Shown here: one piece after another, positions 1-64,000 of the stretch | Numbering within the stretch: position 1 is the first letter of the stretch | Layout of the letters: each line of letters begins with the position of its first letter | Assembly (NCBI GenBank): GCA_041674405.1 | Contig: JBAYVT010000001.1 | Span: 103,967-167,966 of the forward strand | Reading direction: 5' to 3' | Source: Patescibacteria group bacterium | GTDB lineage: Bacteria; Patescibacteriota; UBA1384; XYA2-FULL-43-10 | Length of the DNA: 64,000 nt | Notes under the pieces: model-generated | Told to the model about the DNA's origin: nothing | Database searches by the model: none | Seen by the model: only the letters and a program-made list of their open reading frames with translations | Program-made: the position numbers and the translations under genes

Positions 1-1342
1 TTCGGATTGGTTTCTTGCCTCTATATGGTGGGACCAGCAAAGTTGAGATTGTGAGAGTGACGATCATACCGATCCATGCAATATATAAAATTCTTCTATA
101 AATAAATGGAAAATAGAAGGCCATTACCGTTTCTTTGAAAGAACCGTTCAATACAAGCGGATACCAAGACGCCGTTGCCAAAATGATTGAGGCCGTTGAC
201 CACGATACATGCGACTCCCAGAGTATTAGAGCATTTGACCAGCGATCTATCCAATGGATTTTTTTGTCCTTGATAGTGTGTTCCATCACATATGGTATAT
301 CGGAAACCCCCCAAGACCATCTTCGTTTCTGGAGATACTGCTCTTTGATCGTTGATTTCATATCTCCGGCCAAGATTGCATCCTGATAAATCGGAGTGTA
401 CAGCGGGACAACATCATGGTCGCCATTGAAACGATAATAGCTTCTCCAAAACTGATGGCCGTCCTCAACAACAGATTGCTTTGACCAGAAATCAGTCATT
501 TCCAGCGCAGCCATACTTTGAGCTTGTGCAGAAAAATTGCGCAAGCGCGAAGGCCTGGTAGCCACGATAAGCTGCCAAAAAGATGAACCCATCGCAATCA
601 GCCTCATCGGCATCGGCACATCCCAAATATTGTTGAAAAACATCGGTAATGGCTGAAAACTTTTATGAATCGGATCAGGATCAGTAAGATACAAATAAGT
701 GAGGCAGGGCAAATAATTTTTGTCCATTCTGTGATCGGCATCCATATTGGTCACGATAACATTGTCCAAGGGAATATTCTTTTTCTTGAAATATTCAAGC
801 ATGATTTTGCCAGAATACGTGATATTTGGCCCTTTGCCAATAATCTCGTTTGGCATATCTTTCGGGTGCATTATAACCAAATAATCTGCAACTTTATCTT
901 TATATTTTTCAGTAAGGATTTTTCCGTATGGCTCTGCTTGCTCTTTGGCGCGTTCCTCAATTGCCAAAACGTAAACGACTTTGTCCATTGGATAGTTTGA
1001 TTGATAAACAGATTGGATGGAGTGTTCAAGTATGGCGATGTCTTCTTTGTATGTTGGCACGATCACAAGGTGCCATATATCCTTGTAACTCTTGTCTGGC
1101 GGAAGCTGCTTCAATTTGGCGAACCAATCAATCTTTGTGTCTTTTCTGTAGTTTTTATAACCCAAAATGAGCCTGTATGACATAAAGAATGTGCGCACAA
1201 GCCAGAACGTGACATAAAACAGAAGCACTATCGCCAAAAACCTTGGGGCATAATAAGCCAGAAACAATGGGGATATAATCACAACCCAGGCAATCGCGCC
1301 AGGTAAAATTTCAAAAAATCGTTTGTATTTCCAGTTTGACAT
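1..1342 (-). CDS. Family 2 glycosyltransferase (processive, cellulose-synthase-like), partial; the 5' (N-terminal) end and start codon lie within the window at 1342 and the 3' end runs off the window edge at position 1
   Basis: Manual translation of the minus strand from ATG (rc 1340-1342) has no stop through to position 1. It contains the DxD motif (NMDADH) and the QxxRW motif (QKRRW) typical of processive GT2 enzymes, plus N- and C-terminal TM segments. It is absent from the ORF track because it runs off the edge. Confidence 0.75.
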   Translation of the reverse strand, partial: MSNWKYKRFFEILPGAIAWVVIISPLFLAYYAPRFLAIVLLFYVTFWLVRTFFMSYRLILGYKNYRKDTKIDWFAKLKQLPPDKSYKDIWHLVIVPTYKEDIAILEHSIQSVYQSNYPMDKVVYVLAIEERAKEQAEPYGKILTEKYKDKVADYLVIMHPKDMPNEIIGKGPNITYSGKIMLEYFKKKNIPLDNVIVTNMDADHRMDKNYLPCLTYLYLTDPDPIHKSFQPLPMFFNNIWDVPMPMRLIAMGSSFWQLIVATRPSRLRNFSAQAQSMAALEMTDFWSKQSVVEDGHQFWRSYYRFNGDHDVVPLYTPIYQDAILAGDMKSTIKEQYLQKRRWSWGVSDIPYVMEHTIKDKKIHWIDRWSNALILWESHVSWSTASIILATASWYPLVLNGSFKETVMAFYFPFIYRRILYIAWIGMIVTLTISTLLVPPYRGKKPIR

Positions 1343-1665
1343 TATTTATTCCCATAAATGTAGAACATTTCCAGCACGAAGATAAATATACTATAAAATG
1401 GCAATGCACCCAAAAGAAGATGAGAAATATGTTCGTCTTTTTTATACGAATATATGGATAATATAAGATGCAATATTAATATTACCAGAAGAAGTTGAAT
1501 TGGATAATAGTTCAGGCGAGTATATACAAAAATACCATTATCTGTAATTCCTTTTGTCCAAATGAAATATTCGATAATCCCAGAAACTGCGGCAACAATG
1601 ACAAAATATCGATTGAATAAATCGTTCCAAAGGCAATTTTTAATGTTTTCAAATAATATTTTCAT
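1342..1665 (-). CDS. Small polytopic membrane protein (hypothetical). Its stop overlaps the GT2 start (TAATG).
   Basis: 107-aa ORF, very hydrophobic, translationally coupled to the downstream GT2. Confidence 0.5.
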   Translation of the reverse strand: MKILFENIKNCLWNDLFNRYFVIVAAVSGIIEYFIWTKGITDNGIFVYTRLNYYPIQLLLVILILHLILSIYSYKKDEHISHLLLGALPFYSIFIFVLEMFYIYGNK

Positions 1666-1671
1666 ATTGTT

Positions 1672-1747
1672 TGGAGCCGAAACCGGGAGTCGAACCCGGG
1701 ACCTTCACTTTACGAAAGTGCTGCTCTACCAACTGAGCTATTTCGGC
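1672..1747 (-). tRNA. tRNA-Thr (anticodon CGT)
   Basis: rc reads GCCGAAA-TA-GCTC-AGTTGGTA-GAGC...TTCGTAA (anticodon CGT)...CCGGGTTCGACTCCCGG-TTTCGGC-T-CCA. Cloverleaf is recognisable and CCA is encoded. Confidence 0.85.
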
Positions 1748-1751
1748 AATA

Positions 1752-2018
1752 GGCGACTAACAGGCGGGCGAAAGCATTGCTCTATCGACTGAGACCCGAA
1801 GGGTACCCTTTCCCGAAGGAAAGACCCAACGGGTAGCCATTGGCTCCTTTGGCTTGGGTCTACGCTGGCGAATCAAAAATCCCCTCATAATTCACTCATA
1901 AAGATAGCAAATATTAGGGGATTACACAATGCATTTGTAGCTCCTCGACAAACTCGGGGTAAACAGTTACCCCAATTTCGCGATTACGTTCCGCGGGGCA
2001 GCCAGAATTGATATTGTT
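1752..2018. ncRNA. Unassigned GC-rich, hairpin-dense ~270-nt spacer between tRNA-Thr and tRNA-Gly. Candidate structured RNA; identity unknown.
   Basis: Perfect hairpins GGGGTAAC/GTTACCCC, ATCCCCT...AGGGGAT, CTTTCC-CGAA-GGAAAG and GACCCAA...TTGGGTC. A segment resembles a tRNA D-arm (CTCAGTCGATAGAGC). No ORF. Confidence 0.25.
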
Positions 2019-2092
2019 TGGAGCGGGATACCGGAATCGAACCGGCGACTTATCCTTGGGAAGGACACATTTTACCACTAAACTAATCCCGC
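2019..2092 (-). tRNA. tRNA-Gly (anticodon CCC)
   Basis: rc reads GCGGGAT-TA-GTTT-AGTGGTA-AAAT-G-TGTCC-TTCCCAA-GGATA-AGTC-GCCGG-TTCGATT-CCGGT-ATCCCGC-T-CCA. Confidence 0.85.
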
Positions 2093-2310
2093 ATTAACGC
2101 ATTCTGCTTCAAACCGCTCGAAATAGACGAAGTGAAGCAGGTCAACTAAACTAATCTGTGCTAGCAATAAAACACTTTATCTAAATCTCAGCTATTTTTC
2201 AACTATGGTTTATATATTATTGTTAGAAGTCCTAATTATTTTATTCAAAGGTAATGGTATAGTTAACCTTAGAATAAATTCAATTATTATTTTAACGGGA
2301 GGAGATGAAA

Positions 2311-2478
2311 ATGCCAACAAAAGCAGGAATCAAAAGACGCGGATTTGCATCTATGAGCCTAGAAAAACGGAAGAAAATTGCCAGCATGGGCGGCAAAGCC
2401 TCCCATGCCAAGGGTACAGCTCATGAATTCACACCCGAGGAAGCTAGAATCGCCGGGCGCAAAGGCGGACTGAAGTAG
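2311..2478 (+). CDS. KGG-repeat general stress protein (YciG/YmdF-like), 55 aa
   Basis: GGAGG RBS 8 nt upstream. Product is MPTKAGIKRRGFASMSLEKRKKIASMGGKASHAKGTAHEFTPEEARIAGRKGGLK with KGG-type repeats. It is under 60 aa, so it is missing from the ORF track; the listed 2205..2426 ORF is a different frame. Confidence 0.7.
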   Translation: MPTKAGIKRRGFASMSLEKRKKIASMGGKASHAKGTAHEFTPEEARIAGRKGGLK

Positions 2479-2585
2479 CTGCAATTTTGATTTTTTAAAT
2501 AAAAATTAATGATCAATTTTGAAAAAGTTGATAGGGATTTTTTTGTGTTGTAAAATAATAAAAAGAATAATAAAGAAGGGAGAAG

Positions 2586-2792
2586 ATGGAGACAAGGAAA
2601 CTAAACTGGGTGCTGACACTTGTTTTGTCAATCATTGTCGGGCAGCTAGGCGTGGACAGATTTATGATGGGACAAGTGGGGCTGGGAATTTTGAAATTAA
2701 TCACTGCCGGTGGCTGTGGCATATGGTGGATTATAGATATCATCCTTATTGCAACAAAGCACCCGTTCCCCGGAATTGAATGGGAAGCTTAA
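2586..2792 (+). CDS. TM2 domain-containing membrane protein
   Basis: GQLGVDRFMMGQVGLGILKLITAGGCGIWWIIDII matches the TM2 domain signature. AAGGGAGAAG RBS. Confidence 0.75.
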   Translation: METRKLNWVLTLVLSIIVGQLGVDRFMMGQVGLGILKLITAGGCGIWWIIDIILIATKHPFPGIEWEA

Positions 2793-2835
2793 TTTTTTGA
2801 AAAAAATAATTTCTAAATTTATTGAAATTATATCA

Positions 2836-3171
2836 ATGGGAACGCCACAAAGCGTTCTCATTGTTTTATCGTCTATTCTGATAGTCGAGGCCGCGGTCCC
2901 GGAAAACTTTTGGTTCAATAATTCACTATGGCATTGCCCGATACAACGATTTATTATGCCTCTATTTTTCGGCAGCCATTGTCCTTCCTCAGGATTTTTT
3001 GTCGGCTGCCGCTGCCCAGGTTGTGGGATGACCCATGCGTTATCGGCCTTGATGCATGGTAATTTGCATGCTGCAATTGACTATAACATTCTTGTGGTTC
3101 CCTTGTCTTTGGTTGTGCTGTATTTGATAATTTCAAGCATAATCCACTTATATAAAATTACCCGACAATAA
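2836..3171 (+). CDS. DUF2752 family protein (CPxCGxTR motif)
   Basis: CPGCGMTHA motif with flanking TM helices. This family is often next to TM2/CD225 genes. The true start could instead be the upstream alternative at 2749. Confidence 0.6.
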   Translation: MGTPQSVLIVLSSILIVEAAVPENFWFNNSLWHCPIQRFIMPLFFGSHCPSSGFFVGCRCPGCGMTHALSALMHGNLHAAIDYNILVVPLSLVVLYLIISSIIHLYKITRQ

Positions 3172-3225
3172 TTTCGACTTCAATAATGATAACTTTTTTC
3201 AAATCAAAAACTTTCATTCCGACCA

Positions 3226-3274
3226 AACGTAACAATTCTTCCGCGGTCACGGAAGAATTGTTACGTTTTTTATT
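3226..3274 (+). terminator. Rho-independent terminator (18-bp stem plus T7)
   Basis: AACGTAACAATTCTTCCG-cggtca-CGGAAGAATTGTTACGTT followed by TTTTTTA. Confidence 0.8.
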
Positions 3275-3389
3275 GTCATTTGTATTAAAATAGTTTTTTT
3301 GAAAAATCAGTTATAATATTTATATAGTATTTTTCATAGAATATTCAGAACAATAATTTATAAAATAATTTTAATTCACTGGAGGCACA

Positions 3390-3713
3390 ATGAAGCGTGG
3401 AATTGAAAGAGGCGGTGTGTCCGCCGACGAGCTAAGCGAATACGAAGAAATGGGTGTTCCAGAACCAGACAATCCGGTTTCGCGACAATTAGCAAAAGGG
3501 GAACAGATAGAAGGCACACAAAACCCGGGAAGACCAATATCACACGAATTACAACAAAGAGCTGCCGAAGCTCAAGTTGAAACTGCCGAGCACACAGAAG
3601 AGATAACGAGAGAACAGGAGCGCGCTCGCGAAGAAGAACAAAGACGCATTGCGGAGGTTCGCAGCAGCATCGAGGCAACGCCCGAGAGTGACGGCCCCAT
3701 AGAAGAAAATTAA
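3390..3713 (+). CDS. Acidic, low-complexity hypothetical protein (E/Q/R-rich, likely disordered)
   Basis: GGAGG RBS. The body is ~50% GC, noticeably richer than the flanks. Possibly stress/LEA-like, unassigned. Confidence 0.5.
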   Translation: MKRGIERGGVSADELSEYEEMGVPEPDNPVSRQLAKGEQIEGTQNPGRPISHELQQRAAEAQVETAEHTEEITREQERAREEEQRRIAEVRSSIEATPESDGPIEEN

Positions 3714-3726
3714 CTTTTTATTTAAC

Positions 3727-4164
3727 ATGTCTGAACAAAGAACAAAAGTTGGCGTCGGAGTAATGATTCTGCGTGGCGGTAAGATCCTTTTGGGTTTGCG
3801 GAATGAAGATGCAGAAAAAGCCAGTTCCGAACTTCATGGCGAGGGCACGTGGACAATGCCTGGCGGAAAGATGGATTTTCAAGAAAAACTGGTTGATCTT
3901 TGTTTTCGTGAAACAAAAGAGGAAACTGGGATCGAGATTGCCAAAGATAAACTAAAACTTATCAGCATTCAAGAAAACATCACCGCGGACAAGCATTTCA
4001 TCACACTGGGATTTCTCTCGGAAAATTTTTCCGGAGAGCCGAAAGTTTGCGAGCCGGATGAGATCATCGAGTGGCGCTGGTTTCCAATCGCCGATATTCC
4101 GGAAAATATCTTTCCACCAAGCAAACAGGTGCTAGATCACTATTTGAATCATAAAATATTCTAA
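3727..4164 (+). CDS. NUDIX hydrolase
   Basis: Nudix box [24 protein letters not shown]. Confidence 0.85.
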
Positions 4165-4502
4165 AATTTTTTCTCAGTATATTCTTTGATGGCAACAGCA
4201 TTATTGTGCTCGGTATCTTTTGCTGCGAATAACAGGGTAATATTTTTGTGCTTTTTCAAATTTTCAAGCTCTCCCCTATTCGACTCAAGTTCTAAAAAAT
4301 ATTTCTGTTTGAATTCTGACCATTTGTCATCGTTGTGGCCGAACCACTTTCGAAGCTCGTTTGACGGCGCAATCTCCTTGAGCCAAAGATCAATTTTCGC
4401 TTCTTCTTTTTTTATTCCCCTTGGCCACAACCGATCAACTAGAACTCGAAAGCCGTCATTTCTACTCGCTGGTTCATAAATTCGTTTGAGAATAATATCC
4501 AT
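4161..4502 (-). CDS. DUF488 (YeaO-like) family protein
   Basis: RIYEP...[41 protein letters not shown] matches the DUF488 signature. Confidence 0.8.
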
Positions 4503-4562
4503 AATAACAGAATAAAATAAATTCGAGTGTATTGCTAGAACAAAATTTCCAAAATCAGACCC

Positions 4563-5486
4563 TTATAATGTTGGAGTTGGTTGAAAACGATTTTTGAAAT
4601 TATCAATCAGTTTTTGGAAAAATCCGATTGGCGATTTGCAAGTCGAATTAAACATTTGGATATCTTCACTTGATAGCATTGGGTCAGACAAATTTTGAGC
4701 TCCCAAGATTGAATACATTATTGAAGTATCAATCGCATCATGCCCAAGTGAAAGAGCGTGCCCTAGTTCGTGCATCAGAACCAAGCGTAATTCCTCACTG
4801 TTGCCAAATGTGAAAATATCAATTTTAGGATCAGCTGGATAATATAGCCCCGATGTAATAATCTTATTTTGGTCTGTACTAATTTCATTGTTCAACTGGC
4901 CCAAATTGGAATTATGGTCGTTAATTTGGATATTTAGAAGGCTGATGTAATCATTAATTTGCGAACGCCTTTTATCGAGATTGGCTTTTTCTGATTGTAA
5001 TCGGGTATATACTTCCTGCGGTGCTCCGCCGTGTAAATTCCAGTATTGAACGGTTGAATTATAATCATTCAAATCAGATTCGTAACTCGTAATCATGGAT
5101 TCCAATTTTGATTTTGCTGAATCAATCGCATTACCAGAAGAATCAAGATTTGCAACCTCGGAATTTAATTTATCAACATTTGCTTGGCGCTCATCATAGA
5201 CCAGGTTAATTTTTAATTTAGCTGATGAATCGTATAAGAGAACCTGCTCGCCGGCTTCCGAATTCCAACGACTAGTTGCATCATCGGCAATTTTTGACAA
5301 GTCTGAATTTGAAATTTTAAAACGCGGATCAACATTGCCAATGGCATACTTTACAGGAAGTTTGCATGGATTTTTCAAAAAAACAGAATATAAATAATAT
5401 CCTGCCATTAAAATCAGAATCAAAAAAATTGCTGCTGGCCAAAAACTACTGCGTTTATTCGAAGTTAGTTGGATATTTTCTTCCAT
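4563..5486 (-). CDS. Membrane-anchored zinc metalloprotease (matrixin/M10-like HExxHxxGxxH)
   Basis: N-terminal TM helix, a long coiled-coil-like N/S/Q-rich region, then HELGHALSLGHD. Confidence 0.75.
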   Translation of the reverse strand: MEENIQLTSNKRSSFWPAAIFLILILMAGYYLYSVFLKNPCKLPVKYAIGNVDPRFKISNSDLSKIADDATSRWNSEAGEQVLLYDSSAKLKINLVYDERQANVDKLNSEVANLDSSGNAIDSAKSKLESMITSYESDLNDYNSTVQYWNLHGGAPQEVYTRLQSEKANLDKRRSQINDYISLLNIQINDHNSNLGQLNNEISTDQNKIITSGLYYPADPKIDIFTFGNSEELRLVLMHELGHALSLGHDAIDTSIMYSILGAQNLSDPMLSSEDIQMFNSTCKSPIGFFQKLIDNFKNRFQPTPTL

Positions 5487-5529
5487 ACCAAAATTATATC
5501 GCCTTTGGAATTAGCATAAAAGATATTGA

Positions 5530-5900
5530 ATAAATAATATTCGGGGAGGGGCTCGCGTGATGCTAACCCCTGGGTCTCCCTCCGGCCAACGCTACGTGGC
5601 AGATCCCCTCGGAGCAGACGGGTATCTCAACGATTGTTGGCTTCTCCGGGTCATCGGATGGATACCTTACGAGCAAGATGAGTTGGCCGTCAGTGGCGTA
5701 GCTGGTGCTGAGCACCGCTGTCACAAGACCGAATATATCTTCTCGCACGCTCGGGATCCACACTTCATCACCCGGAGAGAAATGCCTGACACCGCGTAGC
5801 CGGGATGGCACCAGATTTTTAGCCACGAGGGCATTTTTCTGCGCCACCCAGCCATTCTGGGCACCTAAAGATGCGAGCACCTGGTGCTCACCCCTTTCCG
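5530..5900. other. GC-rich (~58%) ~370-bp island with no credible ORF. Candidate structured RNA or foreign fragment.
   Basis: Three overlapping ORFs in different frames (5557..5799+, 5563..5880-, 5705..5956+). The minus one starts on GTG with no RBS. Palindromes GGTGCTGAGCACC and GAGCACCTGGTGCTC. Confidence 0.3.
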
Positions 5901-5971
5901 TATGTCTAGCGTTATGTTTACTCTATACGAAAATTGACTTTTGTCAACAAAATTAATAGTTCTAGAACTGT

Positions 5972-6688
5972 TTATATTGCAAATTTGATAGCAAGATAGA
6001 TCACGGCCATACCGAGAATTGTCATGATAGTAGTCAGGAAACGTGGGTGGCGATGATGGGATTCGGGCACAAGATCAGATGCACCGATGTAAAGGAAAAA
6101 ACCACCAAAAACAGCAAGAATCAAACCCAGAGTACTTTCAGATACACTAAAGAAAAATGTCGAGAGAACGCCAAAAACCGGTGCAAGAGCATCGAATAGG
6201 AGTAATGTGAATGCCGTTTTTGATTTGCCGCGGTTTTTCAGAATGAAGTTGACGGTATTTATGCCATCGGAAAAATCGTGGGCAAGTACAGCCACAGCAA
6301 CGACGATGCCGACAACCGGCGAAACCTTGAATGCCAGACCGATTCCAAGGCCATCGAGAAAACTATGAATTATGAGAGTAATTGCTCCAGCTAAGCCATT
6401 ATGATTTTCATCTTTATGCTCATGATCACCATGCGCATGAATGACTAAAATGCGATCAAGTATCATAAAAAGTATGAAACCAATGGCAATGAATGTGGTT
6501 GCCAGCGATGAGTCATATTTTTCTGAAACCAATTCGATTGATTCCGGCAAAAGATCGAAAAGCGCCACACCAACCACCGCACCAGCAGAGAACCCGAGAA
6601 TGATATGAAGTTTGTCCTTGAAACGAAGAGCAAATAGCCCGCCAAGCAATGTGGCAAAGAATGTCGCGATCGCGAATGCAATAATCAT
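5972..6688 (-). CDS. ZIP family metal (zinc) transporter (ZupT-like)
   Basis: HDFSDGINTV and GASDLVPE motifs, His-rich loop HAHGDHEHKDENH, multiple TM helices. Confidence 0.85.
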   Translation of the reverse strand: MIIAFAIATFFATLLGGLFALRFKDKLHIILGFSAGAVVGVALFDLLPESIELVSEKYDSSLATTFIAIGFILFMILDRILVIHAHGDHEHKDENHNGLAGAITLIIHSFLDGLGIGLAFKVSPVVGIVVAVAVLAHDFSDGINTVNFILKNRGKSKTAFTLLLFDALAPVFGVLSTFFFSVSESTLGLILAVFGGFFLYIGASDLVPESHHRHPRFLTTIMTILGMAVIYLAIKFAI

Positions 6689-6727
6689 AACTCTACATTA
6701 GGTAATTTTTATTTGAATGTAAATAGA

Positions 6728-6757
6728 GGTAAAAATAGCCTTGCGGCTATTTTTACC
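6728..6757 (-). terminator. Hairpin terminator downstream of the DUF1254/DUF1214 gene
   Basis: GGTAAAAATAGCC-ttgc-GGCTATTTTTACC, 13-bp stem. Confidence 0.5.
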
Positions 6758-6824
6758 TTATTGGGGTCAATCGTGGACGATATTAGAACCATTACACGAA
6801 AATTACAGAAGAAATATCCGCAAG

Positions 6825-8276
6825 TTATTTTGCAGGCTGAATTGCCGGTAGTTGCCAGATTTTTCCATCGAGTATGCTATCAATTTTGTCTGATTGGGGT
6901 GCAAATAGACGCCACATCACTTCAAACCCTTGGCCACTAGCGGTCGGAAGCCAGTTGTTTTGTTTTGCCGAATCCGTAGGTTGTTCTGCCTGTAAATAGA
7001 AGTCGATTGAGCCATCGGAATTGGTTGAAAGCTCCGATGAATTGGTGAAGGCATAGCGGTTCAGCGAATTTGGAATCATCCCTCCCTTGAGATTATAAAC
7101 TGTCAACGACCACCCTTCGCTTGTTGGCGGCGGCGTCTGCATATGCAGGACATAATTGGTTGAGCCGTCGAGCGCTTTTTTATTGTGATCGCTCCAACTT
7201 AGAGCATAAATTGCCTGGTCCGCAGTGAACGCACCCAGGCCAACTTGAGAAACAACCGCACGCTTTTTGTAATCGGTCCCGTATTGTCCAAAACCTCCGA
7301 GCATATAGCCATTATATTTATCAAAATCCACAACCGCTTGTTCCTCGGTGTATTTTTTAATTTGATCTGGACCGGCAGCAACAGCATCATTTAAGCCCCG
7401 CAGCACATCACTATTTAGGCGAGAATTTTCTGAAGGTTTCATGCCGGGACCAATGCCAACTTCTGCAAATTTATTTAATTCTTCTTGGTCCCTTGCTGGC
7501 GGAATAAAGAGTTGAAGTTGCTCCCCAAGCTGATCGAAAAACTTTGCGTTGGTGGGTATTGAATATTTTGTTACTGTTGTTACTGGTTTAGATGGTGCCG
7601 ATGGTTGATAGCTTGTGCCAAATTTTGAAAGCGGTGTTAAAGCATAGCCATCCTGAATCTTGTTGACGGAGGCAAGATCACTCGCTCCTTTAAGTTGTGT
7701 CGAGCCGATAACCCAGATGCGTGAATAATCCGCATTAATTCGCTGTGCTCCTTCTGGAATCGCCACGTCTTTTTGAGAGGGATCAGCAATCACATAATCG
7801 CCCGGCTTTGTATTGCTGGCGCTGCCTAAATTTATGAGATTCTCGGTGTAAGGATCAAGAAGGGCCAAAACAAAATAGTGATCCGTCACTTCAGGCACAT
7901 GCAGAACTTGAGGCTCATCTTTAAGGTCGAGCCAGGCGATTGAAGACAAAGACGTTGCACCCGTTGCCACAACTGCCGAGCTGCCCGCATTGTTGAGTGT
8001 TCGCACATTATTAAACTGATTTGTCGGTCCGAATGCTCCCTCAGAGACATTGACACTTGTCATGCTCTGGAACGTGGCGTTGGTCGTCATTAGTGGCAAT
8101 CCATAGGTATAAGCTTCCAGACCGATTTTATATCCTTTGTCGTAGTTTGCGGTTTTTATGCGTTGCTTATAAGCTTTAGTTTGGCTAAATACTAAAAACC
8201 CAATACCTAATACCAAGATAATAATTCCAGTGATGAGAAAAAATTTTACCTTAGATCCCTTTTTGTCTTTTTCCAT
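6825..8276 (-). CDS. DUF1254/DUF1214 domain protein with N-terminal signal anchor
   Basis: LHVPEVTDHYFVLALLDPYTENL is a DUF1254-like core. ~480 aa with an N-terminal TM helix. Confidence 0.65.
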   Translation of the reverse strand: MEKDKKGSKVKFFLITGIIILVLGIGFLVFSQTKAYKQRIKTANYDKGYKIGLEAYTYGLPLMTTNATFQSMTSVNVSEGAFGPTNQFNNVRTLNNAGSSAVVATGATSLSSIAWLDLKDEPQVLHVPEVTDHYFVLALLDPYTENLINLGSASNTKPGDYVIADPSQKDVAIPEGAQRINADYSRIWVIGSTQLKGASDLASVNKIQDGYALTPLSKFGTSYQPSAPSKPVTTVTKYSIPTNAKFFDQLGEQLQLFIPPARDQEELNKFAEVGIGPGMKPSENSRLNSDVLRGLNDAVAAGPDQIKKYTEEQAVVDFDKYNGYMLGGFGQYGTDYKKRAVVSQVGLGAFTADQAIYALSWSDHNKKALDGSTNYVLHMQTPPPTSEGWSLTVYNLKGGMIPNSLNRYAFTNSSELSTNSDGSIDFYLQAEQPTDSAKQNNWLPTASGQGFEVMWRLFAPQSDKIDSILDGKIWQLPAIQPAK

Positions 8277-8374
8277 GCCCCTCCTAGTAATGTAAATTTA
8301 AGTTCCGTTTATTAAATTGTAACCTAGCTGCAACAAACAAAAAAGCCATACAATAAATTTATAGCCGTTTTGTT

Positions 8375-8410
8375 GGCTGGACATAGCAGATCCGGTTTGA
8401 ATTTTTTATG
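8375..8410. repeat. Imperfect direct repeat copy A (GGACATAGCAGATCCGGTTTGAA); partner at 9507-9540
   Basis: ~23/26 identity with GGACATAGCGGATCAGGTTAGAA. The pair brackets the 2-hydroxyacid dehydrogenase gene. Confidence 0.5.
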
Positions 8411-8498
8411 TTCAGGATAGAATTTCTAACCCAGATATAGCTTAACTGTTATAGAAGTGATAATCTTTAAGAACAACAATTATGTGATGGAAGTAACT

Positions 8499-9395
8499 AT
8501 GAAAATCGTGACTTTAGGTATCGATTTAAGCGATGAGCATAAAAAAATATTAACATCTCTTGGTGATCTCGAATTGTCTGATGCGCCGGTTAGTGTTGAT
8601 GATTTTTTAGAAAAAACAAGCGGGGCGGATATTATCTATAGCGACGGCGATTATTTGCTGGATAGTTTACTTAAACTTAAGAATGTATTTATCACATATC
8701 CGTTTGTGGAACTGGGTTTGTTTGATTCTGAGGAACTGAAAAGGAATGGAGTGTATGTAGCGAATGCACGGGGTGGAAACAAAAATTCTGTTGTCGAGTG
8801 GGTTATGTTCATGGCGCTTTCTTTATTTAGAAAATTTATTCCGATGGTCAGAGCCAAAGAGAGTTTTCCCTTTAAACTGAATGAAAGCCTTGAAGGCAAA
8901 ACAGTTTTAATCGTCGGTCATGGCTCAATAGGCAGTCAAATAGGTGCTCTGTGTGAAGCATTCGGTATGAAAACTAAATATTTTGAACGAGGTGACGATC
9001 TTTCTTCAAAAGCAAGAGATGCCGATTTAGTCATTAATGCTTTGAACTGCAATTCCAGTAGTAAAAATTTATTGAACGAATTATTTTTTTCAAATCTCAA
9101 AAAAGGATCTTACTTTATCACCTTTGCTCGACCGTACACTTATGACATTGATGGCCTCATGAAGTCGATAAACGCAGGAATCGTCGCTGGTGCAGCAATT
9201 GATTGTGATCCCGAGTCATTTGGTGACACCAAGAACGAATTTTATAGAAAAGCTTTTGACAATGATAAAATATTAGTTACACCACATATCGCTTTTTCAA
9301 CAACAAAAGCCAGCAAAGCAGGAAAAGATCTTGCCATTAAAAATATTGAGTCATACATTAAGGGCAAACCTCAAAATATTTTAACCAAGGAATAG
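8499..9395 (+). CDS. D-isomer-specific 2-hydroxyacid dehydrogenase family protein (NAD-binding)
   Basis: GHGSIGSQIG Rossmann motif and catalytic-domain architecture. The start was moved to ATG 8499 (MKIVTLG) from the track's GTG at 8457. Confidence 0.8.
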   Translation: MKIVTLGIDLSDEHKKILTSLGDLELSDAPVSVDDFLEKTSGADIIYSDGDYLLDSLLKLKNVFITYPFVELGLFDSEELKRNGVYVANARGGNKNSVVEWVMFMALSLFRKFIPMVRAKESFPFKLNESLEGKTVLIVGHGSIGSQIGALCEAFGMKTKYFERGDDLSSKARDADLVINALNCNSSSKNLLNELFFSNLKKGSYFITFARPYTYDIDGLMKSINAGIVAGAAIDCDPESFGDTKNEFYRKAFDNDKILVTPHIAFSTTKASKAGKDLAIKNIESYIKGKPQNILTKE

Positions 9396-9506
9396 TGCTC
9401 TATCTGGCCGACGGGTATCCCGACCTCTTCCTTCGGTTCGATCACGGGCTACATTCATCAAATAAAAATGCGCTTAGATTTCTAACGAAACCCATGCGCA
9501 TTTTTA

Positions 9507-9540
9507 CTGGCGGGACATAGCGGATCAGGTTAGAACTTAT
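9507..9540. repeat. Imperfect direct repeat copy B (partner of 8375-8410)
   Basis: See copy A. The adjacent ATTTCTAAC motif is also duplicated (8421 and 9478). Confidence 0.5.
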
Positions 9541-9548
9541 TGTATGAC

Positions 9549-10079
9549 TTAGATTAACTCTTGTCTGTTCAATTTCATTAAATACTCAAAGTTGCCATCT
9601 TCTGTATTCCTTACCGTTTTGAAATGTTTGAAGCCCACTTTCTCGTATGCCCTGATTGCAGCCACATTCTTCGGGTCGGGAGCGATAATACATTTTTCTA
9701 CTTTAAATTGTTTGAAAGCAATTTCTTTAAGAAATTTTTTTATTATAAACTCACCATACCCTTTATGAAGGAAGTCTTGATTACCAATAAATAAATCTAC
9801 AGAAACGGCATTATCTTTGTAGTCAATTGCTTTTTTGTGGTCTGGATAATCATCCATCTGATAAGTCTGAATTAATCCGATGGGGGTTTGTTCAATATAT
9901 ATAATATGACAGAAGGTCGGCTTTTCGCCTGCTATTCTTGGCAGATAGATTTCATTTATTTCTTTCATTGTTGGCGTTCCAGGCCTGAACCACTCTTTCA
10001 CAAAATCTTGGTTTCGCCATTTCAACAGAAGAGGTAAATATTTTTGCTTCAATTTTTTGAACGAGATATTGCTTTCCAT
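9549..10079 (-). CDS. GNAT family N-acetyltransferase
   Basis: GNAT fold signature region ...HKGYGEFIIKKFLKEIAFKQF... Size is typical, about 176 aa. Confidence 0.7.
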   Translation of the reverse strand: MESNISFKKLKQKYLPLLLKWRNQDFVKEWFRPGTPTMKEINEIYLPRIAGEKPTFCHIIYIEQTPIGLIQTYQMDDYPDHKKAIDYKDNAVSVDLFIGNQDFLHKGYGEFIIKKFLKEIAFKQFKVEKCIIAPDPKNVAAIRAYEKVGFKHFKTVRNTEDGNFEYLMKLNRQELI

Positions 10080-10128
10080 TGTTTTATTTTAGCATAAAGA
10101 TAAATGAGTCAAAACTCCACTTTGCCTT

Positions 10129-10158
10129 CAACAAAAAAGTAAGATGCCGAGGCATCTT
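10129..10158 (-). terminator. Rho-independent terminator on minus strand
   Basis: Minus strand reads AAGATGCC-tcg-GGCATCTT followed by ACTTTTTTGTT. Confidence 0.65.
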
Positions 10159-10163
10159 TTTAA

Positions 10164-10183
10164 CCTGCCTGCCGGCAGGCAGG
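10164..10183. repeat. Perfect 20-bp GC-rich palindrome CCTGCCTGCCGGCAGGCAGG
   Basis: Exact inverted repeat. Candidate operator or recombination site. Confidence 0.6.
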
Positions 10184-10239
10184 CGCACTGAATTTACACT
10201 TTATTATTATATCTTGTTATATGCTACTGAGCTATCTTT

Positions 10240-10390
10240 TTCATTGGCGGGATCGACCGGACAATCTCACGCGGCCTTCGGCCTCTCCATAGGGCTTCCG
10301 CCCTCTGGCGCTTCGCTGTCACCTCGCACGGGAGACCAATTGTTCTCCCGACCCCACTCGTGTTCGAGTCCAGCCTTCTGCCTCCGCATA
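10240..10390 (-). ncRNA. Candidate ~150-nt GC-rich structured sRNA bracketed by two minus-strand terminators (identity unknown)
   Basis: ~60% GC in a ~35% background, with several hairpins (GGCCTTCGGCC, GGGAGAC..GTTCTCCC, ACTCG-tgtt-CGAGT). It lies between the terminators at 10388-10417 and 10129-10158. Overlapping ORFs on both strands look spurious. Confidence 0.3.
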
Positions 10391-10417
10391 AAACAAAAAT
10401 AGCCCAGTGGCTATTTT
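10388..10417 (-). terminator. Rho-independent terminator after tRNA-Asp
   Basis: Minus strand reads AAAATAGCC-actg-GGCTATTTT followed by TGTTTTAT. Confidence 0.7.
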
Positions 10418-10423
10418 GCTTTA

Positions 10424-10500
10424 TGGCGGGAACGACCGGACTCGAACCGGCGACCTCCACAGTGACAGTGTGGCGTTCTAACCAACTGAACTACGTCCCC
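10424..10500 (-). tRNA. tRNA-Asp (anticodon GTC)
   Basis: rc reads GGGGACG-TA-GTTC-AGTTGGTTA-GAAC-G-CCACA-CTGTCAC-TGTGG-AGGTC-GCCGG-TTCGAGT-CCGGT-CGTTCCC-G-CCA. Confidence 0.85.
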
Positions 10501-10555
10501 GTGCCAATTACCAACAAATTATAACAGAATTGCAGTTCCAGATCAAGATTCTACA

Positions 10556-11095
10556 CTAATAATTCCTTACTTCCCAGATTATCATGTCGCTGTTATTGGC
10601 CACAGCTTTGTTATGATATGAAAATTCAATTACACTATCGGGGTATTTAGAATTTATCTCAACTAATTTTTCATAATTCTCGTTACCGCAAATCGATTTT
10701 ATGGTTGAAACAGCGGAGATTCCAGATTCATCACGAGCATCGATCCGGATATTTTTGTTTTCTGTATATGTGATATCGCAATATCGCTCACTACGCACTA
10801 AATGGCACAAAAGAACTAAACTTTCAGGTGGCGTCCATTCGTGAAAATACATCAAGTTTTCTGAAAGCCCCAATATTTTTAGTTGCCCAATTCTTGCCGG
10901 AATTTCCGAAGTGTAGATTCCCTCCTGAAAATGATTTCCCGGTCGTAGATAACGAATAGCGACAAGACCAGTAAAACCACTAGAGTACAAGTCCTCTTTT
11001 TTTCTCCAAATTCTTGTCGAATTTCCCAAATCGCCTCTCGTCAGCAGTGACACCATTTGGATTTTGTTAGAAATTTTCATGTTCAGTTTCATCAT
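10556..11095 (-). CDS. Hypothetical protein (179 aa, no family recognised)
   Basis: Intact ORF with host-like composition and no recognisable motif. Confidence 0.4.
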   Translation of the reverse strand: MMKLNMKISNKIQMVSLLTRGDLGNSTRIWRKKEDLYSSGFTGLVAIRYLRPGNHFQEGIYTSEIPARIGQLKILGLSENLMYFHEWTPPESLVLLCHLVRSERYCDITYTENKNIRIDARDESGISAVSTIKSICGNENYEKLVEINSKYPDSVIEFSYHNKAVANNSDMIIWEVRNY

Positions 11096-11133
11096 ATCAA
11101 AAATTTATAATCTTTCTTTGCTATAATCAGATT

Positions 11134-11889
11134 ATGAAAATTGTTTCCTGGAATGTGAATGGGATAAGGTCGGCTGGAAAGCAAGGTTTTTGGGATTGGT
11201 TTAAGAAGTGCGATGCCGATGCGGTTTGTTTGCAGGAATTGAAGATCGATGAGAACGCGATGAACGGAATCGCAAAAATTGACGGCTACCAGGCCTTTTT
11301 TAATTTTGCCGAGAAAAAGGGTTATTCGGGAGTAGCTATATACTTGCGGAATAGTTTCAATGCCGTAGCAAAAAAATTTTCTCTTGGCCTTGAGCGATTT
11401 GACAATGAGGGCAGATATATCGAGCTCGATCTTGGAGATTTTATTTTGATCAATATTTACATTCCTCATGGCGGCAGGCAAAAAGAAAATCTTAAATACA
11501 AACTTAATGTTTATGAAAAATTATTCGAAAGATTAAAGGAACTTTCCAGCCGAAAAATTATTTTGTGCGGAGATTTTAATATTGCACACGAAGAAATTGA
11601 CTTGGCCCGGCCAAAAAGTAATAAAAACAATATAATGTTTACGCCGGAAGAACGAGCGATAGTCGATCAGGTGCTGAATTCGGGATTTACGGATACTTTT
11701 CGCAAGTTTCATGATGACGGCGGTCATTATACATGGTGGCCATGGTTAAAAAATTGCCGAGATCGCAACCTTGGCTGGCGGATTGATTATATTTTTGCAT
11801 CGGATAATATTCAATCAAAGATTAGAGACGGACTAATATTTGAAAAGATTCTCGGCTCCGACCACTGCCCTATCGGGATTAAAATGTAG
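11134..11889 (+). CDS. xth: Exodeoxyribonuclease III (EEP family)
   Basis: MKIVSWNVNGIRS..., with QELK, GDFNIAHEEID and SDHCPI motifs of the ExoIII/APE1 family. Confidence 0.9.
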   Translation: MKIVSWNVNGIRSAGKQGFWDWFKKCDADAVCLQELKIDENAMNGIAKIDGYQAFFNFAEKKGYSGVAIYLRNSFNAVAKKFSLGLERFDNEGRYIELDLGDFILINIYIPHGGRQKENLKYKLNVYEKLFERLKELSSRKIILCGDFNIAHEEIDLARPKSNKNNIMFTPEERAIVDQVLNSGFTDTFRKFHDDGGHYTWWPWLKNCRDRNLGWRIDYIFASDNIQSKIRDGLIFEKILGSDHCPIGIKM

Positions 11890-12041
11890 CAACCTGTCCC
11901 CGTACAAGACTATATTCCTACATTTTTTGCAAAAAACTTTATTGCATTTTTTCGGCAACTCATTTGTCGATTTTTGATTCTTTTGTTAGAATGGCTTTGC
12001 CTGAAAAAGGAGTACCTACCATTACAAGGAGAGTGAGCGCA

Positions 12042-13091
12042 ATGCGCGATTGGATCAAGGGAACGGTTCGCCCGATTTCCTTTCTGGCCGTTGTCCCGGT
12101 ATTACTTGGTGCAATTGTCAGCGGAACGCGCATGGACCATCACATTGCCTATGCGCTCCTCGGTGCGATTTTGGCTGTTGGCTTCGCCAACAGCTTTAAC
12201 ATTGTAATCGATCGCAAGATTGACAAACACAATCCCGACAAGAAAACCCTAGCCATTCGTCAACCGGTGAGGGCTTGGTACGGAGTGCTGTTTCTGCTGC
12301 CCCCGCTGGCTTTCTGTCTGCGCAACTGCCAGTTCAACCACATCCTCCTCTCGATTCTTTTCTACCTGTCCTGCCTGTACAGTTACTTGTACGGCAATGT
12401 GCCAGTGTTGAAGAGAATATCGGTCGCGGCAATTGTTGCGGCCACGGCCTTCCTTGATGTGGAAAGGTTCAACCTCGCCGTGTGGGTGCTGGCAGTAGTC
12501 ATCTTTGCCTTCATCTACTGGCGGGAGTCGCACAAAGATTCCGACGACAGGAAGGAGGATACCGAAATGAAGTTCGCCTGGATTCGGACCGGGATCACGC
12601 TCAACTGGTGGCTCGTAACGGCGCCGATCGCGGGTGCGGCAATTTACCTCTCGTGCCTCGTTGCCACCGGGAAGCCAATCAGCACAGCAGACATAGCGCT
12701 CGCGCTCGGCATTGCGATCTCGATCTGGTCGTACGTTCAGATCAGGTCGAAATACCATCTGTACAAAGTGCGATTGGCCCATGGGGCGCCTGCAGGCCGC
12801 CTGGGAATAGTTGTCTCGATGGTGGGCTTGATGCCCTCCTTTGTCAACCCGCTGTTCCTGGCCATTGTGGTGGTAAACTGCGCCTCAATCATCCACCGCA
12901 GCTTCAGGGGCCAGATCCCTTTCCACACTGGCTCGATCGCCCATGATGCGTACCTCTGGGCGAGCCTACCGCTCATGGCCATGGCCAAAGTCGGCTATCA
13001 CCCACTACTTCTCGCCGCATCAATCCTGCTAGCCAGTGTCACTTGCGCCAACATGCACCGGCTGAAGTGTGCAACAACCCCTGCGATGTAG
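12042..13091 (+). CDS. UbiA-family membrane prenyltransferase-like protein (GC-rich gene, ~58% GC)
   Basis: NSFNIVIDRKIDKHNPDKKTLAIRQP resembles the UbiA N..D...D motif (DPPR-synthase-like), with 8-9 TM helices. AAGGAGAG RBS precedes ATG 12042; the track's TTG start at 11964 is in frame upstream. Confidence 0.55.
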   Translation: MRDWIKGTVRPISFLAVVPVLLGAIVSGTRMDHHIAYALLGAILAVGFANSFNIVIDRKIDKHNPDKKTLAIRQPVRAWYGVLFLLPPLAFCLRNCQFNHILLSILFYLSCLYSYLYGNVPVLKRISVAAIVAATAFLDVERFNLAVWVLAVVIFAFIYWRESHKDSDDRKEDTEMKFAWIRTGITLNWWLVTAPIAGAAIYLSCLVATGKPISTADIALALGIAISIWSYVQIRSKYHLYKVRLAHGAPAGRLGIVVSMVGLMPSFVNPLFLAIVVVNCASIIHRSFRGQIPFHTGSIAHDAYLWASLPLMAMAKVGYHPLLLAASILLASVTCANMHRLKCATTPAM

Positions 13092-13114
13092 TCTCGGCTA
13101 CCCCGCAACATCAG

Positions 13115-13150
13115 GACAGCTCGTCTCCCCGGCGAGCTGTTTTGTTTTTC
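13115..13150 (+). terminator. Rho-independent terminator
   Basis: CAGCTCG-tctccccgg-CGAGCTG followed by TTTTGTTTTT. Confidence 0.75.
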
Positions 13151-13300
13151 ATGCATTTTTGGGCAATATTACAAATGTTAAATGCCAACTTCTTGATACC
13201 ATATATCAAGTTATGAAATTATAGCTACATGGCTCGTTGACTTTTTGATTTGTTTTAAGTAGATTTATCATACATTTAGTCGCAACTAGAAATTTTTCAA

Positions 13301-16210
13301 ATGAAAAAAGAAAAAACTATTCGCGATAAGGCCATGCGCCACACCGGCATTGAAATTGTCGGCGATATGCCATGGGGTACTCATTTTTGCCAGTTTTATA
13401 AAACCAAAGAAGATCTTATCGATGTTTTAGTCCCCTACTTTAGAGAGGGACTTTTAAATAATGAAAAATGTATTTGGGTCACTTCCGGCTTTTTAAATGA
13501 TGACGAAGCGATCACCGCGCTTCTTAAAGTAGTTCCAAGCATTCAAAAATATATAAAAAGCGGCCAGATTGAAATTTTCCCGTACACTAATTGGTATTTG
13601 AAACACGGAAAATTTGATCTTAAGCGCGTCCTTGCCAAGTGGGTTAAAAAACACGATGAAGCGATAAGAGATGGTTATGAAGGAATAAGAGTTACCGGAA
13701 ATCCGTTTTGGATCGATAACAAGAAGGACTGGAATGATTTTGCCGAGTACGATGCTGAAATTAATAATATTATTGATGATTATAATCTTCTCATTCTTTG
13801 CACTTACTCGCTTGAAAAATGCAACTCAGATGCAATTTTCGACGTGGTTGCAAACCATGAATTTGCCCTGACCAAACGTGATGGAAAGTGGAAATTAATT
13901 GAAAATTCCGAACACAAAAAAACAGGGCAAGCCCTGCTAGAAAGTGAAAAAAAATACCGTTCGTTGTTTGACCAAATGTCGGAAGGCTTTGCACTGCATG
14001 AAATTATTTGCGATAAAAGTGGAAAACCAATTGATTATCGTTTTATAAATGTAAATCCCGGATTTGAAAAGTTAACAGGCCTAAAAGCGAAAAATATAAA
14101 CGGGAAATTACTTAGTGATGTATTGCCCAATGAAGATCCCAAATGGCTGCGCGAATATGGCGAAGTGGCACTCACTGGCAAACCGGCTCGTTTTGAAAGT
14201 TATTCACCAACCTTAAAACGCTATTATAATGTTTTTGCATATTCGACAAACCCGGGGCAGTTCGCTGTAATTTTTTCTGATATCACAGACAGAAAACTTG
14301 CTGAAATTGAAACGGCAACTAATCTAATGAAATATTCTGTTTTATTTAATTCAATTCCTGTGGGAGTTAGTGTTACTGATCGCAAGGGAAATATTATCGA
14401 AACAAATGAAGAAACATCCAGGATTTTAGAAGAGTCACGCGAGAGCATAATGGGAAGAAAAATTGGCCACCCCAAATGGAAATCCATTTATTCCGATGGA
14501 AAGAAAATCAAACCCGATGAATTTCCAAGCCTTACTACCCTGCATGAAAAACGCATTGTTGATGATTTTGAGATGGGGCTCGTAAAAGAAAAAAACAAAA
14601 TTACCTGGATCAGTGTATCCTCCCAACCAATACAGAAAATCGAGGATTACGGGGTACTTACCACATATATAGACATAACCAAACGCAAGCTGGCCGAAAA
14701 TGAGCTAAAAAAGCTTCAACAACAAATGACTGCAATTTTGGAAAACATCGATGGTGGGTTTATTGCATTAAACAAAGATTGGAAATATACATTTATAAAC
14801 AAAAAGGCGGCAAATAATTTATTTAAAGAGCCGGAAGATTTGATCGGAAAAAATATTTGGACGGAGTTTCCAAAACTACTAGGCACTTCTATAGAAAAAA
14901 ATTTTAGAAAAGTAATGCACACCAACGTGCCTATGTACTACGAAGAAAAGGGAATTGAAACAGACCGGTGGTATGAAAACCACATTTATCCCATACCTGA
15001 AGGTATTGCGATTTTTTGGAGTGATATTACTGCACGTAAACGTGCGGAGCTAGAAAATGCGCTTCTATCTAAAACTCTTAAAAAGGAAGATCGCAGAAAA
15101 AACGAATTTATTGCCATACTCGGCCACGAGCTCCGCAATCCACTTGCTCTCCTTTCCGCATCAATTCAAATCCAGAGGGAGTCTCTTGAAAAATGCCGGA
15201 AAGGACAAAAATTTGACAAAAAATTAGTGTTTGAGGCTAATGAAATTTCAGCCGAGCAGATAAATACAATGTCCACATTACTCAATGATCTTTTGGACAT
15301 TTCTCGGATATCTCGCGGTAAAATTCAACTCAGAAAAGAAAAGATTCCTTTAAATTCAATTATTAAAAAAGCAATGAATTCTGTTTTGCCAAATATTGTT
15401 GCAAAAAATCATATTCTAAAAGAGGAATTGGCCGGTGAAAATATTGTCCTCTATGCTGATCCGGTTAGGATTGAGCAAATTATTGTAAACCTACTAAATA
15501 ATGCCGCCAAATATACTGATCCGAAAGGAAAAATTGTTATTAAGACCTCTTTTGATAACAATTTTGCGATTATTTCTATCCGAGACACTGGGATTGGAAT
15601 ACCAAATAACCAATTGGATGAAATATTTGAACCTTTCGTGCAATTGAGCACCGCACAAAAAAAATCTCAAGGCGGTCTTGGAATAGGCTTGATGCTGTCC
15701 AAACAATTGGCAGAACTTCATGGCGGCGACATAAAAGCTAAAAGCAACGGTATGAATAAAGGCAGTGAATTTATTGTCCAGATTCCAGCCGATTTAAAAC
15801 ACCGCAACCATTCAAGAATAAGGCAAGAAAACAAAAACGAAGGCAAAACAACAAAAAAAGTCCTCTTGGTAGATGATAATACACGGATAGCCGAGTTGTT
15901 TAGTAAGTTACTATCTCAATTTGGATATCTTACCAAAACAGCTTTTGAGGGCGAAAGCGCAATCAAAATTTCAAAGTCATTTAATCCAGATATTATTTTA
16001 CTTGATATCGGCCTTCCAGGAATCGATGGCCATGAAACTGCCAGATTGCTTCGAAAACAACACAGAAACAACCCTTCTTTAAAAATAATTGCCATAAGCG
16101 GATACGGAACAAGCGAGGATAAAAAGAAATCAAAAGAAGCAGGTTGTGACGCGCACATAACCAAACCGGTTAATGCTAACAAGCTCCGTGAAATTATTGA
16201 GGCTATATAA
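13301..16210 (+). CDS. Hybrid sensor histidine kinase: MEDS-like N-terminal domain, ~3 PAS, HisKA, HATPase_c and C-terminal receiver
   Basis: N-terminal GTHFCQFYKTKEDL is a MEDS-type signature. Three ...DITDRK/DITKRK/DITARK PAS boundaries. H-box ILGHELRNPL, G-boxes DTGIGI and GGLGIGL. REC domain LLVDDN...LLDIGLPGIDG...K. Confidence 0.85.
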   Translation: MKKEKTIRDKAMRHTGIEIVGDMPWGTHFCQFYKTKEDLIDVLVPYFREGLLNNEKCIWVTSGFLNDDEAITALLKVVPSIQKYIKSGQIEIFPYTNWYLKHGKFDLKRVLAKWVKKHDEAIRDGYEGIRVTGNPFWIDNKKDWNDFAEYDAEINNIIDDYNLLILCTYSLEKCNSDAIFDVVANHEFALTKRDGKWKLIENSEHKKTGQALLESEKKYRSLFDQMSEGFALHEIICDKSGKPIDYRFINVNPGFEKLTGLKAKNINGKLLSDVLPNEDPKWLREYGEVALTGKPARFESYSPTLKRYYNVFAYSTNPGQFAVIFSDITDRKLAEIETATNLMKYSVLFNSIPVGVSVTDRKGNIIETNEETSRILEESRESIMGRKIGHPKWKSIYSDGKKIKPDEFPSLTTLHEKRIVDDFEMGLVKEKNKITWISVSSQPIQKIEDYGVLTTYIDITKRKLAENELKKLQQQMTAILENIDGGFIALNKDWKYTFINKKAANNLFKEPEDLIGKNIWTEFPKLLGTSIEKNFRKVMHTNVPMYYEEKGIETDRWYENHIYPIPEGIAIFWSDITARKRAELENALLSKTLKKEDRRKNEFIAILGHELRNPLALLSASIQIQRESLEKCRKGQKFDKKLVFEANEISAEQINTMSTLLNDLLDISRISRGKIQLRKEKIPLNSIIKKAMNSVLPNIVAKNHILKEELAGENIVLYADPVRIEQIIVNLLNNAAKYTDPKGKIVIKTSFDNNFAIISIRDTGIGIPNNQLDEIFEPFVQLSTAQKKSQGGLGIGLMLSKQLAELHGGDIKAKSNGMNKGSEFIVQIPADLKHRNHSRIRQENKNEGKTTKKVLLVDDNTRIAELFSKLLSQFGYLTKTAFEGESAIKISKSFNPDIILLDIGLPGIDGHETARLLRKQHRNNPSLKIIAISGYGTSEDKKKSKEAGCDAHITKPVNANKLREIIEAI

Positions 16211-16239
16211 ATCTTTGAGATTATTTACTAAATAGTGTT

Positions 16240-16277
16240 CTCGGGCGCGCTCTCCGGCGCGCCCGAGTGGGTTTTCC
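16240..16277 (+). terminator. GC-rich hairpin terminator after the sensor kinase
   Basis: CTCGGGCGCGC-tctccg-GCGCGCCCGAG followed by TGGGTTTTCC. Confidence 0.6.
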
Positions 16278-16411
16278 GGCTGCCGCTCCGGCGCCGGTTT
16301 CGGTTTGCTGGCTTATTAAGGCTTTTAAGCCGCACTTGCCTCTCGGAGAACCGCTTGCTGCTCTCCCAACCCCCAGGAACATCCCGAATGTCTGGAAATG
16401 ATTGTGCTTGC

Positions 16412-16615
16412 CTAGCTGATGACATTGCTCTCAGCCTCCTCATAAGCGAAAGAGCAAAGCCCTCCATTTACGGCTACCATCCGCGCTCTCTTTATCCCAG
16501 ACATCGTCAGCGCAACAAGAATGGTGCCAGCGCTCTCTCGCTTGACAACCACCCTCTGCCCTTTCTTGTCCACGATCACTCCATCCTTAGCAATCAAAGT
16601 TCCATCACAAGCCAT
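16412..16615 (-). CDS. Small GC-rich hypothetical protein (67 aa)
   Basis: GGGAGGAAG RBS 4 nt upstream of ATG. Coherent 67-aa ORF MACDGTLIAKDGVIVDKKGQRVVVKRESAGTILVALTMSGIKRARMVAVNGG... in a ~55% GC islet. Confidence 0.45.
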   Translation of the reverse strand: MACDGTLIAKDGVIVDKKGQRVVVKRESAGTILVALTMSGIKRARMVAVNGGLCSFAYEEAESNVIS

Positions 16616-16671
16616 CAATCTTCCTCCCTGTTTGTTCTGGATGCCAGACCTTCAATCGCTCGAAAATCTGG

Positions 16672-16701
16672 CACAAAAACAAAAACCGGCCAATGGGCCG
16701 G
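16672..16701 (-). terminator. Rho-independent terminator on minus strand
   Basis: Minus strand reads CCGGCC-cattg-GGCCGG followed by TTTTTGTTTTTG. Confidence 0.65.
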
Positions 16702-16840
16702 ATTTCTTCAAAAAATATTTAGTTAAGCTTTTACATTAAAAATCACGGCCCTGGTGGTCATGTGTAAAATAAAACCAAAAATTTCTTGTGATATTATTCA
16801 TGCTACTTCAAATATTATCAACAAATTTAAAACAAGTCAA

Positions 16841-17806
16841 TTATCGTCCTCTGGCTCTTAGATCTTTGTATGTCAAAGTAAGAATTGAGGAAAAAAATCC
16901 GCTGGTAATTCCGGAAATAATCAAGAACACAACAAGTGCAGCACATCCAAATATTATCCAAAAAGCTATTCCCAAGAAATGTGCGACAATATACAGTAAA
17001 TATCCAATTCCAACAACAAATAATCCAAGAAGAGTGGTTACGATCGCGATGGCAATCCCAAGGCCGATGCAAAACCCAAAAACGATCAAATACGACAAAA
17101 CAAAGTGCTGCCAATTTTTATTAAAATACTTACGTCCAACTGCAATTGCTTTGTCAGCAGGTAAATTTTCTAAAAACAAAGCTCTCTCAACAACCGGAAA
17201 TATCAAGGCTAAATAAATAGTGTAAAAAATGAACACAAGGCCAAATAATATTCCAAAAACTATTGCCAGTGTCTTCATTTCGTATATCAAAAGCATGATG
17301 ATTGGAATCAGAAGTACCAAAAAGGGAAGAATTATAATAAAAAACCAAATTACCGAAAGGCTTAAGCGGCGCCAGAATAATTTGTGCCCAAGCAGCCACG
17401 AATCCTTCAATCTTAGATCTTTGCCATCATCAAGCTTTGGAATCGCTCGAATCAAGGCACCCCTTGAAGCTAGCGAGATATATATTAAGGCTGCTACTAA
17501 AACAATGGCCAATATCATAATCCCGACCCAAATATAAATACTGTCAAAAATTTGCGGTCCCATAGAATCAACCAAGGCTTTACCGGCATCCTTAACTTCC
17601 GCTCTTGCCAAGCTGGCGATAGTTCCATTGTTGGGTACCAGCTCCTTTAATCTCTGGTAATCCGGTTGAGCGTTGTTATCGAATAAATAATTAATCTGGT
17701 TTGATCCGAAAGAAAATCCACCCGAAAGCAGACCAAGAAACCAGAGATATTTGTATTTTTTTATAAGGTTAAACGAGCGCTTTATAATACTTTCGAAATT
17801 TATCAT
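16841..17806 (-). CDS. Polytopic membrane protein (hypothetical, ~8 TM)
   Basis: 321 aa and strongly hydrophobic. Overlaps the upstream micro-ORF with ATGA. Confidence 0.5.
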   Translation of the reverse strand: MINFESIIKRSFNLIKKYKYLWFLGLLSGGFSFGSNQINYLFDNNAQPDYQRLKELVPNNGTIASLARAEVKDAGKALVDSMGPQIFDSIYIWVGIMILAIVLVAALIYISLASRGALIRAIPKLDDGKDLRLKDSWLLGHKLFWRRLSLSVIWFFIIILPFLVLLIPIIMLLIYEMKTLAIVFGILFGLVFIFYTIYLALIFPVVERALFLENLPADKAIAVGRKYFNKNWQHFVLSYLIVFGFCIGLGIAIAIVTTLLGLFVVGIGYLLYIVAHFLGIAFWIIFGCAALVVFLIISGITSGFFSSILTLTYKDLRARGR

Positions 17807-17928
17807 CTGATCTCCTGATTTTGCCTTACCGGCTCACCATTCTTTGTATTTACAAAATTAAAATACGCGAACAGGGCAAACCCGATGATGATTACCAACA
17901 AAACTGAAAGCAATATCTTTTTTGACAT
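17803..17928 (-). CDS. Small hydrophobic peptide (41 aa: MSKKILLSVLLVIIIGFALFAYFNFVNTKNGEPVRQNQEIR), translationally coupled (ATGA) to the downstream membrane protein
   Basis: Manual translation. Stop TGA overlaps the start ATG of the 16841..17806 gene. Single TM helix. Confidence 0.35.
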   Translation of the reverse strand: MSKKILLSVLLVIIIGFALFAYFNFVNTKNGEPVRQNQEIR

Positions 17929-17940
17929 ATATCCCTAAGA

Positions 17941-18933
17941 TTAGAAAAGATTTACAATGATGCTTTTATTTTTTAATCCTGAAAGCCAGCTGTCAAAACT
18001 TTCGTCGATAATACCAGTTTTGCTTTCCACTTTGAGAATATGCCAGCCAAAGGATGTTCTGAACGGTTCTGAAACAACTCCGATCGGCTGGGTGAAAGCA
18101 ACATCTTCAAACTCCGTGACCATATCTCCTCGTGCAAATGGATCCAAAAGCCCACCGTTAGTATTGCTGCCTACATCTTCTGAATATTTCGTCGCCGCTT
18201 CAGCAAAATCCAAGCCTCCGGCAATTTGTTTTACAACATCGTCGACTTTTGCTTTTGCGGCATCTATTTGCTCCTGTGTTGCATTCTCGTCAACTCGTAT
18301 CAAAATATGGCGGACAGTTACCCGTTCGATCATATCATTGTTAAATTTATCACGTAGAAGCTGCGATCTGATGAGTTTTTTGAACTGAGCTACATCAAGG
18401 CCGTAAAGATCATTTAATACTTTTTCTACCGATTCGTTACCCCCATTTTGGTCTACAATGCTTTGGTAAGCATCATTTACATCTTTGTTTGAGACCGATA
18501 ATTTATACTTAATTGCTTCATCCGCAATAATATTATTTTCTGATAGCTGTGATAATATTTGCAGGGATAGTGCAGAATTATCGATGTTTTGTTCTCCTGT
18601 CGATGTGTAGAAATGAGTAATATAATTTTTTTCCTCAAAATACGAACTCGCTGTTACTACGCCATGAGACGAAAAGACAACCGGCATTGGAATAAATTTA
18701 ACCGCATCTTGAACGAACTTTGTTTCGGACTTAAATCCATAAAGCATAATTCCTAAAACCAATTCTGCTATGGCGACAACCAATACAACTGCGACTATTA
18801 CGAAATTTACAACGCTTCGGATTTTGGGCGCATGCTTATACGTATGAATCGGCTTCATATTTGCCGCCCCATCCTTTATTTTCGATGCAAACTCTTTCGT
18901 TTTTTCATGAATCCGTAAAATTTTTTCTTTCAT
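17941..18933 (-). CDS. Parvulin-type peptidyl-prolyl cis-trans isomerase (PrsA/SurA-like) with N-terminal membrane anchor
   Basis: PpiC domain HILI...GGLLDPFARGDMVTEFEDVAFTQPIGVVSEPFRTSFGWHILKV. Confidence 0.8.
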   Translation of the reverse strand: MKEKILRIHEKTKEFASKIKDGAANMKPIHTYKHAPKIRSVVNFVIVAVVLVVAIAELVLGIMLYGFKSETKFVQDAVKFIPMPVVFSSHGVVTASSYFEEKNYITHFYTSTGEQNIDNSALSLQILSQLSENNIIADEAIKYKLSVSNKDVNDAYQSIVDQNGGNESVEKVLNDLYGLDVAQFKKLIRSQLLRDKFNNDMIERVTVRHILIRVDENATQEQIDAAKAKVDDVVKQIAGGLDFAEAATKYSEDVGSNTNGGLLDPFARGDMVTEFEDVAFTQPIGVVSEPFRTSFGWHILKVESKTGIIDESFDSWLSGLKNKSIIVNLF

Positions 18934-18981
18934 ATGTCTCCTTATAAAGAAATTTTATACCTATTTGCACGCAAATTCAAA

Positions 18982-19545
18982 TTAGCTGCCCCATGACGAA
19001 GTTAGAAGAAGGACAGCGATCATCATCCAGAACAAGGTTACGTAGGTTGAAAATGAATTCGTTTTTTTATCCGGAATGATTGTAAAACAAAAACCGGATA
19101 AAAGATAAGCCGCGAGGGCAATTATCAAGCTTCTATTGAGCGGGTTGATTAAAAAATAACTTAATATTAAAAAAAGCTCCAGTATAAGCAGGGAAAATAG
19201 CAAAAGATAAACCAGTCTTTTTCGCCCGAGAATTCCCAATTTTTGTTCCAAGTATGTAAATAAAAATCCATAAATCAAGACCGAAGCAAGCATAATAATC
19301 CATAGCGGCAAATTAAAATAGAATAAAAATCCGTATAGAGCAAAGGCAGAGACAAACGATAAGAATATTAAAACTAAGTTTGTGCTTTTTTCTGCCCACA
19401 CTAAATATAGGATTGGCAATGAGATAACCGAGACAAGAATATTTATAGAAAAAATATCATTTAAAAACCAAAAAGCTATAGTAGCCCACAACAATATCAG
19501 AGTAAGAATAATTCTCCGGAGAAGTTTGCTTTTTAAAAATGCCAT
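18982..19545 (-). CDS. Membrane protein (hypothetical, ~6 TM)
   Basis: 187-aa hydrophobic ORF. Confidence 0.45.
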   Translation of the reverse strand: MAFLKSKLLRRIILTLILLWATIAFWFLNDIFSINILVSVISLPILYLVWAEKSTNLVLIFLSFVSAFALYGFLFYFNLPLWIIMLASVLIYGFLFTYLEQKLGILGRKRLVYLLLFSLLILELFLILSYFLINPLNRSLIIALAAYLLSGFCFTIIPDKKTNSFSTYVTLFWMMIAVLLLTSSWGS

Positions 19546-19681
19546 AAATTTTGGTCTAAAATCCTATTTTCTAAATCCTAAACAATTATAAATGTTCAAA
19601 ATCCAAAATATCAAATAATTTCCGTTTTTGATATTTTAAAATTGGAATTTTTGAATTTATTTAGAATTAAGAGTTTCTGAT

Positions 19682-21040
19682 TCAAGGATTTTTATTAAAT
19701 CCTTGGTAGTTGTCACCAATGATAACATCTATATCAACATTATTTCCCGGCGATGTTTTTTGGACCACTTCACAGCTAAGTCTGTTTTTCAAAAATTGTA
19801 AAGTGATTTTCTTTGCCCCGTTTGTATAATCATATATTATCGTCTTCGGATATTTACTTTTGGCCGTGTCGACATTTATGACATTATAGCTATAGCTTTT
19901 AAGAACTTCTGAGAGTTGGCTCCCAAGACCGGCTTTGTTTGATCCATTTAGCACTTCTATTTTTGCATTTTCTTTAGTCAAGTTGGGATCAGTAAATATT
20001 TCATGAGCGATCATCTGAATTTGTTCCCAGTTTCCGGTTTTTGGTTTTAGTATGTATGCCCCATTGGCAGTGCTATCGACAAGCTCACCATCGGATCCAT
20101 TAGTCAAAACCTTGGAAATTATCTTCGATGTATCTACATCTTTTATCAATTTTGCCATTGCATATAATTCATTTGGGGTAAAATCGGTTCTAACATGGTC
20201 GCCAACAACATTTACCAAATCAACAAGCTTTTTCGGATTAGCAAGGAAGCCCAAATTGAAAATCTTATCTTTAACTGCGGCAATTACTTTTTGTTGCCGG
20301 AGCGCGCGGTCGAAATCAGATGTAGTCTCTCTTGACCTTGCATATTTTAATGCGGTCGTGCCGTCCAGATGGTGCTGGCCAGCTTTGATATTGAACGGAG
20401 AATACGATTTCATATCGTCAGCAGGAAAAAAAGGATCGTAAAGATTTTTGTCGACATTTACATCGATTCCACCAATTTGATCAACTAGTTTTTTGAATCC
20501 ATAAAAATCAAGCGAAACGTAATAATGTATTGGTAGATCAAGTATATTGCCAACCGTTTCTTTAACCAGTGCGGCGCCACTGCCTTGCTTTTGCTTTTCG
20601 CCAACGGTATAAATTTCATTAATTTTTACATTGTAATTCTTCTTTCCAGGAACCGGAACGTATAAATCGCGCGGTACCGAAAGCATGGCAACGGTTTTAT
20701 TATCTGGATTGATCGACACAACCATCATTGAGTCTGTAAGTTCCCCACCAGGATGGCCAGAGCCGCCTTTTCCCATCACAAGAATATTTATCCTTCCATC
20801 CCCCTCTCCCTTCAACTCATAATTACTCCCCTTGGCAAAAAACGGAGAGCCGGTAAGATTATTGGGATCAAAGATTTTTTTACCCGATGCTATCAAATAC
20901 GAAAGATATGATCCTGAAACGATAAGAATTGCAAGAACAATCAAGAAAGTAATTTTCCAGCCTTTTTTCTGATAAAAGTATTTAGGCCCAACTGTATGAA
21001 AGTTTTTGTCGTCTCTTTTAGCTTTTCTTCGTAGGAACAT
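19682..21040 (-). CDS. LytR-CpsA-Psr (LCP) family cell-envelope phosphotransferase with C-terminal LytR_C-like region
   Basis: N-terminal TM helix, then LCP core INILVMGKG...DSMMVVSINPDNKTVAMLSVPRDLYVPV. Confidence 0.8.
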   Translation of the reverse strand: MFLRRKAKRDDKNFHTVGPKYFYQKKGWKITFLIVLAILIVSGSYLSYLIASGKKIFDPNNLTGSPFFAKGSNYELKGEGDGRINILVMGKGGSGHPGGELTDSMMVVSINPDNKTVAMLSVPRDLYVPVPGKKNYNVKINEIYTVGEKQKQGSGAALVKETVGNILDLPIHYYVSLDFYGFKKLVDQIGGIDVNVDKNLYDPFFPADDMKSYSPFNIKAGQHHLDGTTALKYARSRETTSDFDRALRQQKVIAAVKDKIFNLGFLANPKKLVDLVNVVGDHVRTDFTPNELYAMAKLIKDVDTSKIISKVLTNGSDGELVDSTANGAYILKPKTGNWEQIQMIAHEIFTDPNLTKENAKIEVLNGSNKAGLGSQLSEVLKSYSYNVINVDTAKSKYPKTIIYDYTNGAKKITLQFLKNRLSCEVVQKTSPGNNVDIDVIIGDNYQGFNKNP

Positions 21041-21088
21041 AAAAAAATCCGATTAAGGTAATAAGTTAATTTTACCAGAAATTGTTTA

Positions 21089-21496
21089 TTAAGTTCTAGT
21101 GCTTTGGGTAATTTTCGGAGGATACTTATACTTCGGCAATACCGGACAATCAAATATTGATCCCTTTATCTGTGAAAACGCTGAAATAATTTCTTTCTTT
21201 CCACCCGGTGATTCGACCCCGACAATTGGTATGTTTAGGGCAAAGGCCATGGAGTTAAGAGTGGCAAGCCCTATTCTAAGCCCAGTATATGAACCTGGGC
21301 CAGGAACCGCCATAATAATTTCAATATCTTGTTTGCTAATCGCGTGTTTTTTTAACAATTTATCAATCGAAAATATTAAAAGCTCAGATTGCATCCCCTT
21401 GCTTTCAAACTTAATTTCGTCGATTTTGACAAAATCTTTCTTGCAAAACAATGCAATGATGGTTTGGTCAGAGGTTGTATCAGTAAATAGGATCAT
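21089..21496 (-). CDS. tsaB: tRNA t6A biosynthesis protein TsaB (short form)
   Basis: TsaB N-terminal region IIMAVPGPGSYTGLRIGLATLNSMAFALNIPIVGV. Confidence 0.75.
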   Translation of the reverse strand: MILFTDTTSDQTIIALFCKKDFVKIDEIKFESKGMQSELLIFSIDKLLKKHAISKQDIEIIMAVPGPGSYTGLRIGLATLNSMAFALNIPIVGVESPGGKKEIISAFSQIKGSIFDCPVLPKYKYPPKITQSTRT

Positions 21497-21499
21497 GGT

Positions 21500-21916
21500 T
21501 TAATCGTTAATAATAATTTTGCGTTCATTTTCTGAAATATATTCAAATGAAACTTTTTTTGAATTTTTAGGTAAAATTTCTTCAATATTTTCAGGCCACT
21601 CAATTACAATAATCTCATCGTTTTTTGCTAAATCTTCCAAAAGACCTATCGATTCCGCATCTTCTTTTGAACCGATGCGATAGCAATCAAAATGAACTAA
21701 ACTCCCTGATTCCATCGGATATTTTTTACAAAAAACAAAGGTTGGGCTTGTAATTTCCTCCTTGATTCCAAGGGCCTGCGCCAAACCTTTAGTAAAGGTT
21801 GTTTTGCCTGAACCAAGATCGCCAAAAAGCAGGGCGACATCGCCAGGCTTTAAGCTTTTTCCAAATTGATAACCAGCTCTTCTTGTTTCATCGGCTGATT
21901 TTGCTGCAATCTCCAT
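21500..21916 (-). CDS. tsaE: tRNA t6A biosynthesis ATPase TsaE
   Basis: P-loop GDLGSGKTTFTKG, typical ~140 aa. Confidence 0.85.
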   Translation of the reverse strand: MEIAAKSADETRRAGYQFGKSLKPGDVALLFGDLGSGKTTFTKGLAQALGIKEEITSPTFVFCKKYPMESGSLVHFDCYRIGSKEDAESIGLLEDLAKNDEIIVIEWPENIEEILPKNSKKVSFEYISENERKIIIND

Positions 21917-23463
21917 TTTTGACTAAGCTCCAGATAATTAATCGGCTGGTCATATCCCGAAGTTGGCAATCTTCCTGAAGTCAAAATTTTAACACCATCC
22001 TTAAAAAAAGGCAATATTCTATACTCATTTTTATATTGCGATACAATTCCGGAAATTCGAACTTTGTCACCTTTTTTCATCTTAGGTTTCTTAATTCCGG
22101 TCGACTTTCTAATCAATACCTTTAATTCTGCCCCATCAGAAATAATAAATGTGCTGCCAGATGTTTGCACAACAATCCCCTCCGTTGTAATTATTTTACC
22201 TTCAAATTTTTCTCCCACATCGGCAATATTTATAAATTGCGGAGTCACTGGTGAGAGCGCGTAATCGATTATAATGATATCGGCTGGGTTAGAAATTTTA
22301 ATTCTTCTTTCTGAGCTTGTTTCCAAGAGAACACCAACTACTGAAACCCTCAAGCCACTTTGTAAATTTGGAAACGATTTATCGCTTGAATAAACCTGGA
22401 TACCGGCAGTATCATCTTCTATATAAAACGAATTAGAAGAAAGTACACCCGGCGACGCAGTAACAACACCGGAAATTGTAACCTTATCTTCGTTCTCCAT
22501 TTTTCTGGCCTCGGATATCGGAATAATCTCCTGGGCGATGTTTAAAAATGAAAATCCAATATTTTCTCGTCCTGGCGTAACATTATTTGTCCAGTCAAAT
22601 ATTCCGGAAATTTTTGAAAAACTTTGGCCAATTTTCGCTTTTAAATAATCTACATTTGATTTGATCGTATTATCGGGATCTAGAAGTAAGACTCTGTCAC
22701 TATCATCGTTTAAAGATATACCCGTAGTAAAATTATAGAATGCTAAATATTGCGTTGGCAGAAGGATTGTTCCTGGGGGAATTTTAAATTTTTTTACTGA
22801 TCCAAGGGTGTCTTCAAGGCTCCAGCCGCCGATATCTACAGGATCGCTACAATAATTGTAAATCTCAATAAATTCATTCTTGGCTCCATTCTCGGGGTGT
22901 GGTAAAATTTCTGAAATTTCCACACAATCAGGGGAAGGAGTCGGTTCGACCAATAAATTTTCACCACCTTTTGTTAAGGGGATTATTCTAAAGTCTGAAA
23001 AATCTAAATCAGAATCGTAGCCGTTTGGAATCCTTCCAATCGATTCTCCCTTCGCTGGAACCGGTGCATTATTCGAAAGTGGTCCGAAGGTTACGCGATC
23101 AATTTCCAAATCTTTATTTTTCAAAACCAAGGTCGAACCGCTATTTGCTAGCCAATTTGTGCCAAGATTACAAACATAATAATTACCGGAAACAGGACAC
23201 ATTGTTTCCGTAAGCTGTTTTTCATATTTGCTTCCGCTATTGGTAATTTTAACAAGGAAGTAGTCAGATAAATTTATCGGAAGATTAATTGGATTAAAAA
23301 TTTCTGCCCATTCAGTATCCGCACCATCTGAAATTTGATTTGGATAAACTTCATTGATAATCAGATGCTCCTCGGCTTTTGCATTGCTTGGTAACATAAA
23401 AATAACACAGACAATAAACATGAAAGTGCCCATGACGAATTGAAACAACACCCCTCTTCTCAT
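21850..23463 (-). CDS. Secreted protein with two lamin-tail (LTD) domains and a C-terminal beta-rich/OB-like region
   Basis: Signal peptide. Two LTD signatures IINEVYPN...EWAEIFN and ISEILPHPENGAKNEFIEIYN. Its 3' end overlaps the tsaE start by ~67 nt. Confidence 0.6.
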   Translation of the reverse strand: MRRGVLFQFVMGTFMFIVCVIFMLPSNAKAEEHLIINEVYPNQISDGADTEWAEIFNPINLPINLSDYFLVKITNSGSKYEKQLTETMCPVSGNYYVCNLGTNWLANSGSTLVLKNKDLEIDRVTFGPLSNNAPVPAKGESIGRIPNGYDSDLDFSDFRIIPLTKGGENLLVEPTPSPDCVEISEILPHPENGAKNEFIEIYNYCSDPVDIGGWSLEDTLGSVKKFKIPPGTILLPTQYLAFYNFTTGISLNDDSDRVLLLDPDNTIKSNVDYLKAKIGQSFSKISGIFDWTNNVTPGRENIGFSFLNIAQEIIPISEARKMENEDKVTISGVVTASPGVLSSNSFYIEDDTAGIQVYSSDKSFPNLQSGLRVSVVGVLLETSSERRIKISNPADIIIIDYALSPVTPQFINIADVGEKFEGKIITTEGIVVQTSGSTFIISDGAELKVLIRKSTGIKKPKMKKGDKVRISGIVSQYKNEYRILPFFKDGVKILTSGRLPTSGYDQPINYLELSQKWRLQQNQPMKQEELVINLEKA

Positions 23464-23466
23464 CGG

Positions 23467-24438
23467 TTATATCCCCTTATAAAAAATCTCATTATTGCGA
23501 ATAAACGATTGCATCAATCGTTTTAGAAAAGGATCAGAGATTTGGCTCTTGTATTTATTGATTGCAGACTCCTTGGAATCGATTTGCCCGCGCGTAAGGT
23601 TAAATTTATACCAAATTCTCGCACCAGAGGTAAGCCTTACTGGTGGTGTAATTGATTTATCCTTATGTAGACCCGAATCACTGGGAAAATTTCTGTAGTG
23701 GACAAGGTAGCTAAAATATGCCGCATTCGATCCTGTCTCTCCCACCCCTTTCATAACAAATTCCCCCGTTGCCCGATGGTCGGAATGCCGATCATAAATA
23801 CTGGTCGCAAGAACAATTGTTGGTTTATAATTTTCGATAATATCTTTAATATTTTTATCAAGGTTTTTGCCGGTATACGATACATTTGGTAAATAAGAAT
23901 TATTATAAGGGGTCGAGCTGGTGTGGGTATATGGTGACTCATAGGGCCTAGACCAGTTTTTCACAAACAAACTGTAGATACCGCGGTCAGGATAACCCAA
24001 AAAAATTATATTATCGTTGTGTACACCGAGGACCGACAGAGCGTTTTTGCTTTCATCCTGACGCTTATAACCCGATGAAATATAATCAGATGCGCTGGGA
24101 TATAATTTTCTAAATTCTTCAGCAGTCGTGAAATGATGGCCATCACCATTGGTTATAAAAACGACAATAACTTTTGCCCCATTTTGTACTGCTTGAGCAA
24201 TATATCCTCCGGTACCCAAAATCTCATCATCATTGTGCGGAGCAAAGATGAGGATTGTATCATTCTCTCTCGGGTCCGGCATGTTTGGCATAAAATTAAG
24301 AGATGCACTAGGGGCTGAAGCATAACTGCGCAGAAAAATTATATTGCCAATAAAAATCAAAACAAGAGCCGCAAGAACCCAGAACCACCTGGCCTTATAA
24401 ATTCTTTTGAAATCTTTTTGGTTTTTTACCTTAAACAT
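23467..24438 (-). CDS. PIG-L/LmbE family N-acetylglucosaminyl deacetylase, membrane-anchored
   Basis: APHNDDEILGTGG and HSDHRATG motifs. Confidence 0.8.
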   Translation of the reverse strand: MFKVKNQKDFKRIYKARWFWVLAALVLIFIGNIIFLRSYASAPSASLNFMPNMPDPRENDTILIFAPHNDDEILGTGGYIAQAVQNGAKVIVVFITNGDGHHFTTAEEFRKLYPSASDYISSGYKRQDESKNALSVLGVHNDNIIFLGYPDRGIYSLFVKNWSRPYESPYTHTSSTPYNNSYLPNVSYTGKNLDKNIKDIIENYKPTIVLATSIYDRHSDHRATGEFVMKGVGETGSNAAYFSYLVHYRNFPSDSGLHKDKSITPPVRLTSGARIWYKFNLTRGQIDSKESAINKYKSQISDPFLKRLMQSFIRNNEIFYKGI

Positions 24439-24440
24439 AT

Positions 24441-25496
24441 TTAAATTATTAACATTGCATCACCATAAGAATAAAAACGATATTTTGAATTGATAGCAAA
24501 TTCATACGATTTCTTTATATTTTTTTCTCCAGCAAAAGCCGACACGAGCATAAGTAGGGTTGACTTTGGTAAATGAAAATTGGTCACCAATGCATCAATA
24601 CTTTTAAATTTATAGCCTGGATAAATAAAAATGTCGGTCCAACCGGAAATTGCTTCGCTTTGGCCTTTTACTTCGTGCTTTTCGCTGTTAATTTCAATTT
24701 GGCCGAACGCTGTTTCAAGCACTCGAGCCGTAGTCGTGCCCACTGCAATAATCCTGCCACCATTATTTTTTGTCTGTAGAATTTTTGAGATCAGTTTTTT
24801 ACTAATCTCAAAATATTCGCTATGCATTTTGTGGTCTTTAATGTCATCAACTTTCACCGGTGCAAAAGTCCCCAGCCCAACATGAAGCAAAACAAATTCA
24901 ACATCGACACCCTGTCCTTTGATCTGTTCGAGAAGTTCTTTTGTAAAATGTAGCCCGGCGGTTGGAGCTGCCACACTGCCTTTGCGTTTGGCAAATATTG
25001 TTTGGTAGTTGTCTCTATCGGGGGCCTCGCTTTTACCTTTTCGAATATATGGCGGAATTGGAATAAGGCCAATTTTTTCTATTTCAGAGATAAACCGGTC
25101 TCCGCCCAAATTAAACCTCACGATATACATGTCATTCTTTTTTTCTTGTACAATTGCTTCCAATTTGGAGCTTTCAAAAACTACGCGTTTTCCAGATTTT
25201 AGCCTTTTACCTAGTATCTCCCATTCAAAATTATTAATTTGCTTATGTAGAAAAATTTCCACACTTCCGTGAGTCAAATAATTTTTACCGAGAAGCCTAG
25301 CCGGAATTACTTTAGTATTGTTCAAGACCAACAAATCACCAGGTTTGAAAAATTTTGTAATATTTTTGAAAATATCAGATTGTATCTCGCCAGATTCCTT
25401 GTCCAGAACTAAAAGACGCGAGTGGTCCCGCGGCTCTGCCGGAGATTGTGCAATCAACTCCGAAGGCAACTCATAATCAAAGTCTGATAATTTCAT
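24441..25496 (-). CDS. queA: S-adenosylmethionine:tRNA ribosyltransferase-isomerase
   Basis: MKLSDFDYELPSELIAQSPAEPRDHSRLLVL... matches QueA over its full length. Confidence 0.95.
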   Translation of the reverse strand: MKLSDFDYELPSELIAQSPAEPRDHSRLLVLDKESGEIQSDIFKNITKFFKPGDLLVLNNTKVIPARLLGKNYLTHGSVEIFLHKQINNFEWEILGKRLKSGKRVVFESSKLEAIVQEKKNDMYIVRFNLGGDRFISEIEKIGLIPIPPYIRKGKSEAPDRDNYQTIFAKRKGSVAAPTAGLHFTKELLEQIKGQGVDVEFVLLHVGLGTFAPVKVDDIKDHKMHSEYFEISKKLISKILQTKNNGGRIIAVGTTTARVLETAFGQIEINSEKHEVKGQSEAISGWTDIFIYPGYKFKSIDALVTNFHLPKSTLLMLVSAFAGEKNIKKSYEFAINSKYRFYSYGDAMLII

Positions 25497-25565
25497 ATTT
25501 TTAACTTAAATGTAATTACTAACACTCACTGGTTTTAAGTTTTCAGTTATTAGATATTAATTAAA

Positions 25566-26447
25566 CTATAAGTCGATTTCTTCATTTTCGCGTAATTCTT
25601 TTTCATCTTTTAAATCTTTGAAATTTTTATTCTCAACTTCATTTTTTTTAGCAGGCTCGCCCTCCGCTTGTTCATTCAAGTCGGAATGTGAAGATTGGTT
25701 TTCAGTGTCATTCTCTTTTTTTGAAGATTCTATGCCGGAAATAATGTGTGAACTATGGCCTCTTTCAGATATTTGTTTAAGATCATTAGCACTAACTCCG
25801 GTATCAAGCGGTTCTCGCCCCCTAAAGAAATCTTTTGTCCTTTTCCTTGCCAGATCCAGGACTTCCGGATGGAAAGTTTCATTAAAATCCCCCTCTCCCA
25901 ATTCCAACTCTTCGCGCTGGCTTTCTTCAAGTTGGGCTTCATGAAGATCAACAATCTTTTTCGAAATGATATATGGGTGGGGAACCGACCGAAATACGAA
26001 GTTTTCGCGCTCTCCTGCCGTCTGAATTGTCACGTCCCCGTAATGAAACATAGTCGAAAAAAAACCTTCCTCTTTTGCACTCACATCCTGTACCTGATGA
26101 AGATGAAGTTCGGCAATATCTCGCTTAAAAAATCCATTTTGAGAAATGTCCACAATTCTTTCATTCGTCACGATATATACGTCCAGATAATAATCTACAA
26201 AACCAAAAAGCATGGTGCCTAAAATTATCAGGAGGTATGCGGGAATGACCAAATAAAACAAATCCACAACTTGCGGAGAAAATATCACAGACGGGCTCGT
26301 CGCATATACCAGAAAAATAATCAATGGAATTAGCATAAACACAAATAGCGCCACAAAAATTCCATATGTAACCCAGTGCCTTCGAAGCAGCAAAAAAACT
26401 TTTTCTTCAGATTTTTGTCCCGGAAAATATCTCCCCGTGATTGGCAT
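25566..26447 (-). CDS. Bacterial PH-domain (bPH_2/YdbT-like) membrane protein with acidic C-terminal tail
   Basis: Two TM helices then DVYIVTNERIVDI..., with a long E/K/D/N-rich C-terminus. Confidence 0.6.
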   Translation of the reverse strand: MPITGRYFPGQKSEEKVFLLLRRHWVTYGIFVALFVFMLIPLIIFLVYATSPSVIFSPQVVDLFYLVIPAYLLIILGTMLFGFVDYYLDVYIVTNERIVDISQNGFFKRDIAELHLHQVQDVSAKEEGFFSTMFHYGDVTIQTAGERENFVFRSVPHPYIISKKIVDLHEAQLEESQREELELGEGDFNETFHPEVLDLARKRTKDFFRGREPLDTGVSANDLKQISERGHSSHIISGIESSKKENDTENQSSHSDLNEQAEGEPAKKNEVENKNFKDLKDEKELRENEEIDL

Positions 26448-26463
26448 AGTTCTCCTTTTAAAT

Positions 26464-26703
26464 TCAAGTTAGGCTAATGCTTGCCGGCCAAGACCTGGTT
26501 AAAATAAGAATTAAGGAAACTACAATAATAGTTGTTGTAAATACAGAATATATGATTATCACAGGCTTTGTGAGATCTCCCACATACCCGAAACGCCATA
26601 AGTGATAAACACCCATTATGCTATAGACGATGAACAGGACTATAAAGATAAGGTAAGTGATTAACAAGTAAAGCATGGCGAAATTCCTGATTACAAATGA
26701 CAA
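26464..26703 (-). CDS. Small membrane protein (79 aa, 2 TM)
   Basis: Hydrophobic ORF, tightly spaced after the downstream gene. Confidence 0.4.
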   Translation of the reverse strand: MSFVIRNFAMLYLLITYLIFIVLFIVYSIMGVYHLWRFGYVGDLTKPVIIIYSVFTTTIIVVSLILILTRSWPASISLT

Positions 26704-26729
26704 AAAACTAAGTTATTTGATATTTGATA

Positions 26730-27329
26730 CTATTCCAATATTCCTTCTTCTGATGAATAAACACAACCGCAGTAATTTGGAATATGCATATTGTGATTCT
26801 TTGCGTAGTTTCTGCCGTTCCAATATCCTTTACGGAAATCTTGGTAGAAAAACAGCGGTCCAGAATTTCGTTCTAACTCAAGACCGATATTCCAAATTTC
26901 ATCGTGATCTTTGTATGGAGATACCAACATCGTACTCACAAAGTAATCCATTTTTAGCGCCTTAGCTTCGTTATATGTTCTAGTAAGCACTAATAAATTG
27001 CATAACTGGCATCTCTTAGTTTTCCAACGCTTTTTGTCGGTGATATATTTTATTGAATTTTTATCCTGATATGGCATAATTGGCTGAAAAAAATCCTGAA
27101 TATCGTACTCTGGCGCAATTAATTTAATGCCATTTTCTTTGCAAAATTTTTCTACATCGGATTTTCGCCGGAGATATTCTGCCCTGCCATGAACTTGCGG
27201 ATTATAGAAAAAGCCGGTAACTGCAAAATTCTCTTTTTTTAGTAGCTGATAAACATAGCTAAAGCAAGAAGAACAACAAATGTGAACCATGATCTTTTTT
27301 GACTTTTCAGTTTTTTTCTCCCCCATCAA
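26730..27329 (-). CDS. queH: Epoxyqueuosine reductase QueH (DUF208)
   Basis: HICCSSC and CQLC cysteine clusters in DUF208 arrangement. Sits next to queA. Confidence 0.8.
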   Translation of the reverse strand: MMGEKKTEKSKKIMVHICCSSCFSYVYQLLKKENFAVTGFFYNPQVHGRAEYLRRKSDVEKFCKENGIKLIAPEYDIQDFFQPIMPYQDKNSIKYITDKKRWKTKRCQLCNLLVLTRTYNEAKALKMDYFVSTMLVSPYKDHDEIWNIGLELERNSGPLFFYQDFRKGYWNGRNYAKNHNMHIPNYCGCVYSSEEGILE

Positions 27330-27346
27330 AACTCCTTTGCCCTCCG

Positions 27347-28393
27347 CTATACCAAACTTTGTTGCCCAGAATATTTTTTATTCATGTGCGCGTAAGCTAA
27401 TTCAGTTGCAACCCTCCCCTTTCTTGTTCTGTCGATGAATCCAAGCTGCAAAAGATAAGGTTCAACCACATCTTCAATGGTATCTTTGTCTTCCGAAATT
27501 GAAGCAGAAATTGTATCTAACCCGACCGGGCCACCTTTAAATTTATCAATTATTGCAGATAAATATGCGCGGTCATTTTTATCCAACCCCAACTGGTCTA
27601 TCTCTAGTGCTAAAAGGGCGCTGTTAGCGATTTCGGCTGTAACGTTACCTTTATGTTTCACCTCAGCAAAATCTCTGACTCTTTTTAAAAGTCTATTTGC
27701 AATACGCGGGGTTTTTCTCGCTCTTTTGGAAATTTCAGCGATACCTGATTCGTCGATATTAATTTTCAAAATTTCCGCTGATCGCCTGATAATCTCGGAA
27801 AGTTCGGCTTCGTTATAAAAATCCAAACGATGTGATACGCCGAATCTATCACGAAGCGGAGAAGAAAGCGAACCGATTTTTGTAGTTGCGCCAACCAGCG
27901 TAAAACGCGGCAAATCAATTCTCATGGTTTTGGCCGAAGGACCCTTACCAAGGATTAGGTCTATTGCGTAGTCTTCCATTGCGGGATAAAGAACCTCCTC
28001 AATGTTTCGGTTCAAACGATGAATTTCATCAATAAAAAGGACATCGCCAGGAGAAAGATTAGTGAGAATACTCGCCAAATCCCCGGCTCGTTCGATTGCT
28101 GGTCCCGAAGTTACCCTGATTCCCGAACCCATTTCATTGGCAATAATGTGCGCAAGCGTAGTTTTACCGAGACCGGGTGGTCCGTACAGGAGAACGTGTT
28201 CTATTGATTCGCCGCGTTTTTTTGCTGCCTCGATAAAGATTGAAAGGTTATATTTTATTGGTGCTTGCCCGACATAATCATCAAGGATTTTCGGCCGTAT
28301 GGTAATTTCAAAATCATCATCCTTGGAAACTTCAGGATCCAGCGCATTGTGGTCTCCAATATTTTCGTCTTCGTAATTTTCTTCCATATGCAA
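27347..28393 (-). CDS. ruvB: Holliday junction branch-migration ATPase RuvB (with ~40-aa acidic N-terminal extension)
   Basis: [22 protein letters not shown] Walker A, RuvB sensor regions and a C-terminal winged helix. Confidence 0.95.
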
Positions 28394-28453
28394 AAATTAG
28401 CCCTTTACCTAGGCTAATAATATCATAGGGATTGGACGAAAACTAGTTCAATG

Positions 28454-29500
28454 TCAGTTGTGAGGAGGATTTTCATAACACAACCATTCGGCCTCCGTCT
28501 CGCCCTGATTAATCACCTGGTGGCTGGCTCCCGGTAAAATTGTAATGGAAGGAAGACGATTAAAAAAACTTTTAGTTATGATTGGTGGGCATTTCTTACC
28601 AGATTCAAATTTTTTCTTTTTGCCATTGACAATCACTTCCAATGTTCCTTTTATGACAGCAATCCGATGTTCAGTGAGGGGATGTTTGTGCAAATCGGTT
28701 TTTGAGCCCGGCTGCATAATCATATAGGCCAAGGATGATTTACCTCTAAATGGACACGTTTTTAATCCTGAGATTTTTTTATATTTGATGGCGTTCGATC
28801 GATTTGGCGAACATTCGATGATCCTTGGCTTAAATCCCCATGACCAGACTCGATATTGTTTGCCTTCGATTGGCCTAAGGTATGGGATTTTTATATAACC
28901 TGTCGCCTCAAACCCTGCATTTGTCAACCTATTAGATAAAAATTTTCCAGAAGTAAAATAATAATCTGCTCTTCCAATATATTCGAGATCTTTTTTGTTT
29001 CTCGGCTCTTCATTGCCGATCATAATTATTCCTCCACTTTCCAGGGTAGTGTACGACTGGCACAAAAAATTTTCCAGAAGCAAACTTTTGCCTACAAGAT
29101 GGCCAATAAGACCGTCAGAAAATATAACGTGAAATTTTTCTTTCAGTTTGAATGGCTTAGAAACATCTAAAATTTGGGTATTAAGGCCTTTTTGACGAGC
29201 ATATTCAAGGGCTGAATTACAAAGATCAGTCGCCAGAATATTGTAACCTGCATCAGCCATATCTTTTTCCAAAAAAGCATTGCCGCAACCGCAGCTTAAA
29301 ACATTTTTCTTGTTAGATGGTAAATATGAGGAGAGCTCAGAGACCAATCTCATGACAGTTCGGCGATATGATTTGTGTGAGGTGGACGGAGTCATCGATT
29401 GTTTTATGGCTCCACCCTTTTCCCAGACATCAAGACGACTTTGCCCATTTTCAGCGGCATTTTCATAGTAATTTTTGACCTGTGCCTGAAATTTGCCCAT
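28454..29500 (-). CDS. Class I SAM-dependent methyltransferase fused to a C-terminal cupin domain
   Basis: Motif I VLSCGCGNAFL. C-terminal HKHPLTEHRIAVIKGTLEVIVNG is a cupin_2-like beta-barrel. Confidence 0.65.
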   Translation of the reverse strand: MGKFQAQVKNYYENAAENGQSRLDVWEKGGAIKQSMTPSTSHKSYRRTVMRLVSELSSYLPSNKKNVLSCGCGNAFLEKDMADAGYNILATDLCNSALEYARQKGLNTQILDVSKPFKLKEKFHVIFSDGLIGHLVGKSLLLENFLCQSYTTLESGGIIMIGNEEPRNKKDLEYIGRADYYFTSGKFLSNRLTNAGFEATGYIKIPYLRPIEGKQYRVWSWGFKPRIIECSPNRSNAIKYKKISGLKTCPFRGKSSLAYMIMQPGSKTDLHKHPLTEHRIAVIKGTLEVIVNGKKKKFESGKKCPPIITKSFFNRLPSITILPGASHQVINQGETEAEWLCYENPPHN

Positions 29501-29517
29501 AAAACCCTGATAATTAA

Positions 29518-30081
29518 TTATTTAAGGCGTTTCAAGCACCATTTTATTTTTTCTTGCCCCGATGTGTAATCTTTGGGGATTGAACGAACGATCAAGACAA
29601 CGTCTGATTTTTTATAACCAAGCGATATCAGTGCTTCAAGAATATCGTCATCCTCATTCTGAAGGGAAATCACACCTGAACCATCCAATCCAGATAGTTT
29701 GGGTTTCAAATCAAGAATGATCTTAGCCGCAACTTTCTTGCCTATTCCAGAAATCGATGTGAAAAATCCTAGATCGTCGGAAATAATCGCCTGAATAATT
29801 TTATCCGATCTTGATGCCGACATTATCGCCATCCCAGCTTTCGGCCCGACGCCATTGACCGAAATTAACTTTTCAAAAAGTTCGAGTTCTTCCCATGTCT
29901 TAAATCCGTAAAAATCATCCGCATCTTCTTTGATATGTTCGTGGATAAATATCTCGATTTCTTCGTTTTCTTTAGCAATATAATTTTGGCCAATAGAAAT
30001 TCTGAAGCCAACTCCAGCCACATCTAAGATAATTATCCCATTTTGAATTAATTTAATTTTTCCTGACAAATAGCTGATCAT
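29518..30081 (-). CDS. ruvA: Holliday junction DNA helicase subunit RuvA
   Basis: OB fold then two HhH motifs (GVGPKAGMAIM, GIGKKVAAKII), ~190 aa. Confidence 0.9.
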   Translation of the reverse strand: MISYLSGKIKLIQNGIIILDVAGVGFRISIGQNYIAKENEEIEIFIHEHIKEDADDFYGFKTWEELELFEKLISVNGVGPKAGMAIMSASRSDKIIQAIISDDLGFFTSISGIGKKVAAKIILDLKPKLSGLDGSGVISLQNEDDDILEALISLGYKKSDVVLIVRSIPKDYTSGQEKIKWCLKRLK

Positions 30082-30135
30082 AGCTCAGTCCTTGGTTATT
30101 GGTGTGTAGTCCATAGGAGATTCTGTAAAATGAAT

Positions 30136-31521
30136 TTATTCATCAACGATCACTCCCCCGTTATTCTCAATAATTTTAATAACCTGATCGCGCTTTTCTT
30201 CGATAAGTTCAGGATCTGTTCCTTCTAAATTTAGCCGGACCAGTGGCTGGGTTGCAGACGGCCGCAAGTTGAGATGCCACTCGTTGTATTCAACAGACAA
30301 CCCATCTTCTTCGTTCGTTTTTCCATCGTTAAATTTATTTTTCAACGTCCGAATGACATTGTCAATGTCTTTAACTTGAAAATTTGTTTCTTCAAACATA
30401 AAAATACTCTCTCGATATTCTTCCAATGCTTCTGATAACTTAATATTGTTTTCAGATAAATATTCAACAATTAAAAGCAAGGTAATCATTGACGAATCAG
30501 CAAAGAAAAAATCCCGATAAATGTTGTGAGCGGACGCTTCACCGCCAAAAATCGCGTTAACTTTCTGCATCTTTTCACGAATAAATGGATAGCCCGATTT
30601 AGATGGAAGATATTTTGACCCAAGGCTTTCAACTTGATTTTTAACCGCCCAACCGCGGCGCATGTCAAAAACAACTGTGTTTGCGCCATTCTTTGTGATT
30701 AAGATTTTAGAAATAAGTGCGCTTAAATAATCTGTGTCAACAAAGTCTCCATTCTCATCCAAAAGAGCGATCCTGTCAGCGTCGCCATCAAAGATAGCCG
30801 CAAATGACAGGTCGTCAATTTTTTTGCATTCCTCGATAAGTTGATTCCTATTTTTGGAAAGCATTGGATTTGGCCCATGGTTTGGAAAGTCGCCATCAGG
30901 AACAAAATTGATTTGAGTCATTTTGATGGGTAAACCTCTGGTAATTTTGGTAAGGACATTCCCCGCGACACCATTTGAAGCATCACAAACAAATTTGATT
31001 GGTTTAATATTTTTAATATCAATAAATGAAAAAATTTTTTCTAAATAATCCGGCCAAATATCAATTTTTTTAATTTCTCCGCGTTTCGATTGTGTCTCCA
31101 TATTTCCATTTTCGGACAATGCAATGTTTTTAATCTTTTCAAGGCCATAACCCATGCTTACCGGAAGCACTTCAGAATCAATAATCTTTATCCCATTATA
31201 TTCTCTTGGGTTGTGTGAAGCAGTGATCATAACACCAGGCACTTTAAGATGACCGCAAGCAAAATAAACTACCTCAATCGGCACCATGCCAAGATCAAAG
31301 ACATCAACTCCGGCATCCAAAAAAATCTCCTTTGCTTCAGCGGCAAATTCAGGCGATGAAAGCCGGGAATCAAAACCAAGAACAACACTCTTTGGTTCAA
31401 GATATTTGATGAGGGCGGCAGCAATCTTTTTAATTGCTTCCACACCTAATTCCTCCGGCACAACCCCGCGAATATCATAAGTTTTAAAGATTGACGGATT
31501 CATTGCTCCACACTCCTTCAT
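30136..31521 (-). CDS. Phosphoglucomutase/phosphomannomutase (alpha-D-phosphohexomutase)
   Basis: Active-site TASHNPREYNGIK and Mg-binding FDGDADR. The likely start is the internal ATG at 31503 (MNPSIFKTYDIRG). Confidence 0.9.
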   Translation of the reverse strand: MKECGAMNPSIFKTYDIRGVVPEELGVEAIKKIAAALIKYLEPKSVVLGFDSRLSSPEFAAEAKEIFLDAGVDVFDLGMVPIEVVYFACGHLKVPGVMITASHNPREYNGIKIIDSEVLPVSMGYGLEKIKNIALSENGNMETQSKRGEIKKIDIWPDYLEKIFSFIDIKNIKPIKFVCDASNGVAGNVLTKITRGLPIKMTQINFVPDGDFPNHGPNPMLSKNRNQLIEECKKIDDLSFAAIFDGDADRIALLDENGDFVDTDYLSALISKILITKNGANTVVFDMRRGWAVKNQVESLGSKYLPSKSGYPFIREKMQKVNAIFGGEASAHNIYRDFFFADSSMITLLLIVEYLSENNIKLSEALEEYRESIFMFEETNFQVKDIDNVIRTLKNKFNDGKTNEEDGLSVEYNEWHLNLRPSATQPLVRLNLEGTDPELIEEKRDQVIKIIENNGGVIVDE

Positions 31522-32677
31522 TATTTAACGCTTCAATCAGAAGCCTCTTGTTTGCTTCTAATCCTTTTTTAGCATGGTCTATTTCTTCCGTTGTTGTTAA
31601 ATTTCCATTCTTTAGTCTTAGCCAATAATACATCATTGGCACTCTGGCAAAACGATAATAAATCAATGCTAATCGAAATAATTCTTTAAAATCCGGATTT
31701 TCCGAATTCTCCTCCAAAACTTCCGAAAACATTTCTTGCTGTCTTTCCGGATACATCCAGTGAGTGGCTGGAATATACGAAAAAGCAGCGGCTTGGTTGT
31801 CGAGTAATTTTAATCTTTCCCAGTCAATTATCGTCATTGAACCATCGTCTGATTTTATTATGTTGCTCATATTTATATCAATGTTAGTAAATACTGCGCC
31901 AGAATTTCTTACAAATTCTTCCTTTTCGTCTAAAAGAGCCATCATTCTGTCAAAAACATCATCACCAAGCCACTCCCTATATTCAGATTCATGCTCGTGC
32001 ATCATTTCTCGATTTCTTTTGTGGGTCGGGCAGGCTCCCTCAGAATTCATTGTTATTTCTGGGTGCTCGGCTGCAATTTTTTCCGGATTCATTGCCTTTT
32101 GCATCGCTTTAATAAACTCGACTAAATTCTTAAAATCCTCTATTGGCATTGGCCCATCGGCAGCTTCGAACCACACGTGGCTCATGGGCTCCCCTTCGGC
32201 ATATTCATACTGAACAAAACCATTGCCATTTTCCTCGGATTCACTTGCAAGATATTTGGGAATATTGACGCGTCCTCTTATATTTTCGGGAATTTCTTCT
32301 TCAATATCACTCGCGATATCCTCATAAAAAATTCTTTCGTTTCTGGCTTCACCCCTAGGATCTTCGCCGCTTAAACGCATTTTAGTAATAACAATCTTGT
32401 GTTCAGGGTGTGCGCCTTCAAATATCCAAAATGGACGAGTGACTTTATTTTCTCTTATATAATTCAGAACCGCCTCGTCCCCCTCCAAATTTAGATCAAT
32501 ATTTTCATGTACGCCATAAAATCTTACTGGCCTAACTTCCTGCACACCTCGGCTTTTCAAACACTCAAGTACCTGTTGCCAAAGCTTATTAAGCTCATCC
32601 CCAGATTCAATTTTTTCTTTCCAACTCAATCCCTCGATTGGCTCTTCGTGGCTTGAGGAATTAATTCCATCTCTCAT
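31484..32677 (-). CDS. APH/ChoK-fold kinase-like protein (phosphotransferase enzyme family)
   Basis: Catalytic-loop-like FTNIDINMSNIIKSDDGSMTIIDWE, a variant of HGD..N...D[FW]E. Confidence 0.55.
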   Translation of the reverse strand: MRDGINSSSHEEPIEGLSWKEKIESGDELNKLWQQVLECLKSRGVQEVRPVRFYGVHENIDLNLEGDEAVLNYIRENKVTRPFWIFEGAHPEHKIVITKMRLSGEDPRGEARNERIFYEDIASDIEEEIPENIRGRVNIPKYLASESEENGNGFVQYEYAEGEPMSHVWFEAADGPMPIEDFKNLVEFIKAMQKAMNPEKIAAEHPEITMNSEGACPTHKRNREMMHEHESEYREWLGDDVFDRMMALLDEKEEFVRNSGAVFTNIDINMSNIIKSDDGSMTIIDWERLKLLDNQAAAFSYIPATHWMYPERQQEMFSEVLEENSENPDFKELFRLALIYYRFARVPMMYYWLRLKNGNLTTTEEIDHAKKGLEANKRLLIEALNNEGVWSNESVNL

Positions 32678-32681
32678 ATTT

Positions 32682-33653
32682 TTACCTCACATGCAAAATT
32701 GCTTCGAAAGAATCGCCGGCAGCAGCAAGATACCTTGCCCATATATGAGTCCTGTCGATTTTTTTTGATTCCTCAGTCGTTTTGATCTTTAAACTAATGG
32801 ATGGCCATTTGTGCATATGAAACAAAATTCTTATGATACTGGACCGAAACATTTCTTCTAACTTTTCGTTTGTAATAAATAGTTCTATCAGCACCTTCTG
32901 CCAATTTTCGTATCTCCACAGAAATAACCAGAGGTATGTAAAATCAATTGTAAGGTTATCAAAACAAAATTGCTCGAAATCAGAAAATATTATATTATCT
33001 CCCGGGCGAACAATAATATTAGCCGGGCTCATATCACTATTACATGCTTTAATATTTTCGTTTGAATAGTATAATTTTTTATTATTCGCAAAGAAATTCT
33101 GCTGATTTATCAGTGATAGACCTAGATATTTACCAATATTTTCCGGATTGTAATCTTCCAAATCTTCGAAATATTTTTGTTGAAAATTCTTTTTCAGGTT
33201 ATTTAATTCATGAGATTCTACGGATATTTTTTGTAAAGATTCCAAGTTGTCAATAATTTTTGGAACAATAATTTTGTCCTTGTCTATAAACTCATTTCTT
33301 AAAATATCATATCCCATAAGCGATTCATTTGGCAGGAGCATTGAAAGGGAGTTCCCTGGATAATATTGGCGAATAGACCAAAAATATTTACCACTAATTC
33401 CTGTTTCTATAATTTTCGCTCTTGCAAGGCCAAAATTCTTGTTGTGTTTATCAATATATTGGTCGACGGCTTTTTCTTTCTCCATATTTCTAACCCGGCC
33501 GGTAGAGCTTTTAGGAAAAATTTTTAGCACCACTTCATTGTTATTGATCAGCCCAACAAAAATATAACTTTCCCTTTCGTAGTCCTTTTTAATAGCCAAT
33601 TTTTCATTAAAATGCAAATCCACAAAGAGATCTGCGAGTTCTTTTTGATACAT
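32682..33653 (-). CDS. APH/ChoK-fold kinase-like protein (second paralog)
   Basis: NSDMSPANIIVRPGDNIIFSDFEQ is a Brenner/catalytic-loop analogue. Confidence 0.55.
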   Translation of the reverse strand: MYQKELADLFVDLHFNEKLAIKKDYERESYIFVGLINNNEVVLKIFPKSSTGRVRNMEKEKAVDQYIDKHNKNFGLARAKIIETGISGKYFWSIRQYYPGNSLSMLLPNESLMGYDILRNEFIDKDKIIVPKIIDNLESLQKISVESHELNNLKKNFQQKYFEDLEDYNPENIGKYLGLSLINQQNFFANNKKLYYSNENIKACNSDMSPANIIVRPGDNIIFSDFEQFCFDNLTIDFTYLWLFLWRYENWQKVLIELFITNEKLEEMFRSSIIRILFHMHKWPSISLKIKTTEESKKIDRTHIWARYLAAAGDSFEAILHVR

Positions 33654-34736
33654 CTAGCTAATCCTTTCGTACAAATTCATGTATTTTTCCGCCACCGCAT
33701 CGAAAGAATATTTTTCTTCAACCGTTTTCCGACAATTTTTTCTCATTTCCTGGTACTGCTTTTCGGGCAGTGACAATATTTTATTGGCTGCCTCCTCAAA
33801 AGCGCGGATATCTCCTTGTTCAACCTTATATCCGTTTACCCCGTTTTCAATTATTTCATCCACCGCTCCCGTTTTGTAGGCAATAACCGGAGTTCCACAT
33901 GCCATCGCTTCGATTACCGTGAGGCCAAAAGTTTCATTCGAAGAAGGAAACAATAAGGCCTTGGCGCTATAAAAACCGGGCCTTTTTTCTTTATCCACAA
34001 AACCAACAGCTGTGATTTCATCGTTTAAGCTTGGTAATATATCGCTCCTAAAATATTTTTCATTTTCACCGATTGGCTTTCCCCCAATCTCGAGTTTATA
34101 GTGCAATTTACTGGCAACCTTGATTGCGTGAGTGGCTCCCTTGGGCTCGATCATGCGCCCAATCCAGACGAAATTATCTTTAGCGCTTTCAGAAAAAGGA
34201 AAGTCGCCAAGATACACCCCATTGGGTATTATTTCATGTTGGCGTGAAAAGTCTTTCATTTGGAAACCTGAAACACCAACAAAGGTAATCAGGTTAATTT
34301 GTTCGGGCGTTAATAGATCAAATAATATTTTGTAACTAAAATTTTCTATTCCCATATGCATGGTAAGAATAGATTTTTTACCATTTTTGGCCGCCAGATA
34401 TACAGGTAAAAAATTCACCATACTAAAATGAGTCATCCTATCTTCGCACATCACTCTGTCAATTGCTTTTGCATAAACTGCAAATTCTTCAAACGCTGTA
34501 GTGCGATAATTCCAGCCAGTATTGAAAAAATCTGCTCGCTTCGAATATCCTAAAGATTTTTCTACTATGGGTATCAGAGAATTTAATTTTTCAGAATCTC
34601 CAGTCGCCAACAATTCAAAGTTGTCCAATTTCTGTTCCAATGTTTTGGCTAGGTAATAATTAAAAACCTCTAAGCCTCCGGGCACGGCAGGACCGGTTGG
34701 CATAAATATGTTAGAAAATAAAGAAATTTTTTTCAT
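33654..34736 (-). CDS. Glycosyltransferase family 4
   Basis: ETFGLTVIEAMACGTPVIAYKTGAVDEI is a GT4 EX7E region. Confidence 0.85.
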   Translation of the reverse strand: MKKISLFSNIFMPTGPAVPGGLEVFNYYLAKTLEQKLDNFELLATGDSEKLNSLIPIVEKSLGYSKRADFFNTGWNYRTTAFEEFAVYAKAIDRVMCEDRMTHFSMVNFLPVYLAAKNGKKSILTMHMGIENFSYKILFDLLTPEQINLITFVGVSGFQMKDFSRQHEIIPNGVYLGDFPFSESAKDNFVWIGRMIEPKGATHAIKVASKLHYKLEIGGKPIGENEKYFRSDILPSLNDEITAVGFVDKEKRPGFYSAKALLFPSSNETFGLTVIEAMACGTPVIAYKTGAVDEIIENGVNGYKVEQGDIRAFEEAANKILSLPEKQYQEMRKNCRKTVEEKYSFDAVAEKYMNLYERIS

Positions 34737-34737
34737 C

Positions 34738-35859
34738 TTAACCCAAAAATTTATTATATGCAGCTAGGTAATTTTGCGCCATTTTAACAAGGCTAAATTC
34801 CTTGATGATCCTATCGCGTGGAGCAGATGGCTTTATGAAAGACGCTTTTTTAAGAGCTTCTCGAATCTCATTTTTACCAAAACTACTAATCAAGATTCCG
34901 TTCTCGCCATTATTGATCACATCTTTAATACCCCCGATCGGTGACGCTATCGGAACAACCCCCGAAGACATCGCCTCCAGAAGGACCATGGGCATACCTT
35001 CTCTTTCAGTTGGCATAAATATCAACTTTGCGTTTTGATAAATCGGAATAAGCTCATTTGGAGTTTTGTACCCCAAATAATCCACGTTATCTTTTCCAAA
35101 ATATTGTTTTTCTAATCTCTCAAAATATTTAATCTCATTCGGAGACGAACCTCTTGGCCCGATTATAGAAAGTTTTTGCCCGGATTCTTTTACGGATAAT
35201 ATCAACTCCTCAACTTTTTTTTCGGGCACAATTCTCCCAACAAATATCACTCCTTGTTTTTCAGAATTTGCCTGAAAATTATATTTGTCTGTATCAACCC
35301 CATTGGGAGTGTAGCCGAAATTTTTGATGCTATTTTTTTGGCAAAATTTCTCATTGTCGTGGCTTATGCAAGTCATACCAGATGATGATTTTGACAATTC
35401 ACGATAACGATATTGATCATAAGCGTGAAAAATACTAGCTAAATCACCATGGATCGTATACAAAACCGGAATCTTTGCAGCCAAGAATATAAAGAAATTT
35501 GTCCTCATATCATGAGAATTAATAAGATCAATTTTACCCGCCCTATAGGCTTTTAAGGCTTCATTGGCAGCAAAAAGATCGCTCTCTACCCTTCTTTGTG
35601 TATATTCAATCGGATTTTTTGTGTCTGGCCCGAATTCCCTCCACGCAGATGGCAGATCCGCCCCGCTGCAAGTAATTTCATTACTGCTGTCCCTGGAAGT
35701 AAAAACCATATTCTCACAATTAAGATCGGACAATTTTTTTGATAATTCGAACACTAGAGAGTTTGGTGCGCAAATAACGTCTGGGTCGGGTGGCACCGGT
35801 TTCGAGCTAAGAGGAATGATTCCAACTCTAATTTTTTTTGATCGCCTTTTGAACAACAT
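34738..35859 (-). CDS. Glycosyltransferase family 4
   Basis: EREGMPMVLLEAMSSGVVPIASPIGGIKDVI. Confidence 0.85.
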   Translation of the reverse strand: MLFKRRSKKIRVGIIPLSSKPVPPDPDVICAPNSLVFELSKKLSDLNCENMVFTSRDSSNEITCSGADLPSAWREFGPDTKNPIEYTQRRVESDLFAANEALKAYRAGKIDLINSHDMRTNFFIFLAAKIPVLYTIHGDLASIFHAYDQYRYRELSKSSSGMTCISHDNEKFCQKNSIKNFGYTPNGVDTDKYNFQANSEKQGVIFVGRIVPEKKVEELILSVKESGQKLSIIGPRGSSPNEIKYFERLEKQYFGKDNVDYLGYKTPNELIPIYQNAKLIFMPTEREGMPMVLLEAMSSGVVPIASPIGGIKDVINNGENGILISSFGKNEIREALKKASFIKPSAPRDRIIKEFSLVKMAQNYLAAYNKFLG

Positions 35860-35931
35860 TATGTTATAGTTTTATTAAGTTAATCTATTCCATTATGTTT
35901 CAATTTGGACAATTAATCAAATAGAGGGATT

Positions 35932-36717
35932 ATGAAAATATCTATCGTCATGCCTGTGTATAATCGTGAAGATTTCTTACCAGAAGTCTTGCAAAGCTAT
36001 TTCAACCAAACGGATAAGGACTGGGAACTAATAATTGTCGATGATTGCAGCATAGATTCGAGTTTCACAATCTGCCAAGATCTTGCCAAAAAAGATGATC
36101 GAATAAAATGTTTTCGCCTGAAAAAAAATTCTGGTGTTGCCATCGCAAGAGATTATGGCAACAAAAAAGCGAATGGAGATATTATTGTCGTTGCGGACTC
36201 TGATGATTTTGCCTATCCCGATAGAATCAAAATAATTAGAGAGTATTTTGAAAAGAATCCTGATGCTGACATCTTCTATACCAATATGGATCTAAATTAC
36301 ATTGACGATGGAATAGTAAAACCTAGATTTTTTCAGCCTTATGTCAAAGATTTATTATATAACATAAATTTTGTGCCTAACGCATCTTCGTCTTATAAGA
36401 AATCGGCCTACGTCAAAGTAGAGGGCTACGATAGCGAGCAAAAGATTGGAGAAGACTACGATCTCTGGCTTCAGTTTTCTGATAAAAACATGAAGTTTGG
36501 TTATGACCCTCGGCCAACAGTAAAAGTTACTATGCATAAAAAAAGTATTCGTTCAGAAGAGCAAGATAAACACCGCTCATATATTGAGCGAGTTTGGAAA
36601 AAACATAAATCAGCCGGAGCTGATCTAACTCAGGTTAAACAATTGGCAAATAAAGAAACATATGACTTTTTCAGCCAACCAAATAAATTAGAACTATGGT
36701 TCAATATTAAGAATTAG
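35932..36717 (+). CDS. Glycosyltransferase family 2
   Basis: ISIVMPVYNRE...LIIVDDCSID with DxD (ADSDD). Confidence 0.9.
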   Translation: MKISIVMPVYNREDFLPEVLQSYFNQTDKDWELIIVDDCSIDSSFTICQDLAKKDDRIKCFRLKKNSGVAIARDYGNKKANGDIIVVADSDDFAYPDRIKIIREYFEKNPDADIFYTNMDLNYIDDGIVKPRFFQPYVKDLLYNINFVPNASSSYKKSAYVKVEGYDSEQKIGEDYDLWLQFSDKNMKFGYDPRPTVKVTMHKKSIRSEEQDKHRSYIERVWKKHKSAGADLTQVKQLANKETYDFFSQPNKLELWFNIKN

Positions 36718-37837
36718 CGATCAATCTTTTATATAAACTCTCATATTGTGGAACAATTTTTCCAACAGAGAAATTTTCTTCAACTTTCTTTTTTGCATTT
36801 TCTGAAATTTTCTTGTACTCCCTTTCATCTGTTAGGACCTGAACAGCATATTCAGCCATTTTTGAAGTCTCACCAACCTCTACCAAAAAACCATTCTTTT
36901 GATGATCAATCATCTCGCTCATTCCGCCCACCCTGGTAGAAATGACCGGGACCCCCAAAGACATCGCTTCCAAAGATGACAAGCTAAAGTTCTCTTTTTC
37001 CGAGGGCAAAAGAAATAAATGAGAAATCGACAATAGTTTTTCTATTGAGCTTTGCAAACCCAAGAAATGAATTTTATTTATCAGCCCGCGCTTGGACGCC
37101 AATTTATATGCCGTACGCTGTTCTGGCCCGTCGCCAATTAACAATAATCTGGAATCAACCTTCTTCTGAACTTCTTCAAATACTTTTATCACGTCTTCAA
37201 TTCGTTTAACAGCGCGGAAGTTGGACATATGGGTAATGATCTTTGCATTATTGGTTCCAAAAACCTCTTTTAAATCCTCGGGTATTTTCTTAGGCGGTTT
37301 TATATCCACAAAATTGTAAATTACATCGATCTTTTCTTCTAATTTATATGCTTCTTTCGCTTCATCCACCATGGCTTTTGAAACAGAGGTAATTGCATCT
37401 GATTTGGAAATGGTAAAACCAACCGCATCTTTAATTATTGGATCATGCCCAATAATTGAAACATCCGTCCCATGCAAAGTAGTCACGACTTTAACTTTTT
37501 TCCCGGCCCTCTCCACCATTTCTCGAGCAATGTATGCAGACAGCGAATGGGGAACAGCGTAATGGCAATTGATAACCTGAATATTGTTCTGCATTACAAC
37601 ATTGTATATTTTATTTGCCAGAGTTAATGAATAGGGAGCAGTATCAAAAAGCGGATATTCAAATTGTTCAACTTCATGATAGAAAACATTTTTTTTCCAC
37701 GGACCAATAAGCTTGAAAGGTACTTCGGATGCAATAAAATGGACCTGGTGGCCCCTTTTTGCTAATTCGAGACCAAGAGAGGTACCGACAATTCCACTCC
37801 CGCCGCTTGAAGGATAACATATTATTGCAATTTTCAT
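36707..37837 (-). CDS. GT4 glycosyltransferase, BshA/MshA-like (N-acetyl-glucosaminyl transferase type)
   Basis: N-terminus MKIAIICYPSSGGSGIVGTSLGLELAKRGHQVHFIA closely resembles the BshA N-terminus, with a GT4 C-terminal E...E region. Confidence 0.75.
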   Translation of the reverse strand: MKIAIICYPSSGGSGIVGTSLGLELAKRGHQVHFIASEVPFKLIGPWKKNVFYHEVEQFEYPLFDTAPYSLTLANKIYNVVMQNNIQVINCHYAVPHSLSAYIAREMVERAGKKVKVVTTLHGTDVSIIGHDPIIKDAVGFTISKSDAITSVSKAMVDEAKEAYKLEEKIDVIYNFVDIKPPKKIPEDLKEVFGTNNAKIITHMSNFRAVKRIEDVIKVFEEVQKKVDSRLLLIGDGPEQRTAYKLASKRGLINKIHFLGLQSSIEKLLSISHLFLLPSEKENFSLSSLEAMSLGVPVISTRVGGMSEMIDHQKNGFLVEVGETSKMAEYAVQVLTDEREYKKISENAKKKVEENFSVGKIVPQYESLYKRLIANS

Positions 37838-37868
37838 ACTACTCTCCTGAATTTATTGATATGGTGAT

Positions 37869-38867
37869 TTAGTCCTTTTTTGCCGGCTTACGCAAGTACT
37901 CTGCTGCCTCTTCCGGAGACATTATATCGATTATGACGCCGCTTCCAAGTTCGTATCCGCCATAATTGGCGAGGCGTGGTGTAATTTCGAGATGCCAGTG
38001 GTAAGAGGCAGAATTTTCGAAAGTATTTGGCAGTGAATGAATATAAAAGTTAAGCGGTATATTTTTAACATTTTTTTCCATTTTTTGCAAGACACAGTGG
38101 AGCGATTCACCCAAAGATTTCATGTGCGATTTAGGCGTATTTTCAAATTCGCTTTCATGGTTTTTGGGCAAAATCCAAGTTTCCATTGGGAATCTGGCAG
38201 CAAAGAACGTGATCGCAATAAAATTATCATTTTCATAAACAATGCGAATTTTTTCTTTCTTTTCATGCTTGATAATGTCGCAAAAAACACAAACGCCGTT
38301 AATGCCATAATACCGCTCTGCGCCGTCCATTTCCCGCCCGACATTATTTGCTACAATTCCCGAGGCAAATATTTGCGCGTGGGGGTGTTCGATTGATGCA
38401 GCGGCCTCTGCTCCCTGATTGTATATTGGCATCACAGAAACCACTCCTTCTACATTTTTCATATCTATATACCGGTCCTGGATGACTTCAAGCATTTCTG
38501 TGATTTTTGAACTATCGAAGGCGATCAAGTTTTCGTCGTGATTTTTTGCAATTATAACTTCGTGATCGCCGACAGCCGGCCTTGCCCTGTAAAAACCTTC
38601 CTCGGGATAGAAACTGCGGAGTTGCGTCTTGGATTCTTTTTCGACGAATGCCGGGAACTTGTTCTCTATAACATAAAAATTTGTTGTTGCGGCTCTGCGA
38701 ACTTTTTCATTTTGTTTGTATCCTTCCGATCCCTCGCAAAACGGGCATTTGGACTTATCAGAAACTTTGACGCTTGGTGGAATTACAAAATCCTGCGGCC
38801 TCTTTGCTCGCTCCGGAGCAATAACAACCCACTCTCCGGTTATAATATTTTGTCTTAACTGAGGCAT
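37869..38867 (-). CDS. Galactose-1-phosphate uridylyltransferase family (GalT-like, HIT superfamily)
   Basis: N-terminal CPFCEGSE zinc knuckle and HPHAQI (HxHxQ) nucleotidyl-transfer motif. Confidence 0.8.
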   Translation of the reverse strand: MPQLRQNIITGEWVVIAPERAKRPQDFVIPPSVKVSDKSKCPFCEGSEGYKQNEKVRRAATTNFYVIENKFPAFVEKESKTQLRSFYPEEGFYRARPAVGDHEVIIAKNHDENLIAFDSSKITEMLEVIQDRYIDMKNVEGVVSVMPIYNQGAEAAASIEHPHAQIFASGIVANNVGREMDGAERYYGINGVCVFCDIIKHEKKEKIRIVYENDNFIAITFFAARFPMETWILPKNHESEFENTPKSHMKSLGESLHCVLQKMEKNVKNIPLNFYIHSLPNTFENSASYHWHLEITPRLANYGGYELGSGVIIDIMSPEEAAEYLRKPAKKD

Positions 38868-38952
38868 CTTAAACCCTCCGCGACACCTTAATTATTCAGA
38901 TAGTTTGTCGCGCCCCTCGTAGCTCATAGAGCGAAGTGGGGCAAATTTAATT

Positions 38953-39459
38953 CTATTTTTTTAGATTGATGTTGGTTTGTGCATGCGTGATTGCAACCGC
39001 CAACGCATCTGCCGCATCATCTGGTTTGGGGCATGATTTGAGTTTGCAAATAATTTTAACCATCTCCTGAATTTGGGATTTTTCCGCTCTGCCATATCCC
39101 GTAAGCGCTTGCTTAACCTGCAACGGCGTATATTCATAAACCGGAAGATTCGCGCCTTTTGCACACACTATGGCCACACCCCTAGCCTCAGCTACCGAAA
39201 TGACAGTTTTTTGGTTCTTGAAAAAAAACAGGCTCTCAATTGCTACTTGGTCTGGTTTTTCCTTTTCAATTATATCAGACAGGCTTTTGTAAATAAAATT
39301 CAATCGGTCAGGCTGGTTGAGATTGGCGCGGGTGCGAATACAACCATATTTAACAGGTCTTATGCCACCTGAAGCCTTCTCTATAACCCCATAACCCATA
39401 ATCCCAGTACCCGGATCGATGCCTAAGATCTTAATTGTTTCATTGCTAAATTGTTTCAT
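38953..39459 (-). CDS. ruvC: Crossover junction endodeoxyribonuclease RuvC
   Basis: ILGIDPGTGIMGYGVIE..., RNase H-like fold, ~168 aa. Confidence 0.9.
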   Translation of the reverse strand: MKQFSNETIKILGIDPGTGIMGYGVIEKASGGIRPVKYGCIRTRANLNQPDRLNFIYKSLSDIIEKEKPDQVAIESLFFFKNQKTVISVAEARGVAIVCAKGANLPVYEYTPLQVKQALTGYGRAEKSQIQEMVKIICKLKSCPKPDDAADALAVAITHAQTNINLKK

Positions 39460-39510
39460 TGCTTCCGCGTTTATCCGCGCAATTCAATCCGCGGTTGGAA
39501 TTTTTTTAAC

Positions 39511-40236
39511 TTAAAGATTTACATTGATGTAAATCTTACTCACATCATCCAGGTCATCAAGCGCATCCATTAGCTTCATCAAAGATTCTTTTTTGTCTTC
39601 AGCAATATCTATAGAAGTATTCGGTTTCATCGAAGGTTCAGCTGATTCTAGCACAATTTTTGCACTCTCCAGGCTGGTTTTCACATTATTTAGATCAGAA
39701 AAATTGGTGTATATATAGTACATACTATCATCTTTTTCGAAATCCTCGGCTCCTGAGTCGATTATCGCTTCCTCAAGTTCTTCATCTTTTAAATTGTTTT
39801 TAGTCTCATCGACTATGATCTCACCAACTTTTTTAAATTGATAATTTACGCTACCCGGCCCAGCAAGGGACCCACCGTTTCGATTTAATATTGCTTTGAT
39901 ATCGGCGACTGTACGATTTTTGTTGTCAGTAAGGCATTCTACTAAAAGTCCAGCCCCACCAGAACCATAAACTTCATATACAACCTCTTCAATAGCCGCT
40001 GCATCTCCTCCGCCTGAACCTCGCTGTATGGCCCGCTCGATGTTTTCTTTTGGCATGCTTGCTGCCTTGGCGTTATCGACAGCCATACGGAGTGTCGGAT
40101 TAGATGCTGGATCCCCCCCACCATCGCGCGCAGCAATCGTGATTAGTTTACCGAGCTTGGTAAATATTTTGCCGCGCTTGGCGTCAATCACTGCTTTTTT
40201 TCTTTTAGTCGTTGCCCATTTGCTATGTCCGGACAT
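39511..40236 (-). CDS. YebC/PmpR family DNA-binding transcriptional regulator
   Basis: MSGHSKWATTKRKKAVIDAKRGKIFTKL is the canonical YebC N-terminus. The track ORF extends 38 codons further upstream; the start is set at MSGHSKW. Confidence 0.9.
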   Translation of the reverse strand: MSGHSKWATTKRKKAVIDAKRGKIFTKLGKLITIAARDGGGDPASNPTLRMAVDNAKAASMPKENIERAIQRGSGGGDAAAIEEVVYEVYGSGGAGLLVECLTDNKNRTVADIKAILNRNGGSLAGPGSVNYQFKKVGEIIVDETKNNLKDEELEEAIIDSGAEDFEKDDSMYYIYTNFSDLNNVKTSLESAKIVLESAEPSMKPNTSIDIAEDKKESLMKLMDALDDLDDVSKIYINVNL

Positions 40237-40300
40237 ATCGAAATCTCCAAATAATTTTACCCTTGCATGATACTTGAAAACGGCCCTGATTTCAATCTTG

Positions 40301-41161
40301 TCAGTTTGGAGAAATACCTCCAGGGGTAAGAGAAAACCCGATTGTGCCATCTCGGTCGGTGCGGTAGTCTTGGATATTTCGGGAATTTAATAAATCAAGA
40401 GTTGCTGCATGCGGATGGCCATATTTATTCTCCACGCCAACCTCAATAACTGCCACCTGAGGATTGATTTCGTTCAGTGTTGTGGCATTTGTCCCGTTTG
40501 TCGAGCCATGGTGAGAAATTTTCAAAAGATCGGCAGAATAATCTACATTATTTGCTTTTAACTGAGCATATGCAATTGCCTGTTCGTCGGTTTCCATATC
40601 GCCGAGAAAATCGGCGCAATGAGAAAATTCGCAAAAACGGACAAATTCCGAAGTATTGTTCAGGTTATCTCCTGAGATTCCCAAATATTTCTTGCCCGGC
40701 CAAAGAAATTGCAATTCAGCATCGCCAAAAACAGAAATCTTGTCTCCAATTTCCGGAATGGACATTGGGATATTTTTAGATGTAACAGCGTTCAAAAAAT
40801 TAAGATATTGATCACTTGTTGTGATAGAACCGGATGAATAAATCTGCCCAACCTCATATCTTTGAATGATTTGATTAATTCCAGTTAAGTGGTCTGCATG
40901 AGGATGAGTCAAAATGACGATGTCAATTCTTCGATCAGTGATCGGCATGATTTTTCCAATTTCTGAAAGGATGCTGTCATCCGGACCGCCATCGATAAGA
41001 ATTTGATAATCACCTTTTTGTATCAGTTCCGCATCCCCTTGGCCAACATTTAAGAAATATATATTGAGACTATCTGTTGTGGGGCTTTTGGCGATTGTAA
41101 CCCAAAGAAAAATCAAAATTATTATCAAAACCCCCAATATAATTTTTGTGATTCTTCTCAT
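40301..41161 (-). CDS. ComEC-type metallo-beta-lactamase domain protein, membrane-anchored (C-terminal module of ComEC/Rec2 as a separate ORF)
   Basis: ILTHPHADHLTGI MBL motif with its own N-terminal TM helix. ATGA overlap with the upstream ComEC N-terminal ORF. Confidence 0.75.
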   Translation of the reverse strand: MRRITKIILGVLIIILIFLWVTIAKSPTTDSLNIYFLNVGQGDAELIQKGDYQILIDGGPDDSILSEIGKIMPITDRRIDIVILTHPHADHLTGINQIIQRYEVGQIYSSGSITTSDQYLNFLNAVTSKNIPMSIPEIGDKISVFGDAELQFLWPGKKYLGISGDNLNNTSEFVRFCEFSHCADFLGDMETDEQAIAYAQLKANNVDYSADLLKISHHGSTNGTNATTLNEINPQVAVIEVGVENKYGHPHAATLDLLNSRNIQDYRTDRDGTIGFSLTPGGISPN

Positions 41162-42702
41162 AAAATTATTCTAAATTTTCTAATACCAAAAAACAAAAAA
41201 ATTATTATGCAAGAATAAAGAAATAAAACTAAAACAATTGAATTTTGGCCAAATTCGAACGATGAAAACGGCAGCACTGAAGCGATTTCAGTAGCCTTGA
41301 TAACATATGTTAAAACTGGCCAAGCGAGTAATGCAAGAATTTTTCCCAAATAATAGTATATTATTCCTGATAGGCCAGCAATGAACGAGACCAGCATGGC
41401 AAGTGGCAGAATCCAAAGAACCAGAAAATTAGCAATCGGAGCAATCAGCGAAAACCTACCAAAAACATAGATAATGAGTGGAAAAACAGCGATTTGTGCC
41501 GATAGGGTTTCAACGAATGGTAATTTTATCCAATCGGGCCAGTTTCGAAATCTTGATGAATCAAATAGCCTTGAAATGATAGGAGAGAAATAAATTAGGC
41601 CAGCAAATGCAAGAAACGAAAGCTGAAAACCAATATCATTTGTAAGAATAAAGGGATTTGCAAGAATCATAATTATTGCCGCAAGCAACATCATATTTGT
41701 CTGATCTGCTTTGCGGCCAACTGTCGACCCATAAATTACCAACGTTGAAAATATTCCCGCCCTTATCACACTTGAGGCAGCACCAGTCATGATCACAAAC
41801 AATGTTACAAGCACGACTCCGGCCCAGAAAGTTTTTCTTTTTCCTAGATGCTGGACAAGTAATTGTGAAAAAACCAGCATGATTATTGTCACGTTATATC
41901 CAGAAAGTGCAACAATATGGGTTAGGCCGGTTCTGTTTAAATCATCGGTTAAATCGGCTGGAATATTTCTCTTGATTCCAAGAACAAGTCCCGCGGCAAG
42001 CGATGCTTGGGGTTCCGGGAGAATACTATTGATCGACTGCTCAAAGTATGATGATATCATATACAATATCCTGATTGAATGCGTAATCATACTCTGATTT
42101 TTTCCACTTTTAAATACTGAATCAGGATTTTGAATAATCCCCGAAACCAGATTTTTCTTAAGAAATTTTTTATACGATGGATCAATGCTGCTACTCGTGC
42201 TTGACTCCACATTTCCAGATAGCTCGACATAATCGCCATATTCAAGAATTGGAATTTTTGGCAAATCGGCCTGAATTCTTGGTTCGGAACTTGAAATAGT
42301 CGTGCCATCGACATTTTTTACTGAAATTTCGACGCGTTGTTTTTCATAATCAACTTGCGGGTTATTTGCTATCATTCCGACAATTTTCACATCGCCAAAT
42401 TTTGGCATCTCGGCCACCCGGCTCGAAAACAAGGAATAAAGCAATAAAGCTAAAAAAATTATTACAAATGACCAAGCAATGATAGTTAAAAGGCGATTTT
42501 TAAGTAGAAAATTTACAAGTGTGAAAAATATTAGAGATATGATGGTAAATAAAATAATTTGCCATGATCGAGCAAAATCAACAGCAGTGTATGACGAGAT
42601 AAAAATCCCTACAATAAATACTAGAGCATAAATTGTAAACACTCGATATGGCGGAATCATTTTTGATTGTAATGTTTTCATCGCTGTTGAAAACCCATTC
42701 AT
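41158..42702 (-). CDS. comEC: ComEC/Rec2 DNA internalisation channel, N-terminal (DUF4131 plus competence) part
   Basis: N-terminal OB-like DUF4131 region followed by the polytopic competence domain. Confidence 0.75.
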   Translation of the reverse strand: MNGFSTAMKTLQSKMIPPYRVFTIYALVFIVGIFISSYTAVDFARSWQIILFTIISLIFFTLVNFLLKNRLLTIIAWSFVIIFLALLLYSLFSSRVAEMPKFGDVKIVGMIANNPQVDYEKQRVEISVKNVDGTTISSSEPRIQADLPKIPILEYGDYVELSGNVESSTSSSIDPSYKKFLKKNLVSGIIQNPDSVFKSGKNQSMITHSIRILYMISSYFEQSINSILPEPQASLAAGLVLGIKRNIPADLTDDLNRTGLTHIVALSGYNVTIIMLVFSQLLVQHLGKRKTFWAGVVLVTLFVIMTGAASSVIRAGIFSTLVIYGSTVGRKADQTNMMLLAAIIMILANPFILTNDIGFQLSFLAFAGLIYFSPIISRLFDSSRFRNWPDWIKLPFVETLSAQIAVFPLIIYVFGRFSLIAPIANFLVLWILPLAMLVSFIAGLSGIIYYYLGKILALLAWPVLTYVIKATEIASVLPFSSFEFGQNSIVLVLFLYSCIIIFLFFGIRKFRIIL

Positions 42703-42746
42703 TTTGTTATATTATCTATGATTGATGGTAAATAAGAAATACGACA

Positions 42747-43232
42747 ATGAAAAAACGAGATAAACAAATTGACGAGGTCAAGGAGCTGGAAGCCAAAGTC
42801 GCCGAACTCACAGCCGGTTGGCAGAGGACACAAGCCGATTTTATGAACTATAAAAAACAGGCTGCTGAAGACCGGGCAAAATTGATCGAATCTGCATGCT
42901 CTGCACTTATTTATGATATTCTGCCGGTCTTGGATCACTTTCAACTCGCAGCTAGACATCTACCAAAAGATCTTGAAAATAATGACTGGGCAATCGGAAT
43001 CAAGCATATAGAGAAACAATTCGAGACTATACTCTCCGAGAATGGTCTGACAAAAATCGAAACTGTCGGAAAACAATTTGATCCTCACTTACATGAAGCT
43101 GTGGAAGAGGTCGAATCCGACGAGCCAGAAGGAACTATTGCCGAAGAAACTTTGGCAGGATATGCATTCAATGGATCTGTGCTGCGTGCAGCCAAAGTAA
43201 AAGTTGTAAAAAATATTCCACCAAAGAGCTAA
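42747..43232 (+). CDS. grpE: Nucleotide exchange factor GrpE
   Basis: Coiled-coil N-terminus ...DFMNYKKQAAEDRAKLIESACSALIYDILPVLDHFQLA and C-terminal beta domain. Confidence 0.85.
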   Translation: MKKRDKQIDEVKELEAKVAELTAGWQRTQADFMNYKKQAAEDRAKLIESACSALIYDILPVLDHFQLAARHLPKDLENNDWAIGIKHIEKQFETILSENGLTKIETVGKQFDPHLHEAVEEVESDEPEGTIAEETLAGYAFNGSVLRAAKVKVVKNIPPKS

Positions 43233-43242
43233 GAGCCAATAC

Positions 43243-43277
43243 CCGCAATGAGGTTAATTTTGCGGACATATTTTTTC
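43243..43277 (+). terminator. Probable terminator after grpE
   Basis: CCGCAA-tgaggttaattt-TTGCGG followed by ACATATTTTTT. Confidence 0.45.
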
Positions 43278-43351
43278 GTGGTGAAGCTGATGAATAGGAT
43301 ATCAGCACCCATACGGGAAGTCAGCCGGTTCGATTCCGGCCACCGCGACCA
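43277..43351 (+). other. tRNA-like 75-nt element: paired acceptor ends, D-arm-like and canonical T-arm plus encoded CCA, but no anticodon arm (tRNA pseudogene or tRNA-mimic)
   Basis: CGTGGTG...GCCGGTTCGATTCCGGC-CACCGCG-A-CCA. The T-arm is identical over 20 nt to that of tRNA-Gly(CCC) at 2019-2092. Only 16 nt sit where the anticodon arm and variable loop (21-22 nt) should be. Confidence 0.45.
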
Positions 43352-43507
43352 TTCGACTCGTTTCACTCGCTCATGGCAAGCCAAAACGAAAAGTGAATCC
43401 ATTCGACTCTCTTTGCTCAGCCCAAATGGTCCCCTTCGGGGCTCATGGTAAACCGTCTGCCTCACCGATTATGGTGGGGCAGAATCCTAATAAGGTATAA
43501 TGAAGCC

Positions 43508-43975
43508 ATGCAACAAAAAACGAAAAAAGATACTATTGAAGAACGCAATGGCGGATTCGCCTGTGCGCATTGTAAGAAATGGGTAAATTTTTCTGACACG
43601 ATCGGAACACATCATAGAAATCATTGCCCCTATTGCCTCTGGTCCCTGCACGTTGACGACAAAGTTTCCGGCGACCGCAAGGCAGACTGCCATAGTAGCA
43701 TGGAGCCGATTGGATTGACGCTCAAAGAGGAAGGAATCGACAAATACGGGAACAAGAAACAGGGTGATGTGATGATTATTCATCAGTGTAAAAAATGTAG
43801 CAAAATTTCAATCAACCGCATCGCCGCCGATGATGGCAATGAAAAAATATTAGATCTATTGAACTATAAAATTGATTCTAAAACAAAAAAAGATCTCAGG
43901 GACTCTTCTATTGTTGTACTCAATCAATCAAATTATCCAGAAATTAAAACAGCTCTAATCGGTAAGAACATTTGA
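43508..43975 (+). CDS. RNHCP domain-containing protein
   Basis: CAHC...HHRNHCPYC...CKKC: the eponymous RNHCP motif with flanking Cys pairs. TATAAT lies 7 nt upstream of the ATG. Confidence 0.75.
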   Translation: MQQKTKKDTIEERNGGFACAHCKKWVNFSDTIGTHHRNHCPYCLWSLHVDDKVSGDRKADCHSSMEPIGLTLKEEGIDKYGNKKQGDVMIIHQCKKCSKISINRIAADDGNEKILDLLNYKIDSKTKKDLRDSSIVVLNQSNYPEIKTALIGKNI

Positions 43976-44575
43976 GGGAGTTTCTTCTAGGTGTTTGATG
44001 TCGTTAATAGTCTTTATGGAAATTTTTTTGTTTTCATCAATCAGTACGACACTAATGCTGGTATTGGCAATTTCTGTAAGCTTGCTGCCAATTTCTTGAT
44101 CAATGTAACAAAATAAATTCTTGAGCCAAATCCCGTGTGTTACAGCTAAAATTGTTTTATCCGAATAATCATTTGCGATCATCTTAATAAATTTCTTGAC
44201 ACGTATAAGCACGTCAGTGTCATTTTCGCCTCCCTCTGGGCAAAAATCTTCCTTAGACAGGCCCGAACTTAATCTCGCCTCCTCACGCAGCACCGACAAT
44301 TTACCTTCAAATATTCCGCTTCCTTTCTCTCGAAGCAAAGGCTCGTAAATAACCGGAAGGTCTGAGTGATATTTCAAAATTTCTTTAATAGTATCTTTGG
44401 TCCTTTTTAGATCGCTACAAAAAGCGATGTCAAAGTGTTGGTCTTTTAATCTCTCTCCAACTTTTCTCGCTTGTTCGGCTCCGATTTCGGAAAGTGGGTT
44501 ATGGGAATGTCCCTGAACAATTTTTTGGTCATTGTAGCCAGTATGTCCATGGCGGACAAATACGAGATTAATCAT
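43955..44575 (-). CDS. Histidine phosphatase family protein (phosphoglycerate mutase-like)
   Basis: N-terminal LVFVRHGHTGYN (RHG motif), downstream catalytic His (VTHG). Confidence 0.85.
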   Translation of the reverse strand: MINLVFVRHGHTGYNDQKIVQGHSHNPLSEIGAEQARKVGERLKDQHFDIAFCSDLKRTKDTIKEILKYHSDLPVIYEPLLREKGSGIFEGKLSVLREEARLSSGLSKEDFCPEGGENDTDVLIRVKKFIKMIANDYSDKTILAVTHGIWLKNLFCYIDQEIGSKLTEIANTSISVVLIDENKKISIKTINDIKHLEETPSNVLTD

Positions 44576-45041
44576 TGAGTTCCTTAATATATTTCACCAG
44601 CCAAAAGGTTTCGTCTGATTTGTTAGTAATTTTGCGATCGCTCAAAAATTTAAACCCGTTTTTTAGATAGAAGGCCCGTGTTCTATTATATGGTTCCCAA
44701 TCTTCTTTGTCAGATAACGTTTCCACAGTAATCTTTTTGACTTCCAGATTTCGCGCTGCCTTCTCAACCTTTTCAAGTAATTGCCCACCTACTCCCTTAC
44801 GATGAGAATTCAAGTTGACACCTAGCCAGGTAATTTTAATATCCCCCTCCTCGGATGAAAAAGTAATAAATCCAACAATTTTGCCATCATTTTCGGCAGC
44901 AAAACCATGATGCAATTTTAGATCAAGCGGAATTTCGTTCGAGATTGCATAATCATCAAACCAACCGGGATTTAGGGATTTTACAACCTTCATTACTCCG
45001 TCATGGTCGATTAGCTCAATCGGCCTAATTTTTATAGTCAT
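44568..45041 (-). CDS. GNAT family N-acetyltransferase
   Basis: ...HRKGVGGQLLEKVEKAARNLEVKKITVET... acetyl-CoA-binding core. Confidence 0.7.
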   Translation of the reverse strand: MTIKIRPIELIDHDGVMKVVKSLNPGWFDDYAISNEIPLDLKLHHGFAAENDGKIVGFITFSSEEGDIKITWLGVNLNSHRKGVGGQLLEKVEKAARNLEVKKITVETLSDKEDWEPYNRTRAFYLKNGFKFLSDRKITNKSDETFWLVKYIKELND

Positions 45042-48000
45042 TTATTTAATCCTCGAGATTCCGATCCAAATTTTCTCACCGTCGATACAGAATTCTTCTG
45101 AACCTTCCGGGTTTTCGATTTTTCCGTCAGTGCTTTCTTTCGCTAGTACTTCTTTGGCAATAATTTCCGACATTGATTTCATCACTTTTTTCAATACCTC
45201 TCCCGATGTAGCGTAATTTACAACTATCCTGTTCTCAACTTCAAACCCGGACTTTTTGCGTAGCGATTGGATGTTGCGGATGAGTTCCCTGGCAACACCT
45301 TCGGTTTTTAATTCGTCAGTTAATACCGTATCAAGCTCGACGCCTGTCTCCCCTACTCCGGAATTCTTATCTCCTTCGTCAATATGAATATCTCGTGCGT
45401 CGACATAAACTACTTTTTTCACATTTACTTCTTCAGCAATGATTGTTTCCAAATCTTCAGACAATTTTTTACCGGAATATTTTAGAAGAGCTAAAGGCTG
45501 GCGAACTTTTATTCCCGCTTCCGATCTTTTGGCTAAGCCAGCTTCAACAATCTGCCGTGTTTCTGCCATCTCATCCAGAACAGAAAGATCAAATTCTTCC
45601 GGTGCGGGGAAATCGGCCAAGTGTACCGATTCCGGATCACTTTCTTGCTTTAGGCCCTGATACACGGTTTCGGCGAACATCGGAGTAAACGGCGCCAAGA
45701 GTTTCGATAAGCCGATCAAAACTTCATACAAAGTATGATATGCCGATTCTTTATCGCTGTCAGACTCCGATTTCCAAAATCTGCGGCGTGAGCGGCGGAC
45801 ATACCAAGTAGAAAGTTCGTTTATAAAATCAAGAATCGTATTTGCCGGTCTGTAGGTATCATAGTTATCCAATGATTCGGTGATGGTTTCGGTAAGTTCG
45901 TTAAACTTCGCAAGGATCCATTTGTCTAGAATGTTTGTAGCTTCTGTTTTTCCGCTCGGCTTCCAACCGTCGATTGATGCGTACATAGAAAAGAATGAAT
46001 AAACATTCCAAAGCGTGATAAATAGGTTGCGGGAAACAGACAAAACTTCTTTTTCTGAAAAAAGCTTCGGCTCACCGGGCTGATTCACAGAATAAAGGAA
46101 GAAGCGGACGACATCGGCGCCAACTTTCTCAAATTCAGCCATCGGCTCGACAATGTTTCCCTTCGACTTCGACATTTTTTGCCCTTTTTCGTCTAGAATA
46201 TGTCCTGTCGAGATAACATTTTTAAAACAAGAATTATTTTTTACAATCGTCGAGATCGCGAGAAGCGTGTAAAACCAGCCTCGGGTTTGATCGATCGCTT
46301 CGCAAATGAAATCAGCCGGGTACTGCTCAGCAAAGAGTTCGCTGTTTTCGAATGGATAGTGATATTGGGCGTATGGCATGGAGCCGGAATCGAACCAGAC
46401 ATCCATCACTTCTGGAGTTCGTTTCATCGTTCCGCCGCATTTGCAGGTGAATTCAACCTCATCAACAAATGGTTTGTGAGGATCGAAGGCAGTACCGTCA
46501 GAATTTAGATAAAATTTATGAGATAATTCATGATCAGGGCGTTCGTGTTGGAAGTATCCAGAATAATCCAAGTTCCCTAAAATCATGTTCAATGCACCAT
46601 TAATGGCCCCGTGTGCAACAATAACGATTGTCTTACCAGGATATTCTTTTCCAATCTTGGCTAAAAATTCTTTGACCCTTTCTACAACATCAGCTCTCGT
46701 TTCCCCCGTGGTGCCAAGCTTAAAATTAAATCTTTGTTCAGGAATTTTCTCAGTCACCAAATAATCTTGAAAATCTTTCCTGTCAAGTCTTTGTTCGGGT
46801 GTAAGCTCATTCCATTCGCCGGAGTCCAGCTCAATGATTCTGTCGTCGAATATCAATTCCGCATCTACATGTTTCTTAACGATTTCTGCGGATTGCTTTG
46901 CTCTCAACACCGGAGAAGATATTATTATGTCAACTTTGTCCTTTATTTTTTTTGCGGTTGTTTCCACCTGAGTCACACCCTTCTCTGTAAGAGGCCATTT
47001 ATCAAGCGCTTTTGAATCAATATCAAGAATGTTTCTCTCCGTTTCACCGTGTCGGACAAAGATCAATTTCGTTACCTTAGTATTGCTCTCGTTGAAATCC
47101 ATAAAATTGCCAACGACTTTTTTCTCGTCACACTTGTCGCAAGTCCAGACCGGGAGCGGCGTCCCCCAATATCTGTCACGGGAAATTGCCCAGTCATTGA
47201 TATTTTCGAGCCAATTGCCAAAACGGCCGTGCTTTAAGTAGGCTGGGTTCCAGTTGATTGTCTCATTATTTTCAAGAAGCTCATCTCGAAGTTTCGACAT
47301 CGCGATATACCAAGAATCCTTGGCAAAGTAGAGAAGCGGTGAGTCACAACGCCAGCAGAACGGATAATCATGGGCGAACATCTCTTTTTTAAATAATATT
47401 CCACGTTTTTCAAGATCGAGTTTCACTTCTTTGTCGGCGTCTTTGACAAAGCTTCCTTTGCCAGCGCCGGCAAGCTCCGTCCCCTTTTCATCAACGGTCT
47501 TTAAAACCTTGATGCCGTTCTTGCGAAAACCAAATTCGTAATCATCCTCACCAAATGCCGGGGCAATGTGGACGATGCCGGTGCCGTCTGAATCGGTGAC
47601 AAAATCGGCGACAATCAGCTTGTAAACTTTCTCTCCACCTTCAGAAAATTTATCTCCGTCCGGATAAATCGCTTCGTAATCCGGTTTGTCGGTGAAAGAT
47701 GGGGCAGCAATTTCCGAACCGGTCAGCTCTTTAATGACATTTGCACCAGGCAAAACGGCATCGAGACGGCTTTGCGCAAGTATATACTTCTCTCCGTCTT
47801 TTTCTGCCAAAACGTATTTGATATTCGGGCCAAATGCTAGAGCGGCGTTGCCTGCGAGCGTCCAAGGCGTTGTCGTCCAGACAAGAAAATACGCATCTTC
47901 ATGATTTGATTTAACCTTGATATAGACTGATTCCTCTTCAACATTCTTGTATCCCTGGGCAACCTCATGAGAAGATAACGCCGTACCGCAGCGCGGGCAA

Positions 48001-48563
48001 TATGGCACGACTTTGTGGCCCCTGTAAAGCAAACCTCGTTTTTCAGCTTCGGATATCACCCACCAGATCGATTCGATATATTTGGAATCGTAGGTGACAT
48101 ATGGATCTTTCATATCGAGCCAGTAGGCCATGCGCTCGGTCATCTTTTCCCACTCGGATTTGTAAACAAAAACCGACTCTTTGCAAAGTTTATTGAATTT
48201 GGCAACCGAAGCATTTTTGTCGCCCGGAACGATATTCTCGATATCGCCCTTGCCAGAAATACCGAGCTCCTTCTCCACCTGAAGCTCTACCGGAAGCCCT
48301 TGCGTGTCCCAGCCTGCTTTGCGTCGGACATTGTAGCCTTGCATAGTTTTATATCGGTTGAAAAGATCTTTGAATGCGCGGTTTAGAACATGATGAATAC
48401 CAGGCTTGCCGTTGGCTGTCGGCGGTCCTTCATAGAATACAAAATTGCCTTTCGGGCTATCCTTCCCAAGGCTCTTCTCAAATGTTTTATCCTCTCGCCA
48501 AAATTCGAGAATTTTCTTCTCTTCTTCCGGTAAATTAAGTTTTGGATCAACCTTTTTGAACAT
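45042..48563 (-). CDS. ileS: Isoleucine--tRNA ligase, type 2 (eukaryote/archaea-like), carrying an inserted ~210-aa histidine-phosphatase-fold domain
   Basis: GPPTANGKPGIHHVL (HIGH region), CP1 editing domain, KMSKSKGN. The RHG-phosphatase insert (LIFVRHGETERN ... IVIVAHGAING) lies between the two zinc knuckles (WTCDKCDEK and FTCKCGG), at roughly nt 46476-47108. Confidence 0.9.
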   Translation of the reverse strand: MFKKVDPKLNLPEEEKKILEFWREDKTFEKSLGKDSPKGNFVFYEGPPTANGKPGIHHVLNRAFKDLFNRYKTMQGYNVRRKAGWDTQGLPVELQVEKELGISGKGDIENIVPGDKNASVAKFNKLCKESVFVYKSEWEKMTERMAYWLDMKDPYVTYDSKYIESIWWVISEAEKRGLLYRGHKVVPYCPRCGTALSSHEVAQGYKNVEEESVYIKVKSNHEDAYFLVWTTTPWTLAGNAALAFGPNIKYVLAEKDGEKYILAQSRLDAVLPGANVIKELTGSEIAAPSFTDKPDYEAIYPDGDKFSEGGEKVYKLIVADFVTDSDGTGIVHIAPAFGEDDYEFGFRKNGIKVLKTVDEKGTELAGAGKGSFVKDADKEVKLDLEKRGILFKKEMFAHDYPFCWRCDSPLLYFAKDSWYIAMSKLRDELLENNETINWNPAYLKHGRFGNWLENINDWAISRDRYWGTPLPVWTCDKCDEKKVVGNFMDFNESNTKVTKLIFVRHGETERNILDIDSKALDKWPLTEKGVTQVETTAKKIKDKVDIIISSPVLRAKQSAEIVKKHVDAELIFDDRIIELDSGEWNELTPEQRLDRKDFQDYLVTEKIPEQRFNFKLGTTGETRADVVERVKEFLAKIGKEYPGKTIVIVAHGAINGALNMILGNLDYSGYFQHERPDHELSHKFYLNSDGTAFDPHKPFVDEVEFTCKCGGTMKRTPEVMDVWFDSGSMPYAQYHYPFENSELFAEQYPADFICEAIDQTRGWFYTLLAISTIVKNNSCFKNVISTGHILDEKGQKMSKSKGNIVEPMAEFEKVGADVVRFFLYSVNQPGEPKLFSEKEVLSVSRNLFITLWNVYSFFSMYASIDGWKPSGKTEATNILDKWILAKFNELTETITESLDNYDTYRPANTILDFINELSTWYVRRSRRRFWKSESDSDKESAYHTLYEVLIGLSKLLAPFTPMFAETVYQGLKQESDPESVHLADFPAPEEFDLSVLDEMAETRQIVEAGLAKRSEAGIKVRQPLALLKYSGKKLSEDLETIIAEEVNVKKVVYVDARDIHIDEGDKNSGVGETGVELDTVLTDELKTEGVARELIRNIQSLRKKSGFEVENRIVVNYATSGEVLKKVMKSMSEIIAKEVLAKESTDGKIENPEGSEEFCIDGEKIWIGISRIK

Positions 48564-48599
48564 AAAATGTCCTTAATTTGAAATTTTAACACTGATCTA

Positions 48600-48860
48600 T
48601 CACACTGATTAACACTGATATTAAAAAAGACCTAACACTATTATAGCGAAAGGCCAATCTTTTTAGTATGTGTTGAACTTTTCACTTTATGCTTTCAACT
48701 TTATACTGAACCGATTGAGGTACCAACCTAATCATTCTTAATTTTGGCAATTACGCTTGCCATACGGGAAGTTCTATTCACCCTTAGGGTTTTCTTCTCC
48801 CAGCTCGTCCGTTGATTGCGGACTTATGCGCTTTTTTCTTATAAATTATATATAGCACAT
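48600..48860 (-). promoter_or_regulatory. Candidate T-box-like leader with promoter upstream of ileS
   Basis: Minus strand shows TTGAAT-17nt-TATATA, then a short hairpin GTCCG-CAATCAA-CGGAC with AUC-A in the loop, a GGCAAGCGTAATTGCC hairpin, and ATTAGGTTGGTACC (13/14 to the T-box core ATTAGGGTGGTACC; TGGT could pair with tRNA-Ile ACCA). No clear terminator or anti-RBS. Confidence 0.3.
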
Positions 48861-48948
48861 CGCTCAGATATATTCAATGAGCTATTGACATAACCAATTA
48901 TTTATGTTACCCTAAGATAAAGAAAATCGACTGCTAGGGGGTCTTACC

Positions 48949-49197
48949 ATGTCCAAAGCTAGTCGTATCGTTTGCGGGATCATCGCATGTCTGCTCCTCT
49001 ACCCGACTTATCGGGTCGGAGCGGTTGCCCTGGATTCAATGTACCGTTACTCGCTACTGAGCGAGCTCGACCTGATGAAGATGCCGCAGGTCGACAGATT
49101 CATCCTGGAGATGCAGTACGGGTGGCCTTTCCTCGTGGCCCTGGCCCTTTTCGTAGGAGTCCTGACCTTGGCGTACAAGGCTCTCTCACGTTATTAG
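48949..49197 (+). CDS. Small GC-rich membrane protein (82 aa, 2 TM), hypothetical
   Basis: AGGGGG RBS, TTGACA-type -35 upstream, own terminator. ~55% GC. Confidence 0.55.
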   Translation: MSKASRIVCGIIACLLLYPTYRVGAVALDSMYRYSLLSELDLMKMPQVDRFILEMQYGWPFLVALALFVGVLTLAYKALSRY

Positions 49198-49234
49198 GGG
49201 TTTGAGTCAGATGAATTGGCCACAAGAGCTCGGG

Positions 49235-49266
49235 CGCCCCACTAGTTGGGGCGTTCTTGCTTTATT
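49235..49266 (+). terminator. Rho-independent terminator
   Basis: CGCCCCA-ctagt-TGGGGCG followed by TTCTTGCTTTATT. Confidence 0.7.
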
Positions 49267-49318
49267 ATAATCATTTGGGTCCATTGTGATATTATTATTG
49301 AAGAGTTAATAGGAAGAT

Positions 49319-49804
49319 GTGGAAATGAATCAAGAAATCTATTTGAAAATCGGAGTTGTGGTTCTAAACGAAAATGACGAAATTCTTTTGATCAAGGAGA
49401 AAGTTGATGAAGAATCAGAACCGGCGCTCAACATCATAAAAGGGACTTTTGATAAACCTCACGAAAGTATTATCGATTGCGCCAAGCGAGAATGCTTGGA
49501 GGAAGCGGGGCTTGAGGTAGAGTTTCTAGGAGTCTTGAATATATTGACCATGCAGTCTCGCGGAAAACTCAAAATCCAGTTTAATTTTGTTGCCAGAGCA
49601 AACACCGACAAGGTTTCCCTGCCAAAAGAAAGAGGCCTCCACATTGAAGGAGAAAATATCATTGGAGAATCTTGGTTTACCAACGATCAGATTGCAGATC
49701 TAGAACCCAAAGATTTTGTTGCAGATTACACGCTACGCATTATCCGAGAATGGATAGAAAATGGTAAAGTATATTCCCTAAATATTTTGGAAGACCAATT
49801 TTAA
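49319..49804 (+). CDS. NUDIX hydrolase
   Basis: Nudix box GTFDKPHESIIDCAKRECLEEAGLEV. Confidence 0.8.
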   Translation: MEMNQEIYLKIGVVVLNENDEILLIKEKVDEESEPALNIIKGTFDKPHESIIDCAKRECLEEAGLEVEFLGVLNILTMQSRGKLKIQFNFVARANTDKVSLPKERGLHIEGENIIGESWFTNDQIADLEPKDFVADYTLRIIREWIENGKVYSLNILEDQF

Positions 49805-49805
49805 A

Positions 49806-50459
49806 TTATTGCAAATACTTAATTGCAATTTCCGCGACTTTGTTTGCTTTCATACCATGTTTATATTTTGACTCAAGGAATTCGATCAACTTTTTTTGCT
49901 TCTCGTAACCTTCTTCGCGATGACTTGGTAAAAATTCGCTAAATTCATAGTTCATCACAAATGTCAGCGCCTCTTTAAAATCGTTAAAACTCTCGTAAGG
50001 CAATCCGGCTTTTTTGAACTCCGGAGCAATCAGCTTATGTGTATAAAAATGTAATATTTCGTGAATAATATTCGAATTTGGATCCGGGCGGCCGAAACAT
50101 ACAAAAAAGTAACCTTGGCCGGTATTATATCCGCAACAAACATTGAATGTTAAAAAAGCGGTCAAATTGTCCTGCGTTTCATTGGTTTCGAAGAATTCAT
50201 CAGCTTTTTTAAAAAAAGGTTTTTCAATTTTTCGCCAATTATTTTCAATCGACTTAGTTTTTTCTGCAATATAGTCTCGTTGGTTCTCAGCATTTTGAGC
50301 AAAATATTTTGTCACATCTCTCTCATTATCAGGATCAAAACCAGACTCTTTAATTATGTAATAATTCTTCGGCTTTTCATTCGAGAGGTGATTTATCGAT
50401 CCAAGCGTAGAAAAATAATTTCCGATTTCTCTCTTTGTTGAATATTTGAAAATTATCAT
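49806..50459 (-). CDS. Hypothetical protein with HExxH motif (possible metallopeptidase-like fold)
   Basis: HEILHFYTH. Start set at MIIFKYST, 1 nt after the upstream stop; the track's longer ORF would overlap the CYTH gene by 65 nt. Confidence 0.4.
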   Translation of the reverse strand: MIIFKYSTKREIGNYFSTLGSINHLSNEKPKNYYIIKESGFDPDNERDVTKYFAQNAENQRDYIAEKTKSIENNWRKIEKPFFKKADEFFETNETQDNLTAFLTFNVCCGYNTGQGYFFVCFGRPDPNSNIIHEILHFYTHKLIAPEFKKAGLPYESFNDFKEALTFVMNYEFSEFLPSHREEGYEKQKKLIEFLESKYKHGMKANKVAEIAIKYLQ

Positions 50460-50460
50460 T

Positions 50461-51105
50461 CTATACCTCGATGTACTCTTTAAATTTTTCGAGGATGTCT
50501 GACAATTTATCTTTTTCAAGATCAATTCGATAACCAGGGCGACTGTTTAATTCATCCAGAAGGTCATAGAACTCTTCCTCACCCAAAACTTTCAGCCCCA
50601 AGGCATCAATTTCTTTGTCTAGTATTTTATTAGCGTCAGCAACATTCTCTTCATCAGTCAAGATTTCGGCCTCAAAATAATGTCCCCAATCAGGGACTTC
50701 AACAACTGCAAATTCGACTCCACGATACTCGTAGTCATATTTTGTGTTCGCCATAAGGACATATTTTGTAAATCCGAGGATTTTTAGAAATTCGATAAAA
50801 TCAGTGAATTTTTTGGTCTCAAATTCAAAATTATATTCTTTTCTGGCATCTTTGCCACTCCATTTGCCATATTTGCATGCTAACTCTGCTTGGCCATTTG
50901 TGATACGGATTTTAAGATCGACCGGATCATCTTTCACTTCGCGAATACTTTTTATGCTTGCGCTTTTTATCATCGAAAAGCGTTTTTTCTTGCCTAAAAA
51001 AGTGCCTTCCTTGGAGAGAAAAGAATTTAAATGCTCAAACTTTTCCGCGGTCAGTAGCCCGCGATGCTCGACTTCCATCTGCGACATATTATTCCTTATG
51101 GCCAA
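50461..51105 (-). CDS. CYTH-domain protein (triphosphate tunnel metalloenzyme / class IV adenylyl cyclase-like)
   Basis: N-terminal EVEHRGLL (ExExK-type) and alternating charged beta-strand pattern. Confidence 0.65.
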   Translation of the reverse strand: MAIRNNMSQMEVEHRGLLTAEKFEHLNSFLSKEGTFLGKKKRFSMIKSASIKSIREVKDDPVDLKIRITNGQAELACKYGKWSGKDARKEYNFEFETKKFTDFIEFLKILGFTKYVLMANTKYDYEYRGVEFAVVEVPDWGHYFEAEILTDEENVADANKILDKEIDALGLKVLGEEEFYDLLDELNSRPGYRIDLEKDKLSDILEKFKEYIEV

Positions 51106-51133
51106 ATTTAAAAAGTAGTATTATTATTTTACT

Positions 51134-52135
51134 ATGGAAAACAAACTAATTACCAGTCTAAATAAATTTTACAGTTTAGATATTACTCGGATTGTTGCCA
51201 AAGCTAAGGGCGGATTTTTGAGTGATAATATGATTGTGGCAAACAAAGACCAAAAATTCTTTCTACGCAAATACCGTGACAAATATTCCAGTGATGATAT
51301 TGCAAGTATACACAAAAGTAAGCAATTTTTCTTCGAACATGGCATTCCCATAATCATGCCGATTAAAACCGTAAATGGAGACACATTCGTTGAAATTACT
51401 GGTAAATTTTATGGATTATTTCCATTTATCGAAGAAAAAGATATTAACCGAAACAAGCTAAACGACGACGTTTTAATATCAATCGCTCAGATGCAAGCGA
51501 AAATGCATCTTTTGAGTAAAGATGGAACGCCAAAAGTTACTGTAGAATCGAAAAATGTTTGGGATAAAAAAAAATCTTTACAAATGGCAAAGGAATTTGG
51601 AAAAATCATTTCACAGAAAAAATTATTAAATGGATTTGATCGCTTAGCAAGGAAATTTATTAGGCTAAAGAAGAAAATAATTGAAGAAAATAAATTAAAG
51701 TTTGAAGATTTGAACATCAGGTCAGATCACCTGGTTCATGGTGATTTCCATGCCGGTAATCTGTTTTATGACGATAACGATACGGTAAAATATGTATTCG
51801 ATCTCGAAAAAACGATTTTCGCGCCACGGGCATTTGAGCTTGTTAGGTCAATCATATTTATATGTTTCAGTAAGGGCTTTGAAAAGGGCATGGAAAAAGC
51901 CGGTTTGTATTTGAAAGCTTATCACAAAATATATCCGATCTCGGATTCAGAATTTCGGGCAGGATTTCTCATGAGATATCTTGATATGGCTCATTCTTTC
52001 TGGATCGAAGAGCATCATTATCTAAAGAAGTACTACAAAACAGATGTTTTATACCGAGACGATTTTATAAAACTAGAATATTTTTCCCGTGATATCAAGG
52101 GCGTGATTCGGAGAATATTAAAAAACGCGAAATAG
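51134..52135 (+). CDS. APH-family phosphotransferase (aminoglycoside/homoserine-kinase-II-like)
   Basis: HLVHGDFHAGNLFYDDNDTVKYVFDLE matches HGD..N...D[FL]E. Confidence 0.75.
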   Translation: MENKLITSLNKFYSLDITRIVAKAKGGFLSDNMIVANKDQKFFLRKYRDKYSSDDIASIHKSKQFFFEHGIPIIMPIKTVNGDTFVEITGKFYGLFPFIEEKDINRNKLNDDVLISIAQMQAKMHLLSKDGTPKVTVESKNVWDKKKSLQMAKEFGKIISQKKLLNGFDRLARKFIRLKKKIIEENKLKFEDLNIRSDHLVHGDFHAGNLFYDDNDTVKYVFDLEKTIFAPRAFELVRSIIFICFSKGFEKGMEKAGLYLKAYHKIYPISDSEFRAGFLMRYLDMAHSFWIEEHHYLKKYYKTDVLYRDDFIKLEYFSRDIKGVIRRILKNAK

Positions 52136-52143
52136 CGAAATAG

Positions 52144-55100
52144 CTAAATCACGATATTTACAATTTTTCCAGGTACGACGATTACTTTTTTAATCTCTTT
52201 GCCAGTAATAAATGCGCTGACTTTTTCACTATTTTTAGCAGCTTCCTCGAGGGCAGTTTTTTCAATATCTTTATCTACTTCGATGACATCGCGAAGTTTG
52301 CCATTGACCTGAATGGCAATTTTGATCTTATCGTCGCCTTTCAAGCTTTCATCAAATTTCGGCCAAGCTGAATTTGAAACCAAACCCTCGTTGCCGAGCT
52401 TTTCCCATAATTCTTCGGCCAAATGAGGAGCAGCCGGTGCTAGAAGCTGGCAGAATACACCAAATGATTTTTTACTAATTTCTTTCTCGGCCGACATAAG
52501 ATTGTTGAAAGTCATAAGTTTGGCAACATAAGTATTCAAGTTGAATCGCTCAAGATCGTTCTCAACAGCAAAGACTAATTTATTTACAGCAACTGCAAGA
52601 TTATCACTATCAACTTTACCAGAGACTTTGTCCGAGTTTTCCCAAACTTTATTAAGAAATCTTGAAACGCCAGATAAGCCGTCCATGTTCCAGGCGGATT
52701 CTTTATCATACGGCCCGATGAACATAATGTAGGTGCGAAGCGCATCGGCACCATAGCGCTTCACAACATCATCCGGATTGACCACATTCCCCCGCGATTT
52801 GCTCATTTTTTGGTTGTCCGCGCCAAGTATGATCCCGTGAGCGATTCGTTTGTTATATGGCTCAAGCGTTGGCACTTTGCCAAGATCATATAGAAATTTG
52901 TGCCAAAAACGCGAATACAAAAGGTGCAAAGTTGTATGTTCGTTGCCGCCATTGTAAAGATCAACCGGCATCCAATATTTCAATTCTTTGACTGATGCTG
53001 AGAAAATGTCTTCGCTTGATTCATAATTCTTGATTCTTGATTCTTGATTCATTGCGTAAGCGATGAAGTACCACGATGATCCCGCCCAGTTTGGCATCGT
53101 ATCGGTCTCGCGCTTGGCGGGGCCGCCGCACTTCGGGCAGGTTGTATTTACCCAGTCGGTAATTGCGGCAAGCGGGGACTCACCGGTATCGGTCGGCTCA
53201 TACTTTTCAACCTCCGGTAAAGTAAGTGGTAAATCTTTCTCATCCATCGGCACAGTCCCGCACTTCTCGCAGTGGATGATAGGGATCGGCTCGCCCCAGT
53301 AGTGCTGGCGGGAAAATATCCAGTCACGAAGCTTGAAATTGACTGCGAAATCCCCGGCACCCATTTCCTTGAGCTTCTCGGTTATTTTCTTTTTACCTTC
53401 TTCTGATGTTAACCCATCAAACTCTTTGGAATTGGCAAGAACGCCATATTCCTCAAATGAATGTGCTGGATTATGAAAGCGGTCACGGACAATTTCATGC
53501 TCTATCGGCAGGACATATCCTTTGATATTCTCAATTTCATCCCAATCCGCCCAGAACGGTTCGCTTTCCTCTGCCTCTTCTTTGGATAACGGCTCCTGCT
53601 CCTCATCAAGCAACTCGAAAGCCAAAGGATAATATGTAGCTTTTCTATTCACATTTTTGTGAGTTGCATGGAAATGGACTTCCATCGGGCCGCCTAAGTT
53701 TCGAACGAATTTGACGTTCTTGTAACCGGTTTCTTCTAAAATCTCGCGCTTGGCGGTATCAACGATTGATTCACCTGGCTCAATGCCGCCGATAACCAAC
53801 CCGATCCAAGGAAACTTCTTCCACTTAAGGGCTAGAACTTTGTTATTTTTGGGATTTATTACCACGGCATAAACCTGCTTTCGCTCGACTGTCTCTACGC
53901 CATCGATTGGCGGATCATTTTTATCAATTAGTTTAGGAATGATAACTTCCTTGATTGGAATATTGTATTTTTCGGCAAATTCAAAATCCCTCTGGTCGTG
54001 CGCAGGCACCGCCATCACGGCACCGGTTCCATAGGTTGCGAGAACATAATCAGCAATCCACACAGAAACTTCCTCGCCGTTTATCGGATTTATAGCTTTA
54101 ATTCCTTTTAATTCCACTCCAGTCTTGTCTTTGGCAAGCTCAGTCCTGTCCATATCTGACTTTTTCTTCGCATTTTCAATATAGTTTTCCACATCTTTGA
54201 CATTTGATATTTGATCTTTGATTTTGTCAACGAGTTCGTGTTCCGGCGCTAATACTATATATGTCACGCCGAAAAGCGTATCCGCGCGAGTAGTGTAGAC
54301 CTTGATAATATTATCATTTAAGGATTCCAGAAACTTGGCTCTTTCAAGATCATTTTTTCCGGCTCTGCGTTCTTTTTGGGCGGTAATCTTATAACAATTT
54401 GCCAGCCATTTTGCATCGGGAACTAAAAATTCATGCCCGTCCAGTTCTTTTATAGTATCTCCCAGATCATGATCAAGTGTCCCAATCTCAATGTTGAAAT
54501 CATCAGTACGAAAGACGCAAACCTGAAATTTTCCGTTGTCCTTATCTTCAATTTTACTGTAACCAAGTTCAGAAAAGATTTTTTTGCTTTCATCAAAATC
54601 TTTGGCCAAAACTCCCAAATCAACATCTGCAGGATTTTCAAAAATATTTCCGCAATATCCAGCAACTGCAAAAGTACCATTAACCCAGAGTTTGATATTG
54701 CGCTTTTTAAATTCTGAATTGATCCTATCAATCGCTTCAAGCATTTTATTTGTTTTGTCAGAAATATTGGCATTCCCAAGATCAACTTTTTCTGAAGTTT
54801 GCTCCGCTTCGGTTGAAATGACAATTTTAAAATCAATTTCCGTTCCCTCGGATCGGCCAATCCAGTTTATCTGCTGGGTTTTGATATTCTCAAGATAATC
54901 AACGGTATCGAGATCCTTGATCAATCTATCTGCATAGGCTGTGATACGGAGCATCCATTGCTTCTGTTTGCGTTTTTCTGTCTGCGCGCCGCAGCGTTCA
55001 CAATTTCCGCCGATCACCTCTTCGTTGGCGAGGATGATTTTGCATGATGGGCACCAGTTAACTGGCATCTCGGCCTGAAATGCCAAGCGTGGAGTTTCTT

Positions 55101-55587
55101 TGTCGTCATCGGCAACTTCGACAAGCTTGCCGTTGACAATCGCGTGCTTATAGAACTGCATGAATATCCACTGCGTCCATTTATAATAATTGGGATCAGT
55201 AGTATTGACCTCGCGACCCCAATCGAAGGAATAGCCAAGCGATTTCATCTGCTTTTTGAAGGTCGCAATACTTAGTGTGGTAACGTCTCTTGGTTTTGTC
55301 TTGGTTTTAATTGCGTAATTCTCTGTCGGCAGACCAAATGCGTCCCAACCCATTGGAAAAAGAACATTGTAGCCTTGCATCCTTTTCATACGCGTAAACG
55401 CATCCGAGGCGGTGTAACCCATGCAGTGTCCAACGTGCAATCCTGATCCGGAAGGATAAGGGAACTCCATGAGGGAGTAGAACTTCGGCTTATCGGAAAA
55501 ATCAATGGACTGGCCGTATTTCGCCTCTTCCCAGGCCTTCTGCCATTTAGATTCAATTTTTTCAAAATCGTATTTTGCCATAATCAA
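52144..55587 (-). CDS. leuS: Leucine--tRNA ligase carrying two inserted enzyme-fold domains (nucleotidyltransferase-like and NUDIX)
   Basis: HVGHCMGY (HIGH), CPSC...CERCG zinc domain, NWIGRSEG, CP1 editing, KMSKSRGN, 1147 aa. Insert 1 sits between EIDFKI and VYTTRADT (E. coli has 7 aa there) and contains GTFAVAGYCGNIFENPADVDLGVL, a GS...DhDh nucleotidyltransferase motif. Insert 2 after YNIPIKEVI contains the Nudix box GGIEPGESIVDTAKREILEETGY. Confidence 0.9.
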   Translation of the reverse strand: MIMAKYDFEKIESKWQKAWEEAKYGQSIDFSDKPKFYSLMEFPYPSGSGLHVGHCMGYTASDAFTRMKRMQGYNVLFPMGWDAFGLPTENYAIKTKTKPRDVTTLSIATFKKQMKSLGYSFDWGREVNTTDPNYYKWTQWIFMQFYKHAIVNGKLVEVADDDKETPRLAFQAEMPVNWCPSCKIILANEEVIGGNCERCGAQTEKRKQKQWMLRITAYADRLIKDLDTVDYLENIKTQQINWIGRSEGTEIDFKIVISTEAEQTSEKVDLGNANISDKTNKMLEAIDRINSEFKKRNIKLWVNGTFAVAGYCGNIFENPADVDLGVLAKDFDESKKIFSELGYSKIEDKDNGKFQVCVFRTDDFNIEIGTLDHDLGDTIKELDGHEFLVPDAKWLANCYKITAQKERRAGKNDLERAKFLESLNDNIIKVYTTRADTLFGVTYIVLAPEHELVDKIKDQISNVKDVENYIENAKKKSDMDRTELAKDKTGVELKGIKAINPINGEEVSVWIADYVLATYGTGAVMAVPAHDQRDFEFAEKYNIPIKEVIIPKLIDKNDPPIDGVETVERKQVYAVVINPKNNKVLALKWKKFPWIGLVIGGIEPGESIVDTAKREILEETGYKNVKFVRNLGGPMEVHFHATHKNVNRKATYYPLAFELLDEEQEPLSKEEAEESEPFWADWDEIENIKGYVLPIEHEIVRDRFHNPAHSFEEYGVLANSKEFDGLTSEEGKKKITEKLKEMGAGDFAVNFKLRDWIFSRQHYWGEPIPIIHCEKCGTVPMDEKDLPLTLPEVEKYEPTDTGESPLAAITDWVNTTCPKCGGPAKRETDTMPNWAGSSWYFIAYAMNQESRIKNYESSEDIFSASVKELKYWMPVDLYNGGNEHTTLHLLYSRFWHKFLYDLGKVPTLEPYNKRIAHGIILGADNQKMSKSRGNVVNPDDVVKRYGADALRTYIMFIGPYDKESAWNMDGLSGVSRFLNKVWENSDKVSGKVDSDNLAVAVNKLVFAVENDLERFNLNTYVAKLMTFNNLMSAEKEISKKSFGVFCQLLAPAAPHLAEELWEKLGNEGLVSNSAWPKFDESLKGDDKIKIAIQVNGKLRDVIEVDKDIEKTALEEAAKNSEKVSAFITGKEIKKVIVVPGKIVNIVI

Positions 55588-55630
55588 AATTTAGCACGAT
55601 CAATCTAATTAATCAACGCTGATAGTATAT

Positions 55631-56371
55631 CTATGGTAGGCGACAAAAAAGTACTTCTTGTTGGTAATCTTTCGTTTCTGCAATTATTTTTCCCTCCGTT
55701 GAAAATAAGTAACCACCTCCCGGAAAATCATCATCCATATTTCGTCCAGACTGAGTCGCGACAGCAATATTGATTTTATTTTCTCTGGCATAATTTCCAA
55801 TTTTTGTAATGCAATTATTTTTCCACCACAAATAGCCCTTCTCCCAGTTACGATTTTCTCGATCGCCATACAAATCAGGAGATGCGCACTCAAACACTAC
55901 TTTGCAACCCTTGGTTGCATATTCTTTATATAATTCTGGCAAATCAATATCAGCACAAATTGTAATGCCGAACCTTACTCCACCCAAATCAAAAATTGGT
56001 GATTCAACTCCAGAAGAAAAAATCTTCTCCTCTCCGCTTTGGACATTATGCTTACGGTAAACACCTACGATTTTCCCATTTTGAGCAAAAATTTGGGTAA
56101 TGTGATATCCGGAATTGTCTTTTTCTCCTATTCCAAACAAAATTGCAATATCCTTGCTTGCTCCAACAACTTTCTTTACAGGTTTGCTCTCTAATTCCAG
56201 ACATGTATCGATATAATTATTTTCTGTAAAATAACCCGTTAGACTCATTTCCGGGAACACGGCTACATCCGCCTTTGCTTTTGCTGCAAAAGAAATATAA
56301 TCGGACATTCTCTCCGAATTAATTTTGATTTCACCCTTTGCTGAGGGCATTTGAACCAAAGCTATTTTCAT
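55631..56371 (-). CDS. Carbon-nitrogen hydrolase (nitrilase superfamily)
   Basis: MKIALVQM..., FPEMSLTGY, catalytic GITICADI (E-K-C triad context). Confidence 0.8.
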   Translation of the reverse strand: MKIALVQMPSAKGEIKINSERMSDYISFAAKAKADVAVFPEMSLTGYFTENNYIDTCLELESKPVKKVVGASKDIAILFGIGEKDNSGYHITQIFAQNGKIVGVYRKHNVQSGEEKIFSSGVESPIFDLGGVRFGITICADIDLPELYKEYATKGCKVVFECASPDLYGDRENRNWEKGYLWWKNNCITKIGNYARENKINIAVATQSGRNMDDDFPGGGYLFSTEGKIIAETKDYQQEVLFCRLP

Positions 56372-56802
56372 TGTTTATTCGTTAAATATTTAACAAGTTT
56401 TTCTTTTGCAAATGTTGGATAAAGATTTGGGGTTTTTGAAATGTCGTCGAAATCCATCCAGTGAATATAGTATTGATTATTTGAATCAGTCAACATTTTT
56501 CGCGGTTCGTTGAGTTTCGGTTTTCCGCTGAATTTATCAATCAAGAAAAAGTAGCTGGTTCTACCAATATCATTTCCATTCTTTTCAACATATCCCTCAA
56601 ACAAAAGTTTTCCAGTTTCAGCATCAATACCGAGTTCTTCTTTCAATTCGCGCTTCGCTGTTTGCTCGAGACTTTCTCCTTCCTCGACTCCACCGCCGGG
56701 AAAGCTAAAATATTCTTCTCCATCCTTGATCCTACGAAACAGGAGAATTTTATTATCTTTCAATATAATCCCGCACGCTCTTTGGGTTATCCTAAAATTC
56801 AT
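56368..56802 (-). CDS. NUDIX hydrolase
   Basis: FPGGGVEEGESLEQTAKRELKEELGI. ATGA overlap with the downstream C-N hydrolase. Confidence 0.9.
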   Translation of the reverse strand: MNFRITQRACGIILKDNKILLFRRIKDGEEYFSFPGGGVEEGESLEQTAKRELKEELGIDAETGKLLFEGYVEKNGNDIGRTSYFFLIDKFSGKPKLNEPRKMLTDSNNQYYIHWMDFDDISKTPNLYPTFAKEKLVKYLTNKQ

Positions 56803-56867
56803 AAACGTCTGTTTAATATTTAGTTGAACAATGATATTTTATCATGCACATTAGCTGCATGACTAAT

Positions 56868-56956
56868 AATTTTCTAGTTAATTCTTGATATTAGAAATCT
56901 TATCGAAATCCATCCAATGGATATAGTGCTAGTTGTTAGAATCACTCAGCATTTTC
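56868..56956 (-). pseudogene. Decayed C-terminal fragment of a NUDIX paralog (KMLSDSNN*HYIHWMDFDKISNIKN*)
   Basis: ~80% nt identity over 53 nt to 56447-56499 of the intact NUDIX gene, with protein-level similarity (KMLTDSNNQYYIHWMDFDDISKTPN) interrupted by stops. It overlaps the last codons of the methyltransferase gene. Confidence 0.5.
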
Positions 56957-57716
56957 CCAGAATTACAAAATATTGAGGAGAATTATTTTCGAAAATTTTA
57001 AGTATTTTCCAACCCGTCGGGCGAATTAGTTGCTCTAATTCACTCGGTGACAGATAGAGATATTCAAACCAGGGACCCGTGATGTCATCATATCGTACTC
57101 TCAATTTTACCTCTCCGGAAAGTTTGCCCTTTTTTAGGTTACAATTAAAATATGATCGATAGGCTGGATCATAAATCTTGTCCGGATTTGAACTCTCGGC
57201 AATAATAATAGCATTGTCACTTCCAGCACCATGGAGTCGTCTAAGAATTTCAGGGGCTTTTATTTGATTTTGCAATAGGCCCAAGTTATTACCCATTAAC
57301 AAAAAGGTGTCATACTTCAAATCTAACGAATCATTTATGTTCTCAATTTGACCGATTAATGATTTCTTTATACCTTGCATCTTGCACACCCTGATAGCGA
57401 GCGGAGAAGGGTCCATAGCTGTGACGTCTAATCCTTTTTCTTGTAAGTACAGGGCGTGTCTACCTGGTCCACACCCAATATCTAAAATCTTACCTTTGGC
57501 AAAGCCAACTGCAATAATCTCATTTTTGCTCCATTGTTCTGATTTTATAAAATAAAAATTTCCCGCAGATACTTCCGTTAAGCCATCATCTCTTTCGATT
57601 AGGAGAACATTGTCTTTGCCATTAAAACAATCCCAAATCTGTCTCCCAAAGGCATCATTATTTCTTTTTGCCTTCATGTTTAAAAACCAGTAATATATTT
57701 GTAGCATACACTTCAA
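56946..57716 (-). CDS. Class I SAM-dependent methyltransferase
   Basis: Motif I ILDIGCGPGRHALYL. Confidence 0.8.
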   Translation of the reverse strand: MKCMLQIYYWFLNMKAKRNNDAFGRQIWDCFNGKDNVLLIERDDGLTEVSAGNFYFIKSEQWSKNEIIAVGFAKGKILDIGCGPGRHALYLQEKGLDVTAMDPSPLAIRVCKMQGIKKSLIGQIENINDSLDLKYDTFLLMGNNLGLLQNQIKAPEILRRLHGAGSDNAIIIAESSNPDKIYDPAYRSYFNCNLKKGKLSGEVKLRVRYDDITGPWFEYLYLSPSELEQLIRPTGWKILKIFENNSPQYFVILGKC

Positions 57717-57823
57717 TATTAACTATAATTTGAGCAAAAACACAATTGATGATTCTCTAAATCATGAAGGAATCCTGATGGCTCAGCATATTAGTTGCAT
57801 AACTATCCTTAAATAAAAACAGT

Positions 57824-58882
57824 TTGCAAGAGTATCAACTCATCAAATTGTGGAAGGAAATAATGGTAGAAGGAAAATTTTATTTTTCACATGAACATGA
57901 GCAGCATACAGGCTTTACAGACAGTGAAGGAAATGATTGGGATGTACCTGGGCGGCTGGAGAAAATTGTCTCATGGATTGCCAGAAGGTATGGAGAAAAT
58001 TATTTAAATGTTCTGCAAGAAATAAACGAGTCTGATTTTATTGATATAATTCGGCGGGTTCACGAAGCCGAAATGATAGAGGAACTGAAACAAACTAGCC
58101 TAAGAGCAAAGGATGGCGAAGCCCTAATTACGTCATTTGACTCAGATAAGGAAACGAGCGTTACTCCTGTTTCGAGACATACATATAAAAGCGCACTTGC
58201 TGCGGTAAAATGCTCTCTTTCAGCAGCCGAAATGTTGAAAAGCTCTCGGTCAAACCTTGCTGTCGCCTTATCACGCCCTCCAGGACATCACGCTGGGAAA
58301 AATTATTATCATGGTTTTTGTTACATGAACAATATTGCTGTCGCAGCCGAATCTTTAAAAGAGGATGGAGAAAGAGTAGCAATTCTGGATATTGACGCTC
58401 ATCATGGCGACGGAACTCAACAAATCTTCCAAGATGACTCAAGCGTATTTTACTCTTCGCTTCACGCTGATCCAAATCTGGTGCTTCCGCATACCGGAAA
58501 GTCTGACGAGATCGGTAATGACGGAAGTATTTTGAATCTCCCTTATTCAATTGGTATCTCGACAGAAGAATATTTGACCTTGCTGAATTTTTCGCTTAAA
58601 CATATCCAAATGTTTGACCCGCAATATCTGTTAATATCGGCTGGATTTGATACCCACAAACGCGAATTTGAATCGATGGGCTTGCCACCAGTTACGCAGC
58701 TTGATTCACCCGACTACGAGGAGATAGGGCGGATGATTGGATCATTGTCTTTGCCAACTGGGGTGGTTCTTGAAGGGGGTTACAACCAAACTGCGTTGAG
58801 CGAAGCTTTGATGAATTTTACTATTGGCCTGGAGAACAGCTTAAAAACCAAGCCATGCTTTGACTTTTTTGCTCTAAAGTGA
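57824..58882 (+). CDS. Histone deacetylase/acetoin-utilisation (HDAC, arginase-deacetylase fold) family hydrolase
   Basis: ILDIDAHHGDGTQ, PPGHHAG and GFCYMNN motifs. Confidence 0.85.
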   Translation: MQEYQLIKLWKEIMVEGKFYFSHEHEQHTGFTDSEGNDWDVPGRLEKIVSWIARRYGENYLNVLQEINESDFIDIIRRVHEAEMIEELKQTSLRAKDGEALITSFDSDKETSVTPVSRHTYKSALAAVKCSLSAAEMLKSSRSNLAVALSRPPGHHAGKNYYHGFCYMNNIAVAAESLKEDGERVAILDIDAHHGDGTQQIFQDDSSVFYSSLHADPNLVLPHTGKSDEIGNDGSILNLPYSIGISTEEYLTLLNFSLKHIQMFDPQYLLISAGFDTHKREFESMGLPPVTQLDSPDYEEIGRMIGSLSLPTGVVLEGGYNQTALSEALMNFTIGLENSLKTKPCFDFFALK

Positions 58883-58895
58883 GTATTATTTTGCT

Positions 58896-61800
58896 ATGTA
58901 TAATGTTAAGCTACTACATGATTTTTTTGTGTTTCAGTCTCAAAAAAATCCCAATCAAATTGCCGTCGTTGATTTCAAAAAATCCTATACCTATAAAGAA
59001 ATCGAAACAAGCGCTAATCGCCTTGCTTTTGAATTGACCAGTCACTCCCCTGCGCTTCAACAGGATAAAATCGGATTTTTTACAGATCGTTCGGTTGATT
59101 CGATAATTATTATGCTTGGCATATTAAAATCAGGCCATGCTTTTGTTCCTATCGATCCCAACCTACCAGCAAAGCGCATCGAATATATTTGCGATAAAGC
59201 CACGATTAAAACTATCGTTTCAGGAAACACAGAATATTATTCAAGCAAAAAACAAACAATTATTCACCTTCGGTCGATCATAACCGTCAAAGATTTCAAG
59301 TATAAAGAAATAAAAATTCCAGACGATAGAATTGCATATTGTCTATTTACATCAGGATCAACGGGGAGACCTAAGGGGGCGCTGATCAAACACTCCGGTA
59401 TTGTACAATCTATTAAAAACTTTAAAAAGGCATATCATTTTGATAAAAACAGCAAGGTACTTCAATTTGCTAGCCTATCGTATGATGCGTCCCTATCAGA
59501 GATTTTCCCAACTTTTGCTGCCGGTGGAACTATTTATATTCCGCCCAGAGAAGTGATTTTAGATATTGATAAGTTATCATCATACATTATCGAGTCAGGT
59601 ATAACAGCAGCAATATTTCCGCCTACTGTTATCGGGCACCTTAACAAAGATTCTCTTTCTTCACTCTCAACTTTAGTGTCCGCAGGCGAAGAATGCCCTG
59701 CTGATTTAGCAAATAGAATGTATGAATTGGTTCCACATTTTATTAACGCATACGGACCCACAGAAGCTTCAGTAGGAGTTACCACCTTTGAACTAGACCG
59801 GAAAATAAAAAATGCAGTTCCTATTGGCAAAGCTTTACCTGGATACAAGATTTATATATTAAACAAGGTTGGTCAAAGAGTCTCTATTGGCCAAATTGGC
59901 GAACTCTGTATAGGCGGCGTTGGAGTTTTTGCCGGTTATATCGGGGATAGCGCAAAAACTCACGAAGTTTTAATCCCTAATCCTTTTGGCGTCGGTTATC
60001 TGTATAAGACCGGCGATCTTGTAAAACAAGATGCGAATGGGCAAATTTATTATGTTGGAAGGAATGACTTTCAAATAAAATTACATAGCATTAGGATGAG
60101 CCCGGAAGAAATCGAAAGAGAAATTAAGAAGCTGCCAAAAATCAATGAATGCGTGGTTGTTGATGGATGTCTTGAAAGTAACAAGGAACACAAATTGGTC
60201 TGTTATTTTACTGCCTCAGAAGATTTAAATTTAACAGTAACACGAGATATCCTTCGTTCCAAGTTGCAACCACATATGATTCCCCAGGTTTTCATCCATA
60301 TTCCTTCAATGCCTCTGACCCCAAGCGGAAAAATCGACCGACATGCACTTCAAATAAAACCCGTCAGAATAAAAACTGAGACAGATACTCTTAACGACAG
60401 CGTAATTTCTGACTCTCCAATAGCACGCATATGGAAAGATATTTTGGGCACGAACTCCGTGTCTCTTGAAGACAACTTTTTTGAATTAGGCGGATCATCT
60501 ATCTCCGCCATGCGGATCGTCTCGAAGATTAATAAAAATACAGACTTTCATGCAAACATAAATTTAATTTTTGAATATCCTGTTTTTAATGATTTCGTTC
60601 GCGCCCTAGAAAAAGAAGCTTCAGAGACAGAAAAAGAACATGATAAGACATTTGCAGACCAAAAGTTAACAGACCCAGAAAAGTTATTTTGGGCCGCCAA
60701 CTATACTTCCAAGAAACCGGAAGCATATACACTAACTGAAGTGTTTGAACTTAATGGACAAATAAATACAAACAGACTTCAAAGAAGTTTCGAGTTTCTA
60801 ATTAGTCAATTTCCTAAATTACGCACCAATTTCAGATTTAGGTTCGATAAAATTGAAAAAGTGATTAAAAATGAAAAATCATATCCGTTCTGTCTCCGTG
60901 ATTATTCAAATCTGGATATCTCCAGAGCAAGAAAAAAGGCCAGGCAAACCCAGGAACATATTGCCAACATTCCCATGGATCTGGAAAAAGACTGGCTCTT
61001 TGTAGCCTATTATTTGAAATTGTCTGAAGTAGAAGGACTGCTGATCTTCCATGCCCATCACATTGTTATGGACGCCAGAGCAATGGAAATTATATCTAAA
61101 AAATTTTGGGATTATTATGAACACCATCAAGATTACAAGTTGGTGGAAAATATTAATTCTATGCATTCACAACCTACAGATGATGAAAAAACCTTTTGGA
61201 AAGAATATTTGTCCCGAGCAGATGATAATTTGACTTCATTGCCATATGACAATCCCAAGAATGAAACAACAGAAAACAATGGAAAGACTATTATACATCC
61301 ATTACCTTTGCGATTGGCCCGAGAAGGATCCAAAACTGCTACGGCTCTAGGCATTACCCCTTTCTCTCTTTTTCGAAATATTTTTTCCTTACTCCTTCAT
61401 CGTCTTTCAAATCAGGTTAATTTAACTGTTGGCACGGCTGTCAGCCTGCGAGATGACAACAGTGAAAATGATATTGGTGTTTTCTTAAATACATTACCTA
61501 TCCGGTCAACTTTGCGGAGCGGAGAACCAATAGAAAAATATCTAGTAAGACAAAATAAGGAATTTATACATTGCTTTAAACACAGGAACCTTTCACTACC
61601 TCATATTCTCAAACTAATTCAGAATGACTGCAAAAAAGACTCTCAGCCCCTATTTAATGTAATGTTTGATTATATTGCTGAAGAAGGCACTTCTAAGGTA
61701 ATCGGTTTGCAAGTAAAACGTCAAAGGGCCTTTCCGGCAACTGCACTTTTTGATCTTACCCTCACGGTCAAAGAATTAAATTGCGGTTTTGAATTGCTGT

Positions 61801-64000
61801 GGGAATATAACACCAATCTATTTAACGAGAAAACTCTTCGAAAATTTATGAATTGGTATGAAAATATCTTTCATAACTCAATCAATGATCTAAAACAAAA
61901 TGCTTCTAAGATCGATTTTTTAACACAAAAAGAAAAACAGTTACTAGAAGATTTCAATTCTACTGATATAACGATTCCCAATTCTTGTTTTATCCAAGAA
62001 TTTGAAAAGAATATCAGTAAATTTTCTGATAAGATTGCGGCTACCAGTGGTGACAAAACCATAGATTACAAAACTCTCAATCAAAAAGCAAATATTTTAG
62101 CAAGGAAGCTCCTGGAACATAAAATCGGCATTAATGATAAAATTGGCGTTTTAATGCCCAGAGGCATTGATCTGATCATCTCAATTCTTGCGATATGGAA
62201 AGTACGAGCCGTTTATGTTCCTCTTGAACCGGATTTTCCAGATGATAGGATCCGGCAAATGTCAATGCAAGCAAATCTTTCATGTATAATTTCCAAAAAT
62301 GAATATAGCAGAGAGAGGGTGATCACTGAGGTGCCTTTTTTGCATTTTGATAGCGTGCAAAAAAAGAAGGAAGCAGATATGGAAAATTTAAATATCCGCG
62401 GATCGATGAATGATCTTGTATATGTTATTTTTACCTCTGGATCGACAGGCAAACCCAAGGGGGTGATGATAGAACAGTTGGGGATGGTTAATCATTGCAA
62501 TGAAATGATTAAATTTTTTCACCTTAAAGAAAATACCATTATGGCACAAACAGCCTCTCATTGTTTTGATATCTCTATATGGCAATTAGTTGCCCCTTTG
62601 CTAATTGGAGGCAAAATTATAATCTACTCGAAAGATCATCAGCTGAATCTAAAGGCACTCTTTGAGTCAATTATTGAAGATAAAATCACGATCGCTGAAC
62701 TTGTTCCTTCGTATCTATTTGCTCTACTTGAACATATCAATCATCATGTCAATAACAATAGGCTTAATGATCTTTGCCACATGCTGACAACCGGCGAGGC
62801 TGCTTCTAATAAACTTGTTGAGAGTTGGTACGCTATTTATCCTGAAATCCCCCTTACCAATGCCTATGGGCCAGCGGAAGCATCTGATGACACCAATCTG
62901 TACACTTTGACAAAACAAGAAGCCATTCCCAATACGCCTATTCCCGTTGGTAAACCAATAGGAAATGTCAAGATTTACATTCTTGACTCATTTTTAAATA
63001 GGTGCCCTATCGGCATAAAAGGTGAAATTTATATCTCTGGAATTGCAGTCGGAAAAGGGTATATAAATGATCATGAAAAGACTAAGGCAGCATTTCTCAC
63101 CAACCCTTTCTCTGGCAACAAAGAACGGATGTATAAAACAGGAGACATTGGAAGCTGGAATAGCGATGGAACTATCAACTTTTATGGTCGCACTGATTTT
63201 CAAGTAAAAATCAGAGGATATAGAATAGAGCTTGAAGAGATCGAGAACCAAATTGAAGATATCCCTTATGTCAGTCAGGCTGTAATTATTGTAAAAAACT
63301 TTGGTAACTCGAAGCAGTTATATGCATTCATTACTGGTCAGGGGCAGATCGAAGAGAATCCCATACGAAGTTCGCTTCAAGCCAAACTTCCGGCCTACAT
63401 GATTCCCCAAAGAATAATTCAGTTGAATGAAATACCGCTAAATCATAATGGCAAGGCAGACCGAAAGTTATTATCTAAAATTGATATTGCTAATCACCAA
63501 GAGAAGCTTGATAAAGTTTTGTCTGAGAAACAACAAATTTTGCTTGAGACCTGGAAATCAATATTTAAAGATAACGAAATTACCATAAATGACAATTTTT
63601 TTGACCTCGGAGGAGACTCAATTTCCAGCATACAGATAATCTCAAGATTGTTATCTCAGGGCTACGAGCTAGATATTGAAAATTTTTTTGCACACCCGAC
63701 AATATGCCAACTCGCCTCTTTTGTGATTAAAAAACAATACATTGGATCGATCCCCATTTCGGAAAAACCATTCTTTCTCACTCCAATTCAAAAATCTTTT
63801 CTAGAAAAGTCGCTCGGTAATCCAAATTGGTATAACCAGTGTGTAGTAATTGAAGGCAAGAAATGGAATACAGAGAAATTAAAAGAATCGCTTTTACACA
63901 CACTTAAAGCGCATCCGGCATTTTCATTACGTTTTAATAATTTCGAACAGCAATATATAAAGTCTGTTGATTTTTCCAAATACATCTTTGAGTACTCGGC
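58896..64000 (+). CDS. Non-ribosomal peptide synthetase, modules A1-T1-C1-A2-T2-C2..., partial; the 5' end and start codon lie within the window at 58896 and the 3' end continues beyond the window end at 64000
   Basis: Manual translation in frame 0 from ATG 58896 has no stop to the window end. Adenylation core motifs LFTSGSTGRPKG / IFTSGSTGKPKG (A3), NAYGPTEAS / NAYGPAEAS (A5), YKTGD (A7), GRxDFQxKxxxxRxxxxEIE (A8) and PSGKIDR / HNGKADRK (A10). PCP motifs FFELGGSSISAM and FFDLGGDSISSI. Condensation His motif HHIVMDARA. Confidence 0.85.
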   Translation, partial: MYNVKLLHDFFVFQSQKNPNQIAVVDFKKSYTYKEIETSANRLAFELTSHSPALQQDKIGFFTDRSVDSIIIMLGILKSGHAFVPIDPNLPAKRIEYICDKATIKTIVSGNTEYYSSKKQTIIHLRSIITVKDFKYKEIKIPDDRIAYCLFTSGSTGRPKGALIKHSGIVQSIKNFKKAYHFDKNSKVLQFASLSYDASLSEIFPTFAAGGTIYIPPREVILDIDKLSSYIIESGITAAIFPPTVIGHLNKDSLSSLSTLVSAGEECPADLANRMYELVPHFINAYGPTEASVGVTTFELDRKIKNAVPIGKALPGYKIYILNKVGQRVSIGQIGELCIGGVGVFAGYIGDSAKTHEVLIPNPFGVGYLYKTGDLVKQDANGQIYYVGRNDFQIKLHSIRMSPEEIEREIKKLPKINECVVVDGCLESNKEHKLVCYFTASEDLNLTVTRDILRSKLQPHMIPQVFIHIPSMPLTPSGKIDRHALQIKPVRIKTETDTLNDSVISDSPIARIWKDILGTNSVSLEDNFFELGGSSISAMRIVSKINKNTDFHANINLIFEYPVFNDFVRALEKEASETEKEHDKTFADQKLTDPEKLFWAANYTSKKPEAYTLTEVFELNGQINTNRLQRSFEFLISQFPKLRTNFRFRFDKIEKVIKNEKSYPFCLRDYSNLDISRARKKARQTQEHIANIPMDLEKDWLFVAYYLKLSEVEGLLIFHAHHIVMDARAMEIISKKFWDYYEHHQDYKLVENINSMHSQPTDDEKTFWKEYLSRADDNLTSLPYDNPKNETTENNGKTIIHPLPLRLAREGSKTATALGITPFSLFRNIFSLLLHRLSNQVNLTVGTAVSLRDDNSENDIGVFLNTLPIRSTLRSGEPIEKYLVRQNKEFIHCFKHRNLSLPHILKLIQNDCKKDSQPLFNVMFDYIAEEGTSKVIGLQVKRQRAFPATALFDLTLTVKELNCGFELLWEYNTNLFNEKTLRKFMNWYENIFHNSINDLKQNASKIDFLTQKEKQLLEDFNSTDITIPNSCFIQEFEKNISKFSDKIAATSGDKTIDYKTLNQKANILARKLLEHKIGINDKIGVLMPRGIDLIISILAIWKVRAVYVPLEPDFPDDRIRQMSMQANLSCIISKNEYSRERVITEVPFLHFDSVQKKKEADMENLNIRGSMNDLVYVIFTSGSTGKPKGVMIEQLGMVNHCNEMIKFFHLKENTIMAQTASHCFDISIWQLVAPLLIGGKIIIYSKDHQLNLKALFESIIEDKITIAELVPSYLFALLEHINHHVNNNRLNDLCHMLTTGEAASNKLVESWYAIYPEIPLTNAYGPAEASDDTNLYTLTKQEAIPNTPIPVGKPIGNVKIYILDSFLNRCPIGIKGEIYISGIAVGKGYINDHEKTKAAFLTNPFSGNKERMYKTGDIGSWNSDGTINFYGRTDFQVKIRGYRIELEEIENQIEDIPYVSQAVIIVKNFGNSKQLYAFITGQGQIEENPIRSSLQAKLPAYMIPQRIIQLNEIPLNHNGKADRKLLSKIDIANHQEKLDKVLSEKQQILLETWKSIFKDNEITINDNFFDLGGDSISSIQIISRLLSQGYELDIENFFAHPTICQLASFVIKKQYIGSIPISEKPFFLTPIQKSFLEKSLGNPNWYNQCVVIEGKKWNTEKLKESLLHTLKAHPAFSLRFNNFEQQYIKSVDFSKYIFEYS

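What the first reader, a model, noticed from the sequence alone, without database searches (positions are those of the whole stretch)
43277..43420. tRNA-like 75-nt element without an anticodon arm, followed by a ~30-nt imperfect tandem repeat and UUCG hairpins, between grpE and the RNHCP gene
The element has complementary acceptor strands (CGTGGTG/CACCGCG), a D-arm-like hairpin, a canonical T-arm identical over 20 nt to that of tRNA-Gly(CCC) at 2019-2092, a discriminator A and an encoded CCA. Only a CCC-atac-GGG mini-hairpin sits where the anticodon arm and variable loop should be. Immediately after it, CCATTCGACTC-(G)TTTCACTCGCTCA-TGG is repeated as CCATTCGACTCTCTTTGCTCAGCCCAAATGG. A CCCC-UUCG-GGGG hairpin and a 10-bp stem TCTGCCTCACC/GGTGGGGCAGA follow. 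This could be a tRNA-derived regulatory or mimic RNA, or an att-site remnant. I looked for a tmRNA tag reading frame (…LAA stop) and found none.
Basis: seen in the sequence. Interest (0 to 1): 0.5.

Follow-up and report, generated by a model that had tools for sequence, protein, structure and literature searches.

The report
Conserved tRNA-like gene without an anticodon
A small group of ultra-small (Patescibacteria/Berkelbacteria-like) bacteria keeps, right after the heat-shock gene grpE, a 72-77-nt gene that folds like a tRNA with a normal amino-acid-accepting end but only a tiny capped stub where the anticodon should be, so it cannot read codons, yet it has been preserved by selection.

Summary
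Window 43277-43351 (+) folds as a four-way cloverleaf. It has a 7-bp acceptor stem (C1:G72, one U.G), A73 and an encoded CCA. It has a canonical T arm, a long D-like arm, and a 3-bp/4-nt stub in place of the anticodon arm. ARAGORN and Rfam do not call it as tRNA or tmRNA.

It is not a decaying pseudogene. The same element sits between grpE and the RNHCP gene in three other related genomes. It is 78-90% identical there, while grpE third codon positions are only 37-49% identical and the flanking spacer 33-74%. All four copies fold alone into the same shape. The hairpin-1 loop varies from 8 to 12 nt, so there is no anticodon.

Three related genomes lack the element, and one has only a 3' fragment, so it is dispensable. 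Its acceptor end is closest to the tRNA-Pro(CGG) that follows grpE in other Berkelbacteria, which suggests descent from that gene.

Best reading: a selectively maintained, non-decoding tRNA mimic. It is probably made from grpE read-through transcripts, matured like a tRNA, and acts through its acceptor/T half. The function is unproven. This is a new small family within a known kind, with narrow distribution (four genomes) and too few sequences for covariation statistics.

The parts
42747..43232 (+). grpE (161 aa), the upstream gene. The element probably depends on its transcription.
   Evidence: ORF. PF01025 homologues.
43243..43276 (+). Terminator-like hairpin CCGCAA/UUGCGG with an 11-nt loop, then ACAUA and U6. 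It ends directly at the element's first base, and U is at position -1.
   Evidence: Fold. The same hairpin plus U-run, with different sequence, abuts the element in L033, L036 and L107. The simple scan finds no sigma-70-like promoter between the grpE stop and the element, and does not call the hairpin as a terminator because its loop exceeds 8 nt.
43277..43351 (+). The tRNA-like element: a 75-nt four-way cloverleaf with no anticodon arm.
   Evidence: Orthologues are L033 884-955, L036 691-767 and L107 1217-1291.
43277..43283 (+). 5' acceptor strand CGUGGUG, followed by A8 A9.
   Evidence: Pairs with 43341-43347. C1, G2 and G4-G7 are invariant in 4 genomes.
43286..43306 (+). D-like arm: the 6-bp stem GCUGAU/AUCAGC is invariant in sequence. 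The loop GAAUAGGAU varies from 8 to 12 nt between genomes, and GG is present in 3 of 4.
43308..43317 (+). Stub hairpin CCC-AUAC-GGG at the place of the anticodon arm.
   Evidence: It is CCCC/GGGG in L033, (U)CCC/GGG(G) in L036 and UCC-GAAA-GGA in L107, which includes one both-sided change.
43324..43340 (+). T arm GCCGG-UUCGAUU-CCGGC.
   Evidence: It shares a 16-nt exact run with tRNA-Gly(CCC). L033 has lost one nt on each strand, so the helix is kept.
43341..43351 (+). 3' acceptor strand CACCGCG, discriminator A73 and encoded CCA.
   Evidence: G72, A73 and CCA are invariant.
43349..43382 (+). Trailer unit 1: CCATTCGACTCGTTTCACTC + GCTCATGGCAAGCC. It starts with the CCA of the element.
   Evidence: D1, D2.
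43399..43454 (+). Trailer unit 2: CCATTCGACTCTCTTTGCTC + a 22-nt insert with CCCCUUCGGGG + GCTCATGGTAAACC.
   Evidence: The GCTCRTGGYARRCC motif occurs 3 times in L036, once in L037 and not at all in L033.
43456..43483 (+). Conserved hairpin UCUGCCUCACC-GAUUAU-GGUGGGGCAGA. It has G.U pairs on the + strand only and no U-run after it.
   Evidence: Hairpins with different sequence occupy the same place in L033, L036 and L037.
43496..43510 (+). TATAAT (43496-43501) lies 6 nt before the RNHCP ATG (43508). This is the RNHCP gene's own promoter and the mRNA is probably leaderless.
   Evidence: (T)GGTATAAT is conserved in L033, L036 and L037. The simple scan did not call it, because it has no -35 match.

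Best explanation
This is a vertically inherited gene, kept by selection, for a non-decoding tRNA-like RNA.

What it keeps and what it lacks:
- It keeps the whole 'top half' of a tRNA: a 7-bp acceptor stem with C1:G72, A73, an encoded CCA, and a 5-bp T arm with a canonical loop.
- It keeps a D-like arm that can form the elbow.
- The anticodon arm is replaced by a 3-4-bp stem capped by 3-4 nt, so it cannot read a codon.
- It most likely descends from a tRNA gene. The best candidate is the tRNA-Pro(CGG) that follows grpE in other Berkelbacteria.

Proposed working (inference):
- It has no promoter of its own and starts 0-9 nt after the U-run of the grpE hairpin.
- It is therefore transcribed by read-through from grpE, and its level would follow heat-shock transcription.
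- RNase P would cut after U(-1), and the trailer would be trimmed back to the encoded CCA.
- The mature ~75-nt RNA would then act through its acceptor/T/elbow half. It would be a mimic, decoy or carrier for a protein that reads the acceptor end of a tRNA (proline-type C1:G72/A73/CCA) without needing an anticodon.

Shown: structure, conservation, position, absence of an anticodon. Inferred: transcription, processing, partner, and whether it is aminoacylated.
For: - Conservation: four independent genomes carry it at the same place. Element identity is 78-90%. grpE third positions are 37-49% identical, the upstream spacer 57-74% and the downstream spacer 33-55%.
- Structure: each copy folds alone into the same cloverleaf as its MFE.
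- Nature of the changes: they are mostly structure-neutral or compensating.
  - Pair 3:70 is U.G, U-A or G.G.
  - Pair 4:69 is G.U in L036.
  - One nt is lost on each T-stem strand in L033.
  - The stub is CCC/GGG, CCCC/GGGG or UCC/GGA.
- Not coding: indels are not multiples of three, and no reading frame is shared.
- No anticodon: the loop of hairpin 1 is 8-12 nt and its sequence varies. Relaxed ARAGORN gives a different forced call, or none, in each genome.
- Invariant identity positions: C1:G72, G2:C71, A73 and CCA.
- Possible ancestry:
  - The most similar acceptor of all 423 (13 of 15 positions) belongs to the tRNA-Pro(CGG) that follows grpE in Berkelbacteria L110-L113.
  - That tRNA is also the best true-tRNA hit of the element's covariance model, at 34 bits.
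  - Bacterial proline identity includes A73 and G72/C1-G72 (PMC9976931).
- Transcription: no promoter-like site lies between grpE and the element. U is at -1 in all four genomes.
Against: - Only four sequences are available. Covariation is not statistically distinguishable from shuffles (205 of 500 shuffles reach the observed score). Most of the structure is supported by invariance, which says nothing for or against pairing.
- Two of the four acceptor changes break a pair: G5xA68 in L033 and G3xG70 in L107.
- The element is absent from three related genomes (L035, L105, L321). It is reduced to a 3' fragment in L037. So it is dispensable.
- There is no expression data. No partner protein was identified. 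The window holds no tRNA-dependent transferase, SmpB or integrase.
- Bacterial ProRS also needs G35/G36 (PMC9976931), which are missing, so prolylation is doubtful.
- The link to tRNA-Pro is modest. The covariance-model scores of other tRNAs are close (24-31 bits), and the T arm matches tRNA-Gly(CCC) instead.
Confidence: 0.55

Rival explanations
1. tRNA pseudogene or integration scar with no RNA function. A tRNA gene was damaged by deletions or by repeated integration and excision at its 3' end, and is on its way out.
For: - Not called by ARAGORN or Rfam.
- Lost in L035, L105 and L321.
- Only the 3' 24-27 nt (GTTCGATTCCGGACACCGCGACCA) remain in L037. L107, from the same sample, has an intact copy followed by unrelated sequence. 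That looks like an attL/attR pair.
- The trailer carries repeats that begin with the element's CCA.
- There are acceptor mismatches in L033 and L107.
Against: - At a divergence where grpE third positions are 37-49% identical, an unconstrained 75-nt sequence would not stay 78-90% identical with a 19-nt invariant block while the adjacent spacer is 33-74%.
- The fold is kept in all four copies, with a matched one-nt loss on each T-stem strand in L033.
- No integrase or island lies at the locus in the window.
- The trailer is not significantly similar to the 3' half of the element.
- No matching attP was found in viral contigs.
Confidence: 0.15
2. RNA-processing 'punctuation' signal, like the mascRNA element of MALAT1. 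The tRNA shape exists only to recruit RNase P (and 3' trimming) so as to define the 3' end of the grpE mRNA or to insulate it from RNHCP. The released small RNA would be a by-product.
For: - The element starts 0-9 nt after the grpE hairpin and U-run, and has no promoter of its own.
- U is at -1 in all four genomes.
- In genomes without the element, grpE overlaps RNHCP. In genomes with it, RNHCP has its own TATAAT.
Against: - A terminator-like hairpin with a U-run already precedes the element, so RNase P is not needed to make the grpE 3' end.
- The invariant D-stem sequence and the first two acceptor pairs go beyond what RNase P needs (established knowledge: a T-arm/acceptor minihelix with CCA is enough).
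- No data on transcripts.
Confidence: 0.15
3. Minimal tmRNA-like RNA (tRNA-like domain only) that enters stalled ribosomes with SmpB or blocks trans-translation. Known examples are the tag-less forms of jakobid mitochondria, Mallomonadaceae plastids and mycobacteriophage DS6A.
For: - It is tRNA-like with a T arm, A73-CCA and no anticodon.
- Such ~65-nt tag-less forms exist, and the phage form inhibits host tmRNA (PMC11915505).
Against: - Pair 3:70 is U.G, U-A or G.G and never G.U, so the alanine determinant is missing (Ala identity G3.U70, PMC9976931).
- No tmRNA model (standard, permuted or mitochondrial) matches beyond the bare T arm, at 11.8 bits.
- ARAGORN tmRNA mode finds nothing, even when relaxed.
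- It has a 6-bp D stem, which tmRNA lacks.
- No smpB is nearby.
Confidence: 0.04
4. A real decoding tRNA of unusual shape. In this reading the D arm is missing, hairpin 1 is the anticodon arm, and the stub is a long variable arm as in tRNA-Leu or tRNA-Ser.
For: In the window, hairpin 1 can be drawn as 7 bp plus a 7-nt loop AAUAGGA. That would read as anticodon UAG with G37 and A73, which is Leu-like.
Against: - Loop length is 8 nt in L033, 8-10 nt in L036 and 12 nt in L107.
- The 'anticodon' would be UAG, UGG, UAU and UAG in turn, and position 33 is A rather than U.
- ARAGORN in mitochondrial (armless) mode finds nothing.
Confidence: 0.02

Closest known systems
Bacterial tRNA (Rfam RF00005), in particular tRNA-Pro(CGG)
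   Same: - 7-bp acceptor stem.
- 5-bp T arm with a GGUUCGAnUCC loop.
- A73 and an encoded CCA, as in the window's own tRNAs.
- C1:G72.
- Same place after grpE as tRNA-Pro(CGG) in Berkelbacteria L110-L113.
- Acceptor 13 of 15 positions identical to that tRNA.
   Different: - No anticodon arm.
- 6-bp D stem.
- A8 instead of U8.
- Fails the tRNA covariance model and ARAGORN.
- Cannot decode.
tRNA-like domain of tmRNA and tag-less mini-tmRNAs (jakobid mitochondria RF02544, Mallomonadaceae plastids, phage DS6A; PMC11915505)
   Same: - A tRNA-shaped RNA with a T arm and ACCA end but no anticodon.
- Similar size to the mini forms.
- The gene may serve as an integration site.
   Different: - No G3:U70.
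- Has a D stem.
- A short stub instead of helix P2.
- No covariance-model match.
mascRNA / MEN-beta tRNA-like small RNAs of vertebrate long non-coding RNAs (from my own knowledge)
   Same: - A cloverleaf with a reduced anticodon arm lying at the 3' end of a longer transcript.
- Released by RNase P, and non-decoding.
   Different: - Eukaryotic, with CCA added after transcription.
- There the upstream RNA needs the cut to form its 3' end. Here a terminator-like hairpin is already present.
tRNA-like module of bacterial Y RNAs (YrlA; PMC4201824, bioRxiv 10.1101/312249)
   Same: Mimics the acceptor, T and D parts of a tRNA without an anticodon. It is a bacterial non-coding RNA.
   Different: - In YrlA the module is embedded in a larger RNA whose ends form the Ro60-binding stem.
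- YrlA has no free ACCA end.
- No Rfam match here, and no rsr gene in the window.
tRNA-linked repeats downstream of E. coli tRNA genes (tyrT/rtT; from my own knowledge). This comparison concerns the trailer only.
   Same: Imperfect repeats directly after a tRNA-type gene. Each begins with the last bases (CCA...) of the gene, and copy number varies between relatives (0-3 here).
   Different: - The units here are ~34-56 nt and share only CCA with the gene.
- Similarity to the gene's 3' half is not significant.

Membership tests
Canonical tRNA (RF00005) | Covariance-model score at or above the 29-bit gathering threshold, or an ARAGORN call. | tested here: not met
   No RF00005 match even at E<=10. 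No match at gathering score either. ARAGORN default finds nothing.
Canonical tRNA (RF00005) | Anticodon arm: 5-bp stem and 7-nt loop with U33 and a conserved anticodon. | tested here: not met
   Only a 3-4-bp stub with a 3-4-nt loop. The other hairpin has an 8-12-nt loop of variable sequence.
Canonical tRNA (RF00005) | 7-bp acceptor stem, 5-bp T arm with a T-loop, discriminator and CCA. | tested here: met
   The T stem is 4 bp in L033.
tmRNA (RF00023, RF04321, RF02544) | G3:U70 in the acceptor stem (alanine identity). | tested here: not met
   Pair 3:70 is U.G, U-A, U.G and G.G in the four genomes.
tmRNA (RF00023, RF04321, RF02544) | Match to a tmRNA covariance model or ARAGORN tmRNA mode, and a tag reading frame (except in mini forms). 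| tested here: not met
   Only the 17-nt T arm matches tmRNA_permuted, at 11.8 bits against a 47-bit threshold. ARAGORN -m with relaxed settings finds nothing. No frame is shared between orthologues.
tmRNA (RF00023, RF04321, RF02544) | Works with SmpB. | not testable with these tools
   No smpB in the 64-kb window. The rest of the genome was not available.
Neutral tRNA pseudogene | Evolves at the rate of unconstrained sequence, and the structure decays. | tested here: not met
   78-90% identity against 37-49% at grpE third positions and 33-74% in the flanks. The fold is kept in all four copies.
att site / integration scar at a tRNA-type gene | A direct repeat of the gene's 3' segment bounding an inserted element that carries an integrase. 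| tested here: inconclusive
   L037 holds a 24-27-nt 3' fragment, and L107 (same sample) holds an intact copy with a different downstream sequence. However, the two contigs cannot be joined and no integrase was seen. There is no island in the window and no attP in viral contigs.
Bacterial tRNA-Pro (as ancestor, not as current function) | C1:G72 and A73 at the acceptor end. | tested here: met
   Invariant in all four copies. Identity set from PMC9976931.
Bacterial tRNA-Pro (as ancestor, not as current function) | Anticodon G35 G36 (and G37). | tested here: not met
   There is no anticodon loop. 'CGGGA' in the stub region of the window is not conserved in L107.
RNase P substrate | Coaxial acceptor/T helix of about 12 bp, a T-loop/D-loop elbow, a 3' RCCA, and preferably U at -1. 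| tested here: met
   The sequence features are present in all four copies. Actual cleavage is not testable here.

The most novel reading that the evidence does not exclude
The element is the founding member of a class of bacterial 'anticodon-less tRNAs'. In this reading a former tRNA-Pro(CGG) was re-used as a stable RNA that ends in CCA and may be aminoacylated, and that works off the decoding pathway. It could be an amino-acid carrier for a non-ribosomal transferase, or a heat-shock-coupled decoy that titrates an acceptor-end-reading enzyme (ProRS, a trans-editing factor, the CCA enzyme or RNase P). Its dose would be set by read-through of the grpE terminator.
Probability: 0.15. Interest if true: 0.8.

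Novelty: new variant of a known kind. Interest (0 to 1): 0.5.

Why it matters
tRNA-shaped RNAs that have given up decoding are rare, and each has revealed a distinct mechanism: tmRNA, viral tRNA-like ends, mascRNA and the Y-RNA tRNA module. A free-standing bacterial cloverleaf would be a new example in a lineage (Patescibacteria/CPR) whose RNA biology is almost unexplored. This one has an intact acceptor end and encoded CCA, a capped stub instead of the anticodon arm, and signs of selection. It also shows that standard tRNA finders miss such genes. If it is charged, it would show how far an aminoacyl-tRNA synthetase can do without the anticodon in vivo. The caveats are real: only four genomes, loss in close relatives, and no expression data.

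Tried and rejected
1. A pattern scan of JGI metagenome contigs for the D-like arm plus T-loop (GCTGATGAAT..ATCAGC..GTTCGA) gave 67 hits. All were chance matches in coding sequence or the like. None had the acceptor or T arm.

2. grpE relatives in GTDB genomes: the closest (60% identity and lower) have no synteny and no element.

3. Viral contigs:
   - The 16-mer of the 5' block gave 83 chance hits, none scoring with the covariance model.
   - The 3' half of the element gave no hit.
   - The L107 downstream sequence gave no hit.
   - The T arm plus CCAC hits ordinary tRNA-Leu(UAA), tmRNA 3' ends and similar.
   - No RNHCP relatives were found.

4. Idea that the trailer units are decayed copies of the element's T-arm-to-CCA half. 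Local alignment is no better than for shuffled trailers. Not supported.

5. Idea that the trailer is homologous to the structured spacer after tRNA-Pro in L110. The alignment is unconvincing. Dropped.

6. Functional link to the RNHCP gene. More distant RNHCP genes sit in other contexts (Obg-RNHCP-rubredoxin-HD) with 38-79-nt upstream spacers and no tRNA-like element. Relatives without the element keep RNHCP. The literature search for RNHCP found nothing relevant.

7. Small protein on either strand. Frames are not conserved.

8. Hammerhead (CUGAUGA) and C/D-box look-alikes in the D-like arm. The rest of those motifs is absent, and there is no Rfam hit.

9. A weak minus-strand match to Plastid-ycf2 5'UTR (23 bits against a 65.7-bit threshold). 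I treated it as a tRNA-derived look-alike on the wrong strand.

10. Phylogeny to count losses. Neighbour-joining trees of GrpE and RNHCP disagree and are unresolved. The three element-less genomes share the same GrpE C-terminal extension, so one event is likely, but the direction (gain or loss) is open.
Full report
**1. What is in the sequence.**

Window 43277-43351 (+) reads CGUGGUG AA GCUGAU-GAAUAGGAU-AUCAGC A CCC-AUAC-GGG AAGUCA GCCGG-UUCGAUU-CCGGC CACCGCG A CCA.

- Folded alone, it gives a four-way cloverleaf as its minimum-free-energy structure. That fold makes up 71% of the ensemble, at -30.8 kcal/mol, z = -3.8 against dinucleotide shuffles.
- Folded inside the whole 277-nt spacer, it stays an independent domain.
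- It has a 7-bp acceptor stem (with U3.G70), a canonical T arm, A73 and an encoded CCA.
- The window's real tRNAs also encode CCA.
- Where the anticodon arm should be, there are only 3 bp capped by 4 nt.
- ARAGORN and Rfam at gathering thresholds report three ordinary tRNAs in the window and nothing here.
- At E<=10 the best matches are tRNA-Sec at 18 bits (threshold 47) and the bare T arm against tmRNA_permuted at 11.8 bits.

- The exact run shared with tRNA-Gly(CCC) is 16 nt, not 20.
- The downstream repeat is two dispersed pieces, 20 nt at 80% and 14 nt at 86%, with different spacings. It is not a tandem array.
- The 'UUCG hairpin' is CCCCUUCGGGG.

**2. Where it comes from.**

- The flanking genes are grpE (42747-43232) and an RNHCP-domain gene (43508-43975).
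- The exact proteins are on record from a 395-kb contig of a 'Patescibacteria group bacterium'.
- The nearest named GrpE relatives are Candidatus Berkelbacteria.
- The rest of the window is an ordinary chromosome of such an organism: RuvABC, QueA/QueH, glycosyltransferases, ComEC, IleRS and LeuRS.
- It holds no integrase, SmpB or tRNA-dependent transferase.

**3. Orthologous regions.**

I fetched the contigs of the closest RNHCP and GrpE homologues. The same grpE-RNHCP neighbourhood appears in eight other contigs.

- The element is present, at the same place and on the same strand, in L033 (=L034), L036 and L107.
- It is absent from L035, L105 and L321. In those, a 168-170-aa GrpE overlaps the RNHCP start codon.
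- L037 has only the last 24-27 nt (GTTCGATTCCGGACACCGCGACCA), preceded by unrelated sequence.
- L106 ends at the grpE stop, so it says nothing either way.
- A covariance model built from the four copies finds them at 79-100 bits. It finds no second copy in the window and only true tRNAs at 24-34 bits elsewhere.
- All wider searches for further copies failed. The family is so far confined to four genomes.

**4. Is it under selection?**

| Sequence compared between the four genomes | Identity |
|---|---|
| GrpE protein | 67-74% |
| grpE third codon positions | 37-49% (close to saturation) |
| Spacer upstream of the element | 57-74% |
| Spacer downstream of the element | 33-55% |
| The element | 78-90% |

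- The element also has an invariant 5' block of 19 nt, apart from one change in L107.
- All four copies fold alone into the same cloverleaf.
- The differences sit in the hairpin-1 loop (8, 9, 10 and 12 nt), in the stub, and at a few stem positions. Most of those stem changes keep pairing:
  - Pair 3:70 is U.G, U-A, U.G and G.G.
  - Pair 4:69 becomes G.U in L036.
  - L033 has lost one nucleotide on each strand of the T stem.
  - The stub is CCC/GGG, CCCC/GGGG, (U)CCC/GGG(G) or UCC-GAAA-GGA.
- Two changes break a pair: G5xA68 in L033 and G3xG70 in L107.
- With four sequences, the covariation measures are no better than column shuffles. The case for function therefore rests on conservation and fold, not on covariation statistics.
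- Indels are not multiples of three and no reading frame is shared, so the constraint is not protein-coding.
- A neutral pseudogene is rejected.

**5. It does not decode.**

- Hairpin 1 can be drawn with a 7-nt loop in the window only.
- Across the orthologues its loop length and sequence change. Read as an anticodon it would be UAG, UGG, UAU and UAG in turn, with A at position 33.
- Relaxed ARAGORN forces a different four-base 'anticodon' or nothing in each genome.
- Its armless (mitochondrial) mode and its tmRNA mode find nothing.

**6. Likely ancestry.**

- C1:G72, G2:C71, A73 and CCA are invariant.
- In bacteria, A73 and G72 (C1-G72) are proline determinants, together with G35/G36 (PMC9976931).
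- In Berkelbacteria contigs L110-L113 (GrpE 72% identical), grpE is followed by a promoter, tRNA-Pro(CGG) (CGGGGUG...CACCCCG-A-CCA), a 165-nt spacer, tRNA-Ile(GAU) and dnaK.
- C1..G72 with A73 occurs in 18 of 19 tRNA-Pro and in 23 of 404 other tRNAs.
- It is also the best true-tRNA hit of the element's model, but only by 3-10 bits.
- The series G3xG70 (L107), U3.G70 (window, L036) and U3-A70 (L033) can be read as stepwise repair of a G3-C70 pair after a C70G change.
- I regard descent from the grpE-linked tRNA-Pro(CGG) as the best guess, not as shown. The T arm is identical to that of the window's tRNA-Gly(CCC) over 16 nt.

**7. Surroundings and likely biogenesis.**

- In all four genomes a hairpin (CCCGC...GCGGG) with a U-run follows the grpE stop. 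The element begins 0-9 nt after the U-run, with U at -1.
- The simple scan finds no sigma-70-like promoter between grpE and the element.
- By contrast, the Berkelbacteria tRNA-Pro has a clear TTGACA-17-TAGATT.
- I infer transcription by read-through from grpE, RNase P cleavage at C1, and trimming to the encoded CCA.
- Downstream lies a trailer of 18-130 nt. It carries 0-3 copies of a unit ending in GCUCRUGGYARRCC.
- Next comes a hairpin that differs in sequence but not in shape between genomes and has G.U pairs on the + strand only.
- Then comes (T)GGTATAAT, 6 nt before the RNHCP ATG. RNHCP therefore has its own, probably leaderless, transcript.
- More distant RNHCP genes have other neighbours and no such element. 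I see no functional tie to RNHCP.

**8. Mechanism.**

Shown:
- A conserved, single-copy, non-coding, non-decoding tRNA-shaped gene with an intact acceptor/T half.

Inferred:
- It is matured by the tRNA machinery.
- It acts as a mimic through the acceptor end and elbow.
- It could be a decoy or substrate for a protein that reads C1:G72/A73/CCA without the anticodon.
- Its amount would be coupled to grpE transcription.
- Whether it is aminoacylated is open. The invariance of the first two pairs and of A73 hints at it. The loss of G35/G36 argues against ProRS, and the lack of G3:U70 against AlaRS.

Rivals:
- **A scar or att site without RNA function (0.15).** The losses, the L037 fragment and the CCA-led trailer repeats support it. 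The conservation contradicts it.
- **An RNase P punctuation element of the mascRNA type (0.15).**
- **A tag-less mini-tmRNA (0.04).** It fails on G3:U70 and on every tmRNA model.
- **An odd decoding tRNA (0.02).**

**9. Comparison and novelty.**

- It works like the known anticodon-less tRNA mimics: the tmRNA tRNA-like domain and its tag-less mini forms (PMC11915505), mascRNA, and the tRNA-like module of bacterial Y RNAs (PMC4201824).
- It is a member of none of them by the tests in the membership table.
- No Rfam 15 family matches it or its orthologues.
- A full-text search found no paper linking Patescibacteria and tRNA-like RNAs.
- I rate it a new variant of a known kind.
- It is of moderate interest: a real and selected oddity, but known from four metagenomic genomes, dispensable in close relatives, and without expression data or a partner.

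Noticed in passing
window 45042-48563 (-) and 52144-55587 (-): IleRS (1173 aa) carries a histidine-phosphatase (His_Phos_1) domain inserted at about residues 500-679. LeuRS (1147 aa) carries a NUDIX domain at about residues 570-687, next to the editing domain. Stand-alone His_Phos_1 (43955-44575) and NUDIX genes (3727-4164, 49319-49804, 56368-56802) lie nearby. The same IleRS architecture is seen in L033.
   Followed up: no
window 43496-43510; L033, L036, L037: The RNHCP gene has (T)GGTATAAT only 6 nt before its ATG in all four genomes. This suggests a leaderless mRNA.
   Followed up: partly
L107 1217-1349 and L037 1-61 (both from sample SRR30681611): L107 has grpE plus an intact element followed by unrelated sequence, and then the contig ends. 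L037 begins with unrelated sequence, then the last 24-27 nt of the element, the usual trailer and RNHCP. Both are closest to L035 in the trees. They may be the two ends of an insertion into the element (attL/attR) or two different strains.
   Followed up: partly
L110 3206-3370 (same in L111-L113): A 165-nt GC-rich spacer lies between tRNA-Pro(CGG) and tRNA-Ile(GAU), downstream of grpE in Berkelbacteria. It is closed by a perfect 10-bp stem GUUAUGGAGC/GCUCCAUAAC. It matches no Rfam family. It may be an unrecognised structured RNA.
   Followed up: no
window 1748-2018 (-): A ~270-nt spacer lies between tRNA-Gly(CCC) and tRNA-Thr(CGU). It contains several UUCG-capped hairpins. Both tRNAs are followed by the same CCAAACAATAT.
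   Followed up: no
window 43369-43382 and 43441-43454; L036 ~776-870; L037 ~100-113: The motif GCUCRUGGYARRCC recurs 0-3 times in the trailers. Its core AUGGU-AA-ACCAU is palindromic, and its UGGU could pair with the element's ACCA end. Its meaning is unknown.
   Followed up: partly
window 58878-64000 (+): An open reading frame of at least 1707 codons runs off the end of the window. This explains the apparent lack of listed ORFs there.
   Followed up: partly
L035 117-629, L105 155-667, L321 687-1193: In the three genomes without the element, GrpE is 168-170 aa with a shared C-terminal extension and overlaps the RNHCP start by about 11 nt. The spacer with the element was therefore either deleted once or inserted once. 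The trees do not settle the direction.
   Followed up: partly

Follow-up and report, generated by a model that had tools for sequence, protein, structure and literature searches.

The window, meaning the whole 64,000-nt stretch of DNA that was analysed, derives from a Patescibacteria (CPR) MAG. Genes for an isoleucyl- and a leucyl-tRNA synthetase (IleRS and LeuRS) lie on its minus strand, and three different catalytic domains are embedded in the two proteins. The features considered here are given with the evidence for each assignment.

3727..4164, plus strand: free-standing NUDIX gene, a long way from ileS and leuS (PF00293, E = 2.6e-18)
43955..44575, minus strand: free-standing His_Phos_1 gene, sharing 8 nt with the GNAT gene (PF00300, E = 4e-40)
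44568..45041, minus strand: GNAT acetyltransferase gene, directly next to the stop codon of ileS (PF13508 and PF00583)
45042..48563, minus strand: ileS, type-2 isoleucyl-tRNA synthetase with an internal insertion, 1173 aa, MFA7243836.1 (tRNA-synt_1, Anticodon_1, DUF5915)
46488..47087, minus strand: embedded His_Phos_1 domain, IleRS aa 493-692 (PF00300, E = 4.9e-31)
49319..49804, plus strand: free-standing NUDIX gene, with ileS on one side and leuS on the other (PF00293, E = 1.4e-11)
52144..55587, minus strand: leuS, bacterial-type leucyl-tRNA synthetase, 1145-1147 aa, MFA7243841.1 (Pfam, TIGR00396)
53446..53910, minus strand: embedded NUDIX domain, LeuRS aa ~560-714, inserted into a loop at CP1's C-terminal end (PF00293, E = 3.6e-14)
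54304..54819, minus strand: embedded Pol-beta-type nucleotidyltransferase-like (NTase-like) domain, LeuRS aa ~257-428, just before CP1 (weak PF10706, AF2/Foldseek)
55631..56371, minus strand: carbon-nitrogen (CN) hydrolase gene, flanked by leuS and the 56368 NUDIX gene, same strand (PF00795, E = 6e-26)
56368..56802, minus strand: free-standing MutT-like NUDIX gene, with a 4-nt overlap with the CN-hydrolase start (PF00293, E = 4.6e-20)
56878..56955, minus strand: decayed 3' remnant, interrupted by a stop, of what was a second copy of the 56368 NUDIX gene (BLASTN/BLASTP)

The stand-alone NUDIX genes that the original prediction had placed at 3727-4164, 49319-49804 and 56368-56802 all matched PF00293 (66.8, 45.0 and 72.4 bits, respectively; gathering cutoff 21.1). 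Its total of four did not hold up, an iterated profile search of the six frames of the window having returned three only, together with the LeuRS domain. A NUDIX box is present in all three genes, that of the 49319 gene having one extra residue. A strict NUDIX-box regular expression overlooked one local gene, and the density count rests on the iterated profile search. For the background, the surroundings of ileS were taken from 80 other Patescibacteria, 1.53 Mb in all, and 18 free NUDIX ORFs were counted there (0.75 per 64 kb). The high density of small hydrolases claimed earlier comes down to a mild excess, with three free NUDIX genes in the window and a Poisson p of ~0.04; clustering was seen elsewhere too, one locus (L054) holding four.

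The RHG phosphatase predicted at 43955-44575 was confirmed by its His_Phos_1 match (E = 4e-40) and, with the motifs VRHGH and VTHG, was assigned to branch 1. It had been described as adjacent to ileS; it is near, but the GNAT gene at 44568-45041 intervenes. The three genes lie on one strand, abutting or overlapping, and the free phosphatase is probably co-transcribed with ileS, so that a functional tie may exist despite the distant kinship of the two phosphatase domains. Neighbouring genes, besides GNAT, encode an APH-family kinase, CYTH, a methyltransferase, a deacetylase and NRPS.

The decayed NUDIX fragment anticipated near 56868-56956 was recovered by alignment to the neighbouring NUDIX gene at 56368, both by BLASTN (78.5% identity over 65 nt, E = 1e-10) and by BLASTP (81% over 21 aa, E = 4e-15), the database being the window. 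It reads KMLSDSNN*HYIHWMDFDKISNIKN*, to be compared with KMLTDSNNQYYIHWMDFDDISKTPN, with which the product of the neighbouring NUDIX gene ends, and it runs into the 3' end of a methyltransferase gene (56946-57716). The fragment matches the free-standing gene and not the LeuRS domain, and it is a tandem-copy remnant of the 56368 gene, the sole local duplication.

The IleRS was assigned to the type-2 (eukaryote-like) form by its TIGR00392 score (NCBIfam; 904 bits, cutoff 621), by PF19302 (DUF5915) and by its best solved match, the IleRS2 of P. megaterium (8c8w, 881 bits). It falls outside NF040702 (309 bits, cutoff 1999). The 200-aa His_Phos insert splits the zinc knuckle, with one CxxC half on either side, at a point where 8c8w has 20 aa and the window protein 211. 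Its motifs VRHGE and VAHGA, together with PF00300, place it among the branch-1 histidine phosphatases, and its best solved relative is the phosphoserine phosphatase 4ij5 (E = 1e-16).

The LeuRS scored 936 bits against TIGR00396 (cutoff 548), and a 100% identical copy is present in the homolog set (P0011). Two internal insertions flank its CP1 editing domain, one on either side; CP1 itself was detected by PF13603 (E = 2e-59), with the TTRxDT and AHDxRD motifs readable in the sequence. The NUDIX box of the second insertion, GGIEPGESIVDTAKREILEETGY, fits GX5EX7REUXEEXGU perfectly. The AF2 model of this domain (pLDDT 92) has the α/β/α NUDIX fold, and the fold search returned 527 PDB matches at E ≤ 1e-3, with NUDIX enzymes making up 50 of the 50 matches listed. 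The NTase-like insert, which the original prediction had overlooked, reached 19.3 bits against PF10706 (cutoff 21), which leaves its family membership not established by sequence; it was modelled by AF2 with a pLDDT of 84, and Foldseek matched it to ANT(2'')-Ia (E = 1e-7, TM 0.67) as well as to TM1012, LnuA and MenT1. Its G-[ST]...DxD motif is present as NGT...DVD; other LeuRS carry NTase-like copies at a different site and without the DxD motif. No intein family was among the Pfam matches of either synthetase. None of the NCBIfam equivalog cutoffs for PspA, CobC, dPGM, MutT and RppH was reached (CobC, 86 versus 163; MutT, 49 versus 148).

A word-indexed search with the isolated domains gave 7 and 3 matches and suggested that the insertions were near-unique, which was overturned by full-length and exhaustive searches. 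An RHG-containing insertion was found at the same IleRS site in 80 of the 80 best genome loci, and His_Phos was present in 92 of the 148 IleRS of the combined set. NUDIX was carried by 76 of 120 LeuRS cluster representatives, as 160-180 aa where a plain LeuRS has ~24 aa, and an exhaustive search returned 448 representatives, LeuRS accounting for 112 of the top 148. An intact NUDIX box is seen in 71 of the 76 embedded LeuRS homologs, and RHG in 81/81 embedded His_Phos copies (RHA in L051 and L070). Judged from their sequences, the domains inserted in these surface loops retain intact catalytic motifs, and they form dedicated synthetase-associated subfamilies that are widespread in Patescibacteria.

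Presence of the domains changes over short distances. When NUDIX presence was mapped on the LeuRS core tree, 31 state changes were counted among 117 sequences, and LeuRS pairs at 80-89% identity differ in NUDIX presence, the domain-less ones having unrelated short linkers. The five closest IleRS relatives (63-73% identity) are without His_Phos, and in the closest, L094 and L097, the insert site is marked by a clean indel of 200 aa. The number of NUDIX copies ranges from one to three, some LeuRS having 2-3, and an α/β-hydrolase occupies the same site instead in some LeuRS. The same NUDIX subfamily is also embedded in a ProRS (174 bits).

Members of the embedded subfamilies were also found unfused. 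Free NUDIX genes lie 4 nt upstream of a leuS without NUDIX (P0009), 1 nt upstream of a NUDIX-bearing leuS (P0144), where fused and adjacent copies coexist, between argS and ileS (P0187), and two genes upstream of a ProRS that embeds a NUDIX (P0188). A free His_Phos gene (L151; 155 bits) lies ~380 nt upstream of an ileS without His_Phos. No aaRS gene was found near two of the six free-standing members of the embedded subfamilies that were examined. Both NUDIX and His_Phos are fused in some genomes and separate neighbours in others, which is the fusion/fission (Rosetta-stone) pattern. The embedded domains behave as exchangeable cassettes that are gained and lost, duplicated, swapped and unfused.

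The free genes of the window stand apart from this set. The local free phosphatase is 32% identical to the embedded His_Phos, which reaches 47-49% identity with free-standing proteins of other samples and 27-38% with 80 other embedded copies. Against a profile of embedded His_Phos the free phosphatase scored 98 bits and the embedded copy 146, and in a neighbor-joining (NJ) tree the former fell outside the embedded clade. With the profile of the embedded NUDIX subfamily, the 56368, 49319 and 3727 genes scored 28, 17 and 0 bits, as against 140-175 for true members; by distance to the embedded NUDIX domain they rank 225-232 of 234, and their similarity to the LeuRS NUDIX is confined to the NUDIX box. 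The trees are NJ without support values, and the homolog samples were score-ranked and are therefore biased. The embedded domains are nearer to homologs elsewhere than to the free genes of the window, and they are at once far from every local paralog and widely conserved, the outcome set beforehand as counting against a local origin. Because the local paralogs are distant and the insertions widespread, the free NUDIX and phosphatase genes of the window belong to other subfamilies and are neither donors nor derivatives of the embedded domains.

The gene order of the window is not kept in relatives (80 genome loci and 80 metagenome loci). No leuS was found within 10 kb of ileS in the 80 other genomes, and no free His_Phos or GNAT gene beside ileS in the 80 genome loci. 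Among the 80 metagenome loci around ileS the sole free His_Phos was that of L151, which belongs to the embedded subfamily, and no GNAT homolog was seen; none of the window's neighbouring genes recurs in the closest IleRS relatives. The recurrent duplication and domain capture originally proposed finds no support in its local version, by identity, profile scores, distance ranks and NJ tree, but recurrence stands at the level of the family, in multi-copy LeuRS, patchy presence and unfused neighbours.

Few enzymes are as conserved as the synthetases, and it is rare for a whole foreign enzyme to be inserted within one. In the full-text literature searched, aaRS with an inserted NUDIX or histidine phosphatase were not described. 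Here three different catalytic domains reside in two synthetases, and in the wider family such domains have been duplicated, swapped, lost and split off over short evolutionary time. Matched enzyme pairs with and without a domain, at 80-90% identity, make it possible to study how aminoacylation is served by an accessory hydrolase where metabolism is minimal, the candidate roles being the clean-up of by-products, salvage of nucleotides, repair of tRNA and defence against antibiotics.

Several known systems were compared. The isoleucine--tRNA ligases with an N-acetyltransferase domain (NF040702) and the CP1 and leucine-specific insertions of LeuRS likewise have an extra globular domain in or on a class Ia synthetase whose HIGH/KMSKS core and CP1 editing motifs are kept. 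The inserts described here differ in being stand-alone-type enzymes (His_Phos, NUDIX, ANT-like NTase) rather than editing or tRNA-binding modules, and in being polymorphic between close relatives. The LeuRS NUDIX shares box and fold with RppH and Ap4A/Ap6A hydrolases (E. coli RppH 4s2x, T. thermophilus Ndx1 1vc8, A. aeolicus 3i7u; Foldseek E ~1e-8 to 1e-7, TM 0.6-0.7), but identity is only 16-23%, its top matches are uncharacterised MutT/nudix proteins, and it is embedded in, or encoded beside, synthetases. The IleRS insert shares the RHG...H core with the branch-1 phosphatases PspA (4ij5), PhoE (1h2e) and CobC (E-values 1e-16 to 1e-7, NCBIfam domain matches), yet it scores below every equivalog cutoff and sits in a zinc knuckle. 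The NTase insert has the predicted fold (TM ~0.65) and G-[ST]...DxD motif of ANT(2'')-Ia, LnuA, TM1012 and the MenT1 toxin, at 12-18% identity and embedded in LeuRS. As in Rosetta-stone pairs, one subfamily is found as part of a synthetase in certain genomes and as its immediate neighbour in others; unlike in those pairs, the domain is inserted internally instead of being joined end-to-end, and fused and adjacent copies can coexist.

The explanation that fits best overall, and which is considered probable though by no means secure, is that the domains are exchangeable synthetase-associated cassettes, neither derived from the local genes nor their source, with a putative role in the clean-up of adenylylated by-products. 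One NUDIX subfamily occurs with synthetases of different amino acids, fused or unfused, and a substrate shared by all aminoacylation reactions is therefore probable. The best guess is that the NUDIX would hydrolyse adenylylated by-products (Ap4A/ApnN or stray aminoacyl-adenylate) near their site of production, in cis or in trans. RppH and the Ap4A/Ap6A hydrolases are among the fold neighbours of the LeuRS NUDIX; substrate classes of NUDIX were not separated by the PDB sequence, profile and fold searches. The phosphatase may have a comparable clean-up or salvage role, and the modules would be helpful but dispensable. A shared substrate leaves the ANT-like NTase and α/β-hydrolase cassettes unexplained.

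A broader conflict or repair function is less likely, at perhaps one chance in several: NUDIX, His_Phos, α/β-hydrolase and ANT/MenT-like NTase cassettes, fused or adjacent, would neutralise synthetase-directed toxins or mend tRNA ends. If true, this would amount to "target-embedded immunity", a form not described for aaRS. Somewhat more doubtful is defence specifically, in which the cassettes and their GNAT and APH neighbours would inactivate antibiotics that mimic aminoacyl-adenylates or are otherwise directed at synthetases, at the target itself. Aminoacyl-nucleotide antibiotics are detoxified by hydrolases and by GNAT enzymes (MccE/RimL), and the mupirocin and agrocin clusters contain resistant copies of IleRS or LeuRS. 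Fast gain, loss and swapping among close relatives are typical of accessory or conflict functions, the NTase insert most resembles the antibiotic-modifying ANT(2'')-Ia and LnuA, and the neighbourhood contains the genes named above, from GNAT to NRPS. However, no known resistance family scored above threshold (PADLOC and resistance libraries lay outside the search), the gene order of the window is not conserved in relatives, and NUDIX has no established role in such resistance.

Slightly less plausible again is maintenance of the tRNA acceptor end by modules placed around CP1 and the zinc knuckle. In this unlikely scheme the phosphatase would remove a 2',3'-cyclic or 3'-phosphate, the NTase add nucleotides, the α/β-hydrolase deacylate and the NUDIX act on the 5' end. 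CP1 binds the CCA end during editing, and the LeuRS insertions flank it; the NTase has the tRNA-acceptor nucleotidyltransferase MenT1 and CCA-adding enzymes among its fold neighbours, and the NUDIX has RppH. Against this, branch-1 histidine phosphatases are not known as RNA-end phosphatases, the best matches being small-molecule phosphatases, and the existence of free-standing versions argues that tethering is not required.

Neutral or selfish insertion, with domains drifting in and out of permissive surface loops and no functional link to aminoacylation, is improbable. Loss is frequent and without visible effect on the synthetase core, and several domain types are tolerated at several sites, but the catalytic motifs are kept in 71/76 NUDIX and 81/81 His_Phos although domain identity falls to ~30%. 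Neutrality also does not predict the recurrence of the same subfamily in LeuRS and ProRS and, unfused, beside leuS, ileS and proS.

Very improbable is that the embedded domains were recently captured from, or gave rise to, the nearby free NUDIX and phosphatase genes of this genome. Genes of the same fold do lie at most two genes from both synthetases, and a NUDIX duplication did happen locally, but its remnant matches the free-standing gene and not the LeuRS domain. The phosphatases are only 32% identical, the NUDIX likeness is confined to the box, the insertions are common to large numbers of other genomes, and the local genes are among the lowest-ranked by distance and by profile; a local donor is contradicted by all similarity rankings.

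Assembly chimeras or mis-called genes, which metagenomic data and the bare NCBI name "class I tRNA ligase family protein" of both proteins might suggest, are the least likely reading and are contradicted by two uninterrupted ORFs, by independent assemblies (the identical IleRS protein on contigs of 67 kb from Logan and 396 kb from ENA) and by many independent homologs with the same insertion at the same site. That name has a consequence for annotation, as it is the only one under which NCBI lists these essential genes.

The 64-kb window belongs to a metagenome-assembled genome of the Patescibacteria (CPR). Its IleRS (MFA7243836.1) and LeuRS (MFA7243841.1) are both labelled at NCBI only as 'class I tRNA ligase family protein [Patescibacteria group bacterium]', and an identical IleRS protein is encoded on two contigs, one from Logan (67 kb) and one from ENA (396 kb). 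The free-standing NUDIX and His_Phos genes predicted earlier, and the domains embedded in both synthetases, were all supported by Pfam. The genes concerned are as follows:

3727-4164, plus strand, free-standing NUDIX gene (Pfam)
43955-44575, minus strand, free-standing His_Phos_1 gene (Pfam)
44568-45041, minus strand, GNAT gene directly after the ileS stop codon
45042-48563, IleRS, 1173 aa, with embedded His_Phos_1 at about aa 500-680 (Pfam)
49319-49804, plus strand, free-standing NUDIX gene (Pfam)
50461-51105, CYTH gene, between ileS and leuS
51134-52135, APH-family kinase gene, between ileS and leuS
52144-55587, LeuRS, 1147 aa, with embedded NUDIX at about aa 570-687 (Pfam)
55631-56371, carbon-nitrogen hydrolase gene, co-directional with leuS and the NUDIX gene at 56368
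56368-56802, minus strand, free-standing NUDIX gene (Pfam)
57824-58882, histone-deacetylase-family gene

The ileS, GNAT, and free phosphatase genes abut or overlap in a run on one strand. NF040702 is the NCBIfam model of IleRS with a fused GNAT domain; the window IleRS is not a member of that family (309 bits versus a cutoff of 1999). Four stand-alone NUDIX genes had been predicted; an iterated profile search in six frames recovered exactly three free ORFs plus the LeuRS domain, so that the number four was not confirmed. The proposed density of small hydrolases held only as a mild NUDIX excess, with 3 free genes per 64 kb versus 0.75 expected (Poisson p ~0.04, probability computed by hand). 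At locus L054, from a Nomurabacteria MAG, a 23-kb region around ileS holds four NUDIX genes, three of which are in tandem (2362-4521, 20715-21173), and tandem NUDIX amplification is therefore not peculiar to the window.

The insertions were delimited against solved and related synthetases. The structure of P. megaterium IleRS2 (8c8w) aligns with residues 3-481 and 692-1050 of the window IleRS, with 20 residues at the insertion site versus 211 in the window enzyme, and comparison with the closest relatives gave a clean 200-aa indel (residues 493-692) between both CxxC halves of the zinc knuckle. The embedded phosphatase retains its catalytic RHG and AHG motifs. In LeuRS, a NUDIX domain with a perfect NUDIX box replaces a ~24-aa loop at the C-terminal end of the CP1 editing domain, between 'IPIKEVI' and 'GVLANSKEF'. 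A second LeuRS insertion, absent from the original prediction, was located at 54304-54819 on the minus strand (aa ~257-428), immediately before CP1, between 'EIDFKI' and 'VYTTRADT'. It is predicted to adopt a Pol-beta-type nucleotidyltransferase fold (pLDDT 84), for which the closest folds were ANT(2'')-Ia (Foldseek E = 1e-7, TM 0.67), TM1012, LnuA, and the MenT1 toxin; it retains a G-T...DVD motif and also occurs in the proteins P0012 and P0130. The synthetase motifs of the window enzymes are intact (HIGH/KMSKS, and the CP1 motifs TTRADT and AHDQRD).

Judged by sequence similarity, the local free-standing genes are not close relatives of the embedded domains. In pairwise comparison, the free phosphatase shares 32% identity over 158 aa with the embedded His_Phos, and for the local NUDIX genes, similarity to the LeuRS domain is confined to the region around the NUDIX box (40-43% over ~45-50 aa). 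Against a profile of 76 embedded NUDIX domains, free-standing members of the subfamily from other samples scored 162-175 bits, versus 28 bits for the local gene at 56368, 17 bits for that at 49319, and no match for that at 3727; when distances to the embedded NUDIX of the window were ranked in an alignment of 235 sequences, the local genes took places 225-232 of 234. Against a profile of 80 other embedded phosphatases, the window's embedded domain scored 146 bits, the free His_Phos proteins P0001-3 from outside the window 127-136 bits, and the local gene at 43955 98 bits; an NJ tree without support values placed the last outside the clade of embedded domains. The predicted decayed NUDIX fragment proved genuine and is similar to the C-terminus of the adjacent gene at 56368. 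On the minus strand (56955-56878) the remnant translates as KMLSDSNN*HYIHWMDFDKISNIKN*, where the adjacent gene has KMLTDSNNQYYIHWMDFDDISKTPN at its C-terminus, and with the window as database the two matched at 78.5% over 65 nt (BLASTN, E = 1e-10) and 81% over 21 aa (BLASTP, E = 4e-15). The stop and last codons (56946-56955) of a SAM methyltransferase gene (56946-57716) lie inside the remnant, which suggests that the 3' end of that gene formed on top of a truncated NUDIX copy.

The distribution of the insertions was examined in score-ranked homolog samples, with all trees built by NJ without support values. An RHG-containing insertion (RHA in two) was present at the same IleRS site in each of the 80 best ileS loci among GTDB species representatives, from lineages that include Nomura-, Campbell-, Taylor-, and Paceibacteria and Minisyncoccia. 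Because this sample was score-biased, the search was redone with the insertion removed from the query, after which 13 of 80 metagenome loci carried it and the five closest relatives (L094-L098, 63-73% identity) were without it. Overall, the His_Phos domain was found in 92 of 148 IleRS, and the NJ core tree required 9 state changes; within the 13-member clade of the window IleRS, only that enzyme and the one at L004 have the domain. The NUDIX insertion was present in 76 of the 120 best LeuRS cluster representatives (160-180 aa versus ~24), with an intact box in 71 of the 76. When 1.84 billion representatives were scanned exhaustively with HMMER, 448 relatives of the embedded NUDIX were recovered, 185 of them at E <= 1e-10; new relatives among the matches listed (n=148) comprised 112 LeuRS, 2 ProRS fragments, and 34 short or free proteins.

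The embedded domains act as cassettes. NUDIX presence in LeuRS required 31 state changes over 117 sequences on the core NJ tree, and the nearest neighbour was in the opposite state in 39 of the 117 cases. Such opposite-state pairs reach 93% identity on conserved columns (80-89% overall), the NUDIX-less partner having a short unrelated linker that differs in each pair. Two or three NUDIX domains, including pre-CP1 copies, occur in P0131, P0133, P0134, P0140, P0145, P0152, and P0176, and an α/β (serine) hydrolase occupies the pre-CP1 site or another position in P0034, P0059, P0121, P0016, and P0135, these variants together using up to four different insertion sites. P0024, P0040, P0058, P0111, and P0122 have a degenerate NTase-like copy at a third site.

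Free copies of the embedded subfamilies were found beside synthetase genes elsewhere. Free NUDIX P0009 lies 4 nt upstream of a leuS without the domain, and P0144, in the same synteny, precedes by 1 nt a leuS with an embedded copy of its own. P0187 is located between argS and a His_Phos-bearing ileS, with a further NUDIX gene just downstream, and P0188 two genes upstream of a ProRS with an embedded NUDIX (174 bits against the LeuRS-derived profile). That ProRS (L093, 2762-4693; 643 aa, archaeal/eukaryote-type) carries the LeuRS-type NUDIX at aa 390-541, between the anticodon-binding and C-terminal domains. P0008 and P0166 have no aaRS gene nearby. A free His_Phos at L151 (155 bits against the embedded profile) lies ~380 nt upstream of an ileS without the domain, and P0001-3 are nested in the embedded clade beside the window's domain. 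Given these fused and adjacent copies, the proposal that duplication and capture (or fission) recur near aaRS genes holds for the family and fails for the window's own genes. The window arrangement is not conserved in relatives (80 genome and 80 metagenome loci): no free His_Phos or GNAT gene was found beside ileS in the genome loci, and the metagenome loci held no GNAT homolog and, as their only free His_Phos, that of L151, from the embedded subfamily. At L088 (Logan SRR36607724, 1-12498), a His_Phos-bearing ileS lies amid four NUDIX genes, argS, dUTPase, thymidylate kinase, a Zeta-toxin-like gene, and an ITPase-family NTPase, a dense 'house-cleaning nucleotide' setting.

The embedded domains are dispensable, as they are frequently lost, and since the NUDIX subfamily is found with LeuRS, with ProRS, and in an ileS/argS neighbourhood, it is not bound to one amino acid. 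Its substrate would then be something common to aminoacylation. The reading we favour is a clean-up role, in which adenylylated by-products (Ap4A/ApnN or stray aminoacyl-AMP) would be hydrolysed by the putative NUDIX activity and the phosphatase may serve in related clean-up or salvage. NUDIX fold neighbours include RppH and Ap4A/Ap6A hydrolases, which is consistent with clean-up and not a demonstration of it; PDB and NCBIfam searches by sequence and profile gave no substrate assignment. Antibiotic defence embedded in the target itself would fit the cassette dynamics, the ANT/LnuA-like fold of the LeuRS insertion, and the abundance of GNAT, APH, CYTH, methyltransferase, deacetylase, and NRPS genes nearby. 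Maintenance of tRNA ends would fit the placement of the LeuRS insertions around CP1 and the MenT and CCA-enzyme fold neighbours. Finally, the insertions might be neutral; their catalytic motifs have been kept although the domains have diverged to ~30% identity.

Accessory synthetase domains are already known, including the NCBIfam 'ileS with GNAT domain' model. In the literature covered by a full-text search, no account was found of NUDIX, histidine-phosphatase, or ANT-like domains inserted in IleRS, LeuRS, or ProRS of bacteria, or of their fusion/fission dynamics.

Between and beside the two synthetase genes (49806-52135, 56946-58882), the CYTH, APH, methyltransferase, and deacetylase-family genes code for enzymes that modify small molecules; taken with the GNAT and CN-hydrolase genes, they look like a neighbourhood for resistance or secondary metabolism. 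At a distance of about 3 kb from the leuS cluster, an NRPS open frame of >1700 aa (58878-64000, plus strand) with AMP-binding, PP-binding, and Condensation domains in the order A-T-C-A-T continues past the window end; NRPS genes are unusual in Patescibacteria. A hybrid sensor kinase of 969 aa (13301-16210, plus strand; MEDS, three PAS, HisKA, HATPase, and receiver domains) is a large signalling protein for a reduced genome.

What the first reader, a model, noticed from the sequence alone, without database searches (positions are those of the whole stretch)
45042..48563. Type-2 IleS with an embedded histidine-phosphatase (RHG, PGM-like) domain between its zinc knuckles
The IleS is eukaryote/archaea-like (PTANGKPGIHHVL rather than bacterial P..NG.IHIGH). 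Between WTCDKCDEK and FTCKCGG it carries ~210 aa (aa ~486-696, nt ~46476-47108) with the histidine-phosphatase signature LIFVRHGETERN near the start and a second catalytic His (IVIVAHGAING) near the end. A free-standing histidine phosphatase lies two genes downstream at 43955-44575. A second aaRS in the same window with an enzymatic insert (see LeuS) points to a lineage-specific pattern rather than a single accident.
Basis: partly seen in the sequence, partly recalled or inferred. Interest (0 to 1): 0.75.

Follow-up and report, generated by a model that had tools for sequence, protein, structure and literature searches.

The report
Active phosphatase nested inside IleRS
The isoleucyl-tRNA synthetase of this uncultured Patescibacteria (CPR) bacterium has a complete, apparently active histidine-phosphatase enzyme spliced into a zinc-knuckle surface loop; many related genomes share this arrangement (at least 80 species), the searched literature does not describe it, and its purpose is unknown.

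Summary
Confirmed. ORF 45042-48563(-) is a 1173-aa type-2 IleRS (TIGR00392, 904 bits). A 189-aa His_Phos_1 domain (aa 498-686, E=4.9e-31) replaces the tip of the zinc-knuckle CP3 subdomain. Insert-less sister proteins have a 31-aa hairpin there.

It is neither an accident nor a chimera. The identical gene occurs in two independent assemblies. The best 80 GTDB species-representative loci and 60 of the 120 best homologs, nearly all labelled Patescibacteria, carry the insert at the same site. The catalytic set R504/H505/R554/E578/H651 is invariant in 60/60.

Related IleRS carry His_Phos at two further loops flanking KMSKS, in tandem arrays, or together with GNAT, NUDIX or a P-loop domain. Two ValRS fragments carry it too, one with at least four copies. 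The window's LeuRS carries a NUDIX domain, as do about 75 of its 120 best homologs.

Free-standing ~197-aa orthologs nest inside the insert clade. The insert is often lost and evolves like an ordinary accessory enzyme. Its closest folds are short small-molecule phosphatases (PspA, PhoE, CobC).

Best reading: an autonomous phosphomonoesterase riding on a permissive aaRS loop, substrate unknown. A tRNA 3'-end or adenylate "guard" role is not excluded. No paper describing it was found.

The parts
45042..48563 (-). ileS: type-2 isoleucyl-tRNA synthetase, 1173 aa, with a nested phosphatase domain
   Evidence: ORF. TIGR00392 scores 904 bits against a cutoff of 621. PDB 8c8w IleRS2, E=1.3e-263. AF2 model pLDDT 92.2, pTM 0.85. 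Foldseek TM 0.80-0.89 to IleRS2 structures.
48390..48401 (-). GIHH (aa 55-58), the GXHH variant of the class I HIGH motif
   Evidence: Sequence. GXHH is the mupirocin hyper-resistance form of IleRS2 (PMC10485003).
47148..48563 (-). First half of the Rossmann fold, CP core, CP1 editing domain (WTTTPWT 229-235, GTGIVH 327-332), CP2 and the CP2-CP3 linker DWAISRDRYWG
   Evidence: PF00133. Invariant columns in the 80-sequence alignment. The CP2-3 linker lines the tRNA A76/reveromycin pocket in yeast IleRS (PMC7955072).
47121..47147 (-). CP3 zinc knuckle, first half: WTCDKCDEK (C475, C478)
   Evidence: C475 is invariant and C478 is at least 90% conserved in 80 sequences. The CP3 of T. thermophilus IleRS holds the zinc motif (PMC7191050).
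47073..47120 (-). N-terminal linker (aa 482-497): short strand plus helix, ordered in the model
   Evidence: DSSP E481-483 and H487-492, with pLDDT blocks of 94-96. 80-95% identical between Q and P0001 although the domain itself is about 46% identical.
46506..47072 (-). Histidine-phosphatase (His_Phos_1, branch 1) domain, aa 498-686; catalytic R504, H505, R554, E578, H651
   Evidence: PF00300 E=4.9e-31. The catalytic set is invariant in 60/60 insert-bearing homologs and in the copies at other sites. Domain model pLDDT 94. Foldseek TMt 0.71-0.80 to PspA, Entamoeba PSP, CobC and PhoE.
46452..46505 (-). C-terminal linker (aa 687-704) with the conserved DPHKPxxD
   Evidence: H696 and D701 are invariant in both insert-bearing and insert-less IleRS.
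46431..46451 (-). CP3 zinc knuckle, second half: FTCKCGG (C707, C709)
   Evidence: C707 and C709 are invariant.
45927..46430 (-). Second half of the Rossmann fold: DVWFDSG (721-727) and KMSKS (796-800)
   Evidence: Invariant K796, M797, S798, K799. PF00133/PF09334.
45045..45926 (-). Anticodon-binding domain and type-2 C-terminal domains (DUF5915)
   Evidence: PF08264 E=6.8e-33 and PF19302 E=1.2e-23.
44568..45041 (-). GNAT acetyltransferase gene that abuts the ileS stop codon (same operon; link to the finding uncertain)
   Evidence: PF13508/PF00583. Gene order ileS-GNAT-His_Phos. Other CPR IleRS carry an internal GNAT, but no sequence similarity to this one was detected.
43955..44575 (-). Free-standing His_Phos_1 paralog, overlapping the GNAT gene by 8 nt
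   Evidence: PF00300 E=4e-40. 33% id to the insert. Falls outside the insert clade. Syntenic copy directly after ileS in L001.

Best explanation
The gene encodes a working type-2 IleRS whose CP3 zinc-knuckle hairpin has been opened at its tip to accommodate a complete, catalytically competent histidine phosphatase. The phosphatase is of the short PhoE/PspA/CobC type.

Shown:
- The synthetase keeps every signature: GXHH, KMSKS, the editing motifs and both zinc sites.
- The phosphatase keeps the full phospho-histidine catalytic set.
- The architecture is old and widespread in Patescibacteria, and is repeatedly lost.
- The domain also exists as a free-standing gene.
- The same enzyme family has been inserted at two or more other loops of IleRS, in tandem arrays, and in ValRS.

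Inferred: the domain works as an autonomous phosphomonoesterase on a soluble phosphoester, most plausibly a nucleotide-like or small acidic metabolite. It uses H505 as nucleophile and E578 as proton donor, and IleRS serves as an expression and stability scaffold on a permissive surface loop rather than as a catalytic partner. Aminoacylation itself does not need the domain. The insert is one instance of a Patescibacteria habit of decorating class Ia aaRS with small hydrolase or transferase domains: His_Phos in IleRS and ValRS, NUDIX and alpha/beta-hydrolase domains in LeuRS, and GNAT or a P-loop domain in some IleRS.
For: Identity and integrity of both enzymes.

Same site in many genomes:
- 60 of the 120 best homologs carry it.
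- The best 80 of 491 relatives found among GTDB species representatives all cover the insert.

Co-inheritance with the core: Mantel r=0.67, 0 of 2000 permutations as high.

Dispensable for IleRS function:
- Insert-less proteins with a 31-aa hairpin are interleaved with insert-bearing ones in the core tree.
- The nearest insert-less relatives (P0007-14) are sister to the window's own clade.

Autonomy of the domain:
- Free-standing 196-206-aa proteins nest inside the insert clade at 42-49% id.
- They sit in unrelated gene contexts.

Passenger-like evolution:
- Between the window and L001 genomes the insert is 46% identical, the core is 83%, and ordinary enzymes of the same pair are 52-55%.
- The drop in identity coincides exactly with the domain borders.
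- The embedded domains are not basic (median pI 6.3; the window's insert 5.6).

Closest sequence and fold relatives are small-molecule phosphatases.

General scaffold habit.

IleRS+/-His_Phos and LeuRS+/-NUDIX appear in all four combinations. This is inferred from equal contig lengths (187,319: +/-; 165,009 and 694,453: -/+; 867,751: -/-; window: +/+). If correct, the two inserts are not steps of one obligatory pathway.
Against: If IleRS were only a permissive scaffold, a random assortment of passenger families would be expected. That is not what is seen.
- His_Phos dominates. It was inserted at three different loops that all flank the KMSKS active-site half and is duplicated up to four times.
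- It also appears in the paralog ValRS but in none of the 120 best LeuRS homologs. That preference hints at functional coupling.
- The linkers are short, ordered and conserved, and the whole-protein pTM is 0.85. This suggests a fixed orientation rather than a loosely tethered passenger.
- CP3 starts right after the CP2-3 linker that lines the tRNA A76 pocket.

No substrate is identified, and all subfamily models score far below their cutoffs.
Confidence: 0.5

Rival explanations
1. In-cis tRNA end-healing or guard module. The phosphatase removes a blocking 3'- or 2'-phosphate from the A76 end of tRNA(Ile), for example after nuclease damage or toxSAS-type pyrophosphorylation. Alternatively it removes a phosphorylated nucleotide that occupies the synthetic site, so that IleRS can charge the tRNA. 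NUDIX, nucleotidyltransferase-like, P-loop and GNAT inserts in sister aaRS would then be other tools of the same kit.
For: - His_Phos is recurrently inserted at three loops around the KMSKS half of the active site and in ValRS.
- Tandem amplification occurs.
- Linkers are ordered and conserved, and pTM is 0.85.
- CP3 follows the linker that lines the A76 pocket (PMC7955072).
- tRNA 3'-CCA pyrophosphorylation and 3'-nucleotide addition are established ways of blocking aminoacylation (PMC11559606; 10.1101/2021.04.30.441581; PMC10435456).
- The co-inserted families (NUDIX; a weak nucleotidyltransferase hit; AAA_18, not shown to be a kinase) resemble the activities used in RNA end repair.
- From my own knowledge, unverified here: the HD domain of the E. 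coli CCA-adding enzyme has phosphatase and 2',3'-cyclic phosphodiesterase activity proposed for tRNA end repair.
Against: - No histidine-phosphatase superfamily member is known to me to act on RNA 3' ends.
- The embedded domains are not basic.
- Free-standing orthologs exist in unrelated contexts.
- Loss is frequent.
- The insert and the LeuRS NUDIX appear to assort independently.
- The nearest folds are small-metabolite phosphatases.
- There are no PADLOC defence-system hits.
Confidence: 0.22
2. Metabolite sensor or regulator. The domain binds, and slowly turns over, a phospho-metabolite such as 3-PGA, phosphoserine or a nucleotide. Through the rigid CP3 connection it tunes IleRS activity, coupling translation to the energy or carbon state of a metabolically minimal cell.
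For: The connection to CP3 is rigid and conserved. CP3 serves as a regulatory protein-docking surface in human IARS1 (PMC13439101). CP3 adjoins the active-site CP2-3 linker.
Against: Strict conservation of the proton donor E578 and both histidines argues for turnover, not mere binding. Free-standing orthologs and tandem arrays are hard to fit to an allosteric switch. Insert-less sisters manage without it.
Confidence: 0.1
3. Resistance or detoxification module. The phosphatase inactivates a phosphorylated aaRS-directed antibiotic or toxin product, by analogy with GNAT (MccE/RimL-type) and HIT enzymes that detoxify aminoacyl-adenylate mimics. The enzyme is placed on the drug's target.
For: The host IleRS already has the GXHH hyper-resistance motif. 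Typical drug-modifying families lie next to or inside these aaRS: GNAT, APH, NUDIX and an ANT(2'')-like hit. HIT genes lie near ileS in L001 and L002. An NRPS cluster is adjacent in this genome.
Against: No phosphorylated IleRS inhibitor is known to me. The architecture is conserved across very different habitats and lineages without a conserved resistance context: 82 loci have no associated GNAT or His_Phos neighbours. The window's GNAT is unrelated in sequence to the fused GNATs.
Confidence: 0.08
4. Inert spacer, pseudoenzyme, or artefact such as a mis-assembly, a fused gene call or a mobile element.
For: None beyond the unusual length of the protein.
Against: The gene is identical in two independent assemblies. 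The same in-frame architecture occurs in more than 100 independent contigs. The catalytic residues are invariant. The fold is confidently predicted. Only aaRS and His_Phos families hit the protein, so nothing suggests an intein or a transposase. The insert has genome-average GC (0.39).
Confidence: 0.02

Closest known systems
Bacterial type-2 IleRS (IleRS2), e.g. Priestia megaterium 8C8U/8C8W and Thermus thermophilus 1ILE
   Same: Whole-body architecture (Rossmann fold, CP core, CP1 editing, CP2, zinc-knuckle CP3, ABD, type-2 C-terminal domains). phmmer E=1e-263 and Foldseek TMt 0.80-0.89. The GXHH motif is as in hyper-resistant IleRS2.
   Different: CP3 here holds a 189-aa enzyme domain where 8c8w has about 20 residues. 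No solved IleRS has it. This protein also lacks about 87 residues of 8c8w (846-933), which may be the ARD2 INS subdomain.
Short histidine phosphatases of branch 1: PspA phosphoserine phosphatase (4IJ5), Entamoeba PSP (6M1X), PhoE/YhfR (1H2E, 1EBB), CobC alpha-ribazole phosphatase (6E4B), GpgP (4PZA), riboflavin HFP (9MMH)
   Same: Fold (TMt 0.70-0.80), a size of about 190 aa, the RHG...R...E...H catalytic set, and no long dPGM-type C-terminal tail.
   Different: 19-31% identity only. All subfamily equivalog models are far below cutoff: dPGM_arch 86/225, PspA 77/350, CobC 76/163. It is nested inside another enzyme, and its substrate is unknown.
NCBIfam NF040702, 'isoleucine--tRNA ligase, N-acetyltransferase domain-containing'
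   Same: A curated precedent that bacterial IleRS can carry an embedded small-molecule-modifying enzyme. Some CPR IleRS combine GNAT and His_Phos in the same region (P0180, P0221, P0189).
   Different: The window's protein has no internal GNAT and scores 309 against a cutoff of 1999. Its GNAT is a separate downstream gene with no detectable similarity to the fused GNATs.
NF005567 bifunctional RNase H/acid phosphatase (Rv2228c type)
   Same: A His_Phos (CobC-like) domain fused to a nucleic-acid enzyme. The insert matches its phosphatase half (74 bits).
   Different: That is an end-to-end fusion, not a nested insertion. The partner is different, and the score is below the cutoff of 326.
Idiosyncratic insertion modules of class Ia aaRS: variable CP3, the LeuRS leucine-specific domain, and eukaryotic appended domains such as LARS1 UNE-L docking on IARS1 CP3
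   Same: The same structural hot-spots are used (CP3, and the loop before KMSKS). CP3 is known to vary in topology and to serve as an interaction surface (PMC7191050, PMC13439101).
   Different: Known modules are small structural, tRNA-binding or protein-binding elements. Here the module is a full enzyme with an intact active site of its own.

Membership tests
Isoleucyl-tRNA synthetase (TIGR00392 equivalog) | Whole-protein HMM score at or above the curated cutoff | tested here: met
   904.3 bits against a cutoff of 621.4, in two stretches split by the insert.
Isoleucyl-tRNA synthetase (TIGR00392 equivalog) | Class I signature motifs (HIGH-type and KMSKS) and the CP1 editing motifs | tested here: met
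   GIHH 55-58 (GXHH variant), KMSKS 796-800, WTTTPWT 229-235, GTGIVH 327-332.
Type-2 IleRS (IleRS2) | Type-2 C-terminal organisation without a C-terminal zinc-binding domain; closest to IleRS2 rather than IleRS1 | tested here: met
   PF19302 DUF5915. 8c8w IleRS2 E=1e-263 against IleRS1 1ffy at 2e-104. Foldseek gives the same ranking.
MupA/MupB acquired mupirocin-resistance IleRS (NF000257/NF000258) | Score at or above the curated cutoff (1900) | tested here: not met
   800 and 835 bits. It is an IleRS2 relative, not a member.
Histidine phosphatase superfamily, branch 1 (PF00300) | Pfam score at or above the gathering threshold | tested here: met
   108.4 bits against 21.7, E=4.9e-31, aa 500-679, profile positions 1-175 of 194.
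Histidine phosphatase superfamily, branch 1 (PF00300) | Catalytic core: RHG nucleophile His, two Arg, an acidic proton donor and a second His | tested here: met
   R504, H505, G506, R554, E578 and H651 are present. R504/H505/R554/E578/H651 are invariant in 60/60 homologs and G506 in 58/60. Nearly all copies at other sites keep the set.
Histidine phosphatase superfamily, branch 1 (PF00300) | Alpha/beta fold of the superfamily | tested here: met
   AF2 pLDDT 94.1, pTM 0.91. Foldseek probability 1.00 and TMt 0.71-0.80 to PspA, PhoE and CobC.
Histidine phosphatase superfamily, branch 1 (PF00300) | Phosphatase or mutase activity through a phospho-histidine intermediate | not testable with these tools
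   Needs an enzyme assay with an H505A control.
Specific subfamilies: dPGM (NF038349), PspA (NF045917), CobC (TIGR03162), SixA (TIGR00249) | Score at or above the curated equivalog cutoff | tested here: not met
   86.5/225, 77/350, 75.9/162.9 and 28.4/74.5. The substrate class is therefore unassigned.
IleRS with embedded GNAT (NF040702) | Score at or above 1999 and an internal GNAT domain | tested here: not met
   308.7 bits, and no GNAT hit inside the protein.
Known anti-phage defence systems (PADLOC) | HMM match of the insert or of neighbouring genes | tested here: not met
   No hits for the insert, the free phosphatase, GNAT, CYTH, APH or RNHCP.

The most novel reading that the evidence does not exclude
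Class Ia aminoacyl-tRNA synthetases of Patescibacteria carry built-in substrate-repair or guard enzymes. These would be a histidine phosphatase in IleRS and ValRS, and NUDIX, a possible nucleotidyltransferase and alpha/beta-hydrolase domains in LeuRS. They would act in cis on the tRNA 3' end or on adenylate-site ligands, removing blocking phosphates or other adducts (such as toxin-installed 3'-pyrophosphate) before charging. That would be a previously unknown layer of translational quality control or counter-defence, physically integrated into the synthetase.
Probability: 0.2. Interest if true: 0.85.

Novelty: new variant of a known kind. Interest (0 to 1): 0.68.

Why it matters
1. An essential, highly conserved translation enzyme tolerates, and across a major bacterial radiation retains, a second complete active site nested in its catalytic domain. 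This identifies CP3 and the two loops flanking KMSKS as natural domain-insertion-permissive sites, which is useful for aaRS engineering.

2. The same hydrolase family was recruited to IleRS and ValRS several times: at three sites, in tandem arrays, and with module swaps between lineages. This recurrence is either a striking case of fusion for economy in minimal genomes or evidence of an unknown functional link between phosphoester hydrolysis and tRNA charging. Either answer is directly testable with recombinant protein.

3. Annotation. NCBI names several of these proteins only 'class I tRNA ligase family protein'. Automated reconstructions could therefore under-call ileS or leuS in CPR genomes, and could overlook a phosphatase that may fill a metabolic gap.

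Tried and rejected
- Recent duplication of the neighbouring phosphatase into ileS: rejected. It is 33% identical and falls outside the insert clade. It does not match the 'second-copy' type of tandem arrays better than other types.
- Rosetta-stone reading of the operon ileS-GNAT-His_Phos as the unfused form of GNAT+His_Phos IleRS: not supported at sequence level. The window's GNAT has no detectable similarity to the fused GNATs. In 82 other loci no free His_Phos or GNAT lies near ileS.
- Recent foreign origin of the insert: no support. Its GC and GC3 equal the genome average.
- Rapid or diversifying evolution of the insert in the window's clade (core 88% against insert 45% for Q and P0001): better explained by ordinary divergence of an accessory protein. 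Free His_Phos and APH orthologs of the same genome pair are 52-55% identical. True module replacement is nevertheless seen elsewhere: P0049 against P0062 has core 80% and insert 28%.
- Core positions co-varying with insert presence (an interface signal): confounded by phylogeny and uninformative.
It was replaced by a single-sequence scan.
- The afdb50 fold library was unavailable.
- PADLOC gave no hits.
- Literature: five searches combining IleRS, aaRS, CPR, Patescibacteria, histidine phosphatase, phosphoglycerate mutase and NUDIX found no description. Two recent IleRS evolution and structure papers do not mention it.
- My first read-out of catalytic columns was shifted by one residue. It was corrected.

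Full report
**1. The observation**

ORF 45042..48563 on the minus strand encodes 1173 aa. Pfam finds tRNA-synt_1 on both sides of a His_Phos_1 domain (PF00300, aa 500-679, E=4.9e-31, 108 bits against a gathering score of 21.7), followed by Anticodon_1 and DUF5915. NCBIfam's ileS equivalog scores 904 bits (cutoff 621), in two stretches. The best solved relatives are type-2 IleRS: P. megaterium IleRS2 8c8w (E=1e-263) and T. thermophilus 1ile. IleRS1 is far behind.

In the 8c8w alignment, query 3-481 matches 2-465 and query 692-1050 matches 485-846. About 210 residues therefore stand where the reference has about 20. The exact protein is encoded in two independent assemblies, so it is not a chimera.

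**2. Where the insert sits**

The insert lies between WTCDKCDEK (C475, C478) and FTCKCGG (C707, C709). These four cysteines are invariant or nearly so in an 80-sequence alignment, as are H696 and D701 of the DPHKPxxD linker. In the IleRS domain nomenclature this is the CP3 subdomain. CP3 contains the zinc motif in T. thermophilus IleRS and differs in topology among IleRSs (PMC7191050). In human IARS1 it is the docking surface for LARS1 (PMC13439101). It follows the CP2-3 linker (DWxxSRxRYWG) that lines the tRNA A76/reveromycin pocket (PMC7955072).

Insert-less close relatives have exactly 31 residues between the corresponding points (for example EKCDKYKVVSKLADIGDIDPHKPFIDEVELV). The phosphatase is therefore inserted at the tip of a short zinc-knuckle hairpin.

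**3. Both enzymes look intact**

- IleRS keeps GIHH (the GXHH form of HIGH), KMSKS, the editing motifs WTTTPWT and GTGIVH, and both zinc sites.
- The phosphatase keeps R504, H505, G506, R554, E578 and H651, plus the LTxxG, SxxxR and GE(S/T)...R motifs. In 60 insert-bearing homologs with mean insert identity of only 35%, R504, H505, T526, G529, S550, R554, E578, E621, R629 and H651 are invariant.
- AlphaFold2 predicts the whole protein with mean pLDDT 92.2 and pTM 0.85. The insert blocks score 89-97 and the linkers are ordered.
- The isolated region gives pLDDT 94.1. Its nearest solved folds are short small-molecule phosphatases: PspA 4ij5/4ij6, Entamoeba PSP 6m1x, HFP 9mmh, CobC 6e4b, PhoE 1h2e/1ebb and GpgP 4pza (TMt 0.70-0.80). 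Sequence search gives the same list.
- No subfamily equivalog cutoff is reached, so the substrate is unassigned.
- No PDB IleRS has the insert.

**4. Distribution**

Of the 120 best homologs, 60 carry the insert at the same site and 61 do not. Source names include Berkelbacteria, Komeilibacteria, Pacebacteria and 'Patescibacteria group'.

A scan of GTDB species representatives found 491 relatives. The best 80 all cover the whole query including the insert (38-45% id). They come from Paceibacterota, Nomura-, Taylor-, Campbell- and Zambryskii-bacteria, Minisyncoccia and MAGs labelled Saccharibacteria. A few have odd labels that are probably mis-binned.

In a neighbour-joining tree of 861 core columns, insert-bearing and insert-less proteins are interleaved. 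The window's clade (Q, P0001, P0002) is sister to insert-less P0007-14. Core and insert distances correlate (Mantel r=0.67, 0 of 2000 permutations as high), so the insert is largely co-inherited and repeatedly lost.

There are also clear module replacements. P0049 is 80% identical to P0062 in the core but 28% in the insert. It is 55% and 55% identical to P0003.

**5. The domain can live alone**

A search with the insert alone found free-standing 196-198-aa proteins (P0121-3) at 47-49% identity. The exhaustive representative search added P0128 and P0132. In a joint tree these nest inside the window's insert subgroup. The window's neighbouring phosphatase (43955-44575) and its L001 ortholog fall outside the insert clade at 29-34% identity. 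The free orthologs lie in unrelated contexts.

**6. More elaborate relatives**

Almost all hits of 600 aa or longer in the representative search are IleRS. The variants are:
- Two His_Phos copies in tandem in CP3 (P0153, P0140, P0178).
- Copies between DVWFDS and KMSKS (P0146, P0141, P0180, P0221).
- Copies after KMSKS (P0146, P0143, P0135).
- GNAT plus His_Phos (P0180, P0221, P0189).
- His_Phos plus an AAA_18 P-loop domain (P0225).
- NUDIX at the N-edge of the editing domain plus His_Phos in CP3 (P0082).

Two hits are ValRS fragments. P0190 carries a copy at the CP3-equivalent site, and P0137 carries at least four copies. Every full-length copy keeps R-H-R-E-H, apart from E→N in P0180 and E→D in P0252.

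The window's LeuRS (52144-55587) carries NUDIX at aa 570-687. About 75 of its 120 best homologs do too. A few add alpha/beta-hydrolase domains, and none has His_Phos.

This is an inference.

**7. How it most likely works**

Shown:
- Two intact active sites in one chain.
- The phosphatase is dispensable for IleRS, because sister proteins lack it.
- It is able to exist alone.
- It evolves at the pace of ordinary accessory enzymes. Between the window and L001 genomes the figures are insert 46%, free His_Phos 52%, APH 55%, RNHCP 70%, GrpE 74% and IleRS core 83%.
- The drop in identity coincides with the domain borders.
- The domain is not basic (median pI 6.3).
- It is structurally closest to small-metabolite phosphatases.

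Inferred: an autonomous phosphomonoesterase (H505 nucleophile, E578 proton donor) acts on a soluble phosphoester, with IleRS as scaffold. I give this about 0.5.

The main rival (about 0.2) is a cis-acting guard or repair function at the tRNA 3' end or the adenylate site. Four things motivate it: the repeated choice of the same family at three loops around the KMSKS half; its presence in ValRS but not in LeuRS; the rigid, conserved linkers; and the known existence of toxins that block A76 by pyrophosphorylation or nucleotide addition. A sensor or regulator role (about 0.1) and a drug-detoxification role (about 0.08) are weaker. An artefact or pseudoenzyme is excluded.

The decisive geometric test, the position of the H505 pocket relative to the CCA path, therefore remains to be done.

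**8. Comparison with what is known, and novelty**

The host is a member of IleRS2 and the insert is a member of His_Phos_1; both membership tests are met. It is not a member of MupA/B, of any named phosphatase subfamily, or of NCBI's 'ileS_w_GNAT' family.

Precedents for the idea exist: NF040702 (GNAT in IleRS), the RNase H/acid phosphatase fusion, variable CP3 modules, and eukaryotic appended domains. However, five literature searches and two recent IleRS evolution and structure papers contain no description of a histidine phosphatase nested in an aaRS.

I rate it a new variant of a known kind: a real, conserved and apparently undescribed architecture whose function is open and easily testable.

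Noticed in passing
window 52144-55587 (-): The LeuRS (1147 aa) carries a NUDIX domain (aa 570-687, E=3.6e-14) right after the editing domain. About 75 of its 120 best homologs (Patescibacteria) share it, insert-less forms are about 820-880 aa, and a few relatives add alpha/beta-hydrolase domains (PF12697, PF00561, PF06821). A 100% identical entry, P0276, is named only 'class I tRNA ligase family protein'.
   Followed up: partly
window 54319-54816 (-), LeuRS aa 258-423: There is a second insert of about 165 aa in the same LeuRS, absent from most NUDIX-bearing relatives. It weakly matches the nucleotidyltransferase family PF10706 (aminoglycoside-2''-adenylyltransferase; 23.3 bits against a cutoff of 21, E=7.6e-5). 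LeuRS may therefore hold two embedded enzymes.
   Followed up: partly
window 48390-48401 (-), IleRS aa 55-58: The HIGH motif is GIHH, the GXHH variant that gives IleRS2 hyper-resistance to mupirocin (PMC10485003). Alignment A1 indicates the motif is general among these Patescibacteria IleRS: G55 and both histidines are at least 90% conserved and the consensus reads GIHH.
   Followed up: partly
window 45045-45500 approx. (-), IleRS aa ~1050-1071: Relative to P. megaterium IleRS2, about 87 residues (8c8w 846-933) are missing. This may correspond to the optional INS subdomain of ARD2 described in 10.64898/2026.02.03.703510.
   Followed up: no
window 58902-64000 (+), running off the window end: This is part of a large NRPS gene (two AMP-binding, one Condensation and two PP-binding domains within the window; 2077 aa in L090, followed by another Condensation/PP-binding gene). 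As far as I know, NRPS genes are unusual in a Patescibacteria genome. It is preceded by an HDAC-like deacetylase (57824-58882) and a methyltransferase (56946-57716).
   Followed up: partly
window 49319-52135: Between the two decorated aaRS genes lies a run of small nucleotide- or phosphate-handling genes: NUDIX (49319-49804), an unassigned ORF (49806-50525), CYTH (50461-51105) and an APH-family kinase (51134-52135). An APH gene also lies upstream of ileS in the relative L001, and HIT genes lie near ileS in L001 and L002.
   Followed up: partly
window 43955-45041 (-): The GNAT gene (44568-45041) starts immediately after the ileS stop codon and overlaps the free His_Phos gene (43955-44575) by 8 nt, forming a tight ileS-GNAT-His_Phos operon. 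In L001 the free His_Phos follows ileS directly, without a GNAT.
   Followed up: yes
P0189 (no locus fetched): One CPR IleRS representative (1066 aa) shows an IS200-like Y1 transposase domain (PF01797, aa 340-461) inside the protein, besides His_Phos and a C-terminal GNAT. This may be a mobile-element insertion or a mis-called gene.
   Followed up: no
L004 667-4659 (P0082): This IleRS has two embedded enzymes: a 145-aa NUDIX inserted just before the WTTTPWT editing motif (after window-protein position 222) and His_Phos in CP3.
   Followed up: partly
window 13301-16210 (+): A 969-aa hybrid sensor kinase with MEDS, several PAS domains, HisKA, HATPase_c and a receiver domain. As far as I know, that is elaborate signalling for a small-genome CPR bacterium.
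   Followed up: no
window 43445-43975 (+): An RNHCP-domain zinc-ribbon protein converges on the free His_Phos gene, and their 3' ends overlap by about 21 nt. The His_Phos/RNHCP/GrpE arrangement is syntenic in L001.
   Followed up: no
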